Assembly: GCA_028714495.1 (NCBI GenBank) | Contig: JAQTMH010000004.1 | Span: 128,232-192,231 of the forward strand | From: Patescibacteria group bacterium | GTDB taxonomy: Bacteria > Patescibacteriota > Patescibacteriia > JAHIZJ01 | DNA: 64,000 bases | Direction of reading: 5' to 3' | Part shown: in pieces, positions 1-64,000 of the stretch | Numbering within the stretch: position 1 is the first letter of the stretch | Layout: each line of letters opens with the position of its first letter | The notes under the pieces: generated by a model | Told to the model about the DNA's origin: nothing | The model's database searches: none | The model's input: only the letters and a program-made list of their open reading frames with translations | Position numbers and translations under genes: made by a program

Positions 1-261
1 CTAGTCCTTTTGGATCTAATACTGCCAAAAATGCCCGGTGAACAAGTGCTAAAAACAATGAATGATAATGGTTTAATAAAAAAAATTCCGGTAATTGTCC
101 TGTCATGTAAGGGCGATGAAGTAACCATACAACATTGTTTAAACGTGTTAGGGGCCTGCGATTATTTACATAAAGGCGGCTTTCAGCCAAAGATAATAGT
201 AAGGAGGGTCAGAAAGGTATTAAAGAAATTCAAAAAAGACGGTACTTCCATTAATTATTAA
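1..261 (+). CDS. response-regulator receiver domain protein, C-terminal fragment (5' end outside window)
   Basis: Frame-1 ORF open from base 1 (…LVLLDLILPKMPGEQVL…IPVIVLS…GACDYLHKG). Same pattern as the C-terminal half of the two downstream receivers. Confidence 0.55.
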   Translation, partial: LVLLDLILPKMPGEQVLKTMNDNGLIKKIPVIVLSCKGDEVTIQHCLNVLGACDYLHKGGFQPKIIVRRVRKVLKKFKKDGTSINY

Positions 262-265
262 TATT

Positions 266-643
266 ATGAAAACAATTTTACTTATTGAGGATGATCTGTC
301 GTTAACCCGTATGTACCAGCGAATCTTTGACGAAAACAGCGGTTTTATATTGAAAATTGCCTGGGATGGTGAGGAGGGTCTGCGAAGCGCAAAAACGGTA
401 ATGCCGGATCTAGTTTTATTAGACATCATCCTGCCGAAGATTGACGGTATTGAGGTTTTAAGGAGAATCAAAAAAGATATCAAGACGATGGGTATACCGG
501 TTATTATGCTAACTAATCTCAGCGACTCGGTAAATGTGGCCGATGCCATCACCTTGGGTGCCCGGGGATATCTTGTGAAAGCTAATTACACGCCGGACGA
601 AATATTACAGCAAGTCAGAGATTTTTTGAATCAAAAAATATAA
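266..643 (+). CDS. single-domain response regulator (CheY-like receiver)
   Basis: LLIEDD…PDLVLLDIILPKIDG…IPVIMLTNL…GARGYLVKA: the conserved Asp/Lys receiver pattern. 125 aa, no output domain. Confidence 0.8.
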   Translation: MKTILLIEDDLSLTRMYQRIFDENSGFILKIAWDGEEGLRSAKTVMPDLVLLDIILPKIDGIEVLRRIKKDIKTMGIPVIMLTNLSDSVNVADAITLGARGYLVKANYTPDEILQQVRDFLNQKI

Positions 644-671
644 ATTTAATATATTAATCAGACAAAAAAAT

Positions 672-1100
672 ATGGCAAAAATTTTACTTATCGAAGACGA
701 TCCTTTAATGGTTCGTATGTATCAGCGTAAATTCAAAGCCGATGGGCACGATCTTGGGATTGCTTTGGATGGTGAGGAGGGTTTAGTCAAGGTGCGTGAA
801 TTCAAGCCCGATTTGGTTTTATTGGATATTATGATGCCGAAGCTCGACGGCTTGGAAGTACTGAAAAGGATGAAAGCCGATTCCAAGCTAAAAAGCATTC
901 CGGTTATTTTATTGACAAATTTGGGAGCCTCAGAAGAGGATGTTAACCGCGGGCTGGAGCTGGGAGCAGTGGCGTATCTCATTAAAAGCGAATATCAACC
1001 CGATGAGGTCGTGACTAAGGTCAAGGAAATATTAGCCGGTTACACTCATGACCAGGAAATTCCAAAAGTATCTGGTGCGAAGAAAAAAAGGTCGGGGTAA
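672..1100 (+). CDS. single-domain response regulator (CheY-like receiver)
   Basis: ILLIEDD…PDLVLLDIMMPKLDG…IPVILLTNL…AYLIKS. Third tandem paralog. Confidence 0.8.
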   Translation: MAKILLIEDDPLMVRMYQRKFKADGHDLGIALDGEEGLVKVREFKPDLVLLDIMMPKLDGLEVLKRMKADSKLKSIPVILLTNLGASEEDVNRGLELGAVAYLIKSEYQPDEVVTKVKEILAGYTHDQEIPKVSGAKKKRSG

Positions 1101-1145
1101 ATCTGAAAATACAGACGGCCTCGATTGCGAATAGTTCTAAATAGT

Positions 1146-4100
1146 ATGAGTTTTCTTGAAAAACGACCAATAAAAAAAATCGCGGTACTGGTGCTTATGA
1201 CCGGTTTTTTGATCTGGGCATATAATCCTCAAATTCTTTCAGCTGATGATTCTGTAACATTACTACCTTCGGCTGACGGTACAGATGATAGCGCTAATTG
1301 GACAAATACTGTGCCCACTGCTTGTAATAGCACGGATTGCTTTGTAGAAGTTGATGAAAGCAGCGGCGCAACGTGTACCAATAGCGACGGCGATAGTTCT
1401 TATATCGTCAGTAGCACTAATGGCGCGAATCAAACTTTTGATATTGACGAGTCAAGTATTCCAAATAACGCCGTAATAACCCAGATTACCGTTGTTACTT
1501 GTGATAAAAGAGGCGAGGGAGGAGCAAAAATGCGAACGAGAATATGTGTTGATGGGACCTGCACTAATTCAGGAACAGATATCGCTTTAGACAGTTCATA
1601 CTTAGAACATTCTCAAGCTCATGCCGTTAGTATCACAAAAACAGCCGGTACGGATATTGAGATTGGCGTATCAAACACTGCGGCCAAAAGCGCCAGGGTC
1701 AGTAAAATTTCGGCAATCATTACGTATGATGCGACCGCCCCGGCGGCAGTAACTAACCTAGCTGCCTCCAATGCCACTGGTTCATCAATTGATCTTTCTT
1801 GGACTGCGCCAGGAGATGACGGAGACACAGGAACTGCTGCTACCTATGACGTTCGTTACTCCACCTCAACTATTACCGAAGGGAATTGGTCATCAGCTAC
1901 CCAAGTCTCAGGCGAGCCTGTGCCATCCATTGCCGGTTCAAGTGAATCAATGACCGTTTCTGGCCTAAACTCCAATACAACCTATTACTTTGCCTTGAAA
2001 ACTTCAGATGAAGCGCCAAATGTTTCCGGGATTTCCAATGTACCCAGTCTGGCCACTTTAGATATTACAGCCCCAGCCGCCGTCTCTAATCTGGCTGCTA
2101 CTAATGCCACTGGCTCATCAATTGATCTTTCTTGGACCGCGCCAGGTGACGACGTAAATAGCGGGACTGCCAGTTTGTACGATGTTCGCTACTCCACCTC
2201 AAATATTACCGGAGGAAACTGGTCATCAGCTACCCAAGCCACAGGCGAGCCAACACCTTCCATTGCCGGTTCAACTGAATCAATAACCGTTTCTGGCCTT
2301 AATTCTGAAACTGCTTACTATTTTGCTCTTAAAACTTCAGATGAGGTGCCGAATGTTTCCGGACTTTCTAATGTACCCAGTTTGGCCACGCTCGATATCA
2401 CGGCGCCGGTCATAAGCAATATCTCCAGCGGCACTCCTGGCGAGACATCGGCGACTATCACCTGGGATACGAATGAAGCGGCCACTTCGCAGGTTGAGTA
2501 TGGTCCCACAACGAGCTATGGCTCGATGACGACCCTGGATGCTGATTTGGTTACCGCGCACTCGGTTGCCATTACCGGTTTAACTCGTGATACCGACTAT
2601 CATTTCCGCGTTAAATCAAAGGACGCTTCCAGTATTGAAGCAGTGTCAGGCGACGAATCTTTTACCACTAGCGTGCTTCCTGGCCCGGTTATTTCAAATA
2701 TTTCCTCATCCAATATCAAACAGACTGAAGCTGCTATCACTTGGACTACTGATACAGCCAGCACTTCGCAGGTTCTCTATGGTACAACCATTGGTAATTA
2801 TACGGAATCGACAGTTTTAGATACAGATCTAGTCACTTCTCATTCTGTGTCACTGACCGGGCTGGCCGCGGCCACTGTTTATTATTATGTGGTTCAATCA
2901 GTGGATGCCGGTTCTCACGCTTCTGTTTCCTCGGAGTATTTTTTTACCACTTTGAACAGCAATGCCCCTCCAGACACTGTTCCGCCAGAAATTTATAGCA
3001 TAACGGTCTCGGATATAACTCAGACAGCCGCGACAATTGCCTGGACGACTGATGAAGCGGCCACTTCACAGGTTGAGTATGGTTTAACCGCTGATTACGG
3101 CTACAGCAGCGCTTTAGACAGCACCATTGTTACCGCTCATTCTATTTCCCTAGCCGAATTGGAGGGGGGGACACTCTATCATTTCCGAGTTAAATCAAAA
3201 GATAATTCGGATAACGAGGGAGTATCGGCTGATCAGAATTTTACCACTGAATCAGGCGAAGAATTACCTCCGGAGGAAAATGACACTACTCCGCCGGTTA
3301 TTTCCGATTTAGTAGCAAACAGTATTACTGACAGTCAGGCCACAATAATTTGGGTAACAGACGAAGCGGCAACCTCGCGGGTTTTTTACGGAACAACGAG
3401 CGGCGGTTATTCTAATATTACTTCAGAGGATGCGACAAAAGTACTGTCTCACAGCAGGGTGATTAGCGGGCTGTCCTCGTCAACTAGTTATTATTATATT
3501 GTCAAATCAAAAGACGCTTCGGGCAATGAAGCCAGTTCAGGCGAAAAATTTTTTATTACAGCCAAACCGGCACCGACGGCGCCCGGTGCTCCGGGAACTA
3601 CTAAACCAAAGACTTCACCCGGTGGAACAGTAACAGAAAAAGAGATTTTACCTACCCAGGGGGATACTACTCCGCCTGTAGTGACGCTTGAAAAAATTAC
3701 CCCCAATCCCACCGATAATCAGAAACCGACGATAACCGGAACAGCCACAGACCAAGACGGTGTCATCGCCAGCCTGGCCATTTCGCTTAATGACGGAAAA
3801 ACCTGGCATCCGGTCACAACTATAGAGGGTCTGGGTGCAGATAAAGCGGTTTTTACCTATATTCCCGCGCTTTTGGAAGACGGCGATTTTTCCATTAAGG
3901 CCAGAGCCCGGGATAACAGCGGAAATGAAGGATTTTCCGAAACCCAGGCGCTAGTCATAGATTTACTCCCTCCGATTTTTGGAGGAAAAAGCATCTTGAT
4001 CGGCAACCAATCCGCGTCCATATCTTACGATGGCACTGTTAATTCAGTCGTCGGCTTGACCCAAAAAATCGTAATTTCTGCCAAAGGCGGGCCAACAGCG

Positions 4101-5108
4101 ATGACAGTGGCGGCCCAGTCACAAAATAGCAAAGAACCGGATCAGATTTTTGACTTGCGTTATGTCGAGTCGGAAAATCTTTGGGCCGGCGATTTGGTTT
4201 TTGCCTCGAGCGGTATTTATAATCTTGAGCTTACCGCTAAAGATGGGGCTGGCCATATTACCAACCAGGTCTTGAATGCTATTATCGTTCAACCAGCCGG
4301 CGAAGTTCTGGAGGCAAAAACAGGCCGACCGGTTTCTGAAGCACGAGTAGCCCTTTACCAACGCGATTCGTCCACAAATCAGTGGATATTATGGCCAGCC
4401 GAAGCCTTTGGCCAGCATAACCCGCAGGTTACTGGCGAAAATGGTGAGTATCAGTTTTTTGTCCAGCCGGGCCAGTACTATCTTGAAGTTTATAAGGAAG
4501 ATTGGCAGTTGACGGTAAGTCGAATTATTACTTTAGATATGAACGGGCCGATCAGTGGTGACATTCTTCTTACCAAAAAACCCAGCCTTCATCTAGGAAT
4601 AATCGATATCACTCTGTCTCCATGGTCCATCTTTGCCAAGTCCGTGACCGTCTCTCCGTCAACCTCTACCCAGGAATCGTCAAGCCATCTTTTTGATCAG
4701 GTTATCGGCCAGCCAGCGCCTGAATTCATCCTGGCTGATTCCAACGGCGGAAAAAATTGGTTATCCGACCAACGAGGCAAAAAAGTGGTTATTTCAGTCT
4801 GGAATACCTGGGACAGCAAATCTCAAGAACAGCTGGCCTGGCTTGAACAAGTTGCCGAGAAAAAAGGAATTTATACGACCATCCTCCCTTTGGTGCTGCA
4901 GGAAAGTCCGAGTAAGGTACAGACATACCTCAAACGGGGAGGGTATTCCATCGTCAGTCTGGTTGATACGACAGGCGCCTTTACCACATTATTTCCCGTC
5001 ATATCCGTCCCCCAGCACTTCTTCATTGATCGCAAGGGCATTCTGCGTGATATTTATGTTGGTTTTTTAGATGAAGACGACCTGATTCAAAAAGTCGACG
5101 CTTTATAG
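1146..5108 (+). CDS. giant secreted/anchored surface protein: FN3-like repeat array, carboxypeptidase-regulatory-like domain and C-terminal TlpA/redoxin-like domain lacking the CXXC motif
   Basis: ATG at 1146 gives signal-peptide-like MSFLEKRPIKKIAVLVLMTGFLIW (the ORF-track start at 1125 is TTG). Two 111-aa repeats (…LSWTAPGDD…YDVRYSTS…YYFALKTSDE…) and four ~95-aa repeats (…ITWTTDEAATSQVEYG…YHFRVKSKD…). C-terminus resembles a redoxin fold (…VISVWNTWDSKS…) with no cysteines. Confidence 0.7.
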   Translation: MSFLEKRPIKKIAVLVLMTGFLIWAYNPQILSADDSVTLLPSADGTDDSANWTNTVPTACNSTDCFVEVDESSGATCTNSDGDSSYIVSSTNGANQTFDIDESSIPNNAVITQITVVTCDKRGEGGAKMRTRICVDGTCTNSGTDIALDSSYLEHSQAHAVSITKTAGTDIEIGVSNTAAKSARVSKISAIITYDATAPAAVTNLAASNATGSSIDLSWTAPGDDGDTGTAATYDVRYSTSTITEGNWSSATQVSGEPVPSIAGSSESMTVSGLNSNTTYYFALKTSDEAPNVSGISNVPSLATLDITAPAAVSNLAATNATGSSIDLSWTAPGDDVNSGTASLYDVRYSTSNITGGNWSSATQATGEPTPSIAGSTESITVSGLNSETAYYFALKTSDEVPNVSGLSNVPSLATLDITAPVISNISSGTPGETSATITWDTNEAATSQVEYGPTTSYGSMTTLDADLVTAHSVAITGLTRDTDYHFRVKSKDASSIEAVSGDESFTTSVLPGPVISNISSSNIKQTEAAITWTTDTASTSQVLYGTTIGNYTESTVLDTDLVTSHSVSLTGLAAATVYYYVVQSVDAGSHASVSSEYFFTTLNSNAPPDTVPPEIYSITVSDITQTAATIAWTTDEAATSQVEYGLTADYGYSSALDSTIVTAHSISLAELEGGTLYHFRVKSKDNSDNEGVSADQNFTTESGEELPPEENDTTPPVISDLVANSITDSQATIIWVTDEAATSRVFYGTTSGGYSNITSEDATKVLSHSRVISGLSSSTSYYYIVKSKDASGNEASSGEKFFITAKPAPTAPGAPGTTKPKTSPGGTVTEKEILPTQGDTTPPVVTLEKITPNPTDNQKPTITGTATDQDGVIASLAISLNDGKTWHPVTTIEGLGADKAVFTYIPALLEDGDFSIKARARDNSGNEGFSETQALVIDLLPPIFGGKSILIGNQSASISYDGTVNSVVGLTQKIVISAKGGPTAMTVAAQSQNSKEPDQIFDLRYVESENLWAGDLVFASSGIYNLELTAKDGAGHITNQVLNAIIVQPAGEVLEAKTGRPVSEARVALYQRDSSTNQWILWPAEAFGQHNPQVTGENGEYQFFVQPGQYYLEVYKEDWQLTVSRIITLDMNGPISGDILLTKKPSLHLGIIDITLSPWSIFAKSVTVSPSTSTQESSSHLFDQVIGQPAPEFILADSNGGKNWLSDQRGKKVVISVWNTWDSKSQEQLAWLEQVAEKKGIYTTILPLVLQESPSKVQTYLKRGGYSIVSLVDTTGAFTTLFPVISVPQHFFIDRKGILRDIYVGFLDEDDLIQKVDAL

Positions 5109-5136
5109 AATAATAATTCAAAAGTAGAAAAAACAT

Positions 5137-6720
5137 ATGTGGTACAATTTCTGGTTACAAAACAGCCATTTCGGTGTCGAGATTTTTATCGGCTTAGTTT
5201 TTTTCGCCACGGCCTGGCTCTATCTTGACTCCTGGGGAGCGAAAAAAGAAGCCAAGACATTACTGCGAGCCCTAGGGTTTTTTTCTTTGGCTCTTTGGGC
5301 TGTGCTGGGCGCCACTTCATCGGAATTTTCCGCCTTACGATTAATCGAGACAATCGCCAAATTTACCGGTTTGGCTTTTGTTCTGATAAGTTTTATCATT
5401 GATCCCGTGCCAAAAATTCCTAGGCTCAAGAAATCAAGCCTTAAGAAAAAGGCATCTGGCATTATTCCGGTGGCGTTGAGTACGAGTGTTTTTTTCCAGC
5501 CAAGCGTTTTTTCCTCCATTCTTTTGTTAGTGATATCCTGTCTTATTTTGATCCGGTTCACCAAGGGGTTGATAAAAGAATGGCGCGGACTTTTCTTGGC
5601 CTTCTTGCTATTCACCCTTTCTGAACTAATAACCATCCTTTACTTTTGGCAAGATTCTTCAAATATCGTGATTTCACGGATTTTGCAGACATATGGGGCG
5701 GTCTGGTTTACGGAACACGGATTAAAACTGTTGGGGTTTATCATCCTGGCCCGTTGGACCTGGGGGTATATTCGTTTTCGGCTGGTGCCCCAGTTTTTCA
5801 TCACTTATCTAACTATAATTTTTCTTATTTTTGTTGGTACGACATTCGCTTTCACCACCATTTTGCTGCGCACCGTTGAGCAGGATCAGCTAACTCAGCT
5901 CAAAGTAAACGTACAAACTGTGGAATATGCCATTGATCAGCTTGATAATGAAGCCGTGCTCGCGGCAAAAATCGCTTCGGAAAATGTGGCGGTCAAGGAT
6001 GCCCTAGCCAATCAAGACGTTGAGACTCTTTATGCGGTTACTAACCGTTTGATGCTGGAGAATGGAACTGACTTCTTTATCGTAGTTAACGACGGAGCTG
6101 ATGTATTAATCCGCGCCGAGGATAGGAGTAAAATCGGAGATAATTTGGCTGACGACCCGGTGGTGGGGCGGGCATTTGAGGGACGGTCAGTGGCCTCTGC
6201 CGCCACCGAAGAAGACATAACCGCGCCCATTGTTTCTATTCGCGCGGCCAGTCCCGTGCTGTCCAGTGAAGGGAAAATAATTGGCGCTGTAATTACTGGC
6301 TATATCATTGATAATGCTTTTGTTGATGGCGTAAAAAAAGTTACTGATCTTGATGTGACAATTTTTGGCGGGAAATATCGTTCGGCCACTACATTATTCA
6401 CGCCCGGCAGCACTTCCCGTGATACTGGACTGGTTGAGACAGACACGCGGGTTGTTGATCAGGTGCTGACAAAAGCCGGAAGATTCACCAGCTCGATCAA
6501 TGTATTGAACACGCCATTTTATGCGGCTTATGCTCCGCTTTTGGATATTGACAATACGGTTATTGGCATGCTGTCTATTGGCCGGCCGCAAAGTGAATTA
6601 CTGGCGGCAACTGATAAGACCATCAGAACGACTTTTATCATTTCAGTCATCCTGATGATGCTGGCAATGCTCCCGGCCTATTTTCTGGCCAGGTATATTT
6701 CCCGTTATCAGAGGGTTTAG
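5137..6720 (+). CDS. polytopic membrane protein with extracytoplasmic sensor-like (Cache/PAS-like) domain and C-terminal TM; no kinase/output domain
   Basis: About 7 hydrophobic helices N-terminal, ~250-aa soluble region, terminal TM helix (LMMLAMLPAYFLARYI). Resembles a sensor module without a transmitter. Confidence 0.45.
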   Translation: MWYNFWLQNSHFGVEIFIGLVFFATAWLYLDSWGAKKEAKTLLRALGFFSLALWAVLGATSSEFSALRLIETIAKFTGLAFVLISFIIDPVPKIPRLKKSSLKKKASGIIPVALSTSVFFQPSVFSSILLLVISCLILIRFTKGLIKEWRGLFLAFLLFTLSELITILYFWQDSSNIVISRILQTYGAVWFTEHGLKLLGFIILARWTWGYIRFRLVPQFFITYLTIIFLIFVGTTFAFTTILLRTVEQDQLTQLKVNVQTVEYAIDQLDNEAVLAAKIASENVAVKDALANQDVETLYAVTNRLMLENGTDFFIVVNDGADVLIRAEDRSKIGDNLADDPVVGRAFEGRSVASAATEEDITAPIVSIRAASPVLSSEGKIIGAVITGYIIDNAFVDGVKKVTDLDVTIFGGKYRSATTLFTPGSTSRDTGLVETDTRVVDQVLTKAGRFTSSINVLNTPFYAAYAPLLDIDNTVIGMLSIGRPQSELLAATDKTIRTTFIISVILMMLAMLPAYFLARYISRYQRV

Positions 6721-6927
6721 ATTAGTTAGGACTTACGCGCTTGCCGCTTTCATTAAAAGGAAAAGGTTGTCGGTCTGTCCCACACTCGGATCCGGGGCGA
6801 CTCGCGGAGCAAACTTTTTCAAAAAATAATCGCTAGCTTTGGCGGTTATTTTTTTGGTAAAATTGATAACCCGAATAGGATTCGAACTATATTTATGCTA
6901 GACTTAAATATACGATAATAAAAAATA

Positions 6928-7575
6928 ATGACTATTTGGGATAAGATATATAAAAATTACCAGAAAGGTGGTCCTGCATGGGCGACAATTGAGGGTAGAA
7001 TTTTACCTCAGTTTATTAATTTTTTAAAATTTAACAAATTTAATATTAAACATGCCCTGGAAATAGGTTGTGGTATGGGTAAATATCTAGTGATTTTAAA
7101 AGAACTTGGTTTCAAAACTGATGGTATCGATTCCAGTATTACAGCAATGCAGATGACTAAAAATAACCTCAAAGATGATTCAAATATTATATTGGCTGAT
7201 ATGTTTGAATATGAGATACCTAAAAATAAATACGATCTGATTTTTTCAATCTTTTCTGTCCATCATGGGCTCAAGAACCAAGTTAAAAGCGTAATTGATG
7301 AAATATATTCTTCGCTGATGTCAAATGGAAAGTTTTTTATCACATTGCCTGATTATAACAGCAGTAAGAGTTGGGATACATTTAAAAATAACAAAGATCT
7401 AGGAAACGGGGTTTTTACTCCACTTTCTGGACCAGAAAAAGGATTACCGCATAGTTTCTACAACCGTAAAGAAGTATATGCATTATTTAATAAATTTACT
7501 GATATTAAAGTTGAATTAGAAAAAAGTGGTAAGATTGTTCACGGTAACTGGATAATCTCTGGCAAAAAGCTATAG
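6928..7575 (+). CDS. class I SAM-dependent methyltransferase (small-molecule type)
   Basis: Motif I LEIGCGMGKY, DLIFSIFSVHH. AT-rich gene (about 30% GC by eye). No DNA-MTase DPPY/NPPY motifs. Confidence 0.65.
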   Translation: MTIWDKIYKNYQKGGPAWATIEGRILPQFINFLKFNKFNIKHALEIGCGMGKYLVILKELGFKTDGIDSSITAMQMTKNNLKDDSNIILADMFEYEIPKNKYDLIFSIFSVHHGLKNQVKSVIDEIYSSLMSNGKFFITLPDYNSSKSWDTFKNNKDLGNGVFTPLSGPEKGLPHSFYNRKEVYALFNKFTDIKVELEKSGKIVHGNWIISGKKL

Positions 7576-7619
7576 ATTATTTTCAACTTACCCGCGGATC
7601 TCAATCCTCAGAAAACAAT

Positions 7620-7650
7620 AAACTGCCCTCTCATCGAAGGCGGTTTTTGT
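7620..7650. terminator. bidirectional hairpin terminator (repeat copy 1: CCCTCTCATCGAAGGCGGTTTTT)
   Basis: Imperfect stem GCCCTC/GAAGGC with U-runs on both strands, between convergent genes. Confidence 0.4.
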
Positions 7651-8270
7651 TACTTTGTCCAACCAGATATGGGTATCTTGGCGATCTTTTTCAACGAGAA
7701 ACCCGTTGATGTATAGCTGACCTCAAAAGAATATTCCCGTGCTGGATTAATGACGCTAAAATATTTCGGTCGGTCTCTGAAGATGCACTTTGCCTTGCGG
7801 AGTGCGTCTATGCCACGATCCGGCTGGTCTTTGAATTTAGTCACGTCTGAACCATAAGTATTGGTTAGCTCCTCGATGAGTTTCTTCGACGACGAATCGC
7901 TTACCTTGGTTTCCACATAGATAAAAGGCTTTCCGTGGTCAAATACGCAGATATCCATCAGATGGTATTCAAAAGCGCAGTCGGACACGGCGTAGCCATG
8001 CTCGGTGATTAGTTTAACGAAAGTCGCGAACTGGACGAAGTATTCGCGGTTAAGCGTAAACGCGTCATACCATTTTTTCTTCTGACTTGGCAGCGAAAAC
8101 AGATTGCCATCTATCTCTATCAGTCCCTGAACAACGCCTTTGTGAATCAGGTTGATTTCCTTTTGGGTGATAAATCTCGAATGCTTTGGTTCGTTCGCCA
8201 CTTTTTTAACCAGACCTTCAGCCGCTTTGCTTAGGGTTCGCTCAAACCATTTTTTTATATCATCACCCAT
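7650..8270 (-). CDS. hypothetical protein with possible PD-(D/E)xK nuclease-like motif
   Basis: …MDICVFDHGKPFIYVETKV… has D…(E)xK spacing. AT-rich. No family recognised with confidence. Confidence 0.35.
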   Translation of the reverse strand: MGDDIKKWFERTLSKAAEGLVKKVANEPKHSRFITQKEINLIHKGVVQGLIEIDGNLFSLPSQKKKWYDAFTLNREYFVQFATFVKLITEHGYAVSDCAFEYHLMDICVFDHGKPFIYVETKVSDSSSKKLIEELTNTYGSDVTKFKDQPDRGIDALRKAKCIFRDRPKYFSVINPAREYSFEVSYTSTGFSLKKIAKIPISGWTK

Positions 8271-8354
8271 TGTTTTTTCTTCTTTGATAAAAATTAATTT
8301 TCATGACTTTATTTTAGCTCTTTTATACATTTACTTCAAATTAACAATATAGAA

Positions 8355-8386
8355 CCACCCTCTCATCGAGGGCGGTCTTTATGTTG
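8355..8386. terminator. hairpin terminator (repeat copy 2: CCCTCTCATCGAGGGCGGTCTTT)
   Basis: Stem CCCTC/GAGGG, 20/23 identical to copy 1, directly downstream of the DedA gene on the minus strand. Confidence 0.4.
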
Positions 8387-8403
8387 CGTTTTTCCTTAGA
8401 TGA

Positions 8404-9021
8404 TTAGCTATTCCGATGTTTCAAATGACGCCAGATATACCAGACTACAACCAAAATAATTAGTATCCCTATGGCTAAATCAAAGCTGTGGAGCTTTTCG
8501 CGGATGAGTTCCCAGTTTTCACCCATTTTCACGCCCAGCCAGGCAAAAAGCGCTGACCAGAGAAGGGCGCCAGCCAGGGTATAAATCGAGAAGCGTTTAA
8601 GATTCATCTTGGCGATGCCGGCGGGAAAAGAAATGTAGGTTCGGACAATTGGCAGAAGCCGGCCGAAAAACACAGTTAAATCGCCGTGCTTCCTAAACCA
8701 TTGATCAGCCGTATCCAAATCATGGCCGGAGATTAAAATGTATTTTCCGTATTTCTCGATTAACGGCCGACCGCCTTTGGCGCCGATCCAATAAGCCAGC
8801 AGTGAACCAGCCAGATTTCCGATTGCCCCAAAAGCGACAATCAACCAGAGAGACATTTTTCCTTCGGCCACGAGCCAGCCGGAAAACGGCATAATCACCT
8901 CCGAGGGCATTGGAATGCCGCAGCTTTCAATCAGCATCAGGAAAAAAACCCCGCCATAACCCAAGAAATCGATTGTCCGCGTGACGATATTTGCCAGGAA
9001 ATCAATTAGGCTCGTAACCAT
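8404..9021 (-). CDS. DedA/TVP38-family membrane protein
   Basis: …GYGGVFFLMLIESCGIPMPSEVIMPFSGWLV…YWIGAKGGRPL… typical DedA core. Confidence 0.75.
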   Translation of the reverse strand: MVTSLIDFLANIVTRTIDFLGYGGVFFLMLIESCGIPMPSEVIMPFSGWLVAEGKMSLWLIVAFGAIGNLAGSLLAYWIGAKGGRPLIEKYGKYILISGHDLDTADQWFRKHGDLTVFFGRLLPIVRTYISFPAGIAKMNLKRFSIYTLAGALLWSALFAWLGVKMGENWELIREKLHSFDLAIGILIILVVVWYIWRHLKHRNS

Positions 9022-9153
9022 AAAAATCTTTTACTTGATCCTTTGATAATTAGCTCTTTTGCATTGTACCACATTTTAATAATCGCCAATATCGCCAGCT
9101 AGGCGATTATCTGATAAAATGGAGATATATTTGATAATTAAACGATTAACATT

Positions 9154-9426
9154 ATGGAGAATAAAAAACAGTTTACCGCTGAAGAAGCCAAGAAAATCGG
9201 CGAGGGTCTGGGAATAGACTGGAGCAAATTCAACGTCGAAGAATTTCGGATGGGCCTGGGGGTTGAGCTGGAACATGGCTTAATCGATCCCCTGACAAAT
9301 GTTACGAACGATGACCCGATCACAACCGGCAAAATCGCCCTGGCCCACCTGAATGAATTTCCCGACTACTACCAGAGATTGTCAAAGATGGAGATTGAAG
9401 CGGAAGAATTCTACGCCAAGAAATAA
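9154..9426 (+). CDS. small hypothetical protein
   Basis: 90-aa ORF, acidic, no TM. Confidence 0.35.
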   Translation: MENKKQFTAEEAKKIGEGLGIDWSKFNVEEFRMGLGVELEHGLIDPLTNVTNDDPITTGKIALAHLNEFPDYYQRLSKMEIEAEEFYAKK

Positions 9427-9510
9427 TACGACCCCTTCTTAGATAATACGAAAATTCGGTATTTGTGGTAAAATATTAATGGCAAGAAGTGAGTTACTAA
9501 CACCCCAGCT

Positions 9511-10410
9511 ATGACCATGAAAATGAAGAAAATATGCTATTCTGTCGCTCTAGGGTTGTTAATGGTCGGGATTTTTGTTTTGCCCCAGGTGGTTTTAGCT
9601 GCCAGCGTATGCAAAACCGGCCAGATTCTTCCTGAGTGTGTGTGCGACGGAAACTGCAATCTCGACGATTTTGTAGTGATGTTTGTGAATCTGATAACGT
9701 TCTTCCTCGGGATCGTGGCCATCATCGCTCTGTACTATTTCGTCAATGGCGCCTTCATGCTGGTTATCTCAAGCGGGAGCCCAGAGAAGATCGCCAGCGG
9801 CAAGAGCACCCTGGTCAATGCCCTGGTGGGACTTTTTGTCGTACTATCGGCCTGGGTGATGATCAATACTTTGTTTATGCTGTTTACCGGGAGCGATACG
9901 GTCTTCGGAGAAAAATGGTGGAAATTCAAAACTGCTCCGGCAACTGAAGAGCAAAGAGAAGAGCCAGCCGGCGGAGGCGGTACGGCAAGTTGCGAAAATT
10001 TGGAAGCCACGGCTGCGAGCTACAATGTCCCTTATCCAGCTCAAAATGCCGCGCCGCTTGACGCATTGATAAATTGCATCAAAGAAAACGTCCAGCCCGG
10101 AATGATAGATGAAAATCAGATATATACCATTGATCGCGATCACCCAAGCTGCAATTACACGCGCGGCGATCCGAAATGCGAAACCAGCGGCGTTTGTTCT
10201 CATTCGCATAATTCCTGCCATTACGGAGGCTTCAGCGGAATTGACGGAGCGATGGGCGTTGATTTTAACGCAGCGGCTGGATATTCGGAACAAGAGTTAA
10301 ACCAAGCTATTCTAATTGCCGCGAATGGACCATGTGAAAGTTATTTTAGTTCTCAAATATTTGAAACAGACCACACGCATTTGAACGCACCCGGCTGCGG
10401 TGGTAACTAA
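9511..10410 (+). CDS. Cys-rich secreted membrane protein with TrbC/VirB2-like two-helix pilin-like core (paralog of 32554..33693)
   Basis: Signal peptide, Cys motif CKTGQILPECVCDGNC, two hydrophobic helices separated by SGSPEKIASGKS, then Cys-rich C-terminal domain. Same layout as the 32554 gene. Confidence 0.4.
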   Translation: MTMKMKKICYSVALGLLMVGIFVLPQVVLAASVCKTGQILPECVCDGNCNLDDFVVMFVNLITFFLGIVAIIALYYFVNGAFMLVISSGSPEKIASGKSTLVNALVGLFVVLSAWVMINTLFMLFTGSDTVFGEKWWKFKTAPATEEQREEPAGGGGTASCENLEATAASYNVPYPAQNAAPLDALINCIKENVQPGMIDENQIYTIDRDHPSCNYTRGDPKCETSGVCSHSHNSCHYGGFSGIDGAMGVDFNAAAGYSEQELNQAILIAANGPCESYFSSQIFETDHTHLNAPGCGGN

Positions 10411-10514
10411 ATTTCATTTTATACCGTCTATGTTTAAAGGAAGGCGGTCCTTTGTTTTACCTAAAGAAAACAGAAATGGTATAATAATAAGGCTTTTATT
10501 ACTAAGCCAATCCA

Positions 10515-13500
10515 ATGTCAAAACGACAATTTTTCAATGCCAAACCGGGTAAAAACAACCAAGCGAAAAAGTCAAAACAGAGCCAAGTTTCCCGGACTAA
10601 CGCTTTTCATCAAAAGGGTTTTGCCCTGATCGGGAAGCAGTTATTGCCAATTATCGTGGTAGTTATAGTGGCGGTGTTAGCCGCGGCAGTAATTTTATAC
10701 CGGCAGTCAACCGAAACAAGTATAACGTCGGTCAGTCGTCCGGCTCTGACCGGCCAATTCGGCCTAAAGGCGGTTAAGACGGACGCGGCGGGTTTGGACC
10801 CGGCAACTTCTTTTATTTTAAGCTCAAGCAAACCGCTGGCCAACGGCGTCATTGAGGAAATTGTGAAGTTTACGCCCGAAGTGAAATTCAAAGTCAAAAA
10901 GCTGAAGGAAGAATCAAGCCGCGGCAATTTTTTCAAAAGGGTTTTCGCCCAGGACAATTCAAACAGCCCAAGTGAAGCCGCTTCTGCCTACGAATTGAAG
11001 CCGGAAGAATCGCTGAATAGTGACACCAACTATAAAGTCAGCATTTCAGACACCAAATACGCGGACCGGCAGTATGATTGGGCTTTTCCGGTCAAGGCAA
11101 AATTTCAAGTGCTCGAGTCGCACCCGCGGGATCATGGCGCGTCGGTGCCGACTAATTCAACCATCGAGTTCAAAATGAACCGGGAAAAATTTATCGAGCC
11201 GGAAAAGTATTTCACTATCTCCCCGGAGGCCGCCGTAACAACGGAACAGCGGGGCACCACCTTGATTTATAAAACCCAGGGCCTGGCAGAAAAAACGCTT
11301 TATACCGCGGTTCTGAAAAAGGGTTTGAAGGTTGAAGGGTGCGACGACGTCTTGGAGCAAGACTTCACTTTTACTTCTGAAACTGGGGAAGAAAATTATC
11401 AAAGCGGCCAGCCGTATTTTTATTTAAATGGAGATTTCTTGGAATTTCTGCCAGACAAACAGCCGTATTTTGAGGTGAGCTATTACAATTATGAACCGAG
11501 TAATTTAACGGCCAATCTATACAAATTCGACAAGCCGGAGGAATTCCTAAGCTCATATCAAGATAGCCGCGACTGGGATTACCGCTGGACCAGTTATTTC
11601 TGGAACGAACGGGGTAGCCAATATGAACCAGATCCCGAGCAGCTAATCCTTACCTTTCCGATCAATGTTATCCAAGTTGATTACAAGAAGTTTTTCGAAG
11701 TGCCCCAATCTCTCCAGGCCGGCTACTATTTCCTCGATTTTGAGGCGGCGGGAAAACGACATCAGGCCTGGATGCAAATCACGCCAGTCGCGCATTATTA
11801 CTCTGTTACCTCAAAAAACAGCCTGATTTGGCTATATGATTTTCCGACCCGTCAAGCGCTTCAGAATAATGAAGTCAGCTTTGTCGATCAGGCAAGCGGT
11901 GAAATAAAACTGGGCGATACTGACAGCAACGGTTTGCTCGAATTTGCTACGCCCGAGGCGCTGACTAAGGATGTTTACGATTCGCCGACTCCGAAATTCT
12001 ATAAAGTGCCGGTTGGCAGTCAGCCGGTTTATGTCAGGATCAGCGATGGCGGCAACTACCGGTCAGAAGCGCCGGCTGGCGATGCCTACTGGGATTATCT
12101 ATCGCTGGAACGGATGGTTTACAAAATGAGCGATACCATGCGGTTCTGGGGGGTGGTCAAAGGCCGGCAGGAGGATTTGCGGGAAAAGAAGGTAACCATT
12201 GCCGTGACCAATAGCTACTATTATTATTTCGAAGGCTGGTACGGGGGTTTCAATCCAGGCGATTTGCCGACGGCCTTGATTACCCAGGAAGCGGTGATCT
12301 CTCCCTTTGACACGATTCAAGGCGAGATGTCTTTTACCGGTTTGACACCCGGCATGTACAATTTGGAGGTTAGATACGGTGATCAGGTTATTTCCACGGC
12401 AAGCTTTGAAGTAATGACCTATCTCAAACCGGCCTACCAGATTTCGGTGACGCCATCCAGACGATCGCTGTTCGCTGGTGAAGCAGTCGATTTCAATGTT
12501 GAAGCGAAGTTCTTTGACGGAACGCCTGTACCCAACCAGACGCTCAAGTATTCAGGCTGGTGGAACAGCCAGGTTGAAGGAGAAATTACTTTAGACAGCG
12601 ATGGCCGAGGCGTTTTCAGCTACACCCCCGAATATATCAATGATACTTATTACATGAGCTATCCCAGGAGCTTGGAATTTACCTTCCGGCCAAATCTGGC
12701 AGAGGAAGGCGACATCTACGGCACTGGCAGCGTAATGGTGTTCGGGCCGAAATACTACCTGGAGTCGAAAACCGCCAGCCTGGAGAACCATCAGTACCAA
12801 CTGACGGCTAAACTGAATAAAATTGTTTTAAGCGATAAAGTTTCCAGCAATTACGGAGAGTATTCCGCTTCAGAATATATCGGCGACCCGGTTCCGAATT
12901 ACGCGCTGAAGGCCAAGGTGATAAAAACGACCACTGAAAAAAGAGAAGTTGGCGAATACTATGATCCAATCAATCGCGTGACCCAAAAAACATACGATTA
13001 TACGCCTAAGGAAGAAACAGTCGAGGAAGTTGAAGGCAAAACCGACGCTGACGGCGAGTGGGAAATCATTAGAACGTTTGTTCCCGAAGCGGGTGTCTAT
13101 TATCGGGTGGTCTTCTCGGGGAGCGATGAGGGCGGCCGCGGTTTTGAAGATACTGAATATATTTACAGCGGTTATAGCGTGCCGTCCGGCAAGCAATTCG
13201 CCATCAGTCTTGAGCTGAATAGTACCTCGGCTGAAAACTCTTACTCGATCGGGGATCCGGTAAAAGCCGAAGTGAAGATAACCCAGGGTGAATTGCCAGC
13301 CAACGCCCAAACACTCTTTTATCGCTATCAAAATAAAATAGACCGAACCGCGGTAAAATTAGAATTGATCCTGGAAGAGAAGTTTGAAGAATCGTTCGCT
13401 CCTTCGGTTCAATACCGGGCGGTAATTCTGGGGCCAACGGGTTTTGAGGAAACCCAGGATGTCACCGCGTCTTACCGAGAGTCTGACAAAGCCTTGACGA

Positions 13501-16049
13501 TTGAAGTGAATCCGGATAAAAGCGGCTACCGTCCTGGCGAAAAAGTGACTCTCAGTGTCGTGGTTAAGGATAAAGACAGCCAGCCAGTTTCAGCTCAGGT
13601 GAATTTAGCCGCGGTTGACGAAGCGCTTTTCCATATTGTGCCCTATACCTGGCAGCCCAAGATTCTCGAAACGCTTTACCGGAATATTTATCTCTGGCCA
13701 ATTTCAGCCGGCTCTGACTACGCTTTAATGGAGGGAGGGGCCGAGCGCGGCGGTTGTTTCGGCGCTGGCACAAAGGTATTGTTGGCTGACGGCCAATCAA
13801 AACCGATTGAGGCAATCACGGTTGGTGATCGGATTATGGCTGGGGCAGGAGATAGCTTCGGCGCCCTTAAACCCGCGGTGGTTCAAGGTGTCTCAAGTCA
13901 TTTTGTTAATGAATATATGGTTGTAAATGGTTCACTGGTGGTAACTCCGGAGCATCCTTTATACGTCAATGGAAAATGGCAGCCGGCTGGGAATCTAAAA
14001 CTGGGCGATAGCCTATTAACCAAGGATGGAACAAGCCAATTAATTACTTCAGTTGAAACTATCAAGGACAAAGCTATCCTAGTATATAATCTGGTTGTCG
14101 GCACCTACCACACCTATTTTGCTGACGGCATTTTGGCTCATAATGCTGAAAAAGGCGGGGGCTTGAGATCAAAATTCGCGGACGTGGCGCTCTACCAGAC
14201 GGTTCAAACAGATCAAACGGGCCAGGGCTCGGCCACTTTTACGGCTCCAGACAATATCACTTCTTGGAAAGTAACAGCCTTAGCCTATGCTCCAGAAAAA
14301 ATGATGGCTGGCCAGACCGCCAAACTGGTACCGGTTTCATTGCCAATCTTCGCGGACAGCACTCTCAATTCCGTTTATCGCAAAGATGACGAGCCGACTG
14401 TTCGCGTTCGGGCTTTTGGCAACGAATACCAGACCGGGCAGCCGACCGAGTTTACTTTAAAGAGCGTCTCGCTTGGCTTAGATCTGAAGGAGACCTCGAG
14501 TGAACGTCAGGTAAAATTCCAGCTTAACGCTTTGCCAGCCGGTGACCATGATCTGACCCTGGGCGTCAAACAGGGAGATAAGCAGGATTCACTGAAGCGA
14601 ACGGTTAAGGTCATCGAGAATCATTTTCAGATGGCTCAAGCCAAGGAATACGCGGTTTCAGAAGGACTTAAGGATATCGAAGGCAACGCCAGCGCTTTCA
14701 CCCACTTGGTTTTTTCTGAAGCGGGACTAGGCAAGTATTTCTCGCCGTTGATATCGCTGACTTATCAAGGAGGCACGCGTTCTGACCAAACCGCTTCCGC
14801 GTATTTGGCTGACCGGCTCCTGGCTAAATATTTCAAATATCCTGAGCCGGAAGATCAGCTGGATTTGAGCAATTACATTGTGTCTAGCGGCGGTCTGGCG
14901 CTCTTTCCCTACAGCGATACTGATTTGGAGCTCTCGGCTAAGCTGGCTGATTTAGCGACTGATTATGTGTATAAGGAACAACTGGTAAGCTATTTCACGA
15001 GCTCTCTGAGCGATGAAAAAGCCGATCAGAGTCGTGTCAGCCAGGCGCTTTACGGTTTGGCCAGTTTGGGCGAGCCGGTTCTGGCTAAGATAAATACCAT
15101 CCTGCAATCAAAGGATTTAACGCTTGAAAACCGGACATACTTAGCTTTGGGCTTGATTCGATTAGGCGATAAAGAAAACGCCCGGCTGGTTTATCAGGAG
15201 AAAATTAAAACAGCCCTTCGGTTTGAGGGCGGCGAAGCCTGGCTAGACGGGGAATCTGACATCACCCGTCGGGTCAAGCTAACCGGGCTGGTCGGGGTAT
15301 TAACAGCCGAATTGAATATTACCGAGGACGCCAAGGCGGTTTGGGGCTATATTTCAGGTCATTATCCCGAGAGCGACCTCGATGTTCTGGAGAGGACCTT
15401 AATGCTCCGAGCGCTCCTGGCCAATGCCAATCAGGCGCCAGTCAGCTTTAAACTCCAAACTGATAGCCGGACCGAGACCGTAAAACTTGAGAATGGCGAT
15501 GTCTATACGCTTGATCTATCAGCCGAGGAACTGGCCAGCATTAAATTCAGCGAGGTTAAAGGTGACACTACCTTGGTCAGCTGGTTTGAACGGAGTAAAA
15601 ACACGGACGAACTTCAGACAAACCCCGATCTTAAATTATCCCGCAGCTACCTGGTGGATAATCACTCGACCACGACCTTCTCAGAAGGCGATATTGTGTT
15701 AGTCCGCCTAGACCCTAATATCGCCTCAAGCGCCATTGACGGCACCTACCAAGTGGTTGATTATTTGCCCAGCGGACTGAGGCCGATTACCCAGCTCTAC
15801 AACCGCAATTTGACTACCGAGGAGGTCTGCAACCCGCTTTGGTATCCGACGAAGATAGTTGATCAGGCAGCCTACTTTACGATTTACAAAGACTTTGATA
15901 AAACCGACAAATGCACCAACCGGACCATCAATTATTACGCCCGGGTAGTCAGTCCTGGCAGCTACTCGGCTGAATCAGCGGTTATCCAATCGCTTAAGAA
16001 TTTGAATAGCCTAAACCTCTCTGAAGTCCAAACCGTCGAAATCAAATAG
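10515..16049 (+). CDS. alpha-2-macroglobulin-family giant protein (N-terminal TM anchor, MG-domain array, A2M receptor-binding-like C-terminus) with an inserted Hint domain; no CxEQ thioester motif
   Basis: LRSKFADVALYQTVQTDQTGQGSATFTAPDNITSWKVTALAY matches the A2M MG7-like/'A2M_N_2' signature (RxxFxEtwlW…tdxxG…PDsiTtWr). C-terminal …YQVVDYLPSGLRPI… resembles an A2M receptor-binding domain. Only 5 Cys, none in a CxEQ context. Confidence 0.7.
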   Translation: MSKRQFFNAKPGKNNQAKKSKQSQVSRTNAFHQKGFALIGKQLLPIIVVVIVAVLAAAVILYRQSTETSITSVSRPALTGQFGLKAVKTDAAGLDPATSFILSSSKPLANGVIEEIVKFTPEVKFKVKKLKEESSRGNFFKRVFAQDNSNSPSEAASAYELKPEESLNSDTNYKVSISDTKYADRQYDWAFPVKAKFQVLESHPRDHGASVPTNSTIEFKMNREKFIEPEKYFTISPEAAVTTEQRGTTLIYKTQGLAEKTLYTAVLKKGLKVEGCDDVLEQDFTFTSETGEENYQSGQPYFYLNGDFLEFLPDKQPYFEVSYYNYEPSNLTANLYKFDKPEEFLSSYQDSRDWDYRWTSYFWNERGSQYEPDPEQLILTFPINVIQVDYKKFFEVPQSLQAGYYFLDFEAAGKRHQAWMQITPVAHYYSVTSKNSLIWLYDFPTRQALQNNEVSFVDQASGEIKLGDTDSNGLLEFATPEALTKDVYDSPTPKFYKVPVGSQPVYVRISDGGNYRSEAPAGDAYWDYLSLERMVYKMSDTMRFWGVVKGRQEDLREKKVTIAVTNSYYYYFEGWYGGFNPGDLPTALITQEAVISPFDTIQGEMSFTGLTPGMYNLEVRYGDQVISTASFEVMTYLKPAYQISVTPSRRSLFAGEAVDFNVEAKFFDGTPVPNQTLKYSGWWNSQVEGEITLDSDGRGVFSYTPEYINDTYYMSYPRSLEFTFRPNLAEEGDIYGTGSVMVFGPKYYLESKTASLENHQYQLTAKLNKIVLSDKVSSNYGEYSASEYIGDPVPNYALKAKVIKTTTEKREVGEYYDPINRVTQKTYDYTPKEETVEEVEGKTDADGEWEIIRTFVPEAGVYYRVVFSGSDEGGRGFEDTEYIYSGYSVPSGKQFAISLELNSTSAENSYSIGDPVKAEVKITQGELPANAQTLFYRYQNKIDRTAVKLELILEEKFEESFAPSVQYRAVILGPTGFEETQDVTASYRESDKALTIEVNPDKSGYRPGEKVTLSVVVKDKDSQPVSAQVNLAAVDEALFHIVPYTWQPKILETLYRNIYLWPISAGSDYALMEGGAERGGCFGAGTKVLLADGQSKPIEAITVGDRIMAGAGDSFGALKPAVVQGVSSHFVNEYMVVNGSLVVTPEHPLYVNGKWQPAGNLKLGDSLLTKDGTSQLITSVETIKDKAILVYNLVVGTYHTYFADGILAHNAEKGGGLRSKFADVALYQTVQTDQTGQGSATFTAPDNITSWKVTALAYAPEKMMAGQTAKLVPVSLPIFADSTLNSVYRKDDEPTVRVRAFGNEYQTGQPTEFTLKSVSLGLDLKETSSERQVKFQLNALPAGDHDLTLGVKQGDKQDSLKRTVKVIENHFQMAQAKEYAVSEGLKDIEGNASAFTHLVFSEAGLGKYFSPLISLTYQGGTRSDQTASAYLADRLLAKYFKYPEPEDQLDLSNYIVSSGGLALFPYSDTDLELSAKLADLATDYVYKEQLVSYFTSSLSDEKADQSRVSQALYGLASLGEPVLAKINTILQSKDLTLENRTYLALGLIRLGDKENARLVYQEKIKTALRFEGGEAWLDGESDITRRVKLTGLVGVLTAELNITEDAKAVWGYISGHYPESDLDVLERTLMLRALLANANQAPVSFKLQTDSRTETVKLENGDVYTLDLSAEELASIKFSEVKGDTTLVSWFERSKNTDELQTNPDLKLSRSYLVDNHSTTTFSEGDIVLVRLDPNIASSAIDGTYQVVDYLPSGLRPITQLYNRNLTTEEVCNPLWYPTKIVDQAAYFTIYKDFDKTDKCTNRTINYYARVVSPGSYSAESAVIQSLKNLNSLNLSEVQTVEIK
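13755..14144 (+). other. Hint (mini-intein / bacterial intein-like, A-type) domain embedded in the A2M-like protein
   Basis: Block A CFGAGTKVLLADG, block B VTPEHPLY, block G ILAHN. +1 residue is Ala. Gly-rich flanks GGAERGG / AEKGGG. 130 aa, no endonuclease domain. Confidence 0.7.
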
Positions 16050-16065
16050 GAATATACTGCCGATA

Positions 16066-16980
16066 TTGTTCACCGGGCCTCTGGCCATCGCGTTGGCAGG
16101 GGTCTGGTTGGCATTGATAGCGCAGAATTTAGGCAAAGCCAATAACCAAGCGTCGGGATCGCAGGTAAAAGGTGAGAGACTGGTAGCCCTGGCCTCGGGT
16201 TTTTCGGATATAGCCCAGCCGCTGGAACGGCTCATGGCTTCGACAAAACCGGCTGTGTACCAGAACGGTACACAGCAAGCCGCGGCCATGGTACAAATTG
16301 GCATCACCTCCCATCATTTACCGACGGCCGCGCCGTTAATTGCCAGTTTTTACGCCACGCTTCAAAGCCGGTCCGGACCGCGCCAGGTTTTTGTGATCGT
16401 GGGACCGGATCACCTCGAACGCTGCAATCAGTATGCCTCAACCACGCAATTGCCATATCAAACGCCTTTCGGTTTATTGCCAGTCGATCAGGCAATTACT
16501 GAAGATTTGATCAAGGCCGGAGTTAATATTGACAATAATTGTTTTGAGGGCGAGCACGCGATTGGAACCCAGGCGATTTTTATCAAGCGTGAGTTTCCCG
16601 AAGCTTTGATTGTTCCATTGCTTCTTTCTTCGGCTACAACCGATTCAATTATCGAAAAAATCGTCGGTGTTCTGAAAAATTATTCTGAAGAGATAACAGT
16701 TATCGGCAGCATTGATTTTTCACACGCATTAAATTATGAGCAGGCCTTGAGAGTGGATAGCGAATCTGACAAAATGATCGCCGGATTAGAATCTCTCGGT
16801 TTGACGCTTTTCCACACAGACTCGCCGCCCACTGTCAGTTTACTGGTTGGTTTAGCCAAGGTTCTCGGCTCGGCTAAGGCGGATATATTCCAGCGGGCAA
16901 ATTCGTTTGACTTCAACGGCCAAAAAGAAAATACTACCGGCTACCGGAATATTTTCTTTGAGGGGGAAAGCCAACCATAG
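16066..16980 (+). CDS. MEMO1-family (AmmeMemoRadiSam system protein B-like) protein with N-terminal hydrophobic segment
   Basis: …VIVGPDH…SIDFSHAL… resembles Memo-family His/Asp motifs. TTG start, exact 5' end uncertain. Confidence 0.45.
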   Translation: MFTGPLAIALAGVWLALIAQNLGKANNQASGSQVKGERLVALASGFSDIAQPLERLMASTKPAVYQNGTQQAAAMVQIGITSHHLPTAAPLIASFYATLQSRSGPRQVFVIVGPDHLERCNQYASTTQLPYQTPFGLLPVDQAITEDLIKAGVNIDNNCFEGEHAIGTQAIFIKREFPEALIVPLLLSSATTDSIIEKIVGVLKNYSEEITVIGSIDFSHALNYEQALRVDSESDKMIAGLESLGLTLFHTDSPPTVSLLVGLAKVLGSAKADIFQRANSFDFNGQKENTTGYRNIFFEGESQP

Positions 16981-17017
16981 ACAAAAAAGAACGCGCCGCC
17001 CAAAAGACAATAAGTAC

Positions 17018-17110
17018 CAATGTCATCCCGCACTTGATGCGGGATCCCATTAATCTTGCCGCATCGGGATCCTGAAACGCCCCCGACTTGATCGGGGGTC
17101 AGGATGACAA
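17018..17110 (+). repeat. tandem GC hairpins with identical ACTTGAT loops nested in an outer GTCATCC/GGATGAC stem
   Basis: CCCGCA-CTTGA-TGCGGG and CCCCCGA-CTTGA-TCGGGGG, enclosed by gtcatcc…ggatgac. Confidence 0.5.
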
Positions 17111-17330
17111 GAAAAGGGGGCGGCGTTCGCTAATCTGGGTTGACAAATTAGCCACCCAAGTGTATTATTGGGTGTTTTGAACGTTCGTTATAAAAACTGG
17201 CTGTTGTAGCCGAAAATTGCCAATTGACTGGTGGTTTCCACTATGACTGCCGCAAACGTACGCAGTCCTCTGGAAGGGTCTCTTTCGGACGAGTCCCTCG
17301 GAAACATGCCCGACCAGAAAGGAGCTGACG

Positions 17331-17978
17331 ATGTCAAAACTGTTGTCGATTAGCCCGATGGTACAACTGGGTGATGCTCTCGAGGCCGCTGGTTATACCG
17401 TCGATGATGTGGCTCGACTGCGAGACCCATCGTTGCTGGAGAAACTCAGGACCCATCTCAGGGGTGAGGCGGAGATGGTATTCACCAGACCGCCCATCAT
17501 CAAACTCGATGAGCATCCCGGCTTCAAGGGAGGGAAACAGTTCCCGCAAGGCGACGCTGAAGTCGTTGTCGAACAGCCTGTCATCGATCTCAATGCCAAG
17601 CCCTTTGTGCCCCATAGCTTGACTATCGCGAGCCACATCAAAGGCGGCGAGTTCGAGTGGGATCCGGATAAAGTCATCCTCCATTTCTCTCCGCGTCAGA
17701 GGAGTGAGGAGCTCATCGAGGGAGAGGAGCTCCGGCAGGAACTTGAGGGGTTGCCAGTGTTCAACGCGACCCTCCTGGACTACCTGCTGGCACATCCACA
17801 CCTGATTCCCCGAAAATGGAGGGGCCTGACAATATTCTTCTGGGGAACGATCTATAGCCGTTTTGACGGTAGTCCGTGCGTCAGAGGTCTCCACTATCAC
17901 CAAGGGCAGTGGAAAGAGTGCCATATAGGTCTTACGTCCAGATGGGATGAATACTGCCCTGCTGCGATGGCCGCATAG
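17331..17978 (+). CDS. hypothetical protein in a GC-rich islet
   Basis: Strong SD aaaggag 7 nt upstream of ATG. Region visibly more GC-rich than its flanks. The fully overlapping minus-strand ORF was judged less likely. Confidence 0.4.
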   Translation: MSKLLSISPMVQLGDALEAAGYTVDDVARLRDPSLLEKLRTHLRGEAEMVFTRPPIIKLDEHPGFKGGKQFPQGDAEVVVEQPVIDLNAKPFVPHSLTIASHIKGGEFEWDPDKVILHFSPRQRSEELIEGEELRQELEGLPVFNATLLDYLLAHPHLIPRKWRGLTIFFWGTIYSRFDGSPCVRGLHYHQGQWKECHIGLTSRWDEYCPAAMAA

Positions 17979-18091
17979 GCCTTTGACCTGGGGCCAAATG
18001 GCGGAGTCTCGCTTTCGGCGCGATTGCGCGCGAGGTGTAAGACTGGGTTGATCCTGGCTCGACCCTCGCTGTGATCTTTGTCCTTTGATCA

Positions 18092-18144
18092 GACCCGCTT
18101 CAAATTTCTGGTTTCGACTGGAAACGCGAAGCGGGTCTTTTTTA
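18092..18144 (+). terminator. rho-independent terminator
   Basis: GACCCGCTTC…GAAGCGGGTC 10-bp stem followed by TTTTTTAT. Confidence 0.7.
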
Positions 18145-18246
18145 TACCAAAAAAACCTTCTTAGTCTTAGGTTATCGTAATAACCGCATATTGAAGAATA
18201 GACAAGAACAAAAAAATATGGTAGAATAAACTATATATTAAACACT

Positions 18247-18507
18247 ATGGCCAATTTTACTCAAAAAACAATCGAGCAGTTTTTTCAGGAATATAGCGTT
18301 CCCGAAGATAAGCGGGAAAAGGTTTTAATGAGCGTTACGCCCTTGGTTTATGATCGAAACCAGCATGTTATCAAGTGGGAGAAGGCCGGCGAAGAGGAAG
18401 AAAAGAAAAAAATCGAAATTTTGATAGTCGAGAAAGACAAGGCGATCAAGCAGAAAATTACTGACATCCTCGGGGGGAAGGAAGTGGAGATACCTTATGA
18501 TTTCTAA
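18247..18507 (+). CDS. small hypothetical protein
   Basis: 86-aa ORF ending 11 nt inside the gpmI start. Confidence 0.35.
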   Translation: MANFTQKTIEQFFQEYSVPEDKREKVLMSVTPLVYDRNQHVIKWEKAGEEEEKKKIEILIVEKDKAIKQKITDILGGKEVEIPYDF

Positions 18508-20131
18508 GCCAGCCGTGAACCAGAACGGTACACGGCCAGCCGTGAACCAGAACGGTACACGGCCAGTTGTCCTTATCATCATGGACGGCTGGGGAGTAGC
18601 TGCTCCATCGAAAGGCAATGCCGCGACCTTGGCGAACATGCCTTTTTTGGATTACCTTTTACAAAATTACCCGGCCATGGTGGTCGAGGCTGGCGGCATC
18701 AGCGCGGGTTTACCTTGGGGCGAAATGGGCAATTCGGAAGTCGGCCACATGACCATCGGCGCCGGTAAAATTGTCTATCAGAACATAACGAAAATATCAA
18801 AGGCGATTGAGAGCGGCGAGTTTTTCAAAAATAAAGCGTTTTTAACGGCGATTGAGCATGTTAAAAAGCACCATAGCCGCCTTCACCTGATGGGGCTTCT
18901 GGGCACGGGCGGCGTTCACGCCCACCAATTGCACCTTGAAAGTTTGATGCAATTAGCCCAGGACCAGGGCCTGGATAATGTCTACCTTCACCTTTTTTTA
19001 GACGGCCGGGATACGCCGCGAGAATCAGCAGTTAAATTTCTTGATTCGCTAAACGAACGGATTGAGGAAAATAAATTTGGGAAGATTGCCACGTTAAGCG
19101 GCCGCTTCTGGAGTATGGACCGGGATAATAAATGGCAGCGCACGGAAAAAAGTTACCGGATGCTGACCGAAGGCAAGGCTGATTATCAAAGCGCCGATCC
19201 CCGGCAGGCAATACTGGATTCATACCAGCGGGGGGTTTACGACGAGGAACTCGAACCCACCGTTATTTTGGAAAACGGCAAGCCGGTTGCCACAATTGGT
19301 GATTACGACGCGATAATCTTTCACAATTTCCGATCGGATCGGCCGAGACAGCTGACTCAGGCGTTTATTGAGGAAGATTTTCAGGGATTTAAGCGCGCCC
19401 GTAAGATCAAAAATCTGTTTTTTGTCACGATGACAGAATATCGAAAGGGCTTGCCCGCGGAAGTCGCCTTTCCTCGGGATTACGTTCGCGAGCCATTGGC
19501 CAAGGTCATCAGCGATAATAATTTGAAGCAGCTTCATGTGTCCGAAACGGAAAAATACGCCCACATCACTTTCTTTCTCAACGGCATGCAGGAAAAAAGC
19601 TTTGCCGGAGAGGATCGAGTCTTGCTGCCTTCACCACTGGTAGATTCTTACGCCAAGACGCCGGCCATGTCCGGGGAAAAAGTTACTCAGGCGGTTTTGG
19701 ACGGTTTAGCCACTCAAAAATACGCCTTTATCGTCATAAACTTTGCCAATCCGGACATGGTGGCTCACACCGGCAGTTTGCAGGCCACGGTCCAAGCCCT
19801 TGAGATTGACGATCCATTCATTGAAAAAATCGTAACAAAAACCCTGGAGCAAGATGGCACGGTAATTATTACCTCAGATCACGGTAATTGCGAGGAAGTG
19901 GTAAAATTACAGACTGGTCGGCCGGATAAGGAGCACAGCAACCGTTCAGTACCTTGTCTGATAATAAACAATCAGCTCAAGGGCAAAGAACCGCCAATCA
20001 TTCGGGATCAATTATTTACCCTGCGGAGCCGGGGTACTCTGGTGGATATCGCTCCGACAATCCTAGCGCTTTTAAATTTGCCCAAGCCCAGAGAAATGGC
20101 TGGAATTAATCTTTTGAAGTTTATCTCCTGA
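18497..20131 (+). CDS. gpmI: 2,3-bisphosphoglycerate-independent phosphoglycerate mutase
   Basis: VVLIIMDGWG…GNSEVGHMTIGAGKIVYQ… full-length iPGM pattern. The N-terminus carries an in-frame 24-bp tandem duplication. Confidence 0.9.
   Translation: MISKPAVNQNGTRPAVNQNGTRPVVLIIMDGWGVAAPSKGNAATLANMPFLDYLLQNYPAMVVEAGGISAGLPWGEMGNSEVGHMTIGAGKIVYQNITKISKAIESGEFFKNKAFLTAIEHVKKHHSRLHLMGLLGTGGVHAHQLHLESLMQLAQDQGLDNVYLHLFLDGRDTPRESAVKFLDSLNERIEENKFGKIATLSGRFWSMDRDNKWQRTEKSYRMLTEGKADYQSADPRQAILDSYQRGVYDEELEPTVILENGKPVATIGDYDAIIFHNFRSDRPRQLTQAFIEEDFQGFKRARKIKNLFFVTMTEYRKGLPAEVAFPRDYVREPLAKVISDNNLKQLHVSETEKYAHITFFLNGMQEKSFAGEDRVLLPSPLVDSYAKTPAMSGEKVTQAVLDGLATQKYAFIVINFANPDMVAHTGSLQATVQALEIDDPFIEKIVTKTLEQDGTVIITSDHGNCEEVVKLQTGRPDKEHSNRSVPCLIINNQLKGKEPPIIRDQLFTLRSRGTLVDIAPTILALLNLPKPREMAGINLLKFIS
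18513..18560 (+). repeat. perfect 24-bp x2 tandem duplication (ccagccgtgaaccagaacggtacacgg) inside the gpmI N-terminus
   Basis: Encodes PAVNQNGTR PAVNQNGTR. Core gtaccagaacggtaca-like near-palindrome also occurs at 16256-16272. Confidence 0.85.
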
Positions 20132-20160
20132 ACCCATAATAGATAATAATAAAGCCAGAC

Positions 20161-20637
20161 ATGAAAGGGAAGTCAGAGTTCAACTATACTAAAATCAGTA
20201 AATATATTTATCTCGGTACGACTTTTTATCATCCTGAAGACATGGAATCGATTGTCAGAGTGGGTATAAAAGCCGTGGTTGATTTAAATTTGGAGAAAAA
20301 GGATCGGCCGAAGAATCTTACGGCCTATTTATGGCTGCCGGCCCGGGATTATTCACCGCCGACCCTGGAGCAATTTTATCTTGGCGTTGATTTTATTGAT
20401 CAGCTGGTGCGCCGCCGGATAAAAACTTATGTTCATTGCAATGTTGGGTTTGGCCGCGCGCCCACCCTGATTGCCGCTTATTTAGTCGCAATAAAAGGTT
20501 ACAGCGTATCTGAGGCAATCATCCTGCTAAGCCATAAAAGACCAGGCGTCCATCCGAATATCCATCAGGTGGTGGGAATCAGAAGATTTATTCGACATTT
20601 CCGCAAGTCTAACTCTCGAGCAAAAGTACTTATTTGA
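20161..20637 (+). CDS. dual-specificity/tyrosine protein phosphatase-like protein
   Basis: CX5R P-loop VHCNVGFGRAP. Confidence 0.6.
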   Translation: MKGKSEFNYTKISKYIYLGTTFYHPEDMESIVRVGIKAVVDLNLEKKDRPKNLTAYLWLPARDYSPPTLEQFYLGVDFIDQLVRRRIKTYVHCNVGFGRAPTLIAAYLVAIKGYSVSEAIILLSHKRPGVHPNIHQVVGIRRFIRHFRKSNSRAKVLI

Positions 20638-20755
20638 ATATTTCATCAAAGGCGATAGTATGAAAATATAAATCGGCCTGGTTTTTATTTGTCATATCAA
20701 ATCAGCTTTGATATACTACCGGACAATAGCTGATTTTTAAGCGCAAGAATACTAT

Positions 20756-21019
20756 ATGAAGAAGCCAATTGTTAAAAAAACAAAGAAAACCGTGGGTTCA
20801 ATCGAGCAAGAAGTTAAACAGGCGATTGACCAGGTTAAGCCCATAATCCAGGCTGACGGCGGTGACGTTGTTTTTGTCGGCGTGAAAGACGGAGTAGTCA
20901 AGGTAAAATTGACCGGAGCCTGCAGCCATTGCCCGATGTCAACCTACACGCTCAAGCTTTTCTTGGAGCAGAAGATAAAGGAAGCAGTCAAAGGCATTAA
21001 ATCAGTTGAGCAGGTTTAA
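20756..21019 (+). CDS. NifU-like (Nfu-type) Fe-S cluster scaffold domain protein
   Basis: …IIQADGGDVVFVGVKDGVVKVKLTGACSHCP…. Confidence 0.7.
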   Translation: MKKPIVKKTKKTVGSIEQEVKQAIDQVKPIIQADGGDVVFVGVKDGVVKVKLTGACSHCPMSTYTLKLFLEQKIKEAVKGIKSVEQV

Positions 21020-21111
21020 GATATTACTCCCTTTAACACGCAGCCGTCTTTTTTTATTTGGGCCAAATGAAGAAATTAAAAATTGATAATTCAAAATTCA
21101 AAATTATTGTT

Positions 21112-21153
21112 GCCCATCTCTCGACTCTGCTCGAGATGGGCTTCTTTCATTTT
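21112..21153 (+). terminator. rho-independent terminator at the centre of a larger palindrome
   Basis: GCCCATCTC…GAGATGGGC followed by TTCTTTCATTTT. Outer arms AAAATTCAAAA / TTTTGAATTTT at 21093-21103 and 21156-21166. Confidence 0.6.
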
Positions 21154-21227
21154 ACATTTTGAATTTTAAATTATTTATACACTAATCTTGAATTGTTAAT
21201 TATTATTGTTTCTTATATAATGAACGC

Positions 21228-22664
21228 ATGTTAGATAATAAGCGTAAGTTATTTCGCTGGGGGCCGATACCCGGGCGACTCATCGCCATCGACGATTGGA
21301 GTCCGATTTCGCGCCTCTATCCCGGGCGCTTGCATCGGTATTATTGGCCCGACTCGCTGACGCTTTTTCAGCAGGGCGAAATGCTGTTTATTTCTGATCT
21401 CCATGAGTTAGAAGCGATGGGCGCCCGTGTCTTCCGAGGAATCATCATGAGTAGATCACTCCCACAATTTCAAAAGGCTTGGCAAAAGAGCGTCAACGAC
21501 GTATTTACGTATTGTTCCAGGGTCTCTGCGCCCTGGTTGCGATCATTGACCGATGAGCAATTGGATAGTGAATGGCATAATTTTCATAACACTCTGCGTC
21601 CCTTTTGGGAAGCAGCGGTTATTCCGGAGCTGGGCTCGTATGGCGGCGCGCCGATACTTCGGCGGGCGCTTCATCGACACGGCCTGCGCGACGAGTCGCT
21701 CCAAATTGCCAGCGCCATTTTATCAGCGCCGGAACGCCTGTCATTCTATCAGGAAGAGGAACGCGATTTTCTCAAACTCTATTCGATCAAGTCAAAAACC
21801 GCGTTAACGAGCGCGCTGCGGGAGCACTGGCGGCGATATTATTGGATCGAAAATTCATATGGCGCCATTCGAATCATGTCACTGAAAGATTTTCAGCGGC
21901 GGTTGCGTGAAAGAAAGGCTGACTGGAAAGATCGCCGGCGTGAAATTGACCGGCAAATACTGAAAATACGGAAAGAAAAAACCAGGCTCAACAAAAAATA
22001 TAAAATTCCAACACGCATCCGAAGTATTGCGCATGGCCTGAGTCTCTCGATCGGCTGGCAAGACGAAAGAAAAAAGCAAATTTTTCGATACCTGCACTTT
22101 CAAGAGTTATTTTTACACGAATATTCACGTCGCTCGGGCGTCTCAATGGCGCTTCTGTCAACGGCCATGGTTTCGGAAGTGTCCGTCCGGCCGCCACTGC
22201 GGCAAATACAGGAGTTGCGTAGGCGATCGCGTCAGGCATACGTCCTTGATCTAAGTTTGCGCCATTATTGCGTTATCGGCGGGCGGCCAGCGAGAAGGCT
22301 TGTAGCTACGTATTGGCCAGTGCTGCGGGTGAAAGGGAAACGAAGTTGTTCCGGCATCGTCGCGCATCCTGGTCCGGAACGAATCGTCGGGCGGGTGTTT
22401 ATTGTGCGCAATCATGACCAATTAAGAAAATTTCCGGCTGGCGCCATCCTTGTGAGTACGCAGACAGCCCCGGAATACGTAACCGCTATTCGAAAGGCAA
22501 AAGCGATTGTGACTGATGCCGGCGGTATTACCTCGCACGCGGCGATCGTGGCCAGAGAATACAATAAACCATGCGTGGTCGGCACGAAATACGCCACCAG
22601 CTTATTGCGCACCGGGGATCGGGTCGCCGTTGACGCCCGGAAGGGATTAGTGGTTAAGTTATAG
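21228..22664 (+). CDS. protein with C-terminal PEP-utilizing-enzyme mobile (phospho-His swivel) domain; N-terminal ~390 aa unknown
   Basis: C-terminus …TAPEYVTAIRKAKAIVTDAGGITSHAAIVAREYNKPCVVG…. Confidence 0.6.
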   Translation: MLDNKRKLFRWGPIPGRLIAIDDWSPISRLYPGRLHRYYWPDSLTLFQQGEMLFISDLHELEAMGARVFRGIIMSRSLPQFQKAWQKSVNDVFTYCSRVSAPWLRSLTDEQLDSEWHNFHNTLRPFWEAAVIPELGSYGGAPILRRALHRHGLRDESLQIASAILSAPERLSFYQEEERDFLKLYSIKSKTALTSALREHWRRYYWIENSYGAIRIMSLKDFQRRLRERKADWKDRRREIDRQILKIRKEKTRLNKKYKIPTRIRSIAHGLSLSIGWQDERKKQIFRYLHFQELFLHEYSRRSGVSMALLSTAMVSEVSVRPPLRQIQELRRRSRQAYVLDLSLRHYCVIGGRPARRLVATYWPVLRVKGKRSCSGIVAHPGPERIVGRVFIVRNHDQLRKFPAGAILVSTQTAPEYVTAIRKAKAIVTDAGGITSHAAIVAREYNKPCVVGTKYATSLLRTGDRVAVDARKGLVVKL

Positions 22665-22687
22665 GGATTACGATTAATAAATATATT

Positions 22688-23500
22688 ATGTCATTATTCC
22701 AAATCCTCGAGGACAAAGCCAAACAAAAACGACGCCGGATTGGAATTTCCATTTTGCGCTGGAATGAACCGATTCGCGCCAGCCTGGAAAAAGCCAAAGC
22801 GATTGCCGACATAATTGTCTATGGCGATCCGCAATTCGGTTTTGACGGCGTGAAAAACGACAATCAGGAAGAGGTTGGTCGTCAGATGGTTCGCGATTTT
22901 AAAGCTGGAAAACTTGATCAGTTCGTCCGGGGTCAAGTAGACGATTTCGGCACCGTGGACGAATATAAAAAACAATTCGGCGTTTTGCCCGAAATGAAGC
23001 GGCTTGGATTTGGGTTGATGCGTGATGCCCATAACCATGAATTTTGGATGATCTTGGTATCGAATCCCGAAGGCCAGACGCTGGAGGACAAAATACGCTA
23101 CATTGACGGGGCGACTAATTGGCTGACTGAAACATTTCCGGAATTTAAACCAAAGGTGGCGGTCATGGCCACTTGCCGGCCAGGCTCATACGGCCGTGAT
23201 CCTGTCATGTCAAGAAGCTATGACGAGGCCGAAGCAGTGGTGAAACATCTGACTGAAAAAGGGATTGAAGCCAAAAACGTCCACATCGAGATTGAAAATG
23301 CCGTAACCTGGGCCAATATTATCATGGCCTCGAACGGCACGATCGGCAATCAGATCTTCCGAGCTGTGATGTACCTCGGTGGCGGCAAGAATCTGGCCTG
23401 CCCGACGGTTTTCCCGGGCTATGGACAATATGAGGATGACAGCCGGAACGAGGAAGACTGGTATCCGCACATCGTGGCAGCCGCGGCGTATGTGAAGTAA
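22688..23500 (+). CDS. hypothetical protein (weak resemblance to a phosphotransacylase-like fold)
   Basis: 270-aa ORF, no confident family call. Confidence 0.35.
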   Translation: MSLFQILEDKAKQKRRRIGISILRWNEPIRASLEKAKAIADIIVYGDPQFGFDGVKNDNQEEVGRQMVRDFKAGKLDQFVRGQVDDFGTVDEYKKQFGVLPEMKRLGFGLMRDAHNHEFWMILVSNPEGQTLEDKIRYIDGATNWLTETFPEFKPKVAVMATCRPGSYGRDPVMSRSYDEAEAVVKHLTEKGIEAKNVHIEIENAVTWANIIMASNGTIGNQIFRAVMYLGGGKNLACPTVFPGYGQYEDDSRNEEDWYPHIVAAAAYVK

Positions 23501-23512
23501 ATCCTAGTAGTA

Positions 23513-23546
23513 AGCGACCCTTAAGGGTCGCTTGCGGGATTTATTG
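23513..23546 (+). terminator. putative hairpin terminator
   Basis: AGCGACCC-TTAA-GGGTCGCT then GCGGGATTTATT. Confidence 0.4.
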
Positions 23547-23706
23547 CAGTGGCTTCGATATTGGACTTACTATAGTTATTTACTTTATAAACTCCCCAAA
23601 CCTCCGTGTTTGGGCTCGAATAATGTTTGTGGCGGCGCTACCTTTACCCGCCTCCGGTTACAGATTTTCAACCTTTTGCTTGATTCATTGTTATAACTTT
23701 CTATCA

Positions 23707-23826
23707 CCAGCTGGGTTAATAAAGGGGGCCTACGGCGGGTTATTTGCCTATGGCTCCGCTTTCGTTTGGACTGAAAATATTGTTAAGGAGCTCTATGATT
23801 GTTGGTGTGAAGGCAAATAAAAAACG
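23707..23826 (+). repeat. copy 1 of a 118-bp near-identical direct repeat (second copy at 35997..36114)
   Basis: 2 mismatches over about 118 bp. Contains a 10-bp long-range complement TTATTTGCCT…AGGCAAATAA, an SD (aaggag) and ATG of a short ORF (MIVGVKANKK…). More diverged homology extends about 65 bp upstream (ACCCGCCTC…). Confidence 0.9.
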
Positions 23827-23908
23827 AGGGCGGAACCTTGTACCGAGTCTGGTACAGGGTCCACCCTCTTGTATTGTTGAAGGTGCAGGCGAGGTTGGTC
23901 AACCTCGC

Positions 23909-25147
23909 TTACAGTTGCATGGCTAGCGCGAGCCAATAGGCCAGCATGAGCGGGAGGACGCGTTCGTCCGGATTGAACACGGGCGTATGATGTCCGTGCC
24001 CGTGGATAGCCTGTTCATCATCAGTGATGCCGCCGGCTCCGATCATCATGTAGTTGCTACGGATGCCGAAATCATGATCGAATCGGCCAAACGATTCTCC
24101 ACCCATGATTTGGGGGCAATCAGTCCAGACTCTGGGCGGAGTAATGACTGTGTTGCTTCTGGCCGCCCAGTTGAGAACGTCACGGGCGGCCTGAGTCGCG
24201 GTTAGGCTGATTGCCGGATCATTAAAGGTCGGGATATGGCCGGTGGGATGATCGATCGTGAGAACCGTGGTGGGGAAGACTTTCCTGAACAGATCAGCGA
24301 TCCTCGCGAGTTGACAGACTGCCTGTTCGTAGTTTTCCCTATCCACGGCGCGGAACGAAACCACGAACTCAAGCCAGGATGGCAGAATATTCGGCGCTTG
24401 GGTCGAAGCAGTTGGTACTGCTGGATGAACCAGGGCGCCTGGTATTGGGTTGAGAATCTCGGCTCGTAATTTGTCTACCCACCAGGAATAGGCGTCAGTG
24501 AGCGAGCCCTTCTGTCTCACTTCGATAGCGTGGCCGCCCTCGCATTCGAGCCGGATTGTAACCCGGTCTGAATGGGCGGTAATGTTGCCAACCCGAGTAG
24601 CAAATGTACCGGTAGGAAACACTCCGCCGAATTCGGGAGCGCTGGTGATTACATGGAGACCGTAGACGGCTGTCAGTCCATCAGCCCCTCTTGCCCGGAT
24701 CAGTTCAGGTTCTCCGCCTGGTGGTATCTCTTCCGCCTGGGTGAAAAGAAGTCTGATGTTTCGGGCGAGAAGATGTCTGTTGGCTGCCAGCACCGTGGCC
24801 GTGGCCAACAGCGCGCCAGTGTGAAAGTCGTGTCCGCAGGCATGCATGACTCCCGGATTCCTGGAAGCACACCGCAGTCCGGTTTTCTCCTGGATCTGCA
24901 GGGCATCCAAATCAGCCCGGAAGCCAATCATGGGTGTTCCAGGAAGGTCGGGGTTAACGATGTCGCAGACAATCCCGCCCTTCAGCTGTCGAGGGTTGAG
25001 TTGACAGCCGTCATTCAAGACGAGGGTTACATGCTCCATCGTCTCTTCTTCTTGCCAGCCCAGCTCGGCGTGCTTGTGGAACCATTGCTGGAGCTGTTTG
25101 GCTAGCTCAACGACTCTGAGATCAACGAGATCCAATACCTGACTCAT
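23909..25147 (-). CDS. M20D-family amidohydrolase/peptidase
   Basis: …MHACGHDFHTGALL…LLFTQAEE…GGEPELIRARGADGL…GLHV… Likely start at MSQVLDL; the ORF-track start at 25330 adds about 60 aa that looks spurious. GC-rich relative to its flanks. Confidence 0.7.
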   Translation of the reverse strand: MSQVLDLVDLRVVELAKQLQQWFHKHAELGWQEEETMEHVTLVLNDGCQLNPRQLKGGIVCDIVNPDLPGTPMIGFRADLDALQIQEKTGLRCASRNPGVMHACGHDFHTGALLATATVLAANRHLLARNIRLLFTQAEEIPPGGEPELIRARGADGLTAVYGLHVITSAPEFGGVFPTGTFATRVGNITAHSDRVTIRLECEGGHAIEVRQKGSLTDAYSWWVDKLRAEILNPIPGALVHPAVPTASTQAPNILPSWLEFVVSFRAVDRENYEQAVCQLARIADLFRKVFPTTVLTIDHPTGHIPTFNDPAISLTATQAARDVLNWAARSNTVITPPRVWTDCPQIMGGESFGRFDHDFGIRSNYMMIGAGGITDDEQAIHGHGHHTPVFNPDERVLPLMLAYWLALAMQL

Positions 25148-25300
25148 GCCGTACCCCCTTTTTCTAGCACATTGTCGAAATAGCCTTCTGATAGTAGAAC
25201 TCGGAAGTATAAAGGGAAAATTGGTTTTTGTCAACACCTTTTGGGTTGAAAATAGGGATTTGTTTTTTTCCATAACTTGTGCTATAATAAACTCACCTTT

Positions 25301-26242
25301 ATGGAAAAAGTTACCCTCCCTTTTAGCCAAATAGGCAGAGAGTCGGTGAAAGAAGCCGGTGGGAAAGGGGCAAACCTTGGTGAATTGACAAAAGCCGGGA
25401 TACCAGTACCTCCAGGTTTCGTAGTATTAGCCTCGACATTCCAAAAATACCTTGAGATTTCAGACCTTGACGTGGAACTTGACTCCATCCTCGACGAACT
25501 GAAGATAAAAGACATCAGTTCGGTTGAGCGCGAATCGAGAAAGATGCGATCTTTGATTGATAAGGCTAAGGTGCCGGCTGAAATTCAAAAAGGAATCCAG
25601 GCGGCTTTTAAGCGATTGGGTGCAAAATTCGTCGCGGTTCGTTCTTCAGCCACGGCCGAAGATTCAAAGGTTGCCTCTTGGGCCGGCGAACTCGATACCC
25701 TCCTTTTTGTTACCCAGCCGGAATTGATTAACGCGGTCAGAAAATGCTGGTCATCGCTCTATACCCCGCGCGCTCTATTTTATCGCTTTGAGAAAAAGCT
25801 TCACCATAAAATGATCCGGGTGGCCGTGGTAGTCCAGAAGATGGTTAATTCAATGGTCTCGGGCATCGCCTTCACGACCCATCCGGTAACTCGCGATCCC
25901 AACCAAATGATTATCGAGGCGGGCTGGGGCCTGGGTGAGGCGATTGTCTCGGGTCAGATTACGCCCGACGCCTATGTTATTGATAAAGAAGATAATTCAT
26001 TCATTGACATAAACGTGAATAAGCAGGAGATGATGATTGTCCAAGCCCGGCCCAAAGGAACAAAGAAAGCGATCGTACCGCGCGCTAAGCAGGCCAAACA
26101 GAAATTGACCAATTCGCAGATTCAGACTCTGGTCGGAATTCTTCGCCGGATCGAAAAGTATTATGGCAGCCCCCAGGATATTGAATGGGCTTATGACGGG
26201 AAATTTTATATCGTTCAAACACGTCCGATAACGACTTTGTAA
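25301..26242 (+). CDS. PPDK_N/PEP-synthase-type ATP-grasp (nucleotide-binding) domain protein
   Basis: …VKEAGGKGANLGELTKAGIPVPPGFVV… The ORF-track start is TTG at 25277; ATG at 25301 is preceded by TATAAT. Confidence 0.6.
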   Translation: MEKVTLPFSQIGRESVKEAGGKGANLGELTKAGIPVPPGFVVLASTFQKYLEISDLDVELDSILDELKIKDISSVERESRKMRSLIDKAKVPAEIQKGIQAAFKRLGAKFVAVRSSATAEDSKVASWAGELDTLLFVTQPELINAVRKCWSSLYTPRALFYRFEKKLHHKMIRVAVVVQKMVNSMVSGIAFTTHPVTRDPNQMIIEAGWGLGEAIVSGQITPDAYVIDKEDNSFIDINVNKQEMMIVQARPKGTKKAIVPRAKQAKQKLTNSQIQTLVGILRRIEKYYGSPQDIEWAYDGKFYIVQTRPITTL

Positions 26243-26252
26243 AAACGTTTAA

Positions 26253-28016
26253 ATGGATTCTTCCGTTTCAAATCAACCAACCTCCAATACTCAAATCAAT
26301 CAGAGGATTGAGACTGTTTTGCAGAGCCAATCGCCCAAAGAAGCCTTAAAGCTTCTTCGGCAAATCGGGGGCCAGGGGATGGGCGAGTTGGGAGTGAATA
26401 TCGAAGCTCAAAAGCAGCGTTTGAGAGTAGTCGCCTTGCCTCTATTACCCACTTCTGAATTTCTTTTGCTTTTCGAGGGCGATTTGCGGGCCACCTTCGA
26501 ATTTAATTTGACTGAACGTTTGAGGACGCGATTGGTGTCACTGCCGCTAGTCTCCCAAGACGAGTTTAAACGAACGATCCTGTCAACGCTTCAAAATAAC
26601 ACGAGCGAATTTGTTTCGGGAGATCAAAATACCGCCCAGAAATGGATTGAAAAGTTTTTAGCCAGCCACCAAAATCCCGATGCGTTTATCGCGGCGGCGC
26701 CAGAATTTAAGTCCCTGACCGTCGAGGATCAGCTCAGAGTTCAAAGGCTTTTGCAGGTAGTCCAGCACGCCCTGATATCAGTTACTACGCCAGAGGGATT
26801 GGAAGATGAAATGATGATTCGGGATGAAACTGGGACTTTCAAAGTTTTAAAAGCGGGCGAATTGGTTGAATTGGGTATTGAGCCACGGGAGAAACCGCCA
26901 GCCGCTCCGCCAATTTCAGCCGTTCCGGCGGCACCTTCACAAATAAAGGCCGAAGTCTCATCATCGCGGCCCATCGCTTCTGTTCCGCCGGCCCCCCTAG
27001 CTGTTAAACCAGTACAAAAAACCCCGGCTGATTTCTACTTTCACCCTGAAGATGAAAATGAAGTGCATGACCACCGTGCCCGTTTGGCAAAAATAGATCC
27101 GATTCCGGAGAGCAATTTTGACACAATTGTCGATCAGCTAGTTAGAGATTTTCATCTAGAATTTTCTGGCCAGCCAATCGCCGATCGGTTTAGGAATATT
27201 ATCAAATCTCGTCTCAATGATGTGCGGGATATAATTGAAACACAAAACATGCTTAGCCGGCCAATCGAGGTAGGCGGCGTGGGCCTTGAAGCCGGCTTGG
27301 CCATGAAGATACTCTCCAAAGTTGAGGAAGAATCTCTAAAGATCCATCAGGCGCATTTAGCCAGAGCCGAACCAACTCCTTTGATTGTCCCAGTGCCCAC
27401 CAAAGCCACACCTCTTCCGCCTGAACCGGGGGATGCGGTGCCGCCAGCCGTGACTGTGCCACCGGTTGTTGAGAAGGTTGTGATACCAAAGGCTCCCCCC
27501 GAGATTCAAAAAATTGAGCCAAAACCGGTTGAACCGACGCCCGAACCTAGGCCGGCCTTAGTTGTTCCGCCAATTCAAAAACCTAAAGAATCGCCCAGAC
27601 CGATTCCCCAAAGAATGAGTGGCACGCCGGTCATTAATAGGCCGATCGAATCAAGCCGTCCGACAGTTTCCGACATCCGGCGTCCGGTTAAAACAATCGG
27701 TCCGGTCCAAGAATTGGTCGAGCTGACTCTGAAGGATTATCGCCGCCTCGGTAAAACAATCGAAGAATCAAACGAGAAGATAATGGAAAAACTAGATTTG
27801 TTAGAGGAGGATTCTTATCTCAAAAGAGCCGAGGGGGTCAAGGCTTGGAAAAGCGGCGAGGTGAACCAACTTTACCTCTCGATCGGGCGTGAAAGCATGG
27901 AAAAAGATTTAGCCGTGATCGATGTGATTCGTAAACGCCGGGAGGACGGGTTGCCTTATCTCACGAAAGAAGAATTTGAAATGGTGGCCGATTTGAATAA
28001 GAAAATAAGTTTCTAA
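26253..28016 (+). CDS. hypothetical Pro-rich protein
   Basis: Long PxP-rich linker (…PTPLIVPVPTKATPLPPEPGDAVPPAVTVPPVVEKVVIPKAPPEIQK…). No TM. Confidence 0.4.
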   Translation: MDSSVSNQPTSNTQINQRIETVLQSQSPKEALKLLRQIGGQGMGELGVNIEAQKQRLRVVALPLLPTSEFLLLFEGDLRATFEFNLTERLRTRLVSLPLVSQDEFKRTILSTLQNNTSEFVSGDQNTAQKWIEKFLASHQNPDAFIAAAPEFKSLTVEDQLRVQRLLQVVQHALISVTTPEGLEDEMMIRDETGTFKVLKAGELVELGIEPREKPPAAPPISAVPAAPSQIKAEVSSSRPIASVPPAPLAVKPVQKTPADFYFHPEDENEVHDHRARLAKIDPIPESNFDTIVDQLVRDFHLEFSGQPIADRFRNIIKSRLNDVRDIIETQNMLSRPIEVGGVGLEAGLAMKILSKVEEESLKIHQAHLARAEPTPLIVPVPTKATPLPPEPGDAVPPAVTVPPVVEKVVIPKAPPEIQKIEPKPVEPTPEPRPALVVPPIQKPKESPRPIPQRMSGTPVINRPIESSRPTVSDIRRPVKTIGPVQELVELTLKDYRRLGKTIEESNEKIMEKLDLLEEDSYLKRAEGVKAWKSGEVNQLYLSIGRESMEKDLAVIDVIRKRREDGLPYLTKEEFEMVADLNKKISF

Positions 28017-28019
28017 TTT

Positions 28020-28478
28020 ATGCCGCAGCAGTTTACTGTGCCACAATTTATCGACGTCGAAGATAAAATATTCGGACCGATTTCAGTCCGGCAGTTCGTG
28101 GTTATTTTGGGCGGCGGGTTTATCGAAATTATCCTGTACTTTGCCTCTCCCTTTGTAGTTTTCATCATTTTGGGCTTGATTGTCCTCGGCCTGATAGTGT
28201 TATTCGCCTTTTTCAAGATAAACGGACAATATTTTCATGTCTTTCTGATCAATTTGGCCACAACCGTACGCCAACCCAAACTTCAGCTCTGGAAGAAATC
28301 ATATGACCCGAAAGAATTGGAGGAGAAGAAAAAAGAAACCGCCCCGCCCGGCATTGTCCCCCCGCGAGCCAGCCCCACTTCCAGCCGCCTCCAGGAATTA
28401 GCCTTGATTGTTGATACCGGAGGAGCCTACGGCGAAGAATCTTGGGAAATAGCAAAAGAAGATAAAGACATCGTTTAA
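28020..28478 (+). CDS. PrgI/VirB3-like small membrane protein of type IV secretion systems
   Basis: …FIDVEDKIFGPISVRQFVVILGG… followed by 2 TM helices. Directly upstream of VirB4. Confidence 0.45.
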   Translation: MPQQFTVPQFIDVEDKIFGPISVRQFVVILGGGFIEIILYFASPFVVFIILGLIVLGLIVLFAFFKINGQYFHVFLINLATTVRQPKLQLWKKSYDPKELEEKKKETAPPGIVPPRASPTSSRLQELALIVDTGGAYGEESWEIAKEDKDIV

Positions 28479-28490
28479 ATCTCATAACTT

Positions 28491-29162
28491 ATGGCCAAAC
28501 AAAAAGCCATCGCCTCGCCCACCCAGAAACACGTTCCGATCGCTGAGATTCGGGATAATACGGTAGTACTTAAAGACGGCACGGTCCGAGCCGTAATTTT
28601 GGTTTCCTCAATCAATTTCGCTCTCAAATCCGAGGACGAGCAAAACGCCATTATTCAGGCCTACGTTGAGTTTTTAAACTCTTTTGAATTTCCCGTTCAA
28701 ATTCTGATTCAATCGCGAAAGTTGGATATTGATGAGTATCTCGAACGCTTGGATAAAACTGAAAAAGAACAGACCAATGAGCTTTTAAAAATGCAGACGC
28801 GGGAGTACCGTAAGTTTATCGCGGAGCTGATCGAGATGGCCGACATTATGAGCAAACGTTTTTACGTGGTGGTACCATTTGATCCTCAGTACCAGAAGAA
28901 AGCTAAAAAATTCCTCGACCGGGTAAAAGAACTCTTTGCCCCAAGCAAAGTTATTCAGCTCAAGCGCAGCCAATTTGAAAAATATCGCACAGAATTATCG
29001 AAGCGAGTTGATTTTTTGGTCAGCGGTCTTGGGGCAATGGGTTTGAAGGCGGTGGCCCTCGATACCCAGAGCTTGATTGAACTATATTACAATACTTACA
29101 ATCCGGAGACCTATGATCAGCAGCAGCTCGTGCCGGTAGAAAAGTTACAAATCGAAAACTAA
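28491..29162 (+). CDS. VirB4/TrbE N-terminal-domain protein (split VirB4, part 1)
   Basis: …HVPIAEIRDNTVVLKDGTVRAVILVSSINF…EDEQNAI… like the N-terminus of VirB4/CagE. Stop TAA is 1 nt before the next ATG. Confidence 0.5.
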   Translation: MAKQKAIASPTQKHVPIAEIRDNTVVLKDGTVRAVILVSSINFALKSEDEQNAIIQAYVEFLNSFEFPVQILIQSRKLDIDEYLERLDKTEKEQTNELLKMQTREYRKFIAELIEMADIMSKRFYVVVPFDPQYQKKAKKFLDRVKELFAPSKVIQLKRSQFEKYRTELSKRVDFLVSGLGAMGLKAVALDTQSLIELYYNTYNPETYDQQQLVPVEKLQIEN

Positions 29163-29163
29163 T

Positions 29164-31089
29164 ATGGCTAATATCAATTTATCCAAACAAGCCCAACCAG
29201 TTCAGGAACAAGTCGGACCAAAGCCGGCCCTCTCGACCCAAGAAAAAAAAGAAGTTGAGACGGGCGCGATTGAACGCGAGAAGCGGGCAATCGAAGCCGA
29301 GCGGATCTACCGAGAAGGCGTGGTGACGATTCAGGACTTGATTGCCCCGCCGGCCCTCAAGGTAATGCCGAATTATATTGAACTGGGCGGCAAATTTATC
29401 CGGACAATATTTGTTACGACCTATCCGCGCTTTGTCTCGGTTGGCTGGTTTGCTCCGATAGTCAATTTAAATCTAACGCTGGATATCGCGATGTTCTTTT
29501 ACCCGATCAGCTCGGATATCATATTGAAGCAACTTCGGAATAAAGTAGGCGCCCTCGAAGCCCAGATCATGGGTGACGCGGAAAAGGGATCAGCCCGCGA
29601 TCCGATGATTGAAACGGCGCTCCGGGACGTGGAGAAGCTCCGGGACGATTTGACCCAGGGAATGGAAAAATTTTTCCAATTCGCGCTCTACGTGACGATC
29701 TATGCCGATTCGCTGAAAGAATTAAACGAACTTTCGGATCGGATTGAAGGCATGTTTGGTTCGCGACTAGTCTACAGCAAGCGAGTTTATTATCAGGCTG
29801 AACAGGGTTTTAATACCACCTTGCCATTGGCGACTGATCTGCTGAATATTGCTTTCAATATGAACACCTCGCCCTGCGCGTCGTCTTTTCCTTTCATTTC
29901 TTCCGAATTGACCTCTGACAACGGCATTCTCTACGGCATCAATCGGCACAATAACAGCCTGATTCTTTTCGATCGCTTCAGCCTCCAGAATGCCAATTCC
30001 TGCGTTTTTGCCACCTCGGGCGCGGGCAAAAGCTATGCCGTGAAACTGGAAGTTCTGCGCAGCCTGATGCTTGGCACTGACGTCATCATTATTGATCCGG
30101 AAAAAGAATACAAATATCTCTCTGACGCGGTTGGGGGAGCCTACGTTAATATCTATTTAAATTCTGATTCCAAAATAAATCCTTTTGATCTGCCGCGGCC
30201 CGTGGGCGAAGCCGACAAGCCGGCCGACATCATTCGTTCGGCGGTCATAACGCTGAAAGGGCTGATGCGCCTGATGTTGGGAGAATTTACTCATGAGGAA
30301 GATTCATTAGTTGACCGGGCTTTGATTGAAACCTATGCCAAGAAAGACATCACGGCCGACTCCGACCTGACTAAAATTGAGGCGCCTCTGATGTCCGATT
30401 TCGAAGAAGTGCTTTCGGGCATGGAGGGCGGCGATCAGCTGGTCAAACGTTTGAAGAAATATACCGAAGGTACGTTCTCCGGTCTCTTTAATAGCCCCAC
30501 CAATATCGACGTCAAAAACCAGCTGGTCATATTCAGCGTGCGCGACTTGGAAGACGAGCTAAGACCGATCGCCATCTATATTATTGTCAATTACATCTGG
30601 AACATAGTCCGCTCCGAGCTGAAAAAGAGAATTATGGTAATTGATGAAGCCTGGTGGCTGATGCAAAACGAAGATTCAGCCAAATTTATCTATGCCCTGG
30701 TCAAACGTTGCCGCAAATACTACCTCGGTGTTACTACCATCACCCAGGACGTAAATGATTTCTTGCGCTCGCCCTACGGTCAGGCGATTGTCACCAATTC
30801 CTCGCTTCAGCTGCTGCTTAAGCAATCACCGGCCGGGGTTGATATCTTGGCCAAAACATTTCTTCTGACCCAGGGAGAGAAATATCTGCTGCTGGAGTGC
30901 GGTGTCGGCGAGGGGATTTTCTTTGCCGGGGCTCGACACGCCGCCATCAAAGTAGTCGCTTCCTATACCGAGGACCAGGTGATAACTTCCGATCCAAAAC
31001 AGCTCTTGGAGATCGAGGCGGCGAAAAAGGAATTTGAACAATCAATGGCCGATGATGAAGGGGTTGAATCAGCCGCGCCCAGGTCCTAA
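29164..31089 (+). CDS. VirB4-like type IV secretion ATPase (split VirB4, part 2)
   Basis: Walker A ATSGAGKSY, Walker B MVIDEAWWLM, …ITQDVNDF…. Confidence 0.7.
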   Translation: MANINLSKQAQPVQEQVGPKPALSTQEKKEVETGAIEREKRAIEAERIYREGVVTIQDLIAPPALKVMPNYIELGGKFIRTIFVTTYPRFVSVGWFAPIVNLNLTLDIAMFFYPISSDIILKQLRNKVGALEAQIMGDAEKGSARDPMIETALRDVEKLRDDLTQGMEKFFQFALYVTIYADSLKELNELSDRIEGMFGSRLVYSKRVYYQAEQGFNTTLPLATDLLNIAFNMNTSPCASSFPFISSELTSDNGILYGINRHNNSLILFDRFSLQNANSCVFATSGAGKSYAVKLEVLRSLMLGTDVIIIDPEKEYKYLSDAVGGAYVNIYLNSDSKINPFDLPRPVGEADKPADIIRSAVITLKGLMRLMLGEFTHEEDSLVDRALIETYAKKDITADSDLTKIEAPLMSDFEEVLSGMEGGDQLVKRLKKYTEGTFSGLFNSPTNIDVKNQLVIFSVRDLEDELRPIAIYIIVNYIWNIVRSELKKRIMVIDEAWWLMQNEDSAKFIYALVKRCRKYYLGVTTITQDVNDFLRSPYGQAIVTNSSLQLLLKQSPAGVDILAKTFLLTQGEKYLLLECGVGEGIFFAGARHAAIKVVASYTEDQVITSDPKQLLEIEAAKKEFEQSMADDEGVESAAPRS

Positions 31090-31121
31090 GCCTGGATAAT
31101 TTGACTTATTAAAATAAATTT

Positions 31122-31760
31122 ATGAAAGGTTTCCGGATTATCATCATCATTATAGGAGTCTTAGTGGTTTTGTCGGCGATAATTTTGGTAGTGACGCGTT
31201 TCACGGGTTCATCAAAGAATGACAACGCCAACACCGGGAACACAAACAACACCCAGATTATCAACAACACCGCTCCGGCTAACAATAATACGAACCAAAC
31301 CGCTAATTCGAATAATGCTAACACCAACTCAGGTAACAATACCAACAAAAATACCAATACCGCGCCAGTTACTCCAACTGGCGAGGCAAGCTTAAAAGCC
31401 ACGGCCCGGAGTTTCGCCGAGCGCTTCGGCACCTTTTCAAATTACAGCGATTACGAAAACGTCGAGCACTTACTGCCCTACATGACCCAGCGGATGAAGA
31501 AATGGGCGAATAAGTACATCGAAGAACAAAGAGCCAAACCGCCCTATACCGGCATTTACAGCGGAACCACGACCAAGGCCTTATCGGTAAAAACCTCAAG
31601 TTTTGAGGAAGCTGCCGGTACGGCCGAATTTCTAGTCAGCACCCAGCGCAAGGAATCAACCGGCACGACTTCCAACGCTCGCATATATTATCAAGACATC
31701 AAGATAAAGTTTGTTAAAGAGCAGTCAGTTTGGAAAGTTGATGAGGCCTGGTGGCAATAA
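31122..31760 (+). CDS. membrane-anchored hypothetical protein (N-terminal TM, Asn/Thr-rich linker, globular C-domain)
   Basis: ORF architecture only. Confidence 0.4.
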   Translation: MKGFRIIIIIIGVLVVLSAIILVVTRFTGSSKNDNANTGNTNNTQIINNTAPANNNTNQTANSNNANTNSGNNTNKNTNTAPVTPTGEASLKATARSFAERFGTFSNYSDYENVEHLLPYMTQRMKKWANKYIEEQRAKPPYTGIYSGTTTKALSVKTSSFEEAAGTAEFLVSTQRKESTGTTSNARIYYQDIKIKFVKEQSVWKVDEAWWQ

Positions 31761-31769
31761 AATCCTGAC

Positions 31770-32501
31770 ATGGCAAGCCCTTCAGATAATTTAAACAACC
31801 AACCAGGAAGGCCAAGGGGATCTTCAAAAGACATTAAAAACCGGACTGGAAAATCGCGTTCTCCAGGAGAAAATATCAATCGGCAAAAAGGCCGGTTGCC
31901 TGAAAACCAGATGGGTTTGGACAGGCAAAGGGGCAGGGATTTTCGAACCCGAGAACGACAGGCGGAATCCATGGGTTCTCCATTAAGCCCGGCAGGTATT
32001 CAAGGCCGGCTAGGTAACGTCTTGAATCGTTCAGTCGATGATTTTGATAGTCGTCGGACCATCGGTGGCCTTCGCGGGCAGAGCACGGCGGGGATGAAGG
32101 ACGATATCACAAGTCCGGCTGAGCAGAGAGCGGCCAGCCGGCGGATGGGCAGCGCTAAGGCTCAAGCGGCTCAAGCCGCGGTTCAAGCCATAGCCGAAGG
32201 TGAGGGGAAAGGACAGGTGGCTGAAGCGGCCGCGGCGGCAGCGCTCGAAGCTAAAAAAATACAGCAATTTCGATTAATTTTGTTGGCTATCAGAGGCGGC
32301 AGCGCGATTACAGTCGTCGGCATCATTATCACGATTCTTATCTGGGGCATTCAGCTGATCGTCGGCCATATCATGGGCCATGAAAAATGGAAGATGTCGA
32401 AGTGGGAACTGCCCTTCGCGATAATCATCTGGGTATTAGTATTTTTTGCTGTCGTGGTGCAGTTTAGTATTTGGGCATTGTACCTGAAGATTATTCAATA
32501 A
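31770..32501 (+). CDS. hypothetical membrane protein with Arg-rich disordered N-terminus and C-terminal TM helices
   Basis: ORF architecture only. Confidence 0.4.
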   Translation: MASPSDNLNNQPGRPRGSSKDIKNRTGKSRSPGENINRQKGRLPENQMGLDRQRGRDFRTRERQAESMGSPLSPAGIQGRLGNVLNRSVDDFDSRRTIGGLRGQSTAGMKDDITSPAEQRAASRRMGSAKAQAAQAAVQAIAEGEGKGQVAEAAAAAALEAKKIQQFRLILLAIRGGSAITVVGIIITILIWGIQLIVGHIMGHEKWKMSKWELPFAIIIWVLVFFAVVVQFSIWALYLKIIQ

Positions 32502-32553
32502 TACTGTCGGACTGATACTGTTTTAAATTCGCTATATTAGCTATAATGCTTAT

Positions 32554-33693
32554 ATGAGAAAAAATCCAAAAACCAAGGCTTTTATTCTGGGTTTAGGTCT
32601 GGCGATTGTCTTGACCGGTTTGATTATTATTCCGGCGGCCAGCGTCCCTGGTCTGGTCAGCCAGGCTCGGGCTGCCAGTGATTCAAGCGTGCCCCCGCCC
32701 TGCAATCAGTGTGGTGAAGGTCAAATTTGTTTAAATGTCTGGATTAACACTTGGTGTGTAACAAATCTGGCGGAGTATATATCAATATTTTATCGATACT
32801 TTATTGGGATAATCGGAATATTCGCGGTCGCCATGATAATGTTCGGAGGATTCAAATGGATTACCGCCAGCGGTAATTCTGAAAAGATCAACCAGGCCAA
32901 GGATAATATCACCTCAGCCATTATCGGCGTAGTTATCGCGTTGTTTTCTTACGTCCTGCTTCAGACCATTAATCCGATGATCACTTCGTTAAAGAGTGAC
33001 ATATCCGGTATCACCGGGATAGAAGGCGCCTATTCGCAAATTTGCCAGAATCTGTATGGAGCTGGCTGGCAGGCCAAGGTTGGCAAAGGGGCTGATTTTA
33101 ACGCAGAATGCGGCGATGAGTTGGATATAATAGACGCTGCGGGAAACCCTACGGGCGTCAAGTGCTATGGTGGACATTGCGCAGAGGGTCAAATATGCGG
33201 CTTCTCGGTAATGAGTGGTTATAAATGTGGTACTCCAAAAAAATTATGCGAAGATACCGATAAAACTAAATGCCGACAGACTGATTCGATAATCAAGGCG
33301 TCGCAAGCAGAGGGCGCCATTGATTATGGCTGCGCGAAAAGAATTGATAATACTTGGTCAATAACCGGCCTTTATGCCGCTGAAGGCGCTGACGAATGCG
33401 TTTACAACCCGGTAATAAAGAAAGAACAATGGGAGGCGGCCGGGTACGAAAGAGTAAATTGTGGAGAATCGGAAGCAAAAAATAGATGTTGGTATATGCC
33501 GGGCAATGCAAAAATGCCAGCCTGTAAAACTGTTGGCGTTAATATCCCTCTTATAGGTTATTTACAAATTGACGCTAGAATGCGTTGTTGTACTGATTCT
33601 GAACGGCCAATAGTTGGAGCCAACACCGTTTGCGTCAGGAAGGTGGGCCTGCCGCCGAACGATCCTGAATCATATACTCTCTGGGAGCCGTAA
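32554..33693 (+). CDS. Cys-rich TrbC/VirB2-like pilin-like membrane protein with large Cys-rich C-terminal domain
   Basis: Signal peptide, PPCNQCGEGQICLN, helix 1, loop …SGNSEKINQAKDN…, helix 2, then ~230-aa domain with about 20 Cys. Confidence 0.4.
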   Translation: MRKNPKTKAFILGLGLAIVLTGLIIIPAASVPGLVSQARAASDSSVPPPCNQCGEGQICLNVWINTWCVTNLAEYISIFYRYFIGIIGIFAVAMIMFGGFKWITASGNSEKINQAKDNITSAIIGVVIALFSYVLLQTINPMITSLKSDISGITGIEGAYSQICQNLYGAGWQAKVGKGADFNAECGDELDIIDAAGNPTGVKCYGGHCAEGQICGFSVMSGYKCGTPKKLCEDTDKTKCRQTDSIIKASQAEGAIDYGCAKRIDNTWSITGLYAAEGADECVYNPVIKKEQWEAAGYERVNCGESEAKNRCWYMPGNAKMPACKTVGVNIPLIGYLQIDARMRCCTDSERPIVGANTVCVRKVGLPPNDPESYTLWEP

Positions 33694-33722
33694 TATTTAG
33701 TAGACTTTTCGGAATAATTTAA

Positions 33723-34964
33723 ATGACTCTTTCACCAAGGACCAAAAAAATAATTTTCATTAGCCTGGTTGTTATCGTGACTGGCTTGTTAGCCTACGGT
33801 ATTTATTTTCTATTTTTCCAGCAGCTCATAACGCCGGAAAATGAAAATAAAAACGCTAACGGAAATGTGAATGGAGGAACATTGCCGAATACGAACGTCA
33901 ATCGTTTAGTCAACCGAAATACCAACGTGAACACCAACGGCGCGACGAACTTACCCCAAATATCTGATATTGCCAATGGCGGATTGACCAAGGTGACTGA
34001 CGTGGCTGATGTGGCCGTGGAAGCTGGGGCGCCGACGAGCGACCGGACCGGCTACGTCTATTACGATTCGGCGACGCATAAGTTTTACCAGATATTAGCC
34101 AATGGCGAGCGTGTCGAGCTTTCAGATAAAGAGTTTTATGACGTAGCCAATGTGGCCTGGTCGCCGGACCGCAATCAGGCGATTATGGCCTATCCTGACG
34201 GCAGTAAAATATATTACAATTTTAAAAGCGGCCAGACCGTCACCTTGCCGAAGGAGTTAAATGACGTGCATTTTTCCGAGGCCGGAGATAAAATTGCCTA
34301 CGAATTTCTGGGCGAGGAGGAAAACGAGCGCTGGCTGGCCATAGCCAACCCTGACGGCAGCGGACAGCAAATACTCGAACCGCTCGGCGATCGCGACAAC
34401 CGCGTCGAAGTCAATATGTCTCCGGATGCCCAGGTGGTGGGTATTTATCGCGAGGGGATCGGCGTCGATCAGGAGGAGATTTATTTCCTGGGCCAGCACG
34501 GCGAGAATTTTAAATCAATGGTGGTTGACGGGGCTGGTTTTGAAGGCCAGTGGACGCCCCAAGGCGATAAGCTGCTTTACAGCGTTTATAATTCAGAAAG
34601 TGATTATAAGCCGGAATTGTACATTGTAGACGCCCGGGGAGAGAATATTGGTTTAAATAAGCTAGATCTGGATTTGAACACCTGGTCTGACAAATGCGCC
34701 TTTTCCGGATCGAGTCTTTACTGCGCCGTGCCAAATGATTTGCCGACTGGCGCCGGATTGGACCCGAGCTTAGCCAGCCAAACGACTGACAGTTTTTACC
34801 AAGTAAATCTAGAAACAGGCCAGAAGTCCTTATTGGCCATACCCTATTCGGGCTCCAGTCAGATCGGCTATTCGGCCGAAGGCGTCTATCTCTCGCTTGA
34901 CGGCAGTTACCTGTACTTTCGCAATGCTCTCACGGGCAAGCTTGATAAGATACAGATAAAATAA
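33723..34964 (+). CDS. membrane-anchored beta-propeller (TolB-like) protein
   Basis: N-terminal TM, Asn-rich linker, repeated …Y(Y/V)…S(P)DG… blades. Confidence 0.45.
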   Translation: MTLSPRTKKIIFISLVVIVTGLLAYGIYFLFFQQLITPENENKNANGNVNGGTLPNTNVNRLVNRNTNVNTNGATNLPQISDIANGGLTKVTDVADVAVEAGAPTSDRTGYVYYDSATHKFYQILANGERVELSDKEFYDVANVAWSPDRNQAIMAYPDGSKIYYNFKSGQTVTLPKELNDVHFSEAGDKIAYEFLGEEENERWLAIANPDGSGQQILEPLGDRDNRVEVNMSPDAQVVGIYREGIGVDQEEIYFLGQHGENFKSMVVDGAGFEGQWTPQGDKLLYSVYNSESDYKPELYIVDARGENIGLNKLDLDLNTWSDKCAFSGSSLYCAVPNDLPTGAGLDPSLASQTTDSFYQVNLETGQKSLLAIPYSGSSQIGYSAEGVYLSLDGSYLYFRNALTGKLDKIQIK

Positions 34965-34973
34965 TCAAAAAAT

Positions 34974-35714
34974 ATGGCAGAAAAACCCATTCAAACGCAC
35001 ACCAAGGTTAAAACAGCGGTAGTTGTCACCATCGGGGTTATCGCCTTTTTAGTAATCGCCTTGCTAATCGTAATATTTAGGAACGTGATCGCTGAAGGAT
35101 TATTCAGCCGGGTAAAAGTTACCTATGAAGGAATGTATAATCCATTCGTAATCTCAGGCAATGCCCTGGTGACTGCCGCGGAAAAAGAAATCTCCGGCCA
35201 GCCGGAACTCCGGCCGACTGATCCGACGCAAGGTTCAAGCAGTCCGAAAATAAAGATTTTTGAATTCGGGAGTTTTAATAGCGGTTACTCGGCTGCCGCC
35301 CAAAGCGTAGTGGAACAAATAGTAACGGATTATGGTGGCGAAGTTCAGATTATCTGGAAAGATTATTTTGACCAAACCGACTCAATCGCCAGGCTCGGCG
35401 CCGAAGCAGCACGGTGTGGCCAACAGCAAAATAAATTTTGGGAAATGCAAAAAGTGATTTATCAAACCCAGGGGGGATTTACCAGGGACAAGCTGATTGA
35501 GTTGGCGAAGGGTTTAAATCTGAACCTAGACAATTTTAATAGTTGCCTGGATAAAAAAGAAGTTGACGGCGTAATAGACCAAAATATCAGCGAAGCGATC
35601 CAGCTACACTTGCCTGGCGCTCCGATATTCTTCGTGGATGATAAAGTGCTGAAAGGCGTAGTGACTTACCGGGAGTTTGAAGCGCTGGTGAAACAGGAAT
35701 TGAAGGGTAAATAG
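34974..35714 (+). CDS. DsbA-like thioredoxin-fold protein lacking the catalytic CXXC motif
   Basis: Aligns with the bona fide DsbA at 40184..40909 (…KFWEM…), but CPAC is replaced by NSGY (FEFGSFNSGYSAA). Confidence 0.55.
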   Translation: MAEKPIQTHTKVKTAVVVTIGVIAFLVIALLIVIFRNVIAEGLFSRVKVTYEGMYNPFVISGNALVTAAEKEISGQPELRPTDPTQGSSSPKIKIFEFGSFNSGYSAAAQSVVEQIVTDYGGEVQIIWKDYFDQTDSIARLGAEAARCGQQQNKFWEMQKVIYQTQGGFTRDKLIELAKGLNLNLDNFNSCLDKKEVDGVIDQNISEAIQLHLPGAPIFFVDDKVLKGVVTYREFEALVKQELKGK

Positions 35715-35996
35715 CTGCCAGAGAATTCAAAATGTAAAATGCAAAATTTAGGTTGCCGCCGTAGGCGGATACCAACATTTTTAATTTTGAGTTTCTTCCC
35801 TGACCCAACGGATTTCGTATACTTTTATCCGAGGATCTTTGCCGGTGGTATACAGCGATACCCGCCCAGCAGTCATGCCGGACTTGATCCGGCATCTCCA
35901 TTATCAACCCGAGGTGAATAATTATATAGACCATACCCGCCTCTGGTTGGTACTTAATCAGCCTTACCTATTTTCATTATCCATCTAGCTTTTTCC

Positions 35997-36114
35997 AGCT
36001 AGGTTAATAAAGGGGGCCTACGGCGGGTTATTTGCCTATGGCTCCGCTTTCGTTTGGCCTGAAAATATTGTTAAGGAGCTCTATGATTGTTGGTGTGAAG
36101 GCAAATAAAAAAAG
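35997..36114 (+). repeat. copy 2 of the 118-bp direct repeat
   Basis: See 23707..23826. Confidence 0.9.
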
Positions 36115-36230
36115 ACGGCAGGTGTCGTCTCGACATGGGTATCATGGGTGCCAAAGCCGGGCTTTGACTTGGGGGATTCTAATCCCGATACCTGTCATAT
36201 GAGACGATAACTGCCGTTATGTGCCGGAAG

Positions 36231-36629
36231 CTACGCTAGAGCTGGCACAGCCGCCTCGGTCGCCATGGACGCACGCGCGTCAGGTACGGGGCTGACCCGG
36301 AGGTCAAAGGGCTCGGCACCGCAGGCGCGGATGAGCTCTTCATCACCACCGAGAAAGACTACCCGTCTGGCGGGATTGACCATGTGTCCGGCCCGATTCC
36401 TGTACGGCTGCGTAGAGGCGAGCCAGTTGGTCAGACTGAGGTTACCCTCGGACGCGACCACGCCGCACACCTTGCCGGGTCGGACTTCGTTGGAGCAGAC
36501 CTCCAGGTCTCTGATTGTGTTCGGACTGCCTGCCACAGCGAATCTGATACCGGGTGTGTGCGTGTGACTGCCATCTTTGCCATTAACGTGATTGAAACAG
36601 CACATGTGGATCTCCCGATCTTTGTACAA
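36231..36629 (-). pseudogene. decayed M20D amidohydrolase paralog fragment in a GC-rich segment
   Basis: …HMCCFNHVNG…SHTHT… and …RRVVFLGGDEELIRACGAEPFD… parallel …MHACGHDFHT… and …RLLFTQAEE…ELIRARGADGL… of the intact M20D gene. Several overlapping ORFs on both strands, none convincing. Confidence 0.3.
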
Positions 36630-37008
36630 CCCTTCCTGGGTTGTGGGTTTAGAAGAGGACCTCCTTACCTCCGTGTGGTTGTAATAGCCCTAGTCAGGTG
36701 AACTTATTCTTCATCCAACCCCTCCTTCCCCTCTTCGAAGTTCTGATCCTGGCAGTGCCTGGCACTGCTCCAGCCTGGTTCCTCCTCGGGAAAAAGTGGG
36801 GGAGAGCGCGGCAGTTGACAAATGGCGTTGGCTTGGATACGTGGAGATCGGGAGAAGACCACGATACCCATTGCCCAGCGCCTTACTTGTTCATACGTGT
36901 CCGGCTCTCCCATAAACCTGTTTATCTCTAGAAGAGAGGTACTCGATAACCCAGAATACAAAGAGCGTATTTTTATAATACGCTAATTTGCTAATATGTC
37001 AAGCTGGG

Positions 37009-39090
37009 TTATTCCCAGTGGATTGAGTCTTTAAACTCCTTCATTTTTTGGCGAATGTGGGGATATTTAGATAATTCAAAGTCTTGCTCTAGGATATTTT
37101 TGGCTAAAGTTTGAGCTTTTTTAATAATGGGGAAGTCGGTAAGCTTGGCAATTCTGAATTCTGGGAAACCCGACTGTTTCAGGCCATAAAGCTCGCCCGG
37201 GCCGCGCATTTCCAGGTCTTTCTCTGCCAATTCAAAGCCGTTTTGGGAGGTGAGAACAGCCTGGAGGCGGTTTCGGCCCGCTTCACTTTCAGTTTCGGTG
37301 AGGAGGAAGCAGTAGGATTGGTAGAGCCCGCGGCCGACCCGACCGCGAAATTGATGGAGCTGAGCCAGGCCGAAGCGTTCAGCCGCCTCGATCAGCATAA
37401 CGGTGGCATTAGGTATATCAATCCCGACTTCGACTACCGAGGTCGAGACGAGCAGTTGGATGTGGTTTGCCAGAAACTCGCGCATAACTTTTTCCCGGCT
37501 TTCGGGCCTTAAGCGGCCGTGAAGCAAGCCAATTTTGAATTCAGGAAAAATCTTGGTCGACAGGCGTTCGTATTCCTCCCTGACCGATTTAACGCCCAAT
37601 TTGTCGGACGGATCGATCAGCGGACAGATAACGAAAACTTGTCGGCCGCTTTGGATTTCCTCCGAGATGAAATCGTAGGTGGCTTTCCGTTCGTGCGGCA
37701 ATACGATTTTTGTTGCGATCTTCTGCCGGCCTTTGGGCAGCTCGTCAATAATCGAAATATCCAAATCGCCGTAAAAACCCAGGGCGAGCGTTCGAGGTAT
37801 GGGTGTAGCCGTGAGACTTAAAAAATGGGGTGAGAGTTCGGAATGCGCCCGGGATTTATTAGTCAGCTGCTTTCTCTGGTCTACGCCGAAACGGTGCTGT
37901 TCGTCGACGATAGCCAGTCCCAGGTTTTTGAAGACAACATGCTCCTGAAGTATGGCCTGGGTGCCGATGACCAGCTGAGCATTTCCGTTTGCGATTTTAT
38001 GGTTAAGGGTGGTCTTGGAAACAGCTTTTTTCGGTCGGCTAATCCATTTCTGGGTTCGGGTCAAGAGACAAACGGTGATTTTTTGTTTCTGAAAAAGTTT
38101 GGTAAAGGTTTCGAAGTGCTGCTGGGCGAGGATCTCCGTTGGCGCCAGCATAACTGATTGCCAGCCCCGATCAGCCGCGTTTAAAATTGCCAAGCTGACC
38201 ACCACGGTCTTGCCTGAACCGACATCACCTTCCAGTAGCCGGTTCATTGGCCGGCGCTGTTCCATGTCTTTCAGTATTTCCCAGGCTGAGCGGCGCTGGG
38301 CGTTTGTCAATTTATATGGCAGGGCTTCGACAAAACGTTTGGTCTTTTCTTGATTAAAAGGGATGGCTGGCGCCGGCGTGTGTTCGAGCAGGCGGCGATT
38401 TTGGAGAGTGTATATTTGGATCGGAAAGAGCTCGTCGAACTTCAAGCGTTCCACGGCTTTTTTGAGCCAGGCCTCATTCCTGGGAAAGTGAATTTCCTGA
38501 AGCGCCAGGGGTAGTTCTAATAGATCGACTTCTTTTTTTAGCTGATACGGCAAATAATCAACAGTTCTTCGAGCCAGGGGCTTTGACAACTGGGTTAAGA
38601 ATCGCAGCTGTCTCTGCGTCAATCTGCTGGTAGTTGGATATACGGGCACCAGACGGCCAGTATGGATTTGCGGTCCGCTCAGTTTTTCATATGACGGGCT
38701 GGTGAAGTGAAGTCCGTATTTATCCATTTCGAGCTTGCCTGAAACGACAATTTTGTCTCCCGGAACAAAGGTCTTAGCCAAGTAAGGCTGGTTAAACCAG
38801 ATGATTTTAACTGAACCCGTCTGGTCGCTGACGATCGCCTCGGTGATATACAGGCGGCGGCGGAAACTACGGCGGTTTTGGATGGCGTCAATCTTGCCTT
38901 TGATGGTGACTCGGATGCCAGAGGTAAGTTTGTCTATAGTCGTGATATTAGAAAAATCCTCATACCGCGAAGGGAAATGATAGAGGATGTCTTTGGCATG
39001 TTTTAGGCCGAGATTTTTGAGGCGCTTAGCCACAGTTTGGCCGACCGAGTAGAGTTTCTCAACCGGCGTGTCGAATTGTATAAGTTCCAT
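37009..39090 (-). CDS. recG: ATP-dependent DNA helicase RecG
   Basis: Wedge domain N-terminus, helicase motifs GDVGSGKT, DEQHRFGV, …QLHQFRGRVGRG…. Confidence 0.9.
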   Translation of the reverse strand: MELIQFDTPVEKLYSVGQTVAKRLKNLGLKHAKDILYHFPSRYEDFSNITTIDKLTSGIRVTIKGKIDAIQNRRSFRRRLYITEAIVSDQTGSVKIIWFNQPYLAKTFVPGDKIVVSGKLEMDKYGLHFTSPSYEKLSGPQIHTGRLVPVYPTTSRLTQRQLRFLTQLSKPLARRTVDYLPYQLKKEVDLLELPLALQEIHFPRNEAWLKKAVERLKFDELFPIQIYTLQNRRLLEHTPAPAIPFNQEKTKRFVEALPYKLTNAQRRSAWEILKDMEQRRPMNRLLEGDVGSGKTVVVSLAILNAADRGWQSVMLAPTEILAQQHFETFTKLFQKQKITVCLLTRTQKWISRPKKAVSKTTLNHKIANGNAQLVIGTQAILQEHVVFKNLGLAIVDEQHRFGVDQRKQLTNKSRAHSELSPHFLSLTATPIPRTLALGFYGDLDISIIDELPKGRQKIATKIVLPHERKATYDFISEEIQSGRQVFVICPLIDPSDKLGVKSVREEYERLSTKIFPEFKIGLLHGRLRPESREKVMREFLANHIQLLVSTSVVEVGIDIPNATVMLIEAAERFGLAQLHQFRGRVGRGLYQSYCFLLTETESEAGRNRLQAVLTSQNGFELAEKDLEMRGPGELYGLKQSGFPEFRIAKLTDFPIIKKAQTLAKNILEQDFELSKYPHIRQKMKEFKDSIHWE

Positions 39091-39129
39091 ACCTTCATCG
39101 TATCAAATTACCGTGAAAAGAGAAACAAC

Positions 39130-39158
39130 AAAAAAACGGGCTAAGCAGCCGTTTTTCT
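39130..39158. terminator. bidirectional terminator between the tRNA-Arg locus and recG
   Basis: A-run, bulged hairpin ACGGGCTAAGCAGCCGT, then T-run. Confidence 0.5.
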
Positions 39159-39166
39159 TTACGAAG

Positions 39167-39360
39167 TTGTGCGCCTGGTCCCACCACTAGCTCGCGTTGC
39201 TCGTCGTCCGGGACAAGCTCTGCGACTGTCATTTCTCTCCTTTGTGCGCCCGGCAGCCCCGCACCATTCCGCTTCGCTCCAGGTATGGGGTCTTCGAGAG
39301 TTGAATCCCGGATCTCCTCGCATTGCTTGTCGTCCGGGACAAGCTCTGCGACCTAGGTAT
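39167..39360 (-). repeat. tRNA-Arg-derived debris: two partial copies of the tRNA-Arg 3' end, a degenerate T-arm/acceptor fragment and two copies of a 37-nt hairpin repeat
   Basis: TTGTGCGCCTGGTC (39167-80), TTGTGCGCCCGGCAG (39242-56) vs tRNA end TTGGTGCGCCCGGCAGG. Hairpin repeat …CTTGTCGTCCGGGACAAGCTCTGCGAC at 39190-39226 and 39316-39352. Confidence 0.6.
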
Positions 39361-39369
39361 TCCTCAACT

Positions 39370-39446
39370 TGGTGCGCCCGGCAGGAGTTGAACCTGCGGC
39401 CTTGAGATCCGCAATCTCACGCTCTATCCAGCTGAGCTACGGGCGC
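39370..39446 (-). tRNA. tRNA-Arg (anticodon GCG as read)
   Basis: GCGCCCGTAGCTCAGCTGGATAGAGCGTGAGATTGCGGATCTCAAGGCCGCAGGTTCAACTCCTGCCGGGCGCACCA. Canonical cloverleaf, CCA encoded. Confidence 0.8.
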
Positions 39447-39481
39447 ACCAAGTTGATGAGTAATGCATTATGGTTTAATAG

Positions 39482-39547
39482 TCGGGGTTTAATTGAAGAG
39501 TTTATCCCCGCGAAAGCGGGGACTCTATCCAGCTGAGCTATGAGGGC
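39482..39547 (-). pseudogene. truncated tRNA-like 5' half (acceptor + D-arm) fused to a GC hairpin
   Basis: GCCCTCATAGCTCAGCTGGATAGAG (D-arm identical to tRNA-Arg) then CCCCGC-TTTC-GCGGGG. No T-arm or 3' acceptor. Confidence 0.4.
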
Positions 39548-39613
39548 TTGGTAAGACGGACTCTTGTGTTATTTATGAGGGTTATATTGATACTGCGCTG
39601 GGGCTACAGGCAC

Positions 39614-40105
39614 TCATAGTTTGTAATCACGACTTAGAACTTCAGAGAGAGATTCGTCCTCCTTAGTCGGATCTTCTTTGAGGTAGTTGAGCAGGATGTC
39701 GCGGACTTTCACGGGATTAGCGTTTTCCAGTTGAATGACCAAATCGGGCCGTAAGTTTGATTTGAAATTAAGGTAGAGATATTTGCTCTCCGGTGGTTTG
39801 TATATTAACCAGAATTTGGCGATGCTGTCAAAAGAATAAAACCTATTTTCAACCTCAAGGCCATCTTCGGTGATAGTTAATTTCAAAATTAGAGGCTTTC
39901 GTCTGGCGGTGATCAGAATTACCGCCCAGATGATGATAATCATCATCAGGAAGAGAAAGTTAGCTGTCATGACGGCATAGAGGGCGCTGAGAGCGCCGAT
40001 CAGAAGAAATACAGTGTACCAAACTTTTCCGCGCCTGTGCTCTTGAAATTCGGGAAACTTCCAGGAGATAAGCTTTTTACCGCGGTCGGGTGTATTTTCG
40101 GGCAT
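39614..40105 (-). CDS. hypothetical membrane protein
   Basis: Two adjacent TM helices then soluble domain. Confidence 0.4.
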   Translation of the reverse strand: MPENTPDRGKKLISWKFPEFQEHRRGKVWYTVFLLIGALSALYAVMTANFLFLMMIIIIWAVILITARRKPLILKLTITEDGLEVENRFYSFDSIAKFWLIYKPPESKYLYLNFKSNLRPDLVIQLENANPVKVRDILLNYLKEDPTKEDESLSEVLSRDYKL

Positions 40106-40183
40106 ATTAAATACGCTAATAATTAGCGCTTACATCTTAACACTTTTTCAGCAAAAACAACAGAGATTGCTGATTTATTTTGC

Positions 40184-40909
40184 TTATTTTAAAGCCTCGT
40201 CGAGAGCCTGTTTTAATTCGGAATAACTCTGGAACGGATTGAGAAATTTTCCGTTAAGATAGTAGGTCGGTGTGCCACGGATGGGAATTTTCTGGCCGTT
40301 TTTATAAGCCTCGTCAACGATTTTCTTTATCTCATCAGAGGCGTAGTCGGTTTGGAATTTTTGACTGTCCAGACCGAGCGATTTGGCGTAACTTATAAAC
40401 TTACTTGATGGATCGTTTTCGCTTGACCAGTCCGATTGTTTTTCAAAAAGAAAATCGTGCATTTCCCAGAATTTGTCCTGTTTATTGGCGGCTTCGGCGG
40501 CTCGGGCAGCCGGCTCGGCATTTGGATGGATATTTTTCAAAGGGAAATGACGAAAGACAAAAGCCACCTTGTCGCCGTATTCCTCCTGAGCTTTTTTGAT
40601 CAGAAAGTAGCGGGCAGAGCAAGCCGGGCACTGGAAGTCGCTGTATTCGATCAAAATTGCTCGAGCGTTTCGCGCGCCTTTGACGTTATCAGAATCAGCG
40701 ATTGTCTGAACTGATGGTTTTTGACCGTCTGTTTTTTTTGTGGCAAAAAGAATACCGGTGATTCCCAGACAGACGGCTAAAACCAAGCCACCCCAAAGAA
40801 GCATCTTTTTTGGCTTTCTTTGCGCCGTTAATTGAGTTCCTTTCCTATCTTGTCGTTCGATTTCCCGGCGTTCCCGTCTTGTGATTGGTTGTTCGCTTGG
40901 TTGGTTCAT
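40184..40909 (-). CDS. DsbA-family thiol:disulfide oxidoreductase (membrane-anchored)
   Basis: N-terminal TM, YSDFQCPACSARY catalytic CPAC, …KFWEMHD…. Confidence 0.7.
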   Translation of the reverse strand: MNQPSEQPITRRERREIERQDRKGTQLTAQRKPKKMLLWGGLVLAVCLGITGILFATKKTDGQKPSVQTIADSDNVKGARNARAILIEYSDFQCPACSARYFLIKKAQEEYGDKVAFVFRHFPLKNIHPNAEPAARAAEAANKQDKFWEMHDFLFEKQSDWSSENDPSSKFISYAKSLGLDSQKFQTDYASDEIKKIVDEAYKNGQKIPIRGTPTYYLNGKFLNPFQSYSELKQALDEALK

Positions 40910-41041
40910 ATTAAAAAAAGTAATAATCTAATATAGCGCAAATTATTCTTTTTGTCAAGACTAATAAGTTAAGTAAGAGTTTTTAACGATTATTCAAGAT
41001 CCTTAGATTTTTTCTATAAGTATGTGGGATCCCGCACAGAG

Positions 41042-41128
41042 CGGAGGGGGTGAGATTCGAACTCACGGTACCTTTGCAGGTACAACGGTTTTCAAGACCG
41101 TCCCCTTAAACCACTCAGGCACCCCTCC
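41042..41128 (-). tRNA. tRNA-Ser (anticodon TGA)
   Basis: GGAGGGGTGCCTGAGTGGTTTAAGGGGACGGTCTTGAAAACCGT…GTGAGTTCGAATCTCACCCCCTCCG. Long variable arm. CCA not encoded. Confidence 0.8.
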
Positions 41129-41237
41129 GCCATGTGCGAAATCGCACTTCGCCAATTAGATATTCAAGCGTTTCCCAATCAAGAGACTTTTCAAATTAAT
41201 TTTGGCTACCAGCCACACGTAGCCTTGGCGAAGTGTG

Positions 41238-41260
41238 GCGGAGAGTGCAGGATTCGGGTC
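41238..41260 (-). repeat. 23-nt duplicate of the tRNA-Ser(GCT) 3' end, with a degenerate tRNA-Ser-like pseudo-copy between it and the real gene
   Basis: gtggcggagagtgcaggattcg occurs at 41238-41260 and in the tRNA at 41387-41409. Intervening GC-rich 126 nt resembles a collapsed tRNA-Ser (GGCGGAGTTGCCGGCGGC…CAGGACCCGAATCCTGCACTCTCCGCCACA). Confidence 0.6.
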
Positions 41261-41386
41261 CTGGGCAGCGGCGGACTTGCCGCCGGCAACTCCGCCGGCG
41301 TCTCGCGGCGCCCTTCGGGCTTGCTCACTGCTGCCCTTCGAATCCTGTCTTTGCTTTTTAACTTGCTTCCGCTTCGCTCCAGCATG

Positions 41387-41476
41387 TGGCGGAGAGTGCA
41401 GGATTCGAACCTGCGAGGCCCCCGAAGGGGCCAAGGTTTAGCAAACCTTTGCCTTAAGCCACTCGGCCAACTCTCC
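41387..41476 (-). tRNA. tRNA-Ser (anticodon GCT)
   Basis: GGAGAGTTGGCCGAGTGGCTTAAGGCAAAGGTTTGCTAAACCTT…GCAGGTTCGAATCCTGCACTCTCCGCCA. CCA encoded. Confidence 0.85.
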
Positions 41477-41479
41477 TTG

Positions 41480-41725
41480 TTATTGGCTGTTAAATAGCCA
41501 TTTAATTCTGTCACGGCCCTTACCTGATTTTAAGAATTTTTCCTCTCTCGCTGCATCATCTTTGTTATAGAATACCTCGTAATATATTAATACCCAAGGC
41601 CCATTCTGTTTTGTGAAGATAGACTTACCCGACTGATGTTCGATTAGTCTGCGTTTCAGGTTGTTGGTAAGACCTTTATAAAGCTTACTATTGGATTTAC
41701 TTTTTAGAATATATACATAATACAT
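41480..41725 (-). CDS. GIY-YIG (URI-domain) nuclease-family small protein
   Basis: MYYVYILKSKSNSKLYKGLTNNLKRRLIEHQSG… typical of the COG2827/YhbQ-like family. Stop codon 4 nt from the tRNA-Ser 5' end. The ORF-track start is 9 nt upstream (GTG). Confidence 0.75.
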   Translation of the reverse strand: MYYVYILKSKSNSKLYKGLTNNLKRRLIEHQSGKSIFTKQNGPWVLIYYEVFYNKDDAAREEKFLKSGKGRDRIKWLFNSQ

Positions 41726-41730
41726 AATAA

Positions 41731-41778
41731 CCACTCTCGGCCCAAGGCCGATCCGCCTCGGGCGGAGGCCAACTCTCC
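41731..41778 (-). repeat. tRNA-Ser(GCT) 5' fragment (acceptor to D-loop) interrupted by a small GC hairpin, immediately upstream of the GIY-YIG start
   Basis: GGAGAGTTGGCC[TCCGCCCGAGGCGGATCGGCCTTGGGCC]GAGAGTGGTT vs tRNA GGAGAGTTGGCCGAGTGGCTT. Confidence 0.6.
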
Positions 41779-41790
41779 GTGCAATATTTA

Positions 41791-42519
41791 TTATTTTTGT
41801 GAACGGGCGAGAACCGCACCCCAGACTTCTTTTGCGCCGGCTAGTTTGAGCACTTTAGCGCATTCATTCAGAGTCGCTGTGGTCGTGGCCACATCATCAA
41901 TAATTATAACCTTTTGACCAGATAAGACAACCCCGCGTTTCAATTCAAAAGCCGATTTGAGGTTGATCAGCCTCTCGGCACGCGAGAGCCGGGCTTGCGG
42001 CCGGGTGTAAGCTTTACGGATGAGTATATCAGCTTTAATTGGCCAGTCAAGGACCGACGCGATTGATACGGCCAGACACTTAGCTTGATTAAAACCTCGC
42101 TCGTTTTTTCTTCGCCAGTGGAGCGGTACTGGCATTATGATGGGCTTTATGTGTTGAATTTGTCCAGTAAATTCCGATTTGATTTTGCGGGCCAGCATTT
42201 TTCCCATAATTTCACCCAGGTCAGTAACAAATTGATATTTTAAGGTATGAACAATTTTTTGGATTAACGGGATCTGATAATCAGTGAGTACGATTAAACC
42301 TGACAGCGGGGTTTGAGTTCGGCAAGCTGAACAGACGTGATTATCAAATTGGGGTATTCGGCAGATTGGACATTCTGGCTGAAGCGTGGTTTCTAGTCGC
42401 TTAGAGCACTGGGGACACAACCAGGTATCATACCGGCCGCATCCACCCAGGCATTTGACAGGGAAGATTAGATTAAAGACCGCTGGCCAGATTTTTTCAA
42501 TATATTTTTTCATAAACAA
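41791..42519 (-). CDS. comFC: ComF-family competence protein (phosphoribosyltransferase-fold, N-terminal Zn-finger)
   Basis: CxxC…CxxC N-terminus. PRTase motif QKVIIIDDVATTTATL. Confidence 0.7.
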   Translation of the reverse strand: MFMKKYIEKIWPAVFNLIFPVKCLGGCGRYDTWLCPQCSKRLETTLQPECPICRIPQFDNHVCSACRTQTPLSGLIVLTDYQIPLIQKIVHTLKYQFVTDLGEIMGKMLARKIKSEFTGQIQHIKPIIMPVPLHWRRKNERGFNQAKCLAVSIASVLDWPIKADILIRKAYTRPQARLSRAERLINLKSAFELKRGVVLSGQKVIIIDDVATTTATLNECAKVLKLAGAKEVWGAVLARSQK

Positions 42520-42559
42520 AAAGGGTCAGTTATTCTCCCGGCCCGTCTTGTTTAATAAA

Positions 42560-45046
42560 CTATTGTTTTAGAATAATTGCTTTGTTTTTAACTTCGAGGA
42601 TAATCGGCGAGCCTTTTGAAAGCCGTCCGGTAATAATCGATTCAGCAATTAGATTTTCTATCTCATCCTGGATAATTTTTCTAATTGCCCGCGCGCCCTC
42701 ATCGGGCTGAAAGCCCTTCTTGGCGATATATTTAATAACATCTTTGGTCGGCTCAAAAGTCAGATTTTGAGCTTGAAGCCGCTGCCCGAACTCTTTGAGC
42801 TGAAGTTCGACGATTTTTTCTATATCCTTTTTGGTCAGCGGCCGGAAAACAATTATCTTGTCGAGCCGGTTCAAGAATTCAGGCCGGAAGCTCTTTTTTA
42901 AATCTTTTAATATTTCCTCTTTCATCTGGTTATAGCGCTGGTCCAATTCCTCGGTTTGTTTGTCGGCCTGGAAGCCCATCGAGGCTAGCCGATTCAGCTC
43001 AGCTATACCGATATTCGAAGTCATTATGATGGTAGTGTTTTTAAAGTTTACCTTTTTCCCGACGGCGTCAGTTAAATGACCATCTTCAAGAACTTGGAGC
43101 AAGAGATTAAAAACATCGCGATGCGCCTTTTCAATCTCATCGAAGAGGATGACAGAATAAGGCTTGCGCCTGACCGCTTCGGTTAATTTATTGCCTTCTT
43201 TATAGCCGACATAGCCGGCTGGGGCGCCGATTAATTTTGATATTTGGAAACTTTCGCTGAATTCCGACATATCCAGGCGAATCAGGGCGTTTTTGTCCTC
43301 ATAGACTTCCTCGGCGATTACCTTGGCTAGTTCAGTTTTGCCTACGCCTGACGGCCCCAGAAACATGAATGAACCGATTGGCCGATCGACTGGAGCCAGA
43401 CCCGCGCGAGACCGACGGATAAATTGAGACACGGTGCTGACAGCCTCTGACTGGCCGATCACCCGGCGGCTAAGAATTTTTTCAAGGTTCAGAAGCTTAG
43501 TTTTTTCCTCCTTTAGGAGTTCGTTTAGTGGCACCTGGGTAATCCGGGAGACGACTTCAGCCACTTCTTTTTCAGTAATTTGGCCATAGGAGAATTTTTG
43601 TTCCTGGCGTTGTTTTTCTTTGATGACGCTCAAACGTTGGCGGAGCAGCTCCTGCTGGGTTTTGAGGCGTAGAGCCAGGGAAAATTGCTCCTTCGTCACC
43701 AGCGAGCGCTTTTTCCGCTCAAGCTTTTCGATCTCTCTTTCAATTTTGATAATTTCCTTGATTGAGCTATCACGTTTGGCCATAACTTTAAACTTTGAGG
43801 CCGCTTCGTCAATTAAGTCAATCGCCTTATCCGGCAGACACTTCTCCTGGAGATAACGCTGGCTTAGTTTTACGGCCGCTTGCAGAGCTTCATCGGCAAT
43901 ATTCACTTGGTGGAAAGTTTCGTAGTTCTTCTTGATTCCCCTGAGAACTTCTAGGGTTTCTTCAGGCGAGGCTTCCTCGACCAGGATCGGCTGAAAACGG
44001 CGCTCCAGGGCCGGATCCGATTCGATGTGCTTACGGTATTCATCCAGAGTGGTGGCGCCGATACAACGAATGTCTCCTTTTGAGAGAGCCGGCTTTAAAA
44101 TATTTGCCGCATCGAGAGTGCCAGTTGCTCCGCCAGTGCCGATTATGGTATGCAGTTCATCAATAAATAAAACAATATTCGGATCTTTTTTTATCTCATC
44201 GATAATTTGTTTGAACCGCGCCTCGAATTCCCCCCGGTAAATCGTTCCGGCAATGACCAGGCCGAGGTCGAGGCTTAAAATGCGCTTGTTCAGCAGTATG
44301 TCCGGAACTTCCTGGTTGAGGATTTTTTTTGCTAAACCCTCGACAATAGCCGTTTTACCGACTCCCGGATCGCCGATAAGCACGGGATTGTTTTTCGTCC
44401 GGCGGGAAAGGATGTGGATGAGGCGCTCGATTTCACGGGAGCGGCCGATTACCGGGTCGATCTTTTTCTGCATTTTTTCGCTAGTCAGATCAGAACAGAA
44501 AAAATCAAGGGCTGGAGTCTGGGTTTTTACCCCGTCAGCCGGCTGGAGCTCTGTGGGTTTATCAAAAATCTCCGTAAGATCGGGAAATTTCGACGTACTC
44601 TTCAACACGGTCTGAAGCTGTTCCTGAAGTCCAGTCGGTTTCATTTGGCTTCCCTGGAAGATTGAATTGACGACTGGCGAATTTTGCTGGACCAGGGCGT
44701 GAAGCAGATGTTCTGTGCCGATGTATTTATGCTGGTATTGGTTGGCTGTACCGCTGGCTTTGACCAGGGCGTTTTTCACTGTTTCGGAAAAACCAGGCAC
44801 GTGGGATGGCAGGTGGTCGGTCTTCACCGGCAGGTTCTTGGCTAGGATGATTTCTTTAGCCAACTCTTTTTTCAGGCCAAGTTTATTTAATATTTCAGAG
44901 GCCAGGCTGCCACGTTGCAAGGTTAAGCTATATATCAGGTGTTCCGGATTAACCATAGGGTGGCCCCATTCCTGAGCCAAATCAGCCGCTTTTAGAAGCG
45001 TATTTTTTAGGTGGGTGGTAAATTTATTTAGGGTGTCTAAGTTCAT
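42560..45046 (-). CDS. clpC: Clp/Hsp100 AAA+ chaperone, ClpC-like (two NBDs, short middle domain)
   Basis: Clp_N repeats. Walker A GDPGVGKTAIVEGLA and GPSGVGKTELAK. 828 aa. Confidence 0.85.
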   Translation of the reverse strand: MNLDTLNKFTTHLKNTLLKAADLAQEWGHPMVNPEHLIYSLTLQRGSLASEILNKLGLKKELAKEIILAKNLPVKTDHLPSHVPGFSETVKNALVKASGTANQYQHKYIGTEHLLHALVQQNSPVVNSIFQGSQMKPTGLQEQLQTVLKSTSKFPDLTEIFDKPTELQPADGVKTQTPALDFFCSDLTSEKMQKKIDPVIGRSREIERLIHILSRRTKNNPVLIGDPGVGKTAIVEGLAKKILNQEVPDILLNKRILSLDLGLVIAGTIYRGEFEARFKQIIDEIKKDPNIVLFIDELHTIIGTGGATGTLDAANILKPALSKGDIRCIGATTLDEYRKHIESDPALERRFQPILVEEASPEETLEVLRGIKKNYETFHQVNIADEALQAAVKLSQRYLQEKCLPDKAIDLIDEAASKFKVMAKRDSSIKEIIKIEREIEKLERKKRSLVTKEQFSLALRLKTQQELLRQRLSVIKEKQRQEQKFSYGQITEKEVAEVVSRITQVPLNELLKEEKTKLLNLEKILSRRVIGQSEAVSTVSQFIRRSRAGLAPVDRPIGSFMFLGPSGVGKTELAKVIAEEVYEDKNALIRLDMSEFSESFQISKLIGAPAGYVGYKEGNKLTEAVRRKPYSVILFDEIEKAHRDVFNLLLQVLEDGHLTDAVGKKVNFKNTTIIMTSNIGIAELNRLASMGFQADKQTEELDQRYNQMKEEILKDLKKSFRPEFLNRLDKIIVFRPLTKKDIEKIVELQLKEFGQRLQAQNLTFEPTKDVIKYIAKKGFQPDEGARAIRKIIQDEIENLIAESIITGRLSKGSPIILEVKNKAIILKQ

Positions 45047-45048
45047 TT

Positions 45049-45921
45049 TTAAGCCATTGTTCTCAAGGCCTTGACTCGTTCTTCAATGGGCGGATGGGTT
45101 GAAAAAAGATTGCGGAAGCCCTTTTTCCCTCCAAACGGACTGGCGATATAGAGATGGGCAGTAGCTTTATTTGTCCGCCGCATCGGATCTTTATAGCTGC
45201 TGATTTTTTCGAGAGCGCGAGCCAGACCTTCGGGGTAGCGCGTCAGCAAAGCCCCCGAAGCGTCAGCTAAAAACTCGCGTTTGCGGGATATGGCGAATTG
45301 GATCAGCCGGGCGAAAATTGGCGAGAGGATGATTAGAATTAAGCCGACAATGGCCAGGATACTGCCTCCCTCGCGCCGCCGGCTCCCGCCAAACAGGCTG
45401 CCCCGGAGGAAAATATCAGCCAGAAGCGTGATAAAGCCAACACAGATAATAACCACCATCATTATGCGGATATCGTAGTTTTTCACATGAGAAAGCTCGT
45501 GGGCCAGCACGCCTTCAAGCTCCTCGTTTTCGAGCCGTTCAATCAGACCGGTCGTGACTGCGATAGAGGAGTGCTTGGGGTCCCGTCCGGTGGCAAAGGC
45601 ATTCGGTGCCGGATCATTGATAATGTATATCTTCGGGAGAGGCAGTCCTGACGTGATGCAGAGATTCTCGACCATCCGATAAACGTACGGGTTCTGCTCT
45701 TTGGCTATTGGTTGTGCGCCGGCGGTGAACAGGGCGATTTTATCGCCGGAGTAGTAGCTCAGGAAACTTAGGCCGATGGCGATTATCAGAGCCCAGATAA
45801 TTCCAGCATAGCCAAATCTGAAAATTTGGCCCAGAGCCCAGCCAATTGCTCCAACCAGAATAATGAACAGAATTATCAAGACGATACTTTTGCGTTTGTT
45901 GGCAGAGATTTGTTTGTACAT
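45049..45921 (-). CDS. htpX: M48 zinc metalloprotease HtpX
   Basis: HELSHVKNYD (HExxH), 4 TM topology. Confidence 0.85.
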   Translation of the reverse strand: MYKQISANKRKSIVLIILFIILVGAIGWALGQIFRFGYAGIIWALIIAIGLSFLSYYSGDKIALFTAGAQPIAKEQNPYVYRMVENLCITSGLPLPKIYIINDPAPNAFATGRDPKHSSIAVTTGLIERLENEELEGVLAHELSHVKNYDIRIMMVVIICVGFITLLADIFLRGSLFGGSRRREGGSILAIVGLILIILSPIFARLIQFAISRKREFLADASGALLTRYPEGLARALEKISSYKDPMRRTNKATAHLYIASPFGGKKGFRNLFSTHPPIEERVKALRTMA

Positions 45922-46009
45922 AGTGGAGATGAGAAACGGCTGTTTGCCAGCCGTCTCTTATTTAAGTCTGGAGTGCCGCTAGAAATAGCGCGTCAGTTTT
46001 CCCGGTCTC

Positions 46010-46567
46010 TTAGAATTTTACTTCCGGCGCTTTCTTCTCAGCCTCATTTTCAATTTCGAAGAATTCACGCTTGCCGAAACCCAGCATTCCGGCAACCAGA
46101 TTATTCGGGAAAACCTGGATCTTGATGTTGAAGTCGCGGACATTGCCGTTGTAGAAGCGGCGGGCCGCCTGAATTTTATTCTCGGTGTCAGAGAGTTCGT
46201 CTTGCAGTTTGGCGAAATTGGCCGAGGCTTTCAGATCAGGATAATTTTCAGCTACGGCAAAAAGTGATTTCAAGGCGCCTGAAAGCATGTTTTCAGCCTG
46301 AGCTTTTTCACCCGGCTTTTGCGCGCCCATGGCCCGGGACCGGGCTTCGGTTACGTTTTCAAAAACCGATTTTTCATGCGAGGCGTAGCCCCTGACTGTT
46401 TCAACTAGATTGGGGATCAGATCATACCGACGTTTGAGCTGAACATCAATGTCAGACCAAGCTTCATTAGTTTGATTTTTCAAACGGATCAGCCCATTGT
46501 AGACCGCGATGAACCAAAAAAACACTATGGCTACAATTGCGATAATTACCCAGAGATAAATTGGCAT
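46010..46567 (-). CDS. lemA: LemA-family protein
   Basis: N-terminal TM then …GLIRLKNQTNEAWSDIDVQLKRRYDLIPNLVE…. Confidence 0.8.
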   Translation of the reverse strand: MPIYLWVIIAIVAIVFFWFIAVYNGLIRLKNQTNEAWSDIDVQLKRRYDLIPNLVETVRGYASHEKSVFENVTEARSRAMGAQKPGEKAQAENMLSGALKSLFAVAENYPDLKASANFAKLQDELSDTENKIQAARRFYNGNVRDFNIKIQVFPNNLVAGMLGFGKREFFEIENEAEKKAPEVKF

Positions 46568-46694
46568 AATTTTTTACGTTAATTGATTTGACTTAGACTT
46601 AATATTATGTTAAAATATACAATGATTGGCAATATTTCAAATAAATTATATAATTATTAAAGATTACTGTCAAAGGCCGATAAAAGAGACAATA

Positions 46695-49600
46695 ATGAAA
46701 CATGCTGTCAGAACAATAAAAAAGATATTTTGCATCAAGGCATTGTTTATTATTATTGGTTTGGCTTCCGTTATAGTAATAATCAGCGTTATTCCGGGGA
46801 AAGAAGCATCAGCAAGGCCAATTTGCATGCAGACCGATGAGGGGGAAAAATCAATTGATTCTTATAGTCCTGAAGAAGGGATGGTTGGACAGACAATTAC
46901 GATAGTCACTTACGGCTGCTATCTGGATTACGAAAACAATACGGAATTAATTTTGAGAAACCAAAATGACCACAACCTAATGATAAATGGTGTGATTACG
47001 GGCCAAGCGCCACGTCCGGACTTAGGTGCTGGTTATTGGGAAGCAACGGCAGAGTTTGATTTAGCTGGTGCCCAGTCGGGTTACTATGATTACTTGGTTC
47101 ATTGGACTCCGAATAGTCCTCCAGCTGGCAGTTATTGGCATGAATCACTAGCTGGTAATCCGTTTAATGCCTTTACTTCAGCAATAGTCGGCTGGGGCTG
47201 GTTCGGAGCTTCGACCGGAGTTCCGGCCATGGCCTCGCCTGGCTGGGAAAGCCTTAGTTGTTTGAATAGCTATGAAGGACACGAGAGTGGTACATGTGCT
47301 GATGTCGGCGGTATTGATTATGGGGTAGGCCTGACCCAGGGCGCCGGTACTTATCCTCTCGTCGGTCAAGGCTGGCTGGGGGAATACACAGACAATGATA
47401 CAAATCAAGCAAATAATGCTCCCACTGGCTGGGTCACATACAATCCCGCGGAAAGCAGCTGGCCTTCCTCGGTAGACGTACCCGGAACTGTTGATGGCCC
47501 GGTAATGTACCACAGCGACACGGGAATAATAGAGGGCTGGGGCAGGATAAATACCTTGAAACAATATGGTCAGACCCAAGCCTGCGCGACTGAGCTCTAC
47601 CGCAGTTGGGCTGAAACCAGATTTAATCCATTGGTTGTTAATTCAACCAATGTAAAGATGGCCCAAACCAGCGATGGTGTTTTGCATGTTGTCTGGAAAA
47701 ATAACGTTGCGAGTAAAATTTATTATCGGCAATTTAGGAACGGTATTTGGACCAGTCCAATGGTGCTGTCCGACATAGCCAGAACCAGTAATAACGACAA
47801 GACAGACATTTCGATTGATGGTAATGATACGATCCACGTTACCTATACTTATAATTTTAATCAGAAAATCCATCATATCGCTTGTGAATACAGCGAATCA
47901 AGCCAGTGCTGGTGGAACAGCAACAACTGGTGGATTAATAATGATTTTTCTACAGCTATTCCGGAAAATGACCCAACTAAAAATAAATTGAATCAGTCGA
48001 TCGTTTCGGACAATAACCGACTTTACTTATTTTATGAGGGCACCACGGACATTTTAACCCCAGGTTTTGAGGGTATTTATTATTCAAGATCAAGCGATAA
48101 ATATGGCAATGGTTGGAGTGACCCAGTGAAGCTTTCCCAGAATGATGCTCATACTCCAGACTCGGTAATTGATTATAAAAGAAACCTATATGTTGTTTGG
48201 AAAGAGGGTAACAATATTATATACCGTAAGGGTGTTGCGGGAGATCCAGTAGATTGGGAAGACGTTGCCCAAATTTCAGAGGAGGGTACGACTAACAGCA
48301 ATCCTCAGATAGCGGTTGGTCCAGGCGATCCGACCGGATCATATCCGCATATAGTTTATAGCACAAATCGTGCTGGCAGCAGTGAGATATACTATCGTTA
48401 TTTTTCGCAGACAGGCGGCTGGAGTACCGAGGAAAACTTAACAGAAACAGCGGCGCCAAATGACGAATCCGAGCCGTCAATCGCCATTGGCAATGATTAT
48501 CGTGTTCATGTGGTTTATCGTCTTTATAATGGCATCACTAATGATATCCGCCACCGGGAGACGATAGATAATAAGATCTGGTCTACTGTGACCGATATCA
48601 CGAATGATGCCGGGCTATCAACACATATCAAGCCGGTAGCACTGGCTGATTCTAATAACCACGTGCGGGTGATCTCGGAAAGCAACCGCGGTTTGACAAT
48701 TACTAATTCGTCAGATTTACTGTGCGCCAATCCCGGCAGTTGGGGCAATGACTGGGGCTGGATTAGTATGCGCGGCGGTCTCGGAGGCTATGACACGCCT
48801 GAGGATCTGGCTGATTCTCTGGGCCCAATGGCTAGTTGCTTTGGTGATGGAGAAACCGGCGGATGCGATCAAGCGACTCTCAGCTGCAAGGTATGCGAGG
48901 TTGATGAAGATTTCTATACCAGCCCAGATGATAATAATCCTCCACTCTATGCCTGCAATACCTGTACTAAGTGCGGTTTTTGCCGAAACGATCCAACCAA
49001 GTATTGCTCACCAGCCACTGCTGATGCTGACTGCGGCATAGCGGGCGCCGTTTGCCAGTCAAAGAAAGCCTGTCGCCGGAGCGGTACAGACTGTTCAAAC
49101 GGGGAATCCTGCGAGGTGATGCTATCTGGTCCGGATAATACCTGCAACGCGGTTTGCGAGCAGTGCGCGACCTGCAATCTCTGGGGAGTTTCTGCGGTGG
49201 GTGAAATTGGCACCAGCAGCAGCAAATTAATATTTCATGGCTTTGGCTGGTCAGCCGGCGGAATGGTAGCCGTAGATCCGTCTTATCCTCCTGGGACGTA
49301 TGATTCAGGCAAGCTAGAGATTGAAAGCGATATATCGGATAGTTGTCCGAACCCGAATAATTGCGAATGTACTAACCGAGCCCAATGCGTTAGCTGGGGC
49401 TGGCTGGTTGAAGATCCGCCCCCGCCCGCGCTACCTCATTCGCCAAGCACCGGTTACTGCATAAGGTCCGAAACGATGGGTGTGGCGGGAATAAGCGGCT
49501 GGGGGGTTTGCCGGGTTCAAAACTCGTTGCCCAATCTGATAGATTTCAACAAACGGTTGCCAATCACCGAGGAAGGAAATTATTATCTGACCATGTCAGC

Positions 49601-50816
49601 GATCTATGACAGCTCAGCTGACGAACAAATAAAAATATATTTGCCTGGCGGACGAATTCTAAATGCGGTTGATTTAAGTAATCCGGTGACGCCGCAAATA
49701 ATATCCTGCACCTTTTCAGAACAGGTACATTTGAAGCCGAGCGATAAAATTCATCTGGAGACAATCGACAATGGTACGGTCGAAATGGACTACCTCCGGG
49801 TGACCAGCTTGCCAGTCGAGCCGATCGAATGCGAAACCGGCGGACCTTTAACCACGGCTTACAGCAATGAAGTCGGTTTCGGATTTGTAGATTTCAGCAA
49901 TGTGACCGGCATCAATCCCTGGGTTAAGGCAACGGGCGATGTTTATTCCAAAGGGGGGATAAGCGGAGGCAAGGCGCCGGGAGAAGCGTACAATGTTGTT
50001 TATATAGTTGAAACTTCTCGTGAAACAGGCGGCACAATTGAATGGAACGCGAACCCGCTGTATACCAGAGAACAGCAAGGCACGGACATTTCATTGCCCA
50101 CGCCTCAGTCGGGATATAAGAATATTCTGGGTAGATTTGATTATGAAGGAGCCACCAAAGCTCAAAACAACGAATACGCAAGTCGGGTGATTGAGATACC
50201 CGGACTAGCGACAGATTCTTGCTCAGATGGCAGTATTAACTGGAGTGAAATTGACGAATTAATATCACAAAGGTGCGAGGAGGAAAACGACTGTCTTCTT
50301 GACAGAACGATTATTCATATCGGTACTAGTACTAAGTATTGCAGCCTAACCATTGATGAACCCATTACATTCATAAATGGTTCAACTGATCAAAACGGTA
50401 GCGGCACAATAATTGTTGAAGGCGACTTAATAATAAACGAAGATATCGTGTATGATCCAGATACTGACGTCGGCGTGATAACTGAGTTGGCTTCAGTAGC
50501 CTGGGTAGTGAAGGGCGATGTAAAAATAGACGGAACCGTGGGAAATGTGGCTGGGACATATTTGACCATCGGTTGTATGGGCGCTCAGTGCCCAGGCGGA
50601 GGACATGATGGTACATTTGATACTGGCACCAGCGACAGCCAATTGACAACCAAGGGCATTGTTCTGGCTAAGAAGTTTAATTTGCTGCGCACCTATGCCA
50701 GCGCCAGTGAACCGTCTGAATATTTCTGGAATGATGGCCGATTGCAGGCTAATCCGCCGCCGTCTATGGTTGATGCTTCGAAGATTATCCCCACGATTAT
50801 CACGGTAAAACCATAG
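46695..50816 (+). CDS. giant secreted protein: beta-propeller-like repeat region (YY-blade motifs), Cys-rich module and large C-terminal region; possible pilus-associated adhesin
   Basis: ATG at 46695 gives classic signal peptide MKHAVRTIKKIFCIKALFIIIGLASVIVIISVI (the ORF-track start at 46626 is TTG). Repeats such as LHVVWKNN…KIYYRQF, LYVVWKEGNNIIYRKG, PHIVYSTNRAGSSEIYYRYF, VHVVYRLYNG. Cys-rich stretch at residues ~740-900. Confidence 0.6.
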   Translation: MKHAVRTIKKIFCIKALFIIIGLASVIVIISVIPGKEASARPICMQTDEGEKSIDSYSPEEGMVGQTITIVTYGCYLDYENNTELILRNQNDHNLMINGVITGQAPRPDLGAGYWEATAEFDLAGAQSGYYDYLVHWTPNSPPAGSYWHESLAGNPFNAFTSAIVGWGWFGASTGVPAMASPGWESLSCLNSYEGHESGTCADVGGIDYGVGLTQGAGTYPLVGQGWLGEYTDNDTNQANNAPTGWVTYNPAESSWPSSVDVPGTVDGPVMYHSDTGIIEGWGRINTLKQYGQTQACATELYRSWAETRFNPLVVNSTNVKMAQTSDGVLHVVWKNNVASKIYYRQFRNGIWTSPMVLSDIARTSNNDKTDISIDGNDTIHVTYTYNFNQKIHHIACEYSESSQCWWNSNNWWINNDFSTAIPENDPTKNKLNQSIVSDNNRLYLFYEGTTDILTPGFEGIYYSRSSDKYGNGWSDPVKLSQNDAHTPDSVIDYKRNLYVVWKEGNNIIYRKGVAGDPVDWEDVAQISEEGTTNSNPQIAVGPGDPTGSYPHIVYSTNRAGSSEIYYRYFSQTGGWSTEENLTETAAPNDESEPSIAIGNDYRVHVVYRLYNGITNDIRHRETIDNKIWSTVTDITNDAGLSTHIKPVALADSNNHVRVISESNRGLTITNSSDLLCANPGSWGNDWGWISMRGGLGGYDTPEDLADSLGPMASCFGDGETGGCDQATLSCKVCEVDEDFYTSPDDNNPPLYACNTCTKCGFCRNDPTKYCSPATADADCGIAGAVCQSKKACRRSGTDCSNGESCEVMLSGPDNTCNAVCEQCATCNLWGVSAVGEIGTSSSKLIFHGFGWSAGGMVAVDPSYPPGTYDSGKLEIESDISDSCPNPNNCECTNRAQCVSWGWLVEDPPPPALPHSPSTGYCIRSETMGVAGISGWGVCRVQNSLPNLIDFNKRLPITEEGNYYLTMSAIYDSSADEQIKIYLPGGRILNAVDLSNPVTPQIISCTFSEQVHLKPSDKIHLETIDNGTVEMDYLRVTSLPVEPIECETGGPLTTAYSNEVGFGFVDFSNVTGINPWVKATGDVYSKGGISGGKAPGEAYNVVYIVETSRETGGTIEWNANPLYTREQQGTDISLPTPQSGYKNILGRFDYEGATKAQNNEYASRVIEIPGLATDSCSDGSINWSEIDELISQRCEEENDCLLDRTIIHIGTSTKYCSLTIDEPITFINGSTDQNGSGTIIVEGDLIINEDIVYDPDTDVGVITELASVAWVVKGDVKIDGTVGNVAGTYLTIGCMGAQCPGGGHDGTFDTGTSDSQLTTKGIVLAKKFNLLRTYASASEPSEYFWNDGRLQANPPPSMVDASKIIPTIITVKP

Positions 50817-50948
50817 TATTTCATATATCTGGTATCCTAAACATTGAAAAGAGCGCTGATTTCAGACACTCTTTTATTGAATCTTGCAATATTCGCTGAT
50901 TTGTGCTATACTTAATACATCAATAAATCATAATAGAAACAATAGATC

Positions 50949-52070
50949 ATGGGTTTGTTTTCAAAGAAAGAGGGTTATATCGGCATTGATTTGGGTACAT
51001 CCGGTATTAAAGTTGTTGAATTGAGCAATGACGACGGAAAACGAAAACTGGTGACTTATGGTTATACCGAACAGCCCATAAACGTGGTTAAAAGTGATTC
51101 CCAGGAAACTCAGGAGAAGGCCGTAAAGATCATCAAAGAAATATGCAAAAAGGCCAAAGTCAGTTCAAACAGGGTAATTTCAGCTCTGCCGAGTTTCACC
51201 GTTTTTAGCGCGATAATAAACCTACCAAATATGTCCCGGAAAGAATTAACGTCAGCTGTCCGCTGGGAGGCGAAAAAATTCGTGCCAATGCCGATTGAGG
51301 AGATGATATTGGACTGGAAGGTGTTATCAGAGGAAGGAAAACCTAATTCCACTGAGGCTGAACCAAAGGTATCGAGTGGCGCTACCCAAGGCGAGGAGAA
51401 AAAAGGGAAAAATATAAACATTCTCCTGACGGCCGCGCCTCGCAATCTGGTCCAGCGTTATTTAAACATTTTTAAGGCGCTCAATCTCAAATTAGTCGGA
51501 CTCGAAACCGAGGCTTTCGCTCTGGAGCGCTCGCTCATCGGACACGACAAGTCCGCCATCATGATTGTGGATATCGGCGGCTTAAACACGAATGTATCGG
51601 TGATCAGGGAAAGCATCCCGCTTTTGAATCGGAGTATTGACGTAGGCGGGGAGACGATTACCCGGACGATCGCCAACGGCTTAAATGTCGATTTGAATCG
51701 AGCCGAGCAATTCAAGAGAGATTTTGGCATGACCAGCAGTGATGAAGGCGGCCAGCAGCAGATTCCCAAGACGATTGAATTCGTAGTTAGCTCGATAATC
51801 AACGAGATAAAATACTGTTTCAATCTCTATCAGAACCAATCACTCGGCCAAACATCGACCAACCGGGCGATTGAAAAGGTTATTTTGACCGGGGGTTCAG
51901 CCATGTTGCCCGCCCTGACAGAGTATCTATCGAAAGTTTTAAATATGCGCGTTTACATAGGCGATCCCTGGTCCAGAGTTTCCTACCCGGAAGAGCTTAA
52001 ACCAGTACTTCAAGAATTGGGCCCGAGATTTTCCGTAGCTATCGGTTTAGCGATGAGAGAAATTTATTAA
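50949..52070 (+). CDS. pilM: type IV pilus assembly protein PilM (actin-like ATPase fold)
   Basis: …GYIGIDLGTSGIKVVEL…IVDIGG…. Confidence 0.8.
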   Translation: MGLFSKKEGYIGIDLGTSGIKVVELSNDDGKRKLVTYGYTEQPINVVKSDSQETQEKAVKIIKEICKKAKVSSNRVISALPSFTVFSAIINLPNMSRKELTSAVRWEAKKFVPMPIEEMILDWKVLSEEGKPNSTEAEPKVSSGATQGEEKKGKNINILLTAAPRNLVQRYLNIFKALNLKLVGLETEAFALERSLIGHDKSAIMIVDIGGLNTNVSVIRESIPLLNRSIDVGGETITRTIANGLNVDLNRAEQFKRDFGMTSSDEGGQQQIPKTIEFVVSSIINEIKYCFNLYQNQSLGQTSTNRAIEKVILTGGSAMLPALTEYLSKVLNMRVYIGDPWSRVSYPEELKPVLQELGPRFSVAIGLAMREIY

Positions 52071-52078
52071 AAAAAGAG

Positions 52079-53110
52079 ATGCCCGAAATCAATCTTTTGC
52101 AAGATACAACCAGCGAGGACAAAAAAAAGAAGTCGCAAGAGGCTCCGAAAGTTGAATATACCCAGCCGTCAGCTGAGCCGAAAGATAAATCGTCTGAGCC
52201 AAAGCTGAAACGCGGGCCAACTTTTGGCTTTTTGGGAAAGTTATTTTCAAAGAAACCGAAGCCGGAGCCAGTTCAGCCGAGCCCATCAAAAAACCTTACG
52301 CCAGAGGATGTCTCAATACCGAAACAGCCGATATCTCCTCCCGTCCAGCCGGAAACGCCTGAACCACAACCAGACATATGGAAGGCAAATCGGGCAAAAA
52401 AAGAGGTAAATAGCCGCGTGCTTGAGGAACGAGTTTTAAAAAAGGCTAAACCCGCAAAACCGGTCAAAGAACCGATAGCCCCAGGGGTGCCATCCCAGTC
52501 ATTCCTGGACGTAAATTTAATGCCGGATGATCTGATTCAAAGTCTTGAGCCGAAAAGGAAGCTGATCACATACGGCATTGTAACGATAGCCTCGGTGGCG
52601 CTGATTGTTCTCGGCTATTTCGGCCTGAGTTATTATGAGAAGAGTATCTACCGTAAGGTTGAAGACGTCTCAAAAAATATTCAGCAGGTTGAGGATTCAA
52701 TCAAGAATCTGCGGGATAAGCAAAAATCCGCTATTTTGCTAAAGGCGCAGACTGACGAGGTAAAAGATATACTGGACAACCATGTTCATTGGAGCAACTT
52801 TTTCGAAATGTTGGAACGCTTCACGCTTTCTGAAGTAGTCTACGAGAGATTCGCTGGTACATTTAGTAGGGGCACGAATTCGACCTTCTCTCTGTCGGCT
52901 CGCGGGGCAAATTTTCAGTCAATCTCTCGTCAGATTATGGCCTTTCGCGAAGAGGCTAAGGGTTTTATCACCAACGTAGAGGCTAATACCGGCGAGTGGG
53001 TCACCACGGATGAGGATAGCGGCCAAGGCTACGTATCATTTACCATGCTTATAACGGTTTCAGAGGACGTCTTTTATAAGCAGCTGGCGGTAACTAAGGA
53101 GGGCGAATAA
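52079..53110 (+). CDS. pilN: PilN-like inner-membrane pilus assembly protein with Pro-rich N-terminal extension
   Basis: Single TM (LITYGIVTIASVALIVLGYFGL) then coiled-coil. Positioned after pilM. Confidence 0.5.
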   Translation: MPEINLLQDTTSEDKKKKSQEAPKVEYTQPSAEPKDKSSEPKLKRGPTFGFLGKLFSKKPKPEPVQPSPSKNLTPEDVSIPKQPISPPVQPETPEPQPDIWKANRAKKEVNSRVLEERVLKKAKPAKPVKEPIAPGVPSQSFLDVNLMPDDLIQSLEPKRKLITYGIVTIASVALIVLGYFGLSYYEKSIYRKVEDVSKNIQQVEDSIKNLRDKQKSAILLKAQTDEVKDILDNHVHWSNFFEMLERFTLSEVVYERFAGTFSRGTNSTFSLSARGANFQSISRQIMAFREEAKGFITNVEANTGEWVTTDEDSGQGYVSFTMLITVSEDVFYKQLAVTKEGE

Positions 53111-53111
53111 T

Positions 53112-53795
53112 ATGGCTATTGGAAGTCAGCTTCGAAAAACTTTTCTCTACCTAGTCTTCAAAAATCATAAGGCTATCTCAGTGCTGCTGGTCGTGATTGT
53201 TTTTGGAGTGGGAGGATTTAGCTTTCTTTATCCTAAATACCAGAGCATTCAAAATCAGGGGCTTTTGGATTTTGGCAATAAACAAAAGCAATTAGATGAA
53301 CGCCAAACCTATTTAGCCAAGCTCGAGAAAATGGTCGAGACATTTGACAGCATAAACAGCAAAGACGTCGAGGCATTAAAGGAACTCCTACCCTCAAGCC
53401 AGGAAATCCCAGAACTATTTGTGATGGTTGATCAATTTGGTCAGGATTTAGGACTGAAGGTTACCCGGATCGCTATAACTGACCAAGGCAGCGCGGTCTC
53501 ATCAGGCAGCGAGACGGCCGCGGAGACCACTGAAAAAAAATCCATACTCCAGTCAATCGCTGCCACGGCGAATCCAAACGAACAAGTAGGCATAACGGAA
53601 TCAGTGAAACCCGCAGTCATTGGCTCGCTCGGCTTAGTTATCGGTTTAGAGACAAAAGATATCAGCTATTCGAAGTACAAGGAACTGCTCAAGGCGATAG
53701 AAGAAAATATTAGGATTTTTGATTTAAACTCCGTAGATTATGATCCCGGTACTGACTCGCTTACGCTGAACATCACTACCTATTATCTCATTTAA
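53112..53795 (+). CDS. pilO: PilO-like pilus assembly protein
   Basis: N-terminal TM then coiled-coil. Synteny pilM-N-O. Confidence 0.45.
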   Translation: MAIGSQLRKTFLYLVFKNHKAISVLLVVIVFGVGGFSFLYPKYQSIQNQGLLDFGNKQKQLDERQTYLAKLEKMVETFDSINSKDVEALKELLPSSQEIPELFVMVDQFGQDLGLKVTRIAITDQGSAVSSGSETAAETTEKKSILQSIAATANPNEQVGITESVKPAVIGSLGLVIGLETKDISYSKYKELLKAIEENIRIFDLNSVDYDPGTDSLTLNITTYYLI

Positions 53796-53803
53796 TTTAA
53801 TAT

Positions 53804-54112
53804 ATGGCCCTTGTCCAAAAACGAATCAGTTCAAAACGCCTTACTTATTTAGTTGTTTTGCTCATCCTATTTTTCATATTATGCCTGTTTTTTCTTTTTA
53901 AAGATAAAATCATAAAACCAGGGCCGTCAGAAGGCGGCCCGGTTAATGAAACAGGCGACGTGATCCAGCACGATTTGCCGATATATTCAAATCTAGGCCA
54001 GGATGTTTTGCAGGATTCCCGTTTAGAGGAGCTCAAGCTTCACGGCAAGTTTCCGATTACACCAGGAACTTTGGGCCGGTCGAATCCTTTTGTTGAAGCC
54101 GAAGAGGAATAA
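53804..54112 (+). CDS. small membrane protein (PilP-like position)
   Basis: N-terminal TM. Synteny only. Confidence 0.3.
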   Translation: MALVQKRISSKRLTYLVVLLILFFILCLFFLFKDKIIKPGPSEGGPVNETGDVIQHDLPIYSNLGQDVLQDSRLEELKLHGKFPITPGTLGRSNPFVEAEEE

Positions 54113-54163
54113 GCGACAGAGTAGTTCGAGCGTCAAAAATAAAATTAAATATATATTTCCTTC

Positions 54164-55921
54164 ATGGAAACTGCTAAAATACCTAATCCTGCGTCGGGCG
54201 TAAACCTTTTGGATTATTTGGTCAAGCAAAAACTGGCCACGTCCGAGCAAATTGAACTCTGGAAAAAAGAAGCTTGGGTGAGAGGCAAGTCGGTTATTGA
54301 GTTTATCGAAGAGAGTAAGGAAATAAAAGACGAGGATCTGGTAGTAGCCAAAAGCAAGGCCTATAATATTCCAACTATCGAACTTTTTGGTCGGATTGTC
54401 GGTCTTGACGTCCTCCGGATTATTCCAGAAGAGATCGCCACAAACTATAAAATCATTTGCTTCGCCCAAGACGGGAAAGTTTGTAGCATTGGCCTGGTTG
54501 ACCCAGGAAACTATAAAGCGATTGAGGCGGTTGAGTTTATCGCCCGCAAGAATGGTTACCAGATAAAATACTATGCCATCAGCCTGTCTGCCTATAAATA
54601 TATCCTGCGGCAATATCAGAGTTTATCTAGCGAAGTTGAGCAAGCCCTTAAGGGCGCGCCAGCCGGCGAAGAGGTGGTGTCAAAGGTTGAGATTGCGGAA
54701 AAGGGATTTGAAGAGGTGGTTCGGTCCGCGCCAGTGGCAAAAATGGTTAATGTAATATTGGAACACGCAGTCGAGGGAAAAGCCTCGGATGTTCATATCG
54801 AACCCTTGGCCGAGGAAACCAGAGTGCGTTATCGGATCGACGGAATTCTGCACACCTCTTTGATTTTACCAAAAGCTGTCCACTCCTCGATTATCGCTAG
54901 AGTCAAAGTGCTATCCAATCTGAAAATCGATGAGACACGAGTGCCACAGGATGGCCGTTTCCGGAAAAAGTTCGAATCAGGCGATGTCGATTTTCGTGTT
55001 TCTACTCTGCCAGTCGTTGACAATGAAAAGGTGGTGATGAGAATTCTGGATACCTCCTCAAACGTTTTAGATCTTGAAAGACTGGGTTTTTGGGGCAAGA
55101 GCTCGAGGGTAATGAAGGATAACATCGACAAACCCCACGGTATGTTTCTCATAACCGGTCCGACTGGATCCGGCAAATCAACTACTCTGTACGCCCTGAT
55201 CCATCTGCTCAATAAAGAGGCGGTCAATATTGTAACGTTGGAGGATCCGGTTGAATACTACCAAAAAGGCGTAAATCAGTCGCAGGTCAATCCGGAGGTC
55301 GGACTGACCTTTGCCCGCGGCTTGCGTTCCATTCTGCGCCAGGACCCGGATATCATAATGGTTGGTGAAATTCGTGACGCAGAAACCGCTGAATTGGCGG
55401 TTCACGCCAGTTTAACCGGCCATATCGTTTTATCGACTCTGCATACCAATGATGCTTTTGGTGCCGTGCCGCGCTTGATTGATATGAAAATTGAACCTTT
55501 CCTGCTTACCTCTTCGCTGAATCTAGTCATGGCCCAACGTCTGGTGCGCAAACTCTGTGATCACTGCAAAGAGGAAATAATCTTACCGAAACGATACGAA
55601 GACGATGTCTGGCGCTCGCTTTCGACTTTGCCTAAGGAAGCATTGCCCAAGGACTTAAAACTCGTTCGGCCGCTTCGCTTCCACCGCGGCAAGGGCTGCG
55701 TCCGCTGTGAAAACACCGGTTACAAGGGACGAATTTCGATTGCCGAGGTTTTGGAAATCACCGAGGAATTGAAAAAGATCATCCTGGCTGGTTGCGAACT
55801 GGATAAAATCAAGGCGGAATTTAACAAGCAGGGCATGCACTCAATGATTCAAGACGGCTATATCAAATCGCTTCAGGGCAAGACTACGGTGGAGGAAGTG
55901 ATAAAAGTTACTAAGGAATAA
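54164..55921 (+). CDS. pilB: type IV pilus assembly ATPase PilB (GspE family)
   Basis: Walker A LITGPTGSGKSTTLYA, Asp/His boxes, C-terminal CDHC…CVRC zinc motif. Confidence 0.9.
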   Translation: METAKIPNPASGVNLLDYLVKQKLATSEQIELWKKEAWVRGKSVIEFIEESKEIKDEDLVVAKSKAYNIPTIELFGRIVGLDVLRIIPEEIATNYKIICFAQDGKVCSIGLVDPGNYKAIEAVEFIARKNGYQIKYYAISLSAYKYILRQYQSLSSEVEQALKGAPAGEEVVSKVEIAEKGFEEVVRSAPVAKMVNVILEHAVEGKASDVHIEPLAEETRVRYRIDGILHTSLILPKAVHSSIIARVKVLSNLKIDETRVPQDGRFRKKFESGDVDFRVSTLPVVDNEKVVMRILDTSSNVLDLERLGFWGKSSRVMKDNIDKPHGMFLITGPTGSGKSTTLYALIHLLNKEAVNIVTLEDPVEYYQKGVNQSQVNPEVGLTFARGLRSILRQDPDIIMVGEIRDAETAELAVHASLTGHIVLSTLHTNDAFGAVPRLIDMKIEPFLLTSSLNLVMAQRLVRKLCDHCKEEIILPKRYEDDVWRSLSTLPKEALPKDLKLVRPLRFHRGKGCVRCENTGYKGRISIAEVLEITEELKKIILAGCELDKIKAEFNKQGMHSMIQDGYIKSLQGKTTVEEVIKVTKE

Positions 55922-55929
55922 AAATCCCA

Positions 55930-56358
55930 ATGGTTCGAGCGATTAAAACCAAGAAGAAAACTACAGTTTCTGCAAAATCGCGGAAAAAGAGAATTCTTCT
56001 GATTGAGGATGATTCATTCCTTTCCGGCATGTACATTGCCAAACTAACGCTAGAAAATTTTGAGGTTTTATTGGCATCAGACGGTCAGGAGGGGATTGAG
56101 CTGGCCAAGAAGAGTAAGCCCGATTTAATATTGCTCGATTTGCTTCTGCCTAAGGTTGACGGCTATACGGTTTTAAAAACCATAAAGAAAAACCGAGCCC
56201 TTGCTTCAATCCCGGTAATTTTGCTCACCAATTTAACGCAGAAAGAAAATATCGAAAAGGCCATGAAATACCAGGTCGAAGATTACCTGATCAAAGCGCA
56301 TTTTATGCCGTCAGAGGTGATTGAAAAAGTGAAGAGAATATTGCGCCAGCGTCGTTAA
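55930..56358 (+). CDS. single-domain response regulator (PilH/PilG-like position between pilB and pilT)
   Basis: ILLIEDD…PDLILLDLLLPKVDG…IPVILLTNL…DYLIKA. Confidence 0.8.
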   Translation: MVRAIKTKKKTTVSAKSRKKRILLIEDDSFLSGMYIAKLTLENFEVLLASDGQEGIELAKKSKPDLILLDLLLPKVDGYTVLKTIKKNRALASIPVILLTNLTQKENIEKAMKYQVEDYLIKAHFMPSEVIEKVKRILRQRR

Positions 56359-56367
56359 TTTTTTTAC

Positions 56368-57441
56368 ATGGATACAACAACTCAATTAGGCATAGCCAAG
56401 CTTCTTCGTCAGGTGGCGGAATACCGGGCCTCGGCCCTGCATCTCTCGGTGGGGAATCCGCCGATCTTGCGGGTGGATGACCAGCTCCGGCCGCTCCAGG
56501 ATGAAGGGGCGTTGACGCCGGAAAAGATGGAAAAAATCGGCCTGTCTTTTTTAGACGAAGAGCATCGGGCCGTTTTACAAAAAGACAAAGAGGTTGTCTT
56601 AACCTATTCTTTTGAAGATCGCGCCAGGTTTAAGGTAAATGTTTTTTACCAAAAAGGCTATTTGTCGGTTTCTTTGAAATACATACCGCCGACTGTTCCG
56701 AATCTCCGCGAACTGGGCTTGCCGGCCATAACTGAAAGATTTACTCGTTTGAAGAAAGGCTTAGTCCTGGTGACTGGGCCCTTTGGTTCGGGAAAATCCA
56801 CCACTCTAGCCTCGCTCATCGAAACAATCAACCAGACCCGTTCCGAATATATCATTACGATTGAACAGCCGGTTGAATACGTTTTTACAAACAATAAAAG
56901 TATTATTGAACAGCGGGAGGTGGGACGGGATACGGTTTCCTTCCAAAAGGCCCTGAGCAGTATCCCGCAGGAGGACGTCAATGTGGTGATGCTTTCCGAG
57001 CTGGATGATTTGAGAGTGATTGAGTTTGTCTTTACGGTGGTTGAATCCGGACGGCTAGTTTTCTTGGCCATGAATACGGATTCAGCCTATAAGACGATTG
57101 AAAAAATTATTAACGCCTTTGATAATACGAAACAGGAGCAAATCAGGCTTCAGTTGGCCGATGCCCTGGAGGGCGTGATTAGTCAGCGGCTTTTGACAAA
57201 AGTCGGTGGCGGCAAGATCGCGGCGGCGGAGATTTTGATGCCCTCGCCGGCGGTCAAATCGATTATCAAAGAAGGCTCGATTTATCAATTAAATACGATC
57301 CTGCAGACTTCCCGGGAGGAAGGAATGATCTCTCTGGACCGGGCGCTGGCTGAATTGGTCAAGGCCGGAGAAGTGTTGCTTGAAGACGCGCTCTATCAAG
57401 CAACTGATAAAAACGGGCTTAAAATGATGATTCGAATGTAA
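56368..57441 (+). CDS. pilT: type IV pilus retraction ATPase PilT
   Basis: Walker A VLVTGPFGSGKSTTLASLIE. About 357 aa. Confidence 0.85.
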   Translation: MDTTTQLGIAKLLRQVAEYRASALHLSVGNPPILRVDDQLRPLQDEGALTPEKMEKIGLSFLDEEHRAVLQKDKEVVLTYSFEDRARFKVNVFYQKGYLSVSLKYIPPTVPNLRELGLPAITERFTRLKKGLVLVTGPFGSGKSTTLASLIETINQTRSEYIITIEQPVEYVFTNNKSIIEQREVGRDTVSFQKALSSIPQEDVNVVMLSELDDLRVIEFVFTVVESGRLVFLAMNTDSAYKTIEKIINAFDNTKQEQIRLQLADALEGVISQRLLTKVGGGKIAAAEILMPSPAVKSIIKEGSIYQLNTILQTSREEGMISLDRALAELVKAGEVLLEDALYQATDKNGLKMMIRM

Positions 57442-57444
57442 TTT

Positions 57445-58653
57445 ATGGCAATTTTTGACTATCGGGCCAAGGATCGAGAGGGAAACAACGTAACTGGCGT
57501 GATTGAGGCGCCCACGGAAAACGTGGCCGCCGAGCTTTTGGAAGATCGGAAGTATATTATTTTAACCCTGATCCAGCGAAAGAAGGCGACTATTTTCCAG
57601 GGGTCAATCGGCATGCTGAACCGGGTGCCCTTGCGGGAAGTGGTAATTTTCTCGCGGCAGCTTTCGGTGATGATCGCCACGGCCGTGCCGATTGTCCAGG
57701 CTCTGCGCATTCTCGTCAAACAGACCAGGAACGTGACTTTCAAAATAATTATCTCTGAAATCGCGGATGAAGTCGACGGCGGAGCCAAACTATCAACTTC
57801 ATTGAGCCGCTACCCGCAAGTTTTTTCCGAGTTCTTCGTCCACATGATCAGATCGGGCGAGACCACCGGTAAATTAGACGAAACTTTGATTTACCTCGCG
57901 GATCAATTGGAAAAGGATTATGACCTGCAGAGCAAGATTCGAGGAGCAATGATTTATCCCGCTTTTATCATGACAGCTCTAGTAGCGGTCGGTCTGGTCA
58001 TGATGATTTTCGTGATTCCCAAACTCACGGCCGTGCTTGAAGAAAGCGGCGCCGAACTCCCGATTACCACCAGGATTCTGATTTGGACCAGCAATTTTTT
58101 GAAAAACGATTGGTGGGTTTTAATTCTGGCAATTATTGGAATAGTATTTTTATATCGGTTAATCAGCCGCAGTGAAGCCGGTCGGAGGCAAATAGACTAT
58201 CTGAAGCTGCACTTACCGGTTTTCGGAAATCTTTTTCAGAAAATTTACCTCACTCGTTTTGCCCGGAGCATATCGACACTGATAGCCGGCGGCATTCCTT
58301 TGACCCGTACTCTCGAGATAGTGGCTGATATCGTGGGCAATACAGTTTACCGGGAATTGACGATTGATACGATTAGCGTTATCGAGGACGGAAATTCCAT
58401 CGCCACGCTTTTCGCCAAAAGCAAGGATGTGCCCCCAATGCTGACACAGATGATGGCAGTGGGTGAGCAGACCGGCAAGCTGGATATGATTCTGCGCAAG
58501 CTCTCTGAATTCTACGCGAAAGAAGTCGAGACAATGGTTCATAATATTGTTACGCTCCTTGAGCCGATGGTCATGCTTCTGCTGGGCGCGGCTGTGGCAG
58601 TGATGATTACAGCCATTTTACTGCCGATGTACCAGCTTTCATCGACGATTTAA
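57445..58653 (+). CDS. pilC: type IV pilus platform protein PilC (GspF family)
   Basis: Two T2SSF repeats, 3 TM segments. Confidence 0.85.
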   Translation: MAIFDYRAKDREGNNVTGVIEAPTENVAAELLEDRKYIILTLIQRKKATIFQGSIGMLNRVPLREVVIFSRQLSVMIATAVPIVQALRILVKQTRNVTFKIIISEIADEVDGGAKLSTSLSRYPQVFSEFFVHMIRSGETTGKLDETLIYLADQLEKDYDLQSKIRGAMIYPAFIMTALVAVGLVMMIFVIPKLTAVLEESGAELPITTRILIWTSNFLKNDWWVLILAIIGIVFLYRLISRSEAGRRQIDYLKLHLPVFGNLFQKIYLTRFARSISTLIAGGIPLTRTLEIVADIVGNTVYRELTIDTISVIEDGNSIATLFAKSKDVPPMLTQMMAVGEQTGKLDMILRKLSEFYAKEVETMVHNIVTLLEPMVMLLLGAAVAVMITAILLPMYQLSSTI

Positions 58654-58671
58654 TTGTAAAGATTGATAAAA

Positions 58672-58770
58672 ATGTGGACGCTCGGCGGGACGCCTTCGCT
58701 CCAGATTGGATATTATGGACGCTCGGCAAGACGCCTTCGCTCAAGATAAATGCAGGACGCCTTCATTCAG
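58672..58770 (+). repeat. array of 2.5 copies of a 29-30-nt repeat (TGGACGCTCGGCGGGACGCCTTCGCTCCAG) with ~11-nt spacers
   Basis: Units at 58675-58704, 58716-58745, partial 58753-58770. Same family as the 61541..61690 array. Confidence 0.8.
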
Positions 58771-58790
58771 GGAGATGTGTGGACATCCGA

Positions 58791-58819
58791 TTGATTTTTT
58801 CCTGAAAATGTGCTAGAAT
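58791..58819 (+). promoter_or_regulatory. sigma70-like promoter of the major pilin gene (TTGATT-17-TAGAAT)
   Basis: Perfect spacing, about 100-nt leader to the pilin ATG. Duplicated identically at 60185..60213. Confidence 0.55.
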
Positions 58820-58923
58820 AAAGATATATCAATTAGGTCTTTCATCAGAATAATTAAACATTGTTGCCTTTTAGGCCGGTTCTAGAGCGGCTGAAAAGGC
58901 CGATCCCGAAGGGAGGTGAAAAA

Positions 58924-59469
58924 ATGAAAAATAAAAAAGGTTTTACCTTAATCGAGTTATTGGTTGTTATCGCTATCATCGGTCTGCTCTCCACTCTCGC
59001 CATTGTTTCATTAAACACGGCTCGGCAAAAATCGCGAGACACCAAGCGACAAGCTGATGCTCGCACGCTCCAATCAGCCATTGAGCTATGTATCAATGAA
59101 GGCGGCACCATCCCAGCCACAGCAGCTACTTGGCCGGGTATGTTAGCGGATGACTGTGGTAGCGTAAAGCTTGGATCATTCCTTTCCTCGGGTAATATGC
59201 CCATACCTCCGGCTGGCGGCACGACCTGTACCACAACTGGTCCTACAGGTAACTGTTACAGCTATTGCAGAGACGCGGCTGGCACCAGATATCTGCTCGC
59301 GGCTGTGTTAGAAGGAACTTCAACAGGCGGCCTTACGACTAACCTAGGTTATCTAGCCAGCGAGTGTATCTCAGTTGGCTCTGCTGGTGGTGATGGTGGA
59401 TTAAACACAGCCGGACCTTTTGGAGCTAGTAAGTGTGCTGCTAACAACTATTTCTGTCTCGGTAAGTAA
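58924..59469 (+). CDS. type IV major pilin (copy A)
   Basis: MKNKKGFTLIELLVVIAIIGLL prepilin leader/N-methylation motif. The ORF-track start at 58861 is inside the leader RNA. Confidence 0.8.
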   Translation: MKNKKGFTLIELLVVIAIIGLLSTLAIVSLNTARQKSRDTKRQADARTLQSAIELCINEGGTIPATAATWPGMLADDCGSVKLGSFLSSGNMPIPPAGGTTCTTTGPTGNCYSYCRDAAGTRYLLAAVLEGTSTGGLTTNLGYLASECISVGSAGGDGGLNTAGPFGASKCAANNYFCLGK

Positions 59470-59489
59470 TATTACGCGATATATCTTCA

Positions 59490-59517
59490 AAAGAGGGTCA
59501 TTAAACGCCCTCTTTTG
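59490..59517 (+). terminator. rho-independent terminator after pilin A
   Basis: AGAGGG…CCCTCT then TTTT. Confidence 0.55.
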
Positions 59518-59576
59518 ATGTGACAAAAAAATATATTGTTGATATACTTCAAGGGTAACGGCTTGCCTTTACGATT

Positions 59577-60104
59577 ATGAAAAGAGGATTTACCCTAATC
59601 GAATTATTGGTGGTTCTGGCAATCATCGGGATTATCACCACTTTAGCTATTGTCTCGTTGAATGGCGCGCGTCAACGCGCCCGAGACGTCAAACGCTGGG
59701 CTGACGTGAGATCAATTCAGTCAGCCGTCGAGGTTTGTATAAACGAAGGAGGCTCGCCGCCGCCCGTCCCGGCAACTTGGAACGGCCTATTAACCCAGAG
59801 CTGCGGCGGTGGTCAACAGTTCGGCTCATTACTTGCGACCGGCGCCATGCCCATTCCGCCGCAAACCGGTTGCAGCGAAAACGACGTTGAAAATACTGAT
59901 TGTTATATGTATTGCATGAGTGCTAGTTCGTACATACTTTTTTCAAACTATGAAGGAACTGCTCCGTCTGGCGGATTAGATGGAGATATTACTAGTTATC
60001 CCAGTCCTGCGACGGATTGCATATTAAGCAATGACCAGAGGCCAGACCCTCTGCCGCGCTGTTTACCAGTTGATGGCGGGACATTCTGTCTCGGGAAGCT
60101 GTAA
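59577..60104 (+). CDS. type IV pilin (second type)
   Basis: MKRGFTLIELLVVLAIIGII. Confidence 0.8.
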   Translation: MKRGFTLIELLVVLAIIGIITTLAIVSLNGARQRARDVKRWADVRSIQSAVEVCINEGGSPPPVPATWNGLLTQSCGGGQQFGSLLATGAMPIPPQTGCSENDVENTDCYMYCMSASSYILFSNYEGTAPSGGLDGDITSYPSPATDCILSNDQRPDPLPRCLPVDGGTFCLGKL

Positions 60105-60184
60105 AGAGATTTCTTGAATTTGCATGCAACCTTTTATTAATTTCCCTGACTTCTGTTCTTAGGAGGAGGTTTAAAAAAATCCGA

Positions 60185-60213
60185 TTGATTTTTTCCTGAA
60201 AATGTGCTAGAAT
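60185..60213 (+). promoter_or_regulatory. duplicated pilin promoter (TTGATT-17-TAGAAT)
   Basis: Identical to 58791..58819. Confidence 0.55.
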
Positions 60214-60317
60214 AAAACTATGTCAATTAGTTCTTTTGTCAGAATAATTAAACATTGTTGCCTTTTAGGCCGGTTCTAGAGCGGCTGAAAAGGCCGATTC
60301 CGAAGGGAGGTGAAAAA

Positions 60318-60857
60318 ATGAAAAATAAAAAAGGTTTTACCTTAATCGAGTTATTGGTTGTTATCGCTATCATCGGTCTGCTCTCCACTCTCGCCATTGT
60401 TTCATTAAACACGGCTCGGCAAAAATCGCGAGACACCAAGCGACAAGCTGATGCTCGCACGCTCCAATCAGCCATTGAGCTATGTATCAATGAAGGCGGC
60501 ACCATCCCAGCCACAGCAGCTACTTGGCCGGGTATGTTAGCGGATATTTGCGGCAGTACAACGCTTGGATCATTCCTTTCCTCGGGTAATATGCCCATAC
60601 CTCCGGCTGGCGGCACGACCTGTACCACAACTGGTCCTACAGGTAACTGTTACAGTTATTGTACAAACGGCACTACCTACCTGCTCGCGGCTGTGTTAGA
60701 AGGAACTTCAACAGGCGGCCTTACGGCTAACCTAGGTTATCTAGCCAGCGAGTGTATCTCAGTTGGCTCTGCTGGTGGTGATGGTGGATTAAACACAGCC
60801 GGACCTTTTGCGGCCGATAAATGCGCTGCTGGTAACTATTTCTGTCTCGGTAAGTAA
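60318..60857 (+). CDS. type IV major pilin (copy B, recent duplicate of copy A with divergent C-terminal patch)
   Basis: 5' 360 bp identical to copy A. Differences DDCGSVKL/DICGSTTL, CRDAAGTRY/CTNGTTY, GASKCAANN/AADKCAAGN. Confidence 0.8.
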   Translation: MKNKKGFTLIELLVVIAIIGLLSTLAIVSLNTARQKSRDTKRQADARTLQSAIELCINEGGTIPATAATWPGMLADICGSTTLGSFLSSGNMPIPPAGGTTCTTTGPTGNCYSYCTNGTTYLLAAVLEGTSTGGLTANLGYLASECISVGSAGGDGGLNTAGPFAADKCAAGNYFCLGK

Positions 60858-60877
60858 TATTACGCGATATATCTTCA

Positions 60878-60905
60878 AAAGAGGGTCATTAAACGCCCTC
60901 TTTTG
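60878..60905 (+). terminator. terminator after pilin B (duplicate of 59490..59517)
   Basis: Identical sequence. Confidence 0.55.
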
Positions 60906-60944
60906 ATGTGACAAAAAAATATATTGTTGGGGTAGCAGTGTTTA

Positions 60945-60983
60945 CAAATTGACGGCGGGATATTTTGTCTTGGGACGCTGTAA
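60945..60983 (+). pseudogene. remnant of a second-type pilin C-terminus (…IDGGIFCLGTL*)
   Basis: Matches the end of the 59577 pilin (…VDGGTFCLGKL*). Everything upstream of it deleted. Confidence 0.5.
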
Positions 60984-61104
60984 ATAGGTTTTTTTAATCA
61001 ACAATCCGTTCACCTGAAGCCGGGGAGCTTCGGGAGTTAAAAAAAGAGACCTACAATTTTTACTGACTTCCATTTTGTCTATAAATTTGGTATAATAACT
61101 GCGT

Positions 61105-61524
61105 ATGAAGGCTGCATGGAGATGGTTTTTAAGAGCTAGAATATTCGTTCCGATATTATTAATCGTGGCTGTTTTCGCTCTCTGGCAGTATACGATCGCC
61201 CATGAAAAAGCTAGGTCGAGAGATTTGCGGAGAATCAGCGACGCCTTAACCATTCAAACGGCTTTTGAAAAGATGTATTTGCATGATCGCGGCTACGCGG
61301 CTGCGGCAGAAGACGGTTGCGAGGAAATCGGCCAGCCGGTACAACAATGTAATCTTCACGATTATTACCGAGAGATTGATGAACTGAGAGATCCGGGCAA
61401 ATACGGATATGTTATTTCAAAGGTGCCGAATCGGGATGGCTATGAAGTTACGTTTCAACTTGAGATAAGTCACCATGACCTGAAAAAGGGCCAGCACACG
61501 ATTTCGCAGGAGGGGATAGAATAA
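61105..61524 (+). CDS. hypothetical N-terminally anchored protein (possible atypical minor pilin)
   Basis: N-terminal TM ILLIVAVFALWQY. No canonical prepilin motif. Confidence 0.35.
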   Translation: MKAAWRWFLRARIFVPILLIVAVFALWQYTIAHEKARSRDLRRISDALTIQTAFEKMYLHDRGYAAAAEDGCEEIGQPVQQCNLHDYYREIDELRDPGKYGYVISKVPNRDGYEVTFQLEISHHDLKKGQHTISQEGIE

Positions 61525-61540
61525 GTTATATTCATTGAAT

Positions 61541-61690
61541 GAGTACGCTCGGCGGGACGCCTTCGCTTCAGTGGTAAGGATTAGTACGCTCGGCGGGACG
61601 CCTTCGCTTAAGGAATTGGAAATATGGACGTTCGGCAAGATGCCTCGCTCTATGATAAAAAAGGGACGCCTTCGCTCAAGATAAGTAATA
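61541..61690 (+). repeat. array of 4 copies of the 29-nt repeat (GTACGCTCGGCGGGACGCCTTCGCTTCAG) with ~11-nt spacers
   Basis: Units at 61544-72, 61584-612, 61625-54, 61663-85. Confidence 0.8.
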
Positions 61691-61698
61691 AATTTTAG

Positions 61699-62457
61699 AT
61701 GATTGTTCTCACCGCCATCCTCGTTTTCATTGTCGGTATCAGCATCGGGAGTTTTTTAAATGTGGTGATCTGGCGGCTACACACTCAGGAGGGCTTCTTG
61801 CGCGGACGTTCGTATTGTCCCAAGTGCCGAACGACTATCAGGGCTAAGGATTTAATCCCTCTGTTGAGCTATATTTTTCTGCGCGGCCGGTGTCGTGACT
61901 GCGGCAAAACAATTTCCTGGCAGTACCCGGCAGTTGAGCTGGCGACAGCCCTGGCCTTTGTCGGATTGTTTTTGAGGTACTCGTTGAGTGAAGAATTTAT
62001 TATTTATTGTATTTACACCGCCTTTCTAATAATAGTTTTCGTTTTTGATCTGAAACACTATTTGATCCTCGACCGGGTGATGTTGCCCGCAGCGGTTATC
62101 AGCTTCGTCGGCGGATTGCTTATTGGTCTCGGGTTCCAGCGCATATTGATCGGTGCTATAATTGGAGGTGGGTTTTTCATGATTCAGTTCCTCATCTCCC
62201 GCGGCAAATGGATCGGCGGAGGCGACATCAGGCTAGGCGCGGTAATCGGTCTGATGCTGGGCTGGGAAAAGTTATTAGCCGCTCTTTTCATAAGCTACCT
62301 GGCTGGTTCGTTTTTTGGCCTGGGTTTGGTGGCGAGCGGCCGGAAAAAATGGCAGAGTCGTTTGCCGTTTGGCGTATTTCTGACAGCGGGAACGCTGATA
62401 GCCTTGATCTGGGGCGGAGATTTAATTAATTGGTATATGGATTTATTGGGCTCATAA
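61699..62457 (+). CDS. pilD: prepilin peptidase PilD (A24 family)
   Basis: N-terminal CPKC…CRDC zinc motif, polytopic, GGGDIRLGAVIGLMLGW catalytic Asp box. Confidence 0.85.
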   Translation: MIVLTAILVFIVGISIGSFLNVVIWRLHTQEGFLRGRSYCPKCRTTIRAKDLIPLLSYIFLRGRCRDCGKTISWQYPAVELATALAFVGLFLRYSLSEEFIIYCIYTAFLIIVFVFDLKHYLILDRVMLPAAVISFVGGLLIGLGFQRILIGAIIGGGFFMIQFLISRGKWIGGGDIRLGAVIGLMLGWEKLLAALFISYLAGSFFGLGLVASGRKKWQSRLPFGVFLTAGTLIALIWGGDLINWYMDLLGS

Positions 62458-62461
62458 ATCA

Positions 62462-63082
62462 ATGAAGATGTTTTGTATATCAAAATCTAGAAAAGCCTTC
62501 ACTCTGATTGAGCTGCTTATCACGATTTCGATATTTATGGTGCTGGGAACAGTTGGTTTACTGACGTTTATTCGAAATCGACAGTCCAATGAATTGAAGC
62601 AGAGCACTTCTGAGCTAGCCAGCAACATCAGGAAAATTCAGAGCTACACTCGGTCGGGAAAAAGCATTACGAATCCCGTTAATGGTTTAATGGAAGTACC
62701 GCGAGCCTTTGGTATCAGTTTGACTAGCGTAGCCGGGGGCAATACGACTTATTTTCTATATGCTGATTTCGGTGATGAGACGGATGATTATTATTATGAT
62801 CCCGCCGTAGACGCTCAAGTTGAAAACTACTCGTTGGCAAATAATACGGAGATTGCCGCTCTGGACATTGGCCAGCGGACAGCCTATGAGAAAGTAGATC
62901 TCGTTTTCATTGTTCCAACCTCGGGATTGATAGCTCAAGGCTTCGCGCAACTTTTAAACCCGCCAGATCCGCCGGTTACCGATCTATTGAGGGCGACAAT
63001 CACAGTGAATCATGATCAGGCAGGCACAAAAGATTTAATCGTTGAGGGCGGTGTTTTAGGCGGAGTAACGATAGAGGAATAG
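62462..63082 (+). CDS. minor pilin/pseudopilin
   Basis: RKAFTLIELLITISIFMVLG prepilin-type N-terminus. Confidence 0.65.
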   Translation: MKMFCISKSRKAFTLIELLITISIFMVLGTVGLLTFIRNRQSNELKQSTSELASNIRKIQSYTRSGKSITNPVNGLMEVPRAFGISLTSVAGGNTTYFLYADFGDETDDYYYDPAVDAQVENYSLANNTEIAALDIGQRTAYEKVDLVFIVPTSGLIAQGFAQLLNPPDPPVTDLLRATITVNHDQAGTKDLIVEGGVLGGVTIEE

Positions 63083-63086
63083 GTTT

Positions 63087-63704
63087 ATGATAAAAAGACA
63101 TAATCAAAAAGGATTCAGTTTACTGGAAGTAGTAGTGGCAATTTTTGTGATTATGGTCGGTCTAGTCGCCGGCCTGGTTTTGATCTATTCCAGCACCAAG
63201 GCGGCTGGCAGCAGCAAGAGCGAATTATTAGCTTCAAATCTCGCTCGTGAGGTAATCGAGGTGGTCAGAAACGAGCGCGATTCAAATTGGCTGGAGATTG
63301 ATTCGGGAGTTGATGTCGAATGGGATGCCGGTCTCCAGGGTGCGGGAAATATTTATGAAGCAATTCTTCATTTTAACGATACCGGAGATATGGGCTGGAC
63401 AATAAATTACGGCAATTATACTCTTGCCTCTCCCGAAACGATTGTTTATTACAATGATCCAACCGGAGCTAAAGTATACAATCAATACATTGGCATCCCG
63501 AGCGGAATTGCCACGAGTTTTAGAAGGTTAATATCAACCAATCCAATTTGTTATGATGGCGTGAATGAAACGATTGTTATCTCCGGCCTAGACTGCGGTT
63601 TGAATAAAAAAATCGGCCTGCAGATTTTAGTGACTGTCCAGTGGGACGAGCAGGGAAACACTCATATTTATAATCACGAAGACCGTTTGTATAACTGGAA
63701 ATGA
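63087..63704 (+). CDS. minor pilin/pseudopilin
   Basis: KGFSLLEVVVAIFVIMVGL. Confidence 0.65.
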   Translation: MIKRHNQKGFSLLEVVVAIFVIMVGLVAGLVLIYSSTKAAGSSKSELLASNLAREVIEVVRNERDSNWLEIDSGVDVEWDAGLQGAGNIYEAILHFNDTGDMGWTINYGNYTLASPETIVYYNDPTGAKVYNQYIGIPSGIATSFRRLISTNPICYDGVNETIVISGLDCGLNKKIGLQILVTVQWDEQGNTHIYNHEDRLYNWK

Positions 63705-63709
63705 AGAAT

Positions 63710-64000
63710 ATGAATTCACATTCAATAAAAAATAAAAAAGGATTTGGCTTAATGGAAGCGGTGGTCGTCACAGCGATTTTTGCCGTCACCATGACAGTCA
63801 TTTCCACGATTTTGATAAACAGCCTGCGTTTTCAGCGACAGGTCAACGCTGAACAAGCAGTCGTTGGCTCGGCCCGTGACGCGCTGGAAACCCTCGCCCG
63901 GGAGATTCGCCTCGGCTATATTGACTATACGGAGCACTTGCCGCAGAGCGGCCATGAGCTTGATTCGGCTGTCAACAGTTTATTCGTCAAAACTAGCGCT
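63710..64000 (+). CDS. minor pilin/pseudopilin, 3' end outside window
   Basis: ATG at 63710. KKGFGLMEAVVVTAIFAV. Open to the window end. Confidence 0.5.
   Translation, partial: MNSHSIKNKKGFGLMEAVVVTAIFAVTMTVISTILINSLRFQRQVNAEQAVVGSARDALETLAREIRLGYIDYTEHLPQSGHELDSAVNSLFVKTSA

Follow-up and report, generated by a model that had tools for sequence, protein, structure and literature searches.

Introduction

Type-A BIL domains process themselves through an N-terminal thioester and an Asn-cyclisation cleavage, and cleavage products predominate, with some ligation (PMC4031507). The C. thermocellum BIL domain (2LWY), of about 130 aa, carries Cys1, a TxxH motif and a C-terminal His-Asn pair, and has neither a +1 nucleophile nor an endonuclease. 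In the eukaryotic BIL2 domain of Tetrahymena thermophila BUBL1 (6Y75/6TMM), which is flanked by ubiquitin-like domains, the C-terminus of the upstream domain is joined to a Lys epsilon-amine by an isopeptide bond that is made ATP-free (PMC8616854). For the PT-HINT domains of polymorphic toxins, the proposed role is autoproteolytic release of the downstream part of the protein. To our knowledge, the natural role of BIL domains in bacteria is still largely unknown.

The A2M-like proteins of bacteria are best represented by ECAM (YfhM) of E. coli and SaA2M of Salmonella, which are membrane-tethered, extracytoplasmic multidomain proteins with a bait-region domain. ECAM has a CLEQ thioester at 1187 that is fired when foreign proteases cut the bait, and its gene is paired with pbpC. 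The bait-region domain of ECAM is nested within one MG domain, numbered MG8 in bacteria and MG6 in eukaryotes, its Arg923-Leu942 stretch is removed upon elastase cleavage, and in the activation model the cleaved bait is untethered, upon which the K955/R956 segment binds the C-terminal MG domain and causes a conformational change (PMC4498604). The type II bacterial A2Ms, such as MagD of Pseudomonas aeruginosa, have the A2M fold and no functional thioester; MagD acts in a complex of the mag operon, and the abstracts of the two sources report no Hint domain for it (PMC5764988, PMC3735191). In complement C3, C4 and C5, an anaphylatoxin domain is inserted at the very site where a furin-type host protease cuts the chain. 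Janssen et al. (2005) reportedly found this cut at the equivalent MG6 insertion point, with the chains held together because MG6 is built from both of them.

Patescibacteria are ultrasmall bacteria with an epibiotic lifestyle on host cells. Here we describe an A2M-like protein whose bait loop carries a Hint domain, encoded in a 64,000-nt window of a Patescibacteria genome (GCA_028714495.1, JAQTMH010000004.1:128232-192231; positions are counted from the first letter of the window), and the family to which it belongs.

Results

Architecture of the host protein

The ORF carrying the Hint domain (Table 1) is identical to NCBI MDD5342586.1, entered as 'polymorphic toxin-type HINT domain-containing protein'. 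Its profile matches are ECAM, SaA2M, TEP1, A2M and C3 (E 4.5e-44 for bacterial A2M), and its AF2 model, predicted with 42 sequences, matches ECAM with a Foldseek E of 9e-43. Judged from sequence and model, the protein is a member of the A2M superfamily, with an MG ring, a bait-region domain, a CUB/TED region and a C-terminal MG domain. The 634 aa that follow the Hint domain form a conserved A2M/CUB-TED-like/MG10 part, which aligns to ECAM 975-1649 and has an A2M-like fold; the A2M-like C-terminus described in the initial annotation holds at the sequence level, its last domain being bMG10. A strongly hydrophobic 19-mer is found within the first 120 aa of 112 of 119 full-length family members, and everything beyond this anchor is predicted to be extracellular. 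The protein resembles ECAM and SaA2M in its multidomain fold, membrane tether, predicted extracytoplasmic location and the place of its bait-region domain.

Table 1. Features of the A2M-like locus, in window coordinates
Feature	Position	Strand	Basis or remark
A2M-like ORF, 1844 aa, membrane-anchored, thioester-less, Hint in bait loop	10515..16049	+	translation, Pfam, profile and fold matches
Predicted N-terminal signal-anchor/transmembrane helix, about aa 36-62, behind Lys/Arg-rich cytoplasmic tail	10620..10700	+	sequence
A2M_BRD (bait-region domain), aa 906-1040	13230..13634	+	Pfam, 2.2e-06, above curated cut-off
Variable bait-like segment, aa 1058-1080, ending in conserved GAE(G/K/R)GG; Gly1080 is -1	13686..13754	+	aligns to ECAM bait ~923-949
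Hint domain configured as type-A BIL, 130 aa without endonuclease insert, aa 1081-1210	13755..14144	+	Pfam, motifs, AF2, Foldseek
Cys1081 codon (TGT), Hint residue 1, putative nucleophile for N-S acyl shift	13755..13757	+	141/141; invariant column in alignment A2
Block B, T1144-P-E-H1147	13944..13955	+	TxxH 139/141; H1147 invariant in A2
His1209-Asn1210, C-terminal pair, putatively for Asn cyclisation	14139..14144	+	HN 141/141; invariant in A2
C-flank AEKGGG; Ala1211 is +1, Lys1213 is +3	14145..14162	+	AF2 pLDDT <50; aligns to ECAM K955-R956-G957
A2M (PF00207), aa 1225-1301, with family signature PDNITSW	14187..14417	+	Pfam, homologue alignment
Degenerate thioester site R1422-S-D-Q1425, column of C-x-E-Q in thioester-bearing homologues	14778..14789	+	alignment A1
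C-terminal bacterial MG10 (bMG10), aa 1715-1826	15657..15992	+	Pfam
Memo-like gene (AmmeMemoRadiSam system protein B family), N-terminal hydrophobic anchor	16066..16980	+	17 nt past the A2M-like stop

The Hint domain and its place in the bait loop

The insert reads GGAERGG, then CFGAGTKVLLADG ... TPEH ... ILAHN, then AEKGGG, so that the initial annotation was correct in describing a complete 130-aa domain with these motifs and coordinates between Gly-rich linkers. The profile-HMM comparison proposed there gave PT-HINT (PF07591) as the top Pfam match (8.8e-17, or 1.9e-18 with the domain alone), with Hom_end_hint and Vint also above threshold, and A2M_BRD and A2M on either side. The structure prediction proposed there likewise gave a Hint fold (AF2 pLDDT 89.5, pTM 0.83), for which the best Foldseek match is BIL2 (6y75/6tmm; TM 0.81, E 2e-12, 28% identity), followed by 2LWY, mini-inteins and Hedgehog; 2LWY is also the nearest PDB entry by sequence (2e-11). 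The sequence and the model support assignment to the Hint superfamily in the type-A BIL configuration, with Cys1, TxxH, His-Asn and, as had been pointed out from the Ala at +1, no +1 nucleophile. These features, as well as the size of about 130 aa, are those of the C. thermocellum domain, with which the chemistry is expected to be shared. The present Hint stands apart from the type-A BIL domains in two ways: throughout a bacterial radiation it is fixed at a single site of a single host family, and this site is the functional trigger loop of an A2M-like trap, where the Gly-Gly on the donor side is near-invariant and Lys follows at +1 to +3.

In comparison with Hint-less homologues and with ECAM, the Hint domain is a clean insertion. 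The alignment places it at the C-terminal edge of the bait, directly after the ECAM Arg923-Leu942 stretch and between G948-G949 and K955-R956 (~949-955), where the ECAM loop motif LRFGG...KRGG can be aligned to GAERGG...AEKGGG. The location in the bait region, as originally proposed, is thereby borne out. In the AF2 model, the Hint and MG domains are confident and both Hint flanks are disordered. A variable, disordered bait-like stretch of ~16-23 aa precedes the Hint domain (aa 1058-1080 in the present protein, variable across the family and disordered over aa 1064-1079, where pLDDT is <50); since this segment persists, the Hint domain would add to the bait and not substitute for it. The Hint domain does lie directly upstream of the A2M signature, as had been stated, but the segment after it should not be read as the start of MG7: because the bait domain lies within one MG domain, this segment would first complete the bait-bearing MG.

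Conservation across the family

Although the initial annotation treated the protein as a single case, the homologue survey that it suggested uncovered a large conserved family. A search at E<=1e-30 gave 394 representatives, about 135 of the best 150 being full-length-like and carrying the Hint in the same place. One Hint at this site is found in at least 141 clusters (50% identity) from many Patescibacteria lineages, and exactly one was present at all 80 species-genome loci inspected, in a search whose design favoured Hint-bearing proteins. A profile search with the 100-member alignment found no further Hint-bearing proteins.

Outside the Hint domain the clusters are only ~30% identical, yet within it Cys1 and the His-Asn pair are present in all 141 and TxxH in 139. 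Gly is found at -1 in 136, most members having Gly-Gly ahead of Cys1. The +1 residue is variable (D60, E25, A23, Q18, S7, K3, N2, T2, I1), a nucleophile (S/T) being found in only 9 of 141, and Lys is present at +1, +2 or +3 in 140. No other part of the protein is as well conserved as the Hint (column conservation 0.56 versus 0.40 overall), which contains 8 of the 29 invariant columns of the whole sequence (alignment A2). The sporadic distribution of mobile inteins, which often carry a homing endonuclease and occupy conserved positions in housekeeping proteins, is not seen here: in the NJ tree, 140 of the 141 A2M Hints fall into one clade, all at one site. A canonical (class 1) selfish intein is ruled out by this single clade, the variable-loop site and the lack of both an endonuclease and a +1 nucleophile, for which transesterification would need Cys, Ser or Thr. 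Base composition also gives no support for a recent acquisition (Hint GC 0.456, gene windows 0.489 +/- 0.021); GC3 of the Hint is lower (0.415 versus 0.545). The pairwise identities of Hint and host correlate at 0.41, below the 0.59-0.77 of equal-size host blocks, so strict co-descent is not proven. A mere passenger in such a variable, indel-tolerant loop would be easily deleted, yet the Hint was kept at all 80 loci, which argues for a function in the host protein.

The thioester column and the partner gene

The ORF contains four Cys in total and, as first reported, no CxEQ. In alignment A1, which includes thioester-bearing homologues and from which the thioester column was read, the site is G-x-R1422-x-D1424-Q1425, with Arg in 99 of 100 family members (RxDQ for CxEQ); no CxEQ follows the Hint domain in 139 of 141 clusters. 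An HMM built from Hint-bearing members only leaves the CLEQ region of ECAM unaligned. The protein is thus, by its sequence, A2M-like and thioester-less, and can be likened to MagD in having an A2M fold with no functional thioester. A strict coupling between Hint gain and thioester loss is ruled out by RxDQ in Hint-less relatives and by the divergent homologue P0009, which has both a Hint and CVEQ.

A Memo-like gene lies directly downstream on the same strand at 52 of 73 related loci with room for it, and a Memo domain protein is also encoded near P0009. The RxDQ site, the Hint in the bait and the Memo-like partner together set the family apart from ECAM.

Discussion

A bait loop that may open from within

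On balance, we lean towards the reading that the insert is a domesticated type-A BIL/Hint autoprocessing domain, fixed once in a Patescibacteria A2M-like family, whose self-excision would open the bait through a Gly-Cys thioester. This proposal builds on the anatomy, position, conservation and fold of the Hint domain, as described above. The protein would be exported, with the N-terminal anchor retaining it in the membrane, after which the Hint would fold between its two disordered Gly-rich linkers. Attack of Cys1081 on the Gly1080 carbonyl (N-S acyl shift) would produce the Gly-Cys thioester, and cyclisation of Asn1210 would then cut the C-terminal junction and excise the Hint. The bait loop would in this way be opened internally without an attacking protease, freeing a new N-terminus (A-E-K-G-G-G-L-R...) as the counterpart of the ECAM K955/R956 segment. 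The two halves should remain associated after the cut, because the bait is an insertion within a single MG domain. As in complement, a domain is inserted at this site, but processing would be built in and not left to a host protease. The Gly1080 thioester could be resolved by water, giving a two-chain protein, or by an amine; the candidates are the newly freed alpha-amine, an external Lys, and the Lys that lies near-invariantly at +1 to +3. The initial annotation had proposed, as one possibility, that autoproteolysis by the Hint could take the place of bait cleavage by a protease or give a two-chain protein.

Several observations sit less well with this self-opening. Constitutive self-cleavage would fire a spring-loaded trap immediately unless it were regulated, and the Memo-like partner is a candidate regulator only. 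Protease triggering may persist, since the upstream bait-like variable segment remains. The low Hint-host identity correlation also speaks against the preferred reading. One cut would suffice, yet the chemistries of both junctions are invariant, a pattern that, together with the Gly-Gly donor and the Lys acceptor, is no less compatible with ligation or transfer than with plain cleavage. Since, in addition, the nearest fold, BIL2, makes Lys isopeptides, we would argue that selection has probably favoured something beyond simple cutting. Ligation, or acyl transfer to a Lys, deserves serious weight as an alternative, one that the initial annotation had not raised.

Alternative fates of the Hint domain

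If the freed +1 alpha-amine or the epsilon-amine of the Lys at +1 to +3 attacked the thioester, a BIL-type splicing would restore a continuous loop (peptide or isopeptide), an outcome that we regard as rather doubtful. On the same scheme, and with as much doubt, the Hint would be either a passenger of ancient origin or a timer of maturation, leaving an ordinary thioester-less A2M as the mature product. The aminolysis route is available to type-A BILs (PMC4031507), an isopeptide is made by BIL2 (PMC8616854), Lys lies at +1 to +3 in nearly every cluster, the Gly-rich flanks on both sides are flexible, and a ligated GAERGG-AEKGGG would look much like the loops found in Hint-less relatives (for example, GAEGGGGG...); an element that must splice would also need invariant chemistry at both junctions. 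However, cleavage products dominate for type-A BILs in vitro (PMC4031507), a passenger in a deletion-tolerant loop should have been lost somewhere among the 80 loci, and conservation is higher in the Hint than in the protein that hosts it. Unlikely as well is a role of the Hint as a replacement for the lost CxEQ warhead, in which a target Lys would attack the Gly1080-Cys1081 thioester to give a Gly-Lys isopeptide with the membrane-anchored N-terminal fragment, while Asn cyclisation would open the bait and so allow the trap to close. The near-universal RxDQ, the invariant chemistry at both junctions, the anchor on the very fragment to be attached and a Gly-Gly before Cys1 that resembles the ubiquitin C-terminus are consistent with such a role, as is the ability of BIL2 to join its upstream domain to Lys residues of other proteins without ATP. 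The present protein has no ubiquitin-like domain, however; besides its fold, the Gly-Gly and the Lys after the C-junction invite the comparison with BIL2, by analogy with which an isopeptide might be made here. Against the warhead role, close Hint-less relatives also lack CxEQ and P0009 retains CVEQ, so there is no one-to-one coupling, and the near-invariant Lys beside the C-junction would be a rival acceptor within the molecule. The target, with the same low likelihood, could be an attacking protease or, on the host cell that carries the epibiont, a surface protein; the extracytoplasmic Memo-like partner might gate such a transfer.

Both the top Pfam match (PT-HINT) and the NCBI name suggest release of a C-terminal toxin. 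This is hardly credible and is ruled out by the downstream 634 aa, which are a conserved A2M scaffold instead of a variable toxin tip, and by the absence of an immunity gene, the downstream neighbour being the conserved Memo-like gene; the database name is misleading. Hint folds can be kept without activity in some proteins, and the bait loop might display a domain that is catalytically silent and serves as a structural element or decoy. This is very improbable, given that the block B His, like Cys1 and the His-Asn pair at the end, does not vary across clusters so divergent elsewhere.

Implications

Our literature search for macroglobulins with a Hint or intein, or in Patescibacteria, found nothing relevant, and the annotation tables of the Southlakia Tn-seq paper hold no HINT, macroglobulin or Memo entry. 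In agreement with the initial annotation, which knew of no description of the combination, the Hint-in-bait A2M-like design, common to hundreds of related species, appears to be undescribed. The current family name sends users the wrong way.

For the BIL field, one BIL kept at one site with intact catalytic residues across a huge radiation makes a native function directly testable. For A2M and complement, a trigger loop equipped to cut itself and to form a thioester would be a novel mode of arming, maturation or firing. Thioester chemistry may also have been invented a second time, independently, within the A2M family. If the Hint does serve as a warhead, this would be a cascade-free, ubiquitin-like Gly-Lys conjugation for covalent capture or adhesion, of the kind demonstrated for BIL2. 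For the Patescibacteria themselves, a widely conserved, anchored surface protein with a Memo-like partner is a candidate for defence or for covalent epibiotic attachment.

An A2M-like protein with an internal Hint domain

The gene is a single long ORF (see table), and its product is identical to MDD5342586.1 from a Patescibacteria MAG, which NCBI names 'polymorphic toxin-type HINT domain-containing protein'. By sequence, this alpha-2-macroglobulin (A2M)-like protein begins with a Lys/Arg-rich tail followed by one hydrophobic helix (~aa 36–62), with no further strongly hydrophobic segment in the rest of the chain, and its only cysteines are the four at positions 276, 1081, 1772 and 1800. Of the 119 full-length members of the family of Hint-bearing A2M-like proteins of Patescibacteria, 112 have such an N-terminal anchor. 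An AF2 model of aa 650–1844 (pLDDT 85.5) matches the A2Ms of E. coli (ECAM) and Salmonella (SaA2M), TEP1, A2M, CD109 and C3–C5 (Foldseek E down to 9e-43), and the family profile matches these same structures by sequence.

Features of the A2M-like protein and its surroundings
Feature	Protein (aa)	Window (nt)	Strand	Remarks
A2M-like ORF	1844 in total	10515-16049	+	single long ORF
A2M_BRD	906-1040			Pfam match
Upstream Hint flank		13734-13754		GAERGG
Hint	~1081-1210	13755-14144 exactly	+	Pfam PT-HINT 8.8e-17; Hom_end_hint and Vint also above cut-offs
Downstream Hint flank		14145-14162		AEKGGG
A2M domain	1225-1301			Pfam match
bMG10	1715-1826			Pfam match
Memo-like gene		16066-16980	+	17 nt downstream of the A2M-Hint gene; Pfam Memo; NCBIfam AmmeMemoRadiSam system protein B 1.2e-25
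Repeat and AhpC/TSA protein	1327 in total	1125-5108	+	
ORF	587 in total	26253-28016	+	no Pfam match at E<=1e-5
ORF	1396 in total	46626-50816	+	no Pfam match at E<=1e-5
Type IV secretion and pilus genes		9511-10410, 29164-31089, 54164-55921, 58861-59469, 60255-60857, 62462-63704		

The Hint domain starts with CFGAGTKVLLADG, carries the inner motif TPEH, ends in ILAHN, and lies between GGAERGG on its N-terminal and AEKGGG on its C-terminal side; its description from sequence in the initial annotation thus holds. At 130 aa it has no space for a homing endonuclease. The nearest solved protein by sequence is the Clostridium thermocellum bacterial intein-like domain (BIL) 2LWY (2.2e-11, whole domain covered). 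When the Hint was modelled with 10-aa flanks (AF2, pLDDT 89.5, pTM 0.83, disorder limited to the flanks) and compared with the PDB by Foldseek, the top match was Tetrahymena BUBL1 BIL2 (6y75/6tmm; E 2e-12, TM 0.81), which is thus the structurally closest solved domain to the predicted fold, followed by 2LWY, then mini-inteins and then Hedgehog. Profile matches to the Hint families and the confidently predicted Hint fold support the identity of the insert, and the type-A BIL configuration assigned to it is borne out by Cys1, the block B TxxH, the terminal His-Asn and a non-nucleophilic Ala at +1.

Position in the bait region and the lost thioester

Compared with Hint-less homologues, the Hint is a clean insertion between a conserved GAExGG and the R-x-x-F-x-D-T-A ... 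PDNxTSW signature. Regional alignment with E. coli YfhM (ECAM; 1653 aa, CLEQ at 1187) places the insertion point between LRFGG (G948-G949) and KRGG (K955-R956-G957). In ECAM, elastase cleavage abolishes the density of the bait stretch Arg923–Leu942, Arg956 touches the C-terminal MG domain once the bait is cleaved, and the bait-region domain is an insertion inside MG8 (PMC4498604). From the alignment and these bait data, the Hint is located within the bait-region domain, at the bait's C-terminal edge, in line with its placement by the initial annotation; the accompanying label 'MG7 start' is slightly off, since what follows the Hint is first the remainder of the MG domain hosting the bait. The segments on either side (aa 1064–1079 and aa 1211–1215) are among the few with pLDDT <50 in the AF2 model of aa 650–1844. 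The two flanks are alike, and AEKGG can stand on either side in the family, suggesting a duplication of the motif or the arrival of a cassette together with its flanks.

The thioester motif CxEQ, which the initial annotation had noted as missing, was not found in the A2M-like protein. In the family alignment the thioester column G-C-x-E-Q of thioester-bearing homologues reads G-x-R-x-D-Q (Arg in 99 of 100 members). Judged from the sequences, thioester loss and Hint gain are associated without strict coupling, since RxDQ is also found in the closest Hint-less relatives, and a divergent homologue, P0009 (locus L085, 3542-11406), has the Hint at the same site together with an intact CVEQ and a TED Pfam match.

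Conservation and spread of the Hint insertion

The family is large and old. With aa 1001–1320 as query, an exhaustive search over 50%-identity representatives yielded 394 hits with E<=1e-30; of the 150 best, about 135 are roughly 1750–1900 aa long and match the entire query in one stretch, so that their Hint occupies the same position. When one genome per species was scanned, at least 559 relatives turned up, and each of the 80 loci kept has exactly one Hint. Record titles of the kept loci name Saccharibacteria, Doudna-, Portnoy-, Kerfeld-, Dojka-, Falkow-, Collier-, Uhr-, Peregrini-, Magasanik-, Gracili-, Morani- and Peribacteria. Some MAG records with a Patescibacteria-type gene (L002, L014, L015, L027, L028, L031, L032, L035, L037 and others) bear titles outside the group, such as 'uncultured Gammaproteobacteria', 'Pseudomonadales' and 'Nanoarchaeia', which are probably automated mislabels.

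Among 141 single-Hint family members, Cys1 and the C-terminal His-Asn are invariant (141/141 each), and block B TxxH (139), Gly at −1 (136) and a Lys at +1, +2 or +3 (140) are nearly so; Ser/Thr occupies +1 in only nine, the others having D, E, A, Q and so on, and CxEQ is absent downstream of the Hint in 139. A 100-member alignment has 29 invariant columns over the entire protein, 8 of them within the Hint, whose column conservation (0.56 vs 0.40 overall) and mean pairwise identity (0.445 vs 0.306) are both higher. In a neighbour-joining tree of 176 Hint domains, 140 of the 141 A2M Hints form one clade, the sole non-member within it being a truncated A2M fragment. The correlation of pairwise identities with the host protein is weaker for the Hint (0.41) than for equal-size host blocks (0.59–0.77), which could come from stronger constraint or from some exchange among Hint copies.

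Close relatives of the A2M Hint also occur in tandem arrays (P0025, P0036, P0098, P0139, P0153, P0158, P0160, P0114 and P0115), in which two to seven or more complete Hints, each with Cys1 and His-Asn, follow head-to-tail with spacers of K-G(-G-G) only (HN/KGGG/CF). If all of these were active, the arrays would break down by self-cleavage into single Hints and KGGG peptides.

Genomic context

The Memo-like protein has an N-terminal hydrophobic anchor, and a homologue of it directly follows the A2M-like gene in the same orientation in 52 of the 73 related loci (among L002–L081) with enough sequence. No radical SAM or AMMECR1 partner adjoins the Memo-like gene in the window. For P0009, a Memo-PGA_cap fusion is encoded two genes upstream, with an ECF sigma factor gene also ahead. 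The Hint-less relatives P0005 and P0006 lie in other genomic settings without Memo. The usual partner gene of ECAM, pbpC, is not present at the A2M-Hint locus.

Elsewhere in the window, the 1327-aa protein joins many fibronectin-III/purple-acid-phosphatase-N-type repeats to a C-terminal AhpC/TSA (peroxiredoxin/redoxin) domain, an unusual surface-repeat and redox fusion. Type IV secretion is represented by a TraG/VirB4-like ATPase and by a T4SS pilin-like protein encoded immediately upstream of the A2M-like gene. A type IV pilus cluster comprises a PilB-type ATPase gene plus four pilin-like genes that carry N-methylation motifs; two of these four are near-duplicates with long antisense ORFs.

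A possible self-opening bait

In type-A BILs, a thioester arises at the N-terminus and Asn cyclisation severs the C-terminus; the products stem predominantly from cleavage, and ligation proceeds via the freed amine attacking the thioester (PMC4031507). In ECAM, the bait cut untethers a disordered segment, which displaces the contacts keeping the trap native (PMC4498604). Combining the two, the A2M-like protein would first be exported, and the Hint would then fold between its flexible linkers, make a thioester at Gly1080-Cys1081, cut after Asn1210 and depart, so that the bait is opened from within. The freed N-terminus, AEKGGGLR..., would be the counterpart of the K955/R956 segment of ECAM, and the insertion of the bait within one MG domain should keep both halves together. 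That such self-excision is the functional point of the Hint seems to us, on balance, the probable reading. The AF2 model m2bfa25ab3e84 (aa 650–1844, N-terminal 649 aa omitted) superposes with TM 0.53 on trypsin-activated ECAM (4ziq), 0.40 on protease-activated ECAM (4rtd), 0.42 on active CD109 and 0.22–0.27 on native ECAM/SaA2M; predicted domain arrangements being unreliable, its closeness to the activated arrangement is a weak hint.

One cut would suffice to open the loop, and since both junction chemistries are invariant, the thioester may be hydrolysed, undergo internal aminolysis or pass to an external Lys. These fates deserve weighing because of the Gly-Gly donor side, the Lys at +1 to +3 and the chemistry of Tetrahymena BIL2, which makes an isopeptide between the C-terminus of its upstream domain and a Lys side chain and can attach the upstream domain to other proteins in an ATP-independent manner (PMC8616854). 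Hydrolysis would leave a two-chain protein. Internal aminolysis would rejoin the loop through a peptide or isopeptide bond and make the Hint a passenger or timer; this would account for junction reactions beyond what mere loop cutting requires, and for the Lys and Gly-Gly residues, but is unlikely. A passenger would have to persist in a variable, Gly-rich, indel-tolerant loop that allows easy deletion, yet the Hint has been retained in all cases examined and is better conserved than the scaffold. A host function is for these reasons much more likely than a passenger element. Transfer of the thioester to an external Lys, thereby capturing a target covalently, is suggested by analogy with BIL2, and the two invariant junctions and the Gly-Gly donor would suit it; we regard it as quite unlikely. 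An inert Hint domain is close to excluded. So, nearly, is the polymorphic toxin that the database name implies: the defining features of that class are absent, with neither a variable toxin tip nor an immunity gene.

No description of the Hint and A2M combination was found in open-access papers and bioRxiv preprints, whose coverage is incomplete, in line with the initial annotation. The type-A BIL/Hint domain and the thioester-less bacterial A2M-like scaffold are each already known, and proteins of the family are already in public databases under a name suggesting a polymorphic toxin. What is new is their combination: a trap whose trigger loop holds a putative autoprocessing domain as a fixed part, conserved across Patescibacteria and with a Memo-like partner.

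Follow-up and report, generated by a model that had tools for sequence, protein, structure and literature searches.

A near-identical 125-nt direct repeat beside two terminators in a Patescibacteria genome, possibly part of a small non-coding element copied between sites

The 64-kb stretch of Patescibacteria DNA analysed here (the window) contains two copies of a 125-nt sequence in direct orientation, copy 1 at 23707-23831 and copy 2 at 35995-36119 (plus strand), offset by 12288 nt. The copies are identical at 121/125 positions (97%; blastn E 4e-57), the four mismatches being 23713 G/A, 23770 A/C, 23825 C/A and 23828 G/C. The original prediction of a 118-bp near-identical direct repeat therefore described a real repeat, although three differences, and not two, fall within that 118-nt span. 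Three Logan contigs (L001, L002 and L091, sample SRR22315509) terminate within the repeat, L002 and L091 inside copy 2, as is expected of a true repeat. Copy 1 adjoins an intact M20-family amidohydrolase gene (M20D) on the minus strand (23909-25147; PF01546, E 3.8e-25), which is GC-rich as anticipated (56.2% versus 47.0% for the window). The segment next to copy 2 (36120-36960) was likewise correctly described as GC-rich (56.4%) and harbors orf124 (36231-36605, minus strand), which belongs to a small conserved protein family with no assigned function. In four related genomes this family maps between recG and DsbA, the position likewise occupied by the homologues P0002, P0010 and P0012 (104-113 aa).

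Sequence identity falls sharply at 23707/35995, from 97% to roughly random, and the repeat is the sole significant DNA match between the two regions in blastn. The weaker homology proposed earlier for about 65 bp upstream proved to be real but short, consisting of a 15-mer some 47 nt upstream with a 1-nt shift between the copies (M block; TACCCGCCTCCGGTT at 23645-23659 and TACCCGCCTCTGGTT at 35934-35948, plus strand), while the similarity of the copies between and beyond the 15-mer is not significant (shuffle p 0.28 and 0.94). The 15-mer of copy 1 is also present at L004 4537-4550 and, with a C>T change, in L087, a near-conspecific. Taken together with the surrounding features, each 125-nt copy may well be the terminator-side module of a non-coding element of approximately 270-300 nt that lies in fixed orientation between convergent terminators. 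The approximate limits of these elements on the plus strand are 23547-23813 for el1, between the terminator tails of a 270-aa gene and M20D, and 35801-36100 for el2, between an AT-rich terminator segment after DsbA and the orf124 terminator tail; el2 shows homology to the L004 element in its left part (z 6.8).

The element contains three imperfect palindromes. In one of them ACCCGCC of the M block (23645-23659) is complementary to GGCGGGT at 23735-23741, which lies within the C block (CCTACGGCGGGTTATTT; 23729-23745 and 36017-36033, plus strand), the block with the widest conservation in the family, with relatives found twice in L004 (CCTGCGGCGGGTTATTT) and as variants in L097 and L089. The second is an imperfect hairpin of 81 nt (23740-23820 and 36028-36108, plus strand) with the perfect 10-bp inverted repeat TTATTTGCCT / AGGCAAATAA; in L004 and L097 the corresponding TTATTTAC / GTAAATAA enclose an interior that is unrelated to the hairpin interior of the window. 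The third is hairpin H1 of el2 (ATGCCGGA-cttga-TCCGGCAT; 35875-35895, plus strand), which reads ATGCTGAA-tttat-TTCAGCAT in L004 and L097 and thus differs from the window by two compensatory pairs, and a different hairpin (23595-23614) occupies the equivalent position in el1. No Rfam match was found.

In both copies the conserved end abuts the tail TTTTTTATTTGCC of the terminator of the neighboring minus-strand gene, and the T-tract tail at the module edge has the form TTTTTTATTT[G/A]C[C], belonging to M20D at copy 1 and to orf124 at copy 2. The intrinsic terminator hairpin of M20D (23826-23868, minus strand) is followed by the T-tract tail GTTTTTTATTTGCC (23813-23826), which is the edge of copy 1, so that this copy ends in 13-19 nt native to the M20D terminator, namely its A-tract/T-tract tail; L004, L005, L088 and L089 contain orthologues of both the hairpin and the tail. 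At copy 2 the edge is the tail TTTTTTTATTTGCC of the orf124 terminator, which has the arm GAGACGACACCTGCCGTC (36101-36131, minus strand). A third terminator, located after a NifU-like gene (21033-21061, plus strand), matches the orf124 terminator in arm and tail (GCCGTCTTTTTTTATTTG, 18/18 positions identical) and is free of the element; at the corresponding position L089 carries a family member. The tail motif is rare, as T{5,}ATTT followed by G occurs five times on the two strands of the window, with an element at two of the five.

Related genomes have both occupied and empty sites. In GCA_964594455.1 diverged element copies are present at both sites (L004, the M20D site, and L097, the orf104 site), each comprising two element units in a tandem composite arrangement. 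L004 and L097 have about 65% identity in their 5' parts and 95.6% in a terminator-side module of 136 nt that extends to the tail GGTAAATAAAAA, beyond which each sequence runs into the terminator of its own site. Because this 136-nt module is unrelated to the 125-nt module of the window, the similarity exists within genomes and not between them. Another family member lies at a third locus (L089/L090 9921-10100), beside the tail GTTTTTTATTTAC of the terminator of another gene. M20D is present at the equivalent site in L004, L005, L087, L088 and L089 and absent in L085. The intergenic region at this site measures 408 nt in the window and 410 nt in L087, where the orthologue of copy 1 is 98% identical over the entire region, but approximately 105-127 nt in L005, L088 and L089, in which the terminator tails abut and the site is clean and empty with its tail intact. 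Similarly, the orf site is empty with an intact tail in L096 (CTGCCGTCTTTTATTTGCC followed directly by TAGAATC) and in L003. The family is small, with two copies in the window and members in only a few related Patescibacteria, and most relatives keep homologues of M20D and orf124 without the element.

These observations make it quite plausible that the 125-nt stretches are copies of a small non-coding element beside terminators that has been copied repeatedly between two sites. Recent copying of this kind would account for the 97% identity of 125 nt next to the near-random remainder of the element, and it could have proceeded by gene conversion starting from the common terminator tail or by renewed insertion at the same target. 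The earlier suggestion that gene conversion has kept the element nearly identical fits the sharp drop in identity at 23707/35995, a pattern that recurs independently in GCA_964594455.1. When L087 is used as outgroup to infer the ancestral state of copy 1, a single core position separates copy 2 from it. Copying is favored over long-term purifying selection since the module is not conserved between genomes, and the presence of another recently homogenised pair of paralogous segments in the window indicates that such copying operates in this genome. The element itself may be mobile, and it could be selfish or neutral towards the genes around it instead of contributing to the T4SS-like cluster. 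However, the diverged 5' parts fit poorly with the idea that the entire element simply transposed recently, and several precise losses or parallel gains would be needed for both sites to be filled in the lineages of the window and of GCA_964594455.1, which are roughly equidistant. Neither a transposase (Y1/RAYT, DDE) nor an integrase, a reverse transcriptase or another recombinase was found among the window ORFs scanned, and the element ends showed no clear terminal inverted repeats and no target-site duplication.

Several other explanations were weighed against copying of the element. It had been proposed that an old segmental duplication comprised M20D together with its downstream element, and that the second M20D copy decayed into 36120-36960. 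Both regions are GC-rich and share the motif GGxxELIRAxGA, in which GGEPELIRARGAD of orf124 and GGDEELIRACGAE of M20D are identical at 9 of 13 residues, and Smith-Waterman scores of 48-51 exceeded those of shuffles (30-31 +/- 4.7, p about 0.004), although this applied to the window's own M20D only, the comparisons of orf124 with the M20D orthologues in L004 and L005 not being significant (p 0.06-0.88). The likeness spans 13-17 residues at most. A tblastn search of M20D against the region gave 22 bits, blastn revealed no DNA homology to the M20D gene and only the repeat itself as a match, no Pfam match, to M20 or otherwise, was obtained for orf124, and hhalign assigned probabilities of 2.2% and 1.4% over 16-17 aligned columns. 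Moreover, orf124 lacks the metal-binding HxD and catalytic EE motifs, and its family, present at that locus in four other genomes, displays a coding substitution pattern (codon-position differences of 31/22/46% between orf124 and P0002, with all indels in-frame). The supposedly decayed M20D reading beside copy 2 reduces to one shared motif in a gene with its own coding family, and the duplication model is close to refuted. A similarly slight probability attaches to the repeat being the C-terminal coding part of a small protein, for which the candidate is a 65-aa ORF (23623-23820) ending in ...GLFAYGSAFVWTENIVKELYDCWCEGK. Both the window and L087 keep this frame uninterrupted, its stop codon immediately precedes the A-tract, and the product would include a hydrophobic stretch rich in glycine. 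In copy 2, however, it is broken by a TAG that precedes the repeat by three codons and has no start codon after it, and the 15-mer sits in another frame; the reading is not kept in L004, the differences from L087 are five non-synonymous and one synonymous, and a six-frame search of the repeat found no homologue in 5.8 billion proteins, so that the coding reading was rejected.

The repeats were also suggested to be att-like ends of a mobile T4SS region, and more generally they could be recombination substrates, att-like or RecA-dependent, through which the 12.3-kb block M20D - PPDK_N - T4SS-like - DsbA is excised, lost or tandemly amplified. Their direct orientation would agree with this, as would the fact that two genomes have both bracketing sites occupied by a near-identical module particular to that genome, and frequent exchange would then keep the repeats identical, yet both propositions appear improbable. 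Relatives without the repeat show the order M20D - PPDK_N - T4SS-like - DsbA - recG as ordinary synteny of the chromosome (L005 has the gene order from PEP-utilizer to recG with neither copy), and the T4SS - DsbA - recG order is retained at other Patescibacteria loci. The T4SS of Patescibacteria is reported to be a ubiquitous chromosomal system that is mostly relaxase-less (PMC12102498), no recombinase gene accompanies the block in the window ORFs scanned, and the third family member in L089 sits at an unrelated site. L084 lacks the block and has the 270-aa gene directly beside recG, but this represents a different arrangement and not an empty site because its recG fragment is only 52% identical and orf124 is missing. 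Less remote, though still rather unlikely, is a pair of functional RNA modules, either paralogous small RNA genes or plus-strand antisense promoter/leader modules with transcription entering M20D and orf124 from their 3' ends; that the copies stay alike because both must match the same partner is doubtful to a comparable degree. The two compensatory pairs in H1 could point to a functional RNA, as could the ACCCGCC/GGCGGGT helix kept in all members and the C>T change found in L087 and unit A of L004, which leaves a G-U pair on the plus strand only. RNAalifold predicted 54 pairs (-37.9 kcal/mol) for the plus strand and 37 pairs (-31.6) for the minus strand, a promoter-like CTGAAA-17-TATGAT within both copies is directed at M20D and orf124, and intergenic regions of 400-500 nt are kept at the same two sites in two genomes despite genome streamlining. 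Nevertheless, the 120-nt core folds no better than shuffled sequences (z -0.25 and -0.56), and only an 85-nt hairpin does so (z -2.2 and -3.7), a result that is strand-symmetric, while the sequences are too few for meaningful covariation statistics. A plus-strand terminator is missing after copy 2, the terminator-side module differs between genomes, Rfam offers no match, and most relatives retain M20D and orf124 homologues without the element.

Among known systems, a credible if contestable assignment is to a REP/MITE-like family of terminator-associated elements whose copies in a given genome are homogenised through gene conversion or re-insertion. The REP/BIME sequences of Proteobacteria are repetitive extragenic palindromes that are mobilised by RAYT Y1 transposases, an individual REP being 20-40 nt long and copy numbers ranging from tens to hundreds. 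Like these, the present elements are non-coding imperfect palindromes at gene 3' ends between convergent genes, occur in tandem composites (the two units in L004 and L097), keep hairpins through compensatory change and vary in presence among relatives. In contrast, they are about 270-300 nt long with long variable loops, number two in 64 kb with no RAYT gene found, and do not conserve a GTAG-like tetranucleotide by the stem (GTAG, GCAG, AAAG). MITE-type repeats include ERIC/IRU (127 bp) and the Correia elements, which the 125-nt core resembles in its size, long imperfect hairpin, intergenic location, near-identical within-genome copies and empty sites in relatives; it differs in that no terminal inverted repeats or target-site duplications were found at the element ends and that only the terminator-side module is near-identical, the remainder having diverged. 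We know of no parent IS element for the repeat. Miniature elements derived from IS200/IS605 (PATEs) and group IIC introns insert in one orientation beside hairpins or terminators, and the elements described here share with them an orientation-specific position directly behind the hairpin and T-tract of a terminator (...ATTT[G/A]C followed by the element), subterminal hairpins and the absence of a target duplication. However, their ends are approximate, neither TnpA, TnpB nor a reverse transcriptase was found nearby among the window ORFs scanned, and group II intron domains are absent (no Rfam match). With attL/attR pairs of integrative elements they have in common that the repeats are direct, have an identical core and flank a gene block of 12.3 kb, but no integrase was found among the window ORFs scanned, the block is core synteny in repeat-less relatives and a further member occupies an unrelated site. 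Finally, multi-copy small RNA genes subject to gene conversion differ from the present copies in that copy 2 has no canonical plus-strand terminator and the body is not conserved between genomes, but they are similar in forming stand-alone units between terminators with a near-identical body and a diverged upstream part containing one conserved motif.

The two copies of the repeat, at 23707-23831 (copy 1) and 35995-36119 (copy 2), lie in direct orientation 12,288 bp apart and are identical at 121 of 125 positions (96.8%; blastn E 4e-57), the four mismatches being 23713 G/A, 23770 A/C, 23825 C/A and 23828 G/C. The predicted direct repeat bracketing the T4SS-like module was thus confirmed, its extent being 125 nt, and it represents the sole significant DNA similarity that blastn detected between both neighbourhoods. 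Three short-read Logan contigs from sample SRR22315509 (L001, L002 and L091), which are 100% identical to the window, each stop within a repeat copy, since a true repeat makes a de Bruijn assembly break inside it; short-read assemblies are consequently interrupted by the repeat at either border of the T4SS-like cluster. The weaker homology proposed to continue upstream was retained in part: a 15-mer, TACCCGCCTC[C/T]GGTT, is found approximately 47 nt 5' of each copy (23645-23659 and 35934-35948, with a 1-base register shift), while the similarity of the stretch between 15-mer and repeat and of the sequence farther upstream did not exceed that of shuffled sequences (p 0.28 and 0.94, respectively).

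Copy 1 is situated between a 270-aa gene on the plus strand (22688-23500) and an intact M20-family amidohydrolase gene, M20D, on the minus strand (23909-25147; PF01546, E 3.8e-25), in agreement with the original prediction for this GC-rich gene. Copy 2 is situated between a DsbA-like gene on the plus strand (34974-35714) and orf124, a small minus-strand ORF of 124 aa, or 132 aa with a longer start (orf132; 36231-36605/36629), beyond which recG follows on the minus strand (37009-39090). With plus-strand left and minus-strand right neighbours at both copies, both intergenic regions are therefore convergent. Upstream of each element, the plus-strand neighbour has a terminator of its own (23510-23535 for the 270-aa gene and a hairpin at 35755-35768 for the DsbA-like gene). 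On the other side, the minus-strand neighbours M20D and orf124 each end in a hairpin, and its T-tract (minus-strand GTTTTTTATTTGCC or TTTTTTTATTTGCC) supplies the right-hand boundary of the repeat. The organism belongs to the Patescibacteria (CPR), and its nearest GTDB relatives, identified through VirB4 homologues, are annotated as Patescibacteria or Kerfeldbacteria. In five of the compared loci (L004, L005, L087, L088 and L089), M20D is flanked by the 270-aa gene and PPDK_N, and its GC content was higher than that of its own genome in every case measured. Because gene order near the 270-aa gene differs, PPDK_N following that gene directly in L085 (4001-5907) with M20D missing, M20D is a clade-specific insertion. 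In L084 (4001-5333), the next gene after the 270-aa gene is recG, on the opposite strand. Moreover, the pair of PEP-utilizer and 270-aa genes is present in tandem duplicate in some relatives (L004 1-4370, L089 2165-9428), and L089 carries an additional M20-family gene (455 aa) adjoining these genes, which suggests that the genes surrounding M20D form a variable cluster. The window and L087, a near-conspecific MAG (GCA_028717285.1), share a backbone that is 96-100% identical, but identity falls to about 50% in the PEP-utilizer gene and to 65-75% in parts of M20D (21300-22650 and 23950-24250), a mosaic that suggests allele replacement via recombination.

Reading of the orthologous intergenic regions shows that the 125-nt repeat belongs to a longer element. 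From the 270-aa gene to M20D, the intergenic sequence comprises just 105-127 nt or so in L005, L088 and L089, where the two terminator tails abut, and 408 nt in the window. The corresponding 410 nt in L087 are 98% identical to the window, which is in line with the identity of the genomic backbone, and an exceptional conservation of this region was therefore rejected. In L004 (contig CAZQLY010000011.1 of GCA_964594455.1) the region spans 422 nt with two tandem diverged units, which share with the window the 15-mer (ACCCGCCTCTGGTT), the core CCTGCGGCGGGTTATTT, present twice, and the tail GGTAAATAAAAAAAG adjoining the orthologous M20D terminator. The left part of the element holding copy 2 (35801-35994) is clearly homologous to this L004 element (z 6.8), while the left part of the element holding copy 1 is not (z 0.9). 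Within the former, the hairpin H1 (35875-35895) is formed by ATGCCGGA/TCCGGCAT and in L004 by ATGCTGAA/TTCAGCAT, corresponding to two compensatory pairs.

A homologue of orf124, P0012, led to a second contig of the L004 assembly (CAZQLY010000005.1, L097), in which the 508-nt intergenic region between orf104 and the DsbA gene holds that genome's second copy of the element. Comparison of the M20D site (L004) with the orf site (L097) revealed about 65% identity in the 5' parts, where H1 is fully conserved, and a terminator-side module of 136 nt that is 95.6% identical up to the tail GGTAAATAAAAA, beyond which each copy has its own terminator. GCA_964594455.1 belongs to a different genus-level lineage than the window (VirB4 87%, recG 72%), and its homogenised module is unrelated to the module of the window, although the pattern is the same. 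In the window, copy 2 differs from the ancestral copy 1, as reconstructed with L087 as outgroup, at one core position, and the last copying event in this lineage was therefore recent. The likeness of the module within genomes and its unlikeness between genomes argue for recurrent copying rather than long-term sequence constraint, and the earlier remark that gene conversion acts on the element is thereby supported. The terminator-side module might be homogenised through gene conversion that starts from the common tail or, alternatively, through a new insertion into the same target.

A further member of the family was found in L089/L090 (9921-10100; ACCCGCC...AGTATTGGGCTTTGGCGGGTT), adjoining the tail GTTTTTTATTTAC of a terminator that belongs to a 178-aa gene upstream of a PEP-utilizer gene. 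The equivalent site in the window, the terminator of a NifU-like gene (21033-21061), is free of the element, and its terminator arm and tail are identical to those of orf124 at 18/18 positions. At the orf site, L096 (CTGCCGTCTTTTATTTGCC followed directly by TAGAATC) and L003 lack the element and retain an intact tail, so that presence/absence polymorphism with intact empty sites extends over L005, L088, L089, L096 and L003. The terminator-tail motif is rare in the window, where the element occupies two of its few instances, and the orientation of the element relative to the abutting terminator is identical in every case. Since all carriers and non-carriers are about equally distant from the window, the distribution demands multiple precise losses or else recurrent gains. 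In total, the element was counted twice in the 64 kb of the window and at two sites in GCA_964594455.1, and L089 adds a third kind of site; a few further kb of the source contig, reached through exact-protein look-ups, contained no additional copy. Inspection of the junctions revealed neither terminal inverted repeats nor a target-site duplication, and a Y1 transposase was likewise not detected in the window. The GTDB representative genomes, in which the best VirB4 match is 87%, and the JGI metagenomes contained no exact match to a 25-mer from the repeat, two patterns had none in IMG/VR, and the first element had no blastn match among phage and plasmid records. Likewise, blastn and nhmmer searches with the element against 83 loci recovered only the Logan contigs from the same population; the diverged members in L004, L097 and L089 were found by sequence reading and a motif regular expression.

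The original prediction had explained the repeat by an old segmental duplication, in which the GC-rich segment 36120-36960 was a decayed second copy of M20D. The resemblance of orf124 to M20D consists of one motif (GGEPELIRARGAD versus GGDEELIRACGAE), and a Smith-Waterman comparison with M20D of the window scored above shuffles (p ~0.004), but comparisons with the M20D orthologues of L004 and L005 showed no excess over shuffles. M20D has no nucleotide similarity to 36120-36960 and reached only 22 bits in tblastn, Pfam including the M20 profile (PF01546) had no match in orf132 or its relatives P0002, P0010 and P0012, and hhalign aligned 16-17 columns of the orf124 family with M20D at a probability of 2.2% with two sequences and 1.4% with four. 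The H-x-D metal-binding motif and the catalytic Glu-Glu of M20 enzymes are not collinear in orf124, the best local alignment placing MHACGHD opposite KVC--GVVASE and QAEE in a gap. Signs of pseudogene decay such as frameshifts or stops are absent from orf124, whose reading frame is intact. In addition, the ORF is 58% identical to P0002, encoded after recG in L003, with differences of 31/22/46% at codon positions 1/2/3 and in-frame indels only, and an exhaustive profile search recovered two further family members, P0010 (E 2.7e-21) and P0012 (E 4.6e-12), each encoded between recG and DsbA in its own genome. The family (104-124 aa; window 36231-36605, minus strand; L003 851-1189; L096 5001-5342; L097 5001-5315) shares the motifs MC[RC]..., CGVVA and GG[DN]xELIxxxGxxPFD and directly follows recG in four related genomes, with DsbA as the next gene in the two whose flank is available, L096 and L097. 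Taken together, no DNA similarity, no Pfam match and an intact frame with a coding pattern speak against a decayed M20D, and orf124 is instead an independent gene belonging to an unannotated small protein family. A protein of 917 aa retrieved by the representative search (P0011) was discounted as a low-complexity tandem-repeat protein; no solved structure in the PDB matched the family, and the AlphaFold model of orf124 (mean pLDDT 38) was unusable.

The alternative offered with that explanation, namely that the repeats are att-like boundaries of a mobile region carrying the T4SS-like genes, has in its favour the nearly identical core in direct orientation at both ends, as in attL/attR of integrative elements. 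However, no integrase or other recombinase was found inside or adjoining the interval, nor any transposase or reverse transcriptase, among the scanned window ORFs (Pfam) and the gene lists of overlapping contigs. Furthermore, relatives do not exhibit a missing interval with a single site: in a synteny comparison of eighty loci around VirB4 homologues, L005 displayed the gene order of the window (PEP-utilizer - 270aa - M20D(-) - PPDK_N - ... - VirB4 - ... - DsbA - recG(-)) with neither repeat present, other loci likewise kept the interval free of the repeat, and the order T4SS - DsbA - recG was retained in more distant loci. These results contradict the att-like reading. The T4SS of Patescibacteria has been described as a ubiquitous chromosomal system from which the relaxase is mostly absent (PMC12102498).

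The non-coding flanks of orf124 (36120-36230 and 36704-36916, minus strand) are 80-87% identical to L003 and thus better kept than the ORF itself. The 3' flank contains nested helices (ACGGCAG/CTGCCGT, TCGTCTC/GAGACGA and GGTATC/GATACC) and two hairpins with a T-tract at the end, its outer helix also occurring in L096 and L097, and the 5' flank, in which no reading frame is retained in L003, contains a hairpin (36752-36768) with a compensatory change. These flanks may represent structured leader and trailer RNAs.

At the level of the product, an encoded protein can be set aside, because a 65-aa ORF that overlaps copy 1 is broken in copy 2 and not conserved in L004; relative to L087 it carries five non-synonymous changes and one synonymous change. 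Six-frame translations of the repeat matched nothing in the protein collection at E <= 10, and Rfam gave no match at gathering score and only chance-level matches at E up to 10. RNAalifold predicted 54 pairs (-37.9 kcal/mol) on the plus strand and 37 pairs (-31.6) on the minus strand, so that the plus strand is slightly favoured by the predicted structure, and a G-U pair survives the C>T changes of L087 and of L004 unit A on the plus strand only. The stability of the 120-nt core was at the level of shuffled sequences (z -0.25 and -0.56), and an 85-nt hairpin closed by a perfect 10-bp inverted repeat (TTATTTGCCT/AGGCAAATAA) alone exceeded background, on both strands. In L004 and L097 the closing helix is formed by TTATTTAC/GTAAATAA around a different interior, and it is not retained in L089. 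Covariation among only six sequences comprises the two compensatory pairs of H1, a further one in the closing helix and two changes that leave a G-U pair; predicted promoter-like sites within the element are of consensus level only. The indications of a functional RNA are accordingly suggestive but thin. Several known classes were rejected, including an integron attC site (AAATAAC...GTTATTT occurs in L004 only, is off the RYYYAAC...GTTRRRY consensus and is missing from the window copies, and no integrase was found), a DGR TR/VR pair (the mismatches between the copies are not adenine-confined, and no reverse transcriptase was found), group II introns and retrons, each of which failed a defining feature, and a riboswitch or leader, as there is no downstream gene on either strand.

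According to the best-supported reading, the repeats belong to a small family of palindrome-rich, non-coding elements that lie between convergent terminators, beside one particular tail, and whose presence varies at orthologous sites across related Patescibacteria. The family resembles REP/BIME or MITE-type repeats and terminator-targeting miniature elements, but we do not assign it to any of these, because no transposase, terminal repeats or target duplication were found and copies were counted in 64 kb only. A functional reading, as paired RNA/antisense modules or as a recombination module for the T4SS-like block, is less likely but gains plausibility because two genomes carry the element at the same pair of bracketing sites. 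One form of it holds that the two elements are a co-evolving cis-acting pair at the ends of the M20D - T4SS-like - DsbA block, kept identical within each genome by joint function, either as matched recombination or looping sites (for excision, amplification or insulation of the cluster) or as twin antisense promoters or leaders co-regulating the GC-rich minus-strand genes M20D and orf124; we consider this improbable, and know of no such paired-module mechanism described in Patescibacteria. In these small, compact genomes repeats and long intergenic regions are uncommon, and to our knowledge their non-coding elements have hardly been characterised. The repeat finding is real and modestly interesting: the family is specific to one kind of terminator tail, occupies the same two T4SS-flanking sites in two divergent genomes and is homogenised in each, and it therefore lends itself to the study of concerted evolution, or of site-specific miniature mobile DNA, in Patescibacteria. 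Moreover, 125 bp of direct homology could delete or amplify the T4SS-like cluster, and two attractive but wrong readings, the M20D pseudogene and the mobile T4SS island, have been removed.

Other repeated sequences were also observed. AT-rich quasi-palindromes (aattcaaaat ... GC hairpin ... attttgaatttt) at 21061-21180 and 35725-35800, in L003 (1320-1410) and in L005 (16535-16650) are recurrent in intergenic regions of several related genomes and may be bidirectional terminators. An inversion model, based on the match of the L003 sequence past the terminator of orf112 to 21043-21174, was dropped because this segment is quasi-palindromic, which makes its orientation uninformative, and recurs after DsbA (35725-35800) and in L005. 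Downstream of the orf112 region, L003 (ENA contig) contains a unit of about 190 nt in two tandem copies (1565-1900). Finally, a second recent repeat pair in the window (58785-59084/60179-60478, 300 nt at 98%; 59281-59541/60669-60929, 261 nt at 94%) extends over the sequences upstream of two paralogues of about 200 aa (58861-59469 and 60255-60857) and over both gene ends; the paralogues adjoin type IV pilus genes and are more variable in the middle.

Follow-up and report, generated by a model that had tools for sequence, protein, structure and literature searches.

A chromosomal Patescibacteria-type type IV secretion locus with a giant cysteine-rich pilin and a DsbA-like protein lacking CXXC

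The 64-kb stretch of DNA analysed here (the window) contains, at 26253–35714, a single tightly packed co-directional gene cluster, which is a chromosomal type IV secretion system (T4SS) locus typical of Patescibacteria. The spacers between its genes are 1–52 nt. The locus has the form found in Kerfeldbacteria- and Buchananbacteria-type genomes (GTDB class ABY1) and belongs to the Patescibacteria-clade T4SSs already published (PMC10633639, PMC12102498); it is neither an odd minimal system nor a new kind. Modestly new are two details, a giant Cys-rich pilin with a hypervariable patch and an apparently redox-dead DsbA under selection. All eight ORFs between 28020 and 35714 were confirmed at their coordinates, and two independent assemblies are 100% identical to the window over 30031–36031 and 32321–35159. 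The genes of the cluster, and two related genes outside it, are:

26253–28016, + strand: conserved upstream gene (up587), 587 aa
28020–28478, + strand: PrgI/VirB3-like protein with two TM helices (PF12666, 34.4 bits against a gathering cut-off of 27)
28491–29162, + strand: TrsD-like protein, the VirB4 N-terminal domain as its own gene (NCBIfam profiles)
29164–31089, + strand: monoderm-type (MPF-FATA) VirB4 ATPase (354 bits to the CD1110-family equivalog, cut-off 325)
31122–31760, + strand: predicted VirB8-like bitopic protein, 212 aa (AlphaFold2 model and Foldseek)
31770–32501, + strand: fast-evolving membrane protein with two TM helices (same-slot proteins in relatives)
32554–33693, + strand: giant VirB2-like pilin, 379 aa (T4SS_pilin PF18895, 43.5 bits against 26.6, aa 71–138)
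32995–33303, + strand: putative hypervariable patch of the giant pilin head, aa 148–250 (comparison with strain L083)
33723–34964, + strand: membrane-anchored putative PD40 (TolB-like) beta-propeller (PD40 matches in orthologues)
34974–35714, + strand: membrane-anchored DsbA-like protein without CXXC (Thioredoxin_4, E = 6.5e-18; DSBA, E = 2.7e-14)
9511–10410, + strand: second, unlinked PF18895 pilin, 299 aa, 13 Cys (36.5 bits against 26.6)
40184–40909, − strand: second DsbA paralogue with an intact CPAC in its translation (Thioredoxin_4, E = 4.5e-25)

The locus was compared with the 80 closest loci, every one of which lies in a Patescibacteria MAG, some of these being mislabelled TPA bins; represented are Kerfeld-, Buchanan-, Komeili-, Veblen- and Magasanikbacteria. 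The order up587–PrgI–TrsD–VirB4–VirB8-like is kept in every locus with enough flank (65/65 and 50/50), and synteny, in housekeeping surroundings, extends over dozens of species-level genomes. The conserved unit starts at 26253, one gene before the PrgI gene at 28020, where the module had initially been taken to begin: up587 lies directly 5′ of PrgI in 65 of 65 loci and here ends 3 nt before it. Its product is a soluble protein with Pro-rich linkers, a conserved middle (~aa 270–370) and a conserved C-terminus (~aa 490–587), and has no Pfam, NCBIfam or PDB-sequence match. The surroundings are chromosomal (recG, comFC, tRNAs, ClpC and a type IV pilus cluster), with recG and comFC flanking the cluster on the opposite strand, in agreement with the setting reported for ABY1 (PMC12102498). 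Selection was measured on one pair, the window and strain L083 (97.4% nucleotide identity, few substitutions), which gave dN/dS values of 0.03–0.17 for core genes, 0.08 for PrgI, 0.033 for VirB4 and 0.059 for the propeller.

The initial annotation had proposed a PrgI/VirB3-like protein, a VirB4 divided between two adjacent ORFs and a VirB2-like pilin, and HMM searches bore this out: the proteins starting at 28020, 28491, 29164 and 32554 all have significant VirB3, VirB4 or T4SS pilin matches, and the PrgI homologue, conserved in 65/65 loci, exceeds its gathering cut-off. Specifically, the 28491–29162 protein aligns with the N-terminal regions of profiles for whole VirB4 proteins (VirB4_plasma positions 101–265, E = 3e-12; CD1110 positions 2–140) as well as the TrsD profile (E = 5.8e-5), and the 29164–31089 protein covers CD1110 positions 172–729 and matches P-loop_TraG (E = 9e-27); the two ORFs thus tile one VirB4. 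The translation of the latter contains Walker A (GAGKS) and Walker B (DEAW) motifs, and its best PDB match is 4ag5, the VirB4 of Gram-positive Thermoanaerobacter (E = 1e-47), with TrwK also matched (E = 1e-7). The junction reads GAAAAC TAA T ATG, as originally described. The accompanying suspicion of a frameshift can be rejected, because TrsD and VirB4 are separate ORFs in 78 of 78 related loci, where the spacing varies and all three relative frames occur, and no re-sequencing is needed. The two-ORF VirB4 is the known TrsD–VirB4 gene pair, normal for the group, in which 2,272 TrsD homologues have been counted (PMC12102498).

The next two genes had been read as encoding two small membrane proteins, which holds for the second of them. 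The 31770–32501 protein has, in its translation, a basic low-complexity N-terminal region (~160 aa) and a C-terminal hydrophobic helix pair. Pfam and NCBIfam scans give it no family match; an iterated HMM finds same-slot proteins in at least 15 loci, and the ORF (243 codons) is intact in the close strain L083. The first, the 212-aa protein, is VirB8-like by predicted fold and topology. Its AlphaFold2 model contains an N-terminal TM helix (aa 3–28), an Asn-rich disordered linker and an NTF2-like domain (aa 86–212, pLDDT >90). The top Foldseek match in the PDB is CagV (E = 2.5e-5, target-normalised TM-score 0.69), and further matches are the PrgL VirB8 domain, TcpC, TrwG, and the Brucella and Agrobacterium VirB8 proteins (target-normalised TM-scores 0.6–0.69). 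The protein has no VirB8, PrgL or TraE match in Pfam or NCBIfam, and a profile of its family finds nothing among PDB sequences. Its gene is present in 50/50 loci with downstream flank.

The giant pilin is composed of a signal peptide, a 4-Cys N-terminal motif, the PF18895 hairpin (32764–32967) and a C-terminal head (33001–33690). It contains 20 Cys, 16 of which lie in the C-terminal extension of ~230 aa, confirming the pilin-like protein with a Cys-rich extension that had been noticed at first. The model places helices at residues 72–104 and 109–139 with moderate confidence (pLDDT 66). No PDB fold matches the head, and its family is very narrow, with 13 cluster representatives among 1.84 billion proteins. 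Polymerisation into a pilus of a subunit carrying a 230-aa head may be sterically difficult. The second pilin is also recovered by an HMM built from the pilin hairpin. Its C-terminal head differs from that of the giant pilin and is 55% identical to the C-terminus of a T4SS-locus pilin in a related locus (L016), and head domains are common to different pilins. For the 77 pilin-domain proteins of the related loci, the medians are 414 aa and 18 Cys.

The surface heads evolve fastest. Within the giant pilin head, the patch at aa 148–250 differs from that of strain L083 by 73 positions per 300 nt, against 0–23 (mostly <10) per 300 nt elsewhere. Amino-acid identity in the patch is 68% (dS 0.56, dN 0.21), against 100% and 97% in the flanking parts, and every Cys is matched in a gapped alignment. 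Judged by this sequence pattern, the patch appears to be hypervariable in a recombination-type manner.

The propeller protein has an Asn-rich linker, a single TM helix and, in the ortholog alignment, an invariant Cys pair (C325 and C334). Its assignment as an anchored propeller draws on relatives: its own match is weak (Peptidase_S9_N, E = 0.0033), and 27 of 44 orthologues match PF07676 PD40 (best E = 3.8e-8). The DsbA-like protein was correctly recognised as a paralogue lacking CXXC. Specifically, NSGY (aa 102–105, nt 35277–35288) occupies the place of the CPFC, CPYC or CEFC of relatives, and the cis-Pro is kept, G-A-P217 aligning with their T-P or V-P. CxxC is present in 26 of 32 DsbA-like relatives, and its loss occurred three independent times on the VirB4 tree (the window lineage and at least two others). 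The closest solved structures are 3gyk and BdbD 3eu3 (BdbD, E = 2e-7). The 34974–35714 protein has the thioredoxin fold with the helical insertion typical of DsbA, and its sequence indicates that it is not a catalytic DsbA-type thiol oxidase. The gene has a dN/dS of 0.066 against L083 (one strain pair, 25 substitutions). The initial label of a catalytically dead oxidoreductase is therefore apt for the missing CXXC, the sole lineage-specific feature of the locus, and misleading for the gene: under purifying selection, it appears dead as an oxidoreductase, not as a gene. The CPAC paralogue is a candidate oxidising source for the Cys-rich pilins; the window yielded no DsbB-like, BdbC-like or VKOR protein.

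Of the 50 loci with downstream flank, 45 have the propeller, at least 37 have pilins and 26 have a DsbA-like gene. Giant Cys-rich pilins, membrane-anchored PD40 propellers and DsbA-like proteins are thus recurrent accessory genes of the relatives' loci, and with the TrsD–VirB4 pair being normal, the composition is not unusual for the group, contrary to what had been supposed.

Pfam or NCBIfam scans, covering the non-nested ORFs of at least 400 aa and most smaller non-nested ORFs, found no relaxase, VirD4/T4CP, VirB6, VirB9, VirB10 or VirB11-type T4SS gene within the 64-kb window, where PilB and PilT of the type IV pilus cluster are the sole T2SSE-family ATPases. The absences listed at the outset therefore stand, except that of VirB8, given the 212-aa protein. 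A relaxase and T4CP alongside VirB4, by which a conjugative T4SS is recognised, do not occur within the 64 kb. Neither a VirB6-like polytopic channel protein nor a peptidoglycan hydrolase is present in the cluster or window. Genes for a relaxase, T4CP, VirB6 and VKOR/DsbB may lie in other parts of the genome.

The closest known systems are the other Patescibacteria-clade T4SSs, represented by Southlakia epibionticum SEML1_0006-0019 and by a survey of 3,035 genomes (PMC12102498). Shared with them are a VirB4 nested in the monoderm MPF-FATA type, an adjoining separate TrsD-like N-domain protein, a PrgI/VirB3 homologue, VirB2-like PF18895 pilins beside virB4, the lack of a nearby relaxase or T4CP, and a chromosomal location, for ABY1 beside recG and comF. 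The cluster differs from them in lacking a VirB6 homologue and a peptidoglycan hydrolase. Where Saccharibacteria have a pilin gene array, the pilins here are giant (299 and 379 aa; relatives' median as above) with Cys-rich modular heads. The cassette also includes a PD40 propeller and a DsbA-like gene, neither term occurring in the searched text and supplements of the survey. The pGO1/pSK41 systems, an MPF-FATA subclass, have the same order of separate VirB3-like, TrsD and VirB4 genes (trsC-trsD-trsE) and likewise no recognisable VirB6 profile match (PMC12102498); unlike the present locus, they are plasmid-borne and conjugative, carry a relaxase, T4CP and VirB1-type hydrolase, and have no VirB2-like pilin, propeller or DsbA. 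The T4SS of Mycoplasma ICEs, also monoderm, pairs a small VirB2-like hairpin protein (Mbov_0395) with VirB4 (Mbov_0397), and its profiles match the pilin (NF045849, E = 8e-8) and both TrsD and VirB4 (NF045975), all below equivalog cut-offs. It is part of a mobile element, however, with VirB4 as one polypeptide in the profile and a pilin profile of 80 positions without a head.

The DsbA-like protein invites comparison with F-like T4SSs, in which TraF, a thioredoxin-fold pilus-assembly factor without CXXC, stands beside the redox-active TrbB and the Cys-rich TraN, TraU and TraH, and in which a non-redox TraF alone is not observed (PMC11315126). Both settings combine an active-site-less thioredoxin-fold protein, a redox-active paralogue (here the nearby CPAC protein) and cysteine-rich extracytoplasmic clients. 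TraF and TrbB, however, are DsbC-like proteins of a diderm periplasm, whereas the proteins here are DsbA/BdbD-like and membrane-anchored in a monoderm, and the likeness is probably convergent. BdbD of Bacillus subtilis, among the closest solved relatives, oxidises components of the competence pseudopilus. Helicobacter DsbI, of the DsbI-HP0231 pair, combines a Dsb membrane protein with a beta-propeller (PMC4597128) and echoes the propeller–DsbA gene pair. Compared with BdbD/BdbC and DsbI, the propeller here has a single TM helix and no DsbB domain, and the DsbA-like protein has no CXXC.

The original proposal of a T4SS-type module like those reported from episymbiotic CPR bacteria is upheld. 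On balance, we favour a T4SS that assembles a short surface structure for host contact and serves an episymbiotic lifestyle, not plasmid transfer. In S. epibionticum, a T4SS with its pilin array and without a relaxase is essential for epibiotic growth (PMC10633639, PMC12857230). In the proposed mechanism, VirB3, TrsD, VirB4 and VirB8 would form a membrane platform that pulls VirB2-like hairpins out of the membrane and builds the structure. Both Cys-rich segments of the pilin would lie outside the membrane and require oxidative folding, normally by the locus's own DsbA. In the window lineage, the CXXC-less protein with its retained cis-Pro loop would probably be a redox-inactive binding or holdase factor, like TraF in F-like systems, and oxidation would be supplied instead by the CPAC DsbA 4.5 kb away. 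The propeller could be, at a guess, a wall-spanning scaffold or assembly factor. The variable heads, one with a recombining hypervariable patch, would touch host-cell surfaces.

A bolder version is conceivable, and we offer it tentatively: the ABY1-type T4SS may have been rebuilt around giant VirB2-like subunits with interchangeable, recombining, disulfide-rich host-recognition heads, serviced by a dedicated PD40 propeller and a DsbA paralogue repeatedly turned into a redox-inactive, selected chaperone, convergent with F-plasmid TraF. If true, a monoderm would here use pilus display for host specificity, an arrangement of which we found no description in the literature searched.

Few machines have been shown to be essential for epibiotic life in Patescibacteria, and the T4SS is among them; this locus indicates that one large class couples it to oxidative folding and very large, fast-changing surface heads. 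The locus offers as handles a candidate host-contact surface protein, a defined hypervariable patch for population tracking and a redox-dead DsbA under selection as a candidate assembly chaperone.

Two alternatives seem to us similarly unlikely. The VirB4 system could be a DNA-uptake or -processing machine that imports host DNA or nucleotides like archaeal Ced and cooperates with the recombination and competence genes nearby. In 35 related loci, radA comes after the cluster in the same orientation; in the window the cluster is flanked by recG and comFC; the same linkage is noted for ABY1 (PMC12102498); and VirB4 matches CedB weakly and in part (E = 3e-11). However, the window, L002 and L083 have no radA at this position, yet the T4SS genes are under strong purifying selection; recG and comFC are on the opposite strand; and no CedA-like polytopic protein is present. 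Moreover, S. epibionticum without comEC loses competence yet stays viable, while its T4SS is essential (PMC12857230, citing Wang 2023), and DNA uptake leaves the Cys-rich hypervariable heads unexplained. Alternatively, the pilins could be a conduit, with protein or small-molecule transfer into or out of the host, not adhesion, as the main role. Protein-secreting T4SSs without a T4CP exist, such as Ptl and Brucella VirB (PMC12102498, PMC12857230), and protein export or an alternative role was proposed by Wang 2023 (PMC10633639). Against this, no candidate effector, VirB6-like channel or coupling protein occurs in the cluster or window, and the concentration of fastest evolution in the surface heads fits recognition better than conduction; the present data are nonetheless compatible with both readings.

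A decayed integrated conjugative element, in which relaxase and coupling protein were lost, a frameshift split VirB4 and the dead DsbA is a pseudogene, would account for the missing relaxase and T4CP, the two VirB4 ORFs and the absent CXXC, and is very improbable, being already contradicted by the universally split VirB4 with its variable spacing and frames, the conserved gene order in a housekeeping context, the low dN/dS of the core genes and of the CXXC-less DsbA, and the lack of an integrase among the scanned window ORFs. For annotation, the 'split VirB4' of such loci is not to be repaired as a frameshift.

The initial annotation recognised a CPR-type T4SS made of eight co-directional open reading frames, and that system is real and rightly named. 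All eight ORFs were recovered at their annotated positions, with gaps of 1–52 nt between genes, and the module starts one gene further upstream than proposed, at 26253:

26253–28016 (+), up587, a soluble, proline-rich 587-aa protein, ending 3 nt before the PrgI gene
28020–28478 (+), PrgI
28491–29162 (+), TrsD-like protein, 223 aa
29164–31089 (+), VirB4, 641 aa
31122–31760 (+), 212-aa membrane protein
31770–32501 (+), 243-aa protein
32554–33693 (+), Cys-rich pilin, 379 aa
33723–34964 (+), PD40 propeller protein
34974–35714 (+), DsbA-like protein

PrgI matches PF12666 (34.4 bits; gathering cut-off 27), and residues 71–138 of the pilin match the T4SS_pilin family, PF18895 (43.5 bits; cut-off 26.6). 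The 641-aa protein matches P-loop_TraG in Pfam (E 9e-27) and, in accordance with its annotation as VirB4, falls in the CD1110 VirB4 family of NCBIfam (354 vs 325 bits, profile positions 172–729). The 223-aa protein, annotated as the N-terminal domain, indeed matches the N-terminal part of NCBIfam VirB4 profiles (CD1110, 2–140; VirB4_plasma, 101–265), as well as the TrsD profile (E 5.8e-5); the two ORFs thus together tile one VirB4, meeting at the sequence TAA-T-ATG. The last ORF matches Thioredoxin_4 and DSBA in Pfam. No family or PDB-sequence match was obtained for up587 with Pfam, NCBIfam or a family profile run against PDB sequences, and a Pfam scan of its orthologues was empty; family profiles of the propeller and the 212-aa protein likewise found nothing significant among PDB sequences. 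Over 30031–36031 and 32321–35159 the window is identical to two assemblies built independently from different sequencing runs. A promoter and terminator scan was uninformative, terminator-like sites being no commoner in the real sequence than in shuffles.

Scanning a single genome for each species yielded 80 loci with close VirB4 relatives (68–87% identity). All belong to Patescibacteria MAGs, which are labelled Kerfeld-, Buchanan-, Komeili-, Veblen- or Magasanikbacteria or come from bins that are unclassified or mislabelled; these lineages belong to class ABY1 in GTDB. Comparison of window proteins with the ORFs of the 80 loci by blastp reveals a kept order of up587, PrgI, TrsD, VirB4, 212-aa protein, variable membrane protein, Cys-rich pilin, propeller, DsbA-like protein, in places a second pilin, and radA. 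Where the flank was long enough, up587, PrgI and TrsD are each always present (65/65), as is the 212-aa protein (50/50), while the propeller is found in 45, the pilin (by blastp) in 37 and the DsbA-like gene in 26 of 50. For 106 pairs of loci whose VirB4 proteins share at least 82% identity, the median identity is 85.5% for VirB4, 76% for TrsD, 66% for PrgI, 60% for the propeller, 46% for the 212-aa protein, 45% for the DsbA-like protein, 43% for up587 and 30.5% for the pilin, for which best hits may be paralogues.

The split of VirB4 had been regarded as unusual and possibly a frameshift. In all 78 loci compared, TrsD and VirB4 have an ORF each, with variable spacing and with all three relative reading frames present in similar numbers, which rules out a frameshift or sequencing error and indicates that the split is ancient and stable. 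The locus is a member of the published Patescibacteria T4SS, and most of the features that made its composition seem odd are the clade norm. In a survey of 3,035 Patescibacteria genomes (Quinonero-Coronel et al. 2025, PMC12102498), VirB4 forms a monophyletic clade nested in MPF-FATA, 2,272 TrsD homologues mostly adjoin virB4, and PrgI/VirB3 and VirB2-like PF18895 pilins near virB4 occur with rare relaxases; a 2025 review repeats this picture (PMC12857230). In Southlakia epibionticum, a T4SS that includes pilin genes but has neither relaxase nor coupling protein is essential (Wang et al. 2023, PMC10633639).

The 212-aa protein, initially listed as a small membrane protein in a window said to have no recognisable VirB8, was modelled with AlphaFold2 from a 31-sequence alignment. 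In the model, a disordered Asn-rich linker joins an N-terminal transmembrane helix to a domain (residues 86–212) with pLDDT above 90. The top Foldseek match in the PDB is the VirB8 homologue CagV (E 2.5e-5, target-normalised TM-score 0.69), followed among the top matches by the PrgL VirB8 domain, TcpC, TrwG of the R388 T4SS, and Brucella and Agrobacterium VirB8. By structure and topology the protein is thus a VirB8-like bitopic protein, although it has no match to a VirB8 sequence profile in Pfam or NCBIfam. This assignment fits the observation that detectable VirB8 homologues are almost confined to ABY1 (PMC12102498). In the adjacent 243-aa protein, a basic, low-complexity N-terminal region precedes a C-terminal pair of hydrophobic helices. 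At least 15 loci carry a member of its fast-evolving family in this slot, and the ORF is unbroken in a closely related strain (GCA_028717285.1, locus L083; 97.4% identical over window positions 26318–41059).

The pilin carries 20 cysteines, 16 of them within the C-terminal 230 aa, and had been considered an oddity. An HMM of the hairpin run on the related loci found 77 pilin-domain proteins with medians of 414 aa, 18 cysteines and 217 aa after the hairpin; the giant Cys-rich form is therefore the rule in this clade, and two copies frequently flank the propeller–DsbA pair. The head family of the window pilin is very narrow: exhaustive HMMER against 1.84 billion cluster representatives gave 13 matches at E ≤ 1e-3, nine of which span most of the head, all nine being pilins of 338–386 aa. 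Confidence in the AlphaFold model is moderate (pLDDT 66; 75–90 in parts of the head), its alignment being shallow because only about 10 homologues came out of a word-indexed protein search, and Foldseek with the head gave no PDB match with E < 1.

The window encodes a second pilin, 18 kb upstream and unlinked to the cluster:

9511–10410 (+), second pilin, 299 aa, 13 Cys (PF18895, 36.5 bits)

Its head differs from that of the first and shares 55% identity with the C-terminus of a pilin from a related T4SS locus (L016); pilin heads are therefore modular. Conserved SCHYGG...VDF and (E/D)DHTH motifs in this head resemble the LAS/M15 metallopeptidase signature, a lead to which neither Pfam at E ≤ 10 nor a PDB sequence search lent support. 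Directly downstream lies a 1,844-aa alpha-2-macroglobulin-like protein (10515–16049, +) with A2M, bait-region and MG10 domains and a HINT/intein-like insertion at about residues 1080–1210.

Comparison with L083 reveals a hypervariable patch in the head of the cluster pilin. Residues 1–147 are 100% and residues 251–379 97% identical, compared with 68% for residues 148–250 (nt 32995–33303), where 73 differences fall in one 300-nt bin vs 0–23 (mostly under 10) elsewhere. All cysteines are matched across the patch in a gapped alignment. Its dS of 0.56 (dN 0.21) is a tenfold rise, which speaks for exchange of the segment by recombination with a divergent allele over point mutation alone; no silent donor cassette was found within the window. 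For other genes, comparison with L083 gave Nei-Gojobori dN/dS of 0.033 for VirB4, 0.059 for the propeller, 0.066 for the DsbA-like gene (20 synonymous, 5 non-synonymous changes), 0.08 for PrgI and 0.17 for the VirB8-like gene.

The DsbA-like protein had been described as catalytically dead and as an unusual part of the locus. The first part stands, as it reads NSGY where relatives carry CPFC or CPYC. The second does not hold for the gene itself, which recurs in related loci. Relatives normally have CXXC (26 of 32), and the dN/dS value marks a selected gene and not a pseudogene. On a VirB4 neighbour-joining tree, CXXC was lost at least three times: in the window and L002, with cis-Pro kept; in L058, L061, L065 and L071, with cis-Pro lost too; and in L009, which reads SPLC. 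The window contains a second DsbA, with CPAC, at 40184–40909. A further extracytoplasmic redox-type domain, a peroxiredoxin-like AhpC/TSA, ends a 1,327-aa protein (1125–5108, +) of repeated fibronectin-III and purple-acid-phosphatase-N-type domains.

Gene identities, topologies read from the sequence, conservation and selection form the basis of a mechanism whose remaining steps we infer. VirB3, TrsD, VirB4 and VirB8 would form a membrane platform; in characterised T4SSs such a platform extracts VirB2 from the membrane, a VirB4 function summarised in PMC12102498. The N-terminal four-Cys motif and the C-terminal head of the pilin would both be located on the hairpin's outer side and so would need oxidative folding, which could explain the cluster-encoded, membrane-anchored DsbA. 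Lacking CXXC but retaining the cis-Pro loop, this DsbA is most likely a binding or holdase factor, with another DsbA carrying out oxidation. The proposed pair parallels TraF (no CXXC) and TrbB (CXXC) of F-like T4SSs, found with the Cys-rich TraN, TraU and TraH (PMC11315126). The PD40 propeller, with its Asn-rich linker and invariant Cys pair, may be a scaffold or assembly factor; a propeller–Dsb pairing is also described for Helicobacter DsbI (PMC4597128). The variable pilin heads would provide a host-contact surface.

ABY1 T4SSs are linked to recG, radA and comF (PMC12102498), and the window shows this context:

37009–39090 (−), RecG
41791–42516 (−), ComFC

In related loci recG is mostly on the strand opposite to the cluster. 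The linkage suggests a Ced-like role in DNA import, but at this locus radA is absent and the T4SS is nonetheless still under selection, and the Saccharibacteria T4SS is essential irrespective of ComEC (PMC12857230). A pure effector channel is conceivable, although neither a channel protein (VirB6) nor an effector is evident. Searches with Pfam or NCBIfam, covering non-nested ORFs of at least 400 aa and most smaller ones, found no VirD4, relaxase, VirB6, VirB9, VirB10 or peptidoglycan hydrolase among the scanned ORFs of the 64-kb window, in agreement with the initial annotation for all but the hydrolase, on which it was silent. A decayed ICE is contradicted by the conservation of the loci and by dN/dS.

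The modestly new elements, for an ABY1-type cassette, are the giant, modular Cys-rich pilin heads, the PD40 propeller, the recurrently inactivated yet selected DsbA paralogue and the hypervariable patch. The survey's main text lacks the words thioredoxin, DsbA, propeller and disulfide and uses 'cysteine' only for a VirB1 amidohydrolase domain, and the available portion of its supplements holds no Pfam names or accessions for Thioredoxin_4, DSBA or PD40 (PMC12102498).

In 35 related loci radA (zinc finger, Walker A, KNRFG; for example L006 17545–18894) follows the cluster, mostly co-directionally; the window, L002 and L083 lack it there. Where relatives have a second pilin and radA, the window has an ORF-poor, GC-richer gap of 1.3 kb between the DsbA-like gene and recG (35715–37008), unconserved with L002 and about 97% identical in L083. 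The gap gave no Rfam match even at E ≤ 1, arguing against an RNA gene, and an empty tblastn search against the ORFs of the 80 loci, with no radA remnant, argues against a decayed second pilin or radA. Two intergenic regions, at 35995–36119 and 23707–23831, share a 125-nt direct repeat (96.8% identity); it contains the AAGGAG-ATG start of a short ORF, has a copy in L083, and its predicted fold is no stabler than that of shuffled sequence.

Upstream of the cluster, PEP synthase/PPDK domains lie in separate ORFs, a PEP-utilizers mobile domain at 21228–22664 (+) and PPDK_N at 25277–26242 (+), the latter ending 10 nt upstream of up587; between them are an unassigned 270-aa ORF (22688–23500, +) and an opposite-strand M20 peptidase. 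The window also contains tRNAs, ClpC and a type IV pilus cluster (50949–62457) encoding PilM, a PilO-like protein, PilB, a response regulator, PilT, PilC, N_methyl pilins and a prepilin peptidase, immediately preceded by a 1,396-aa ORF without Pfam match (46626–50816, +).
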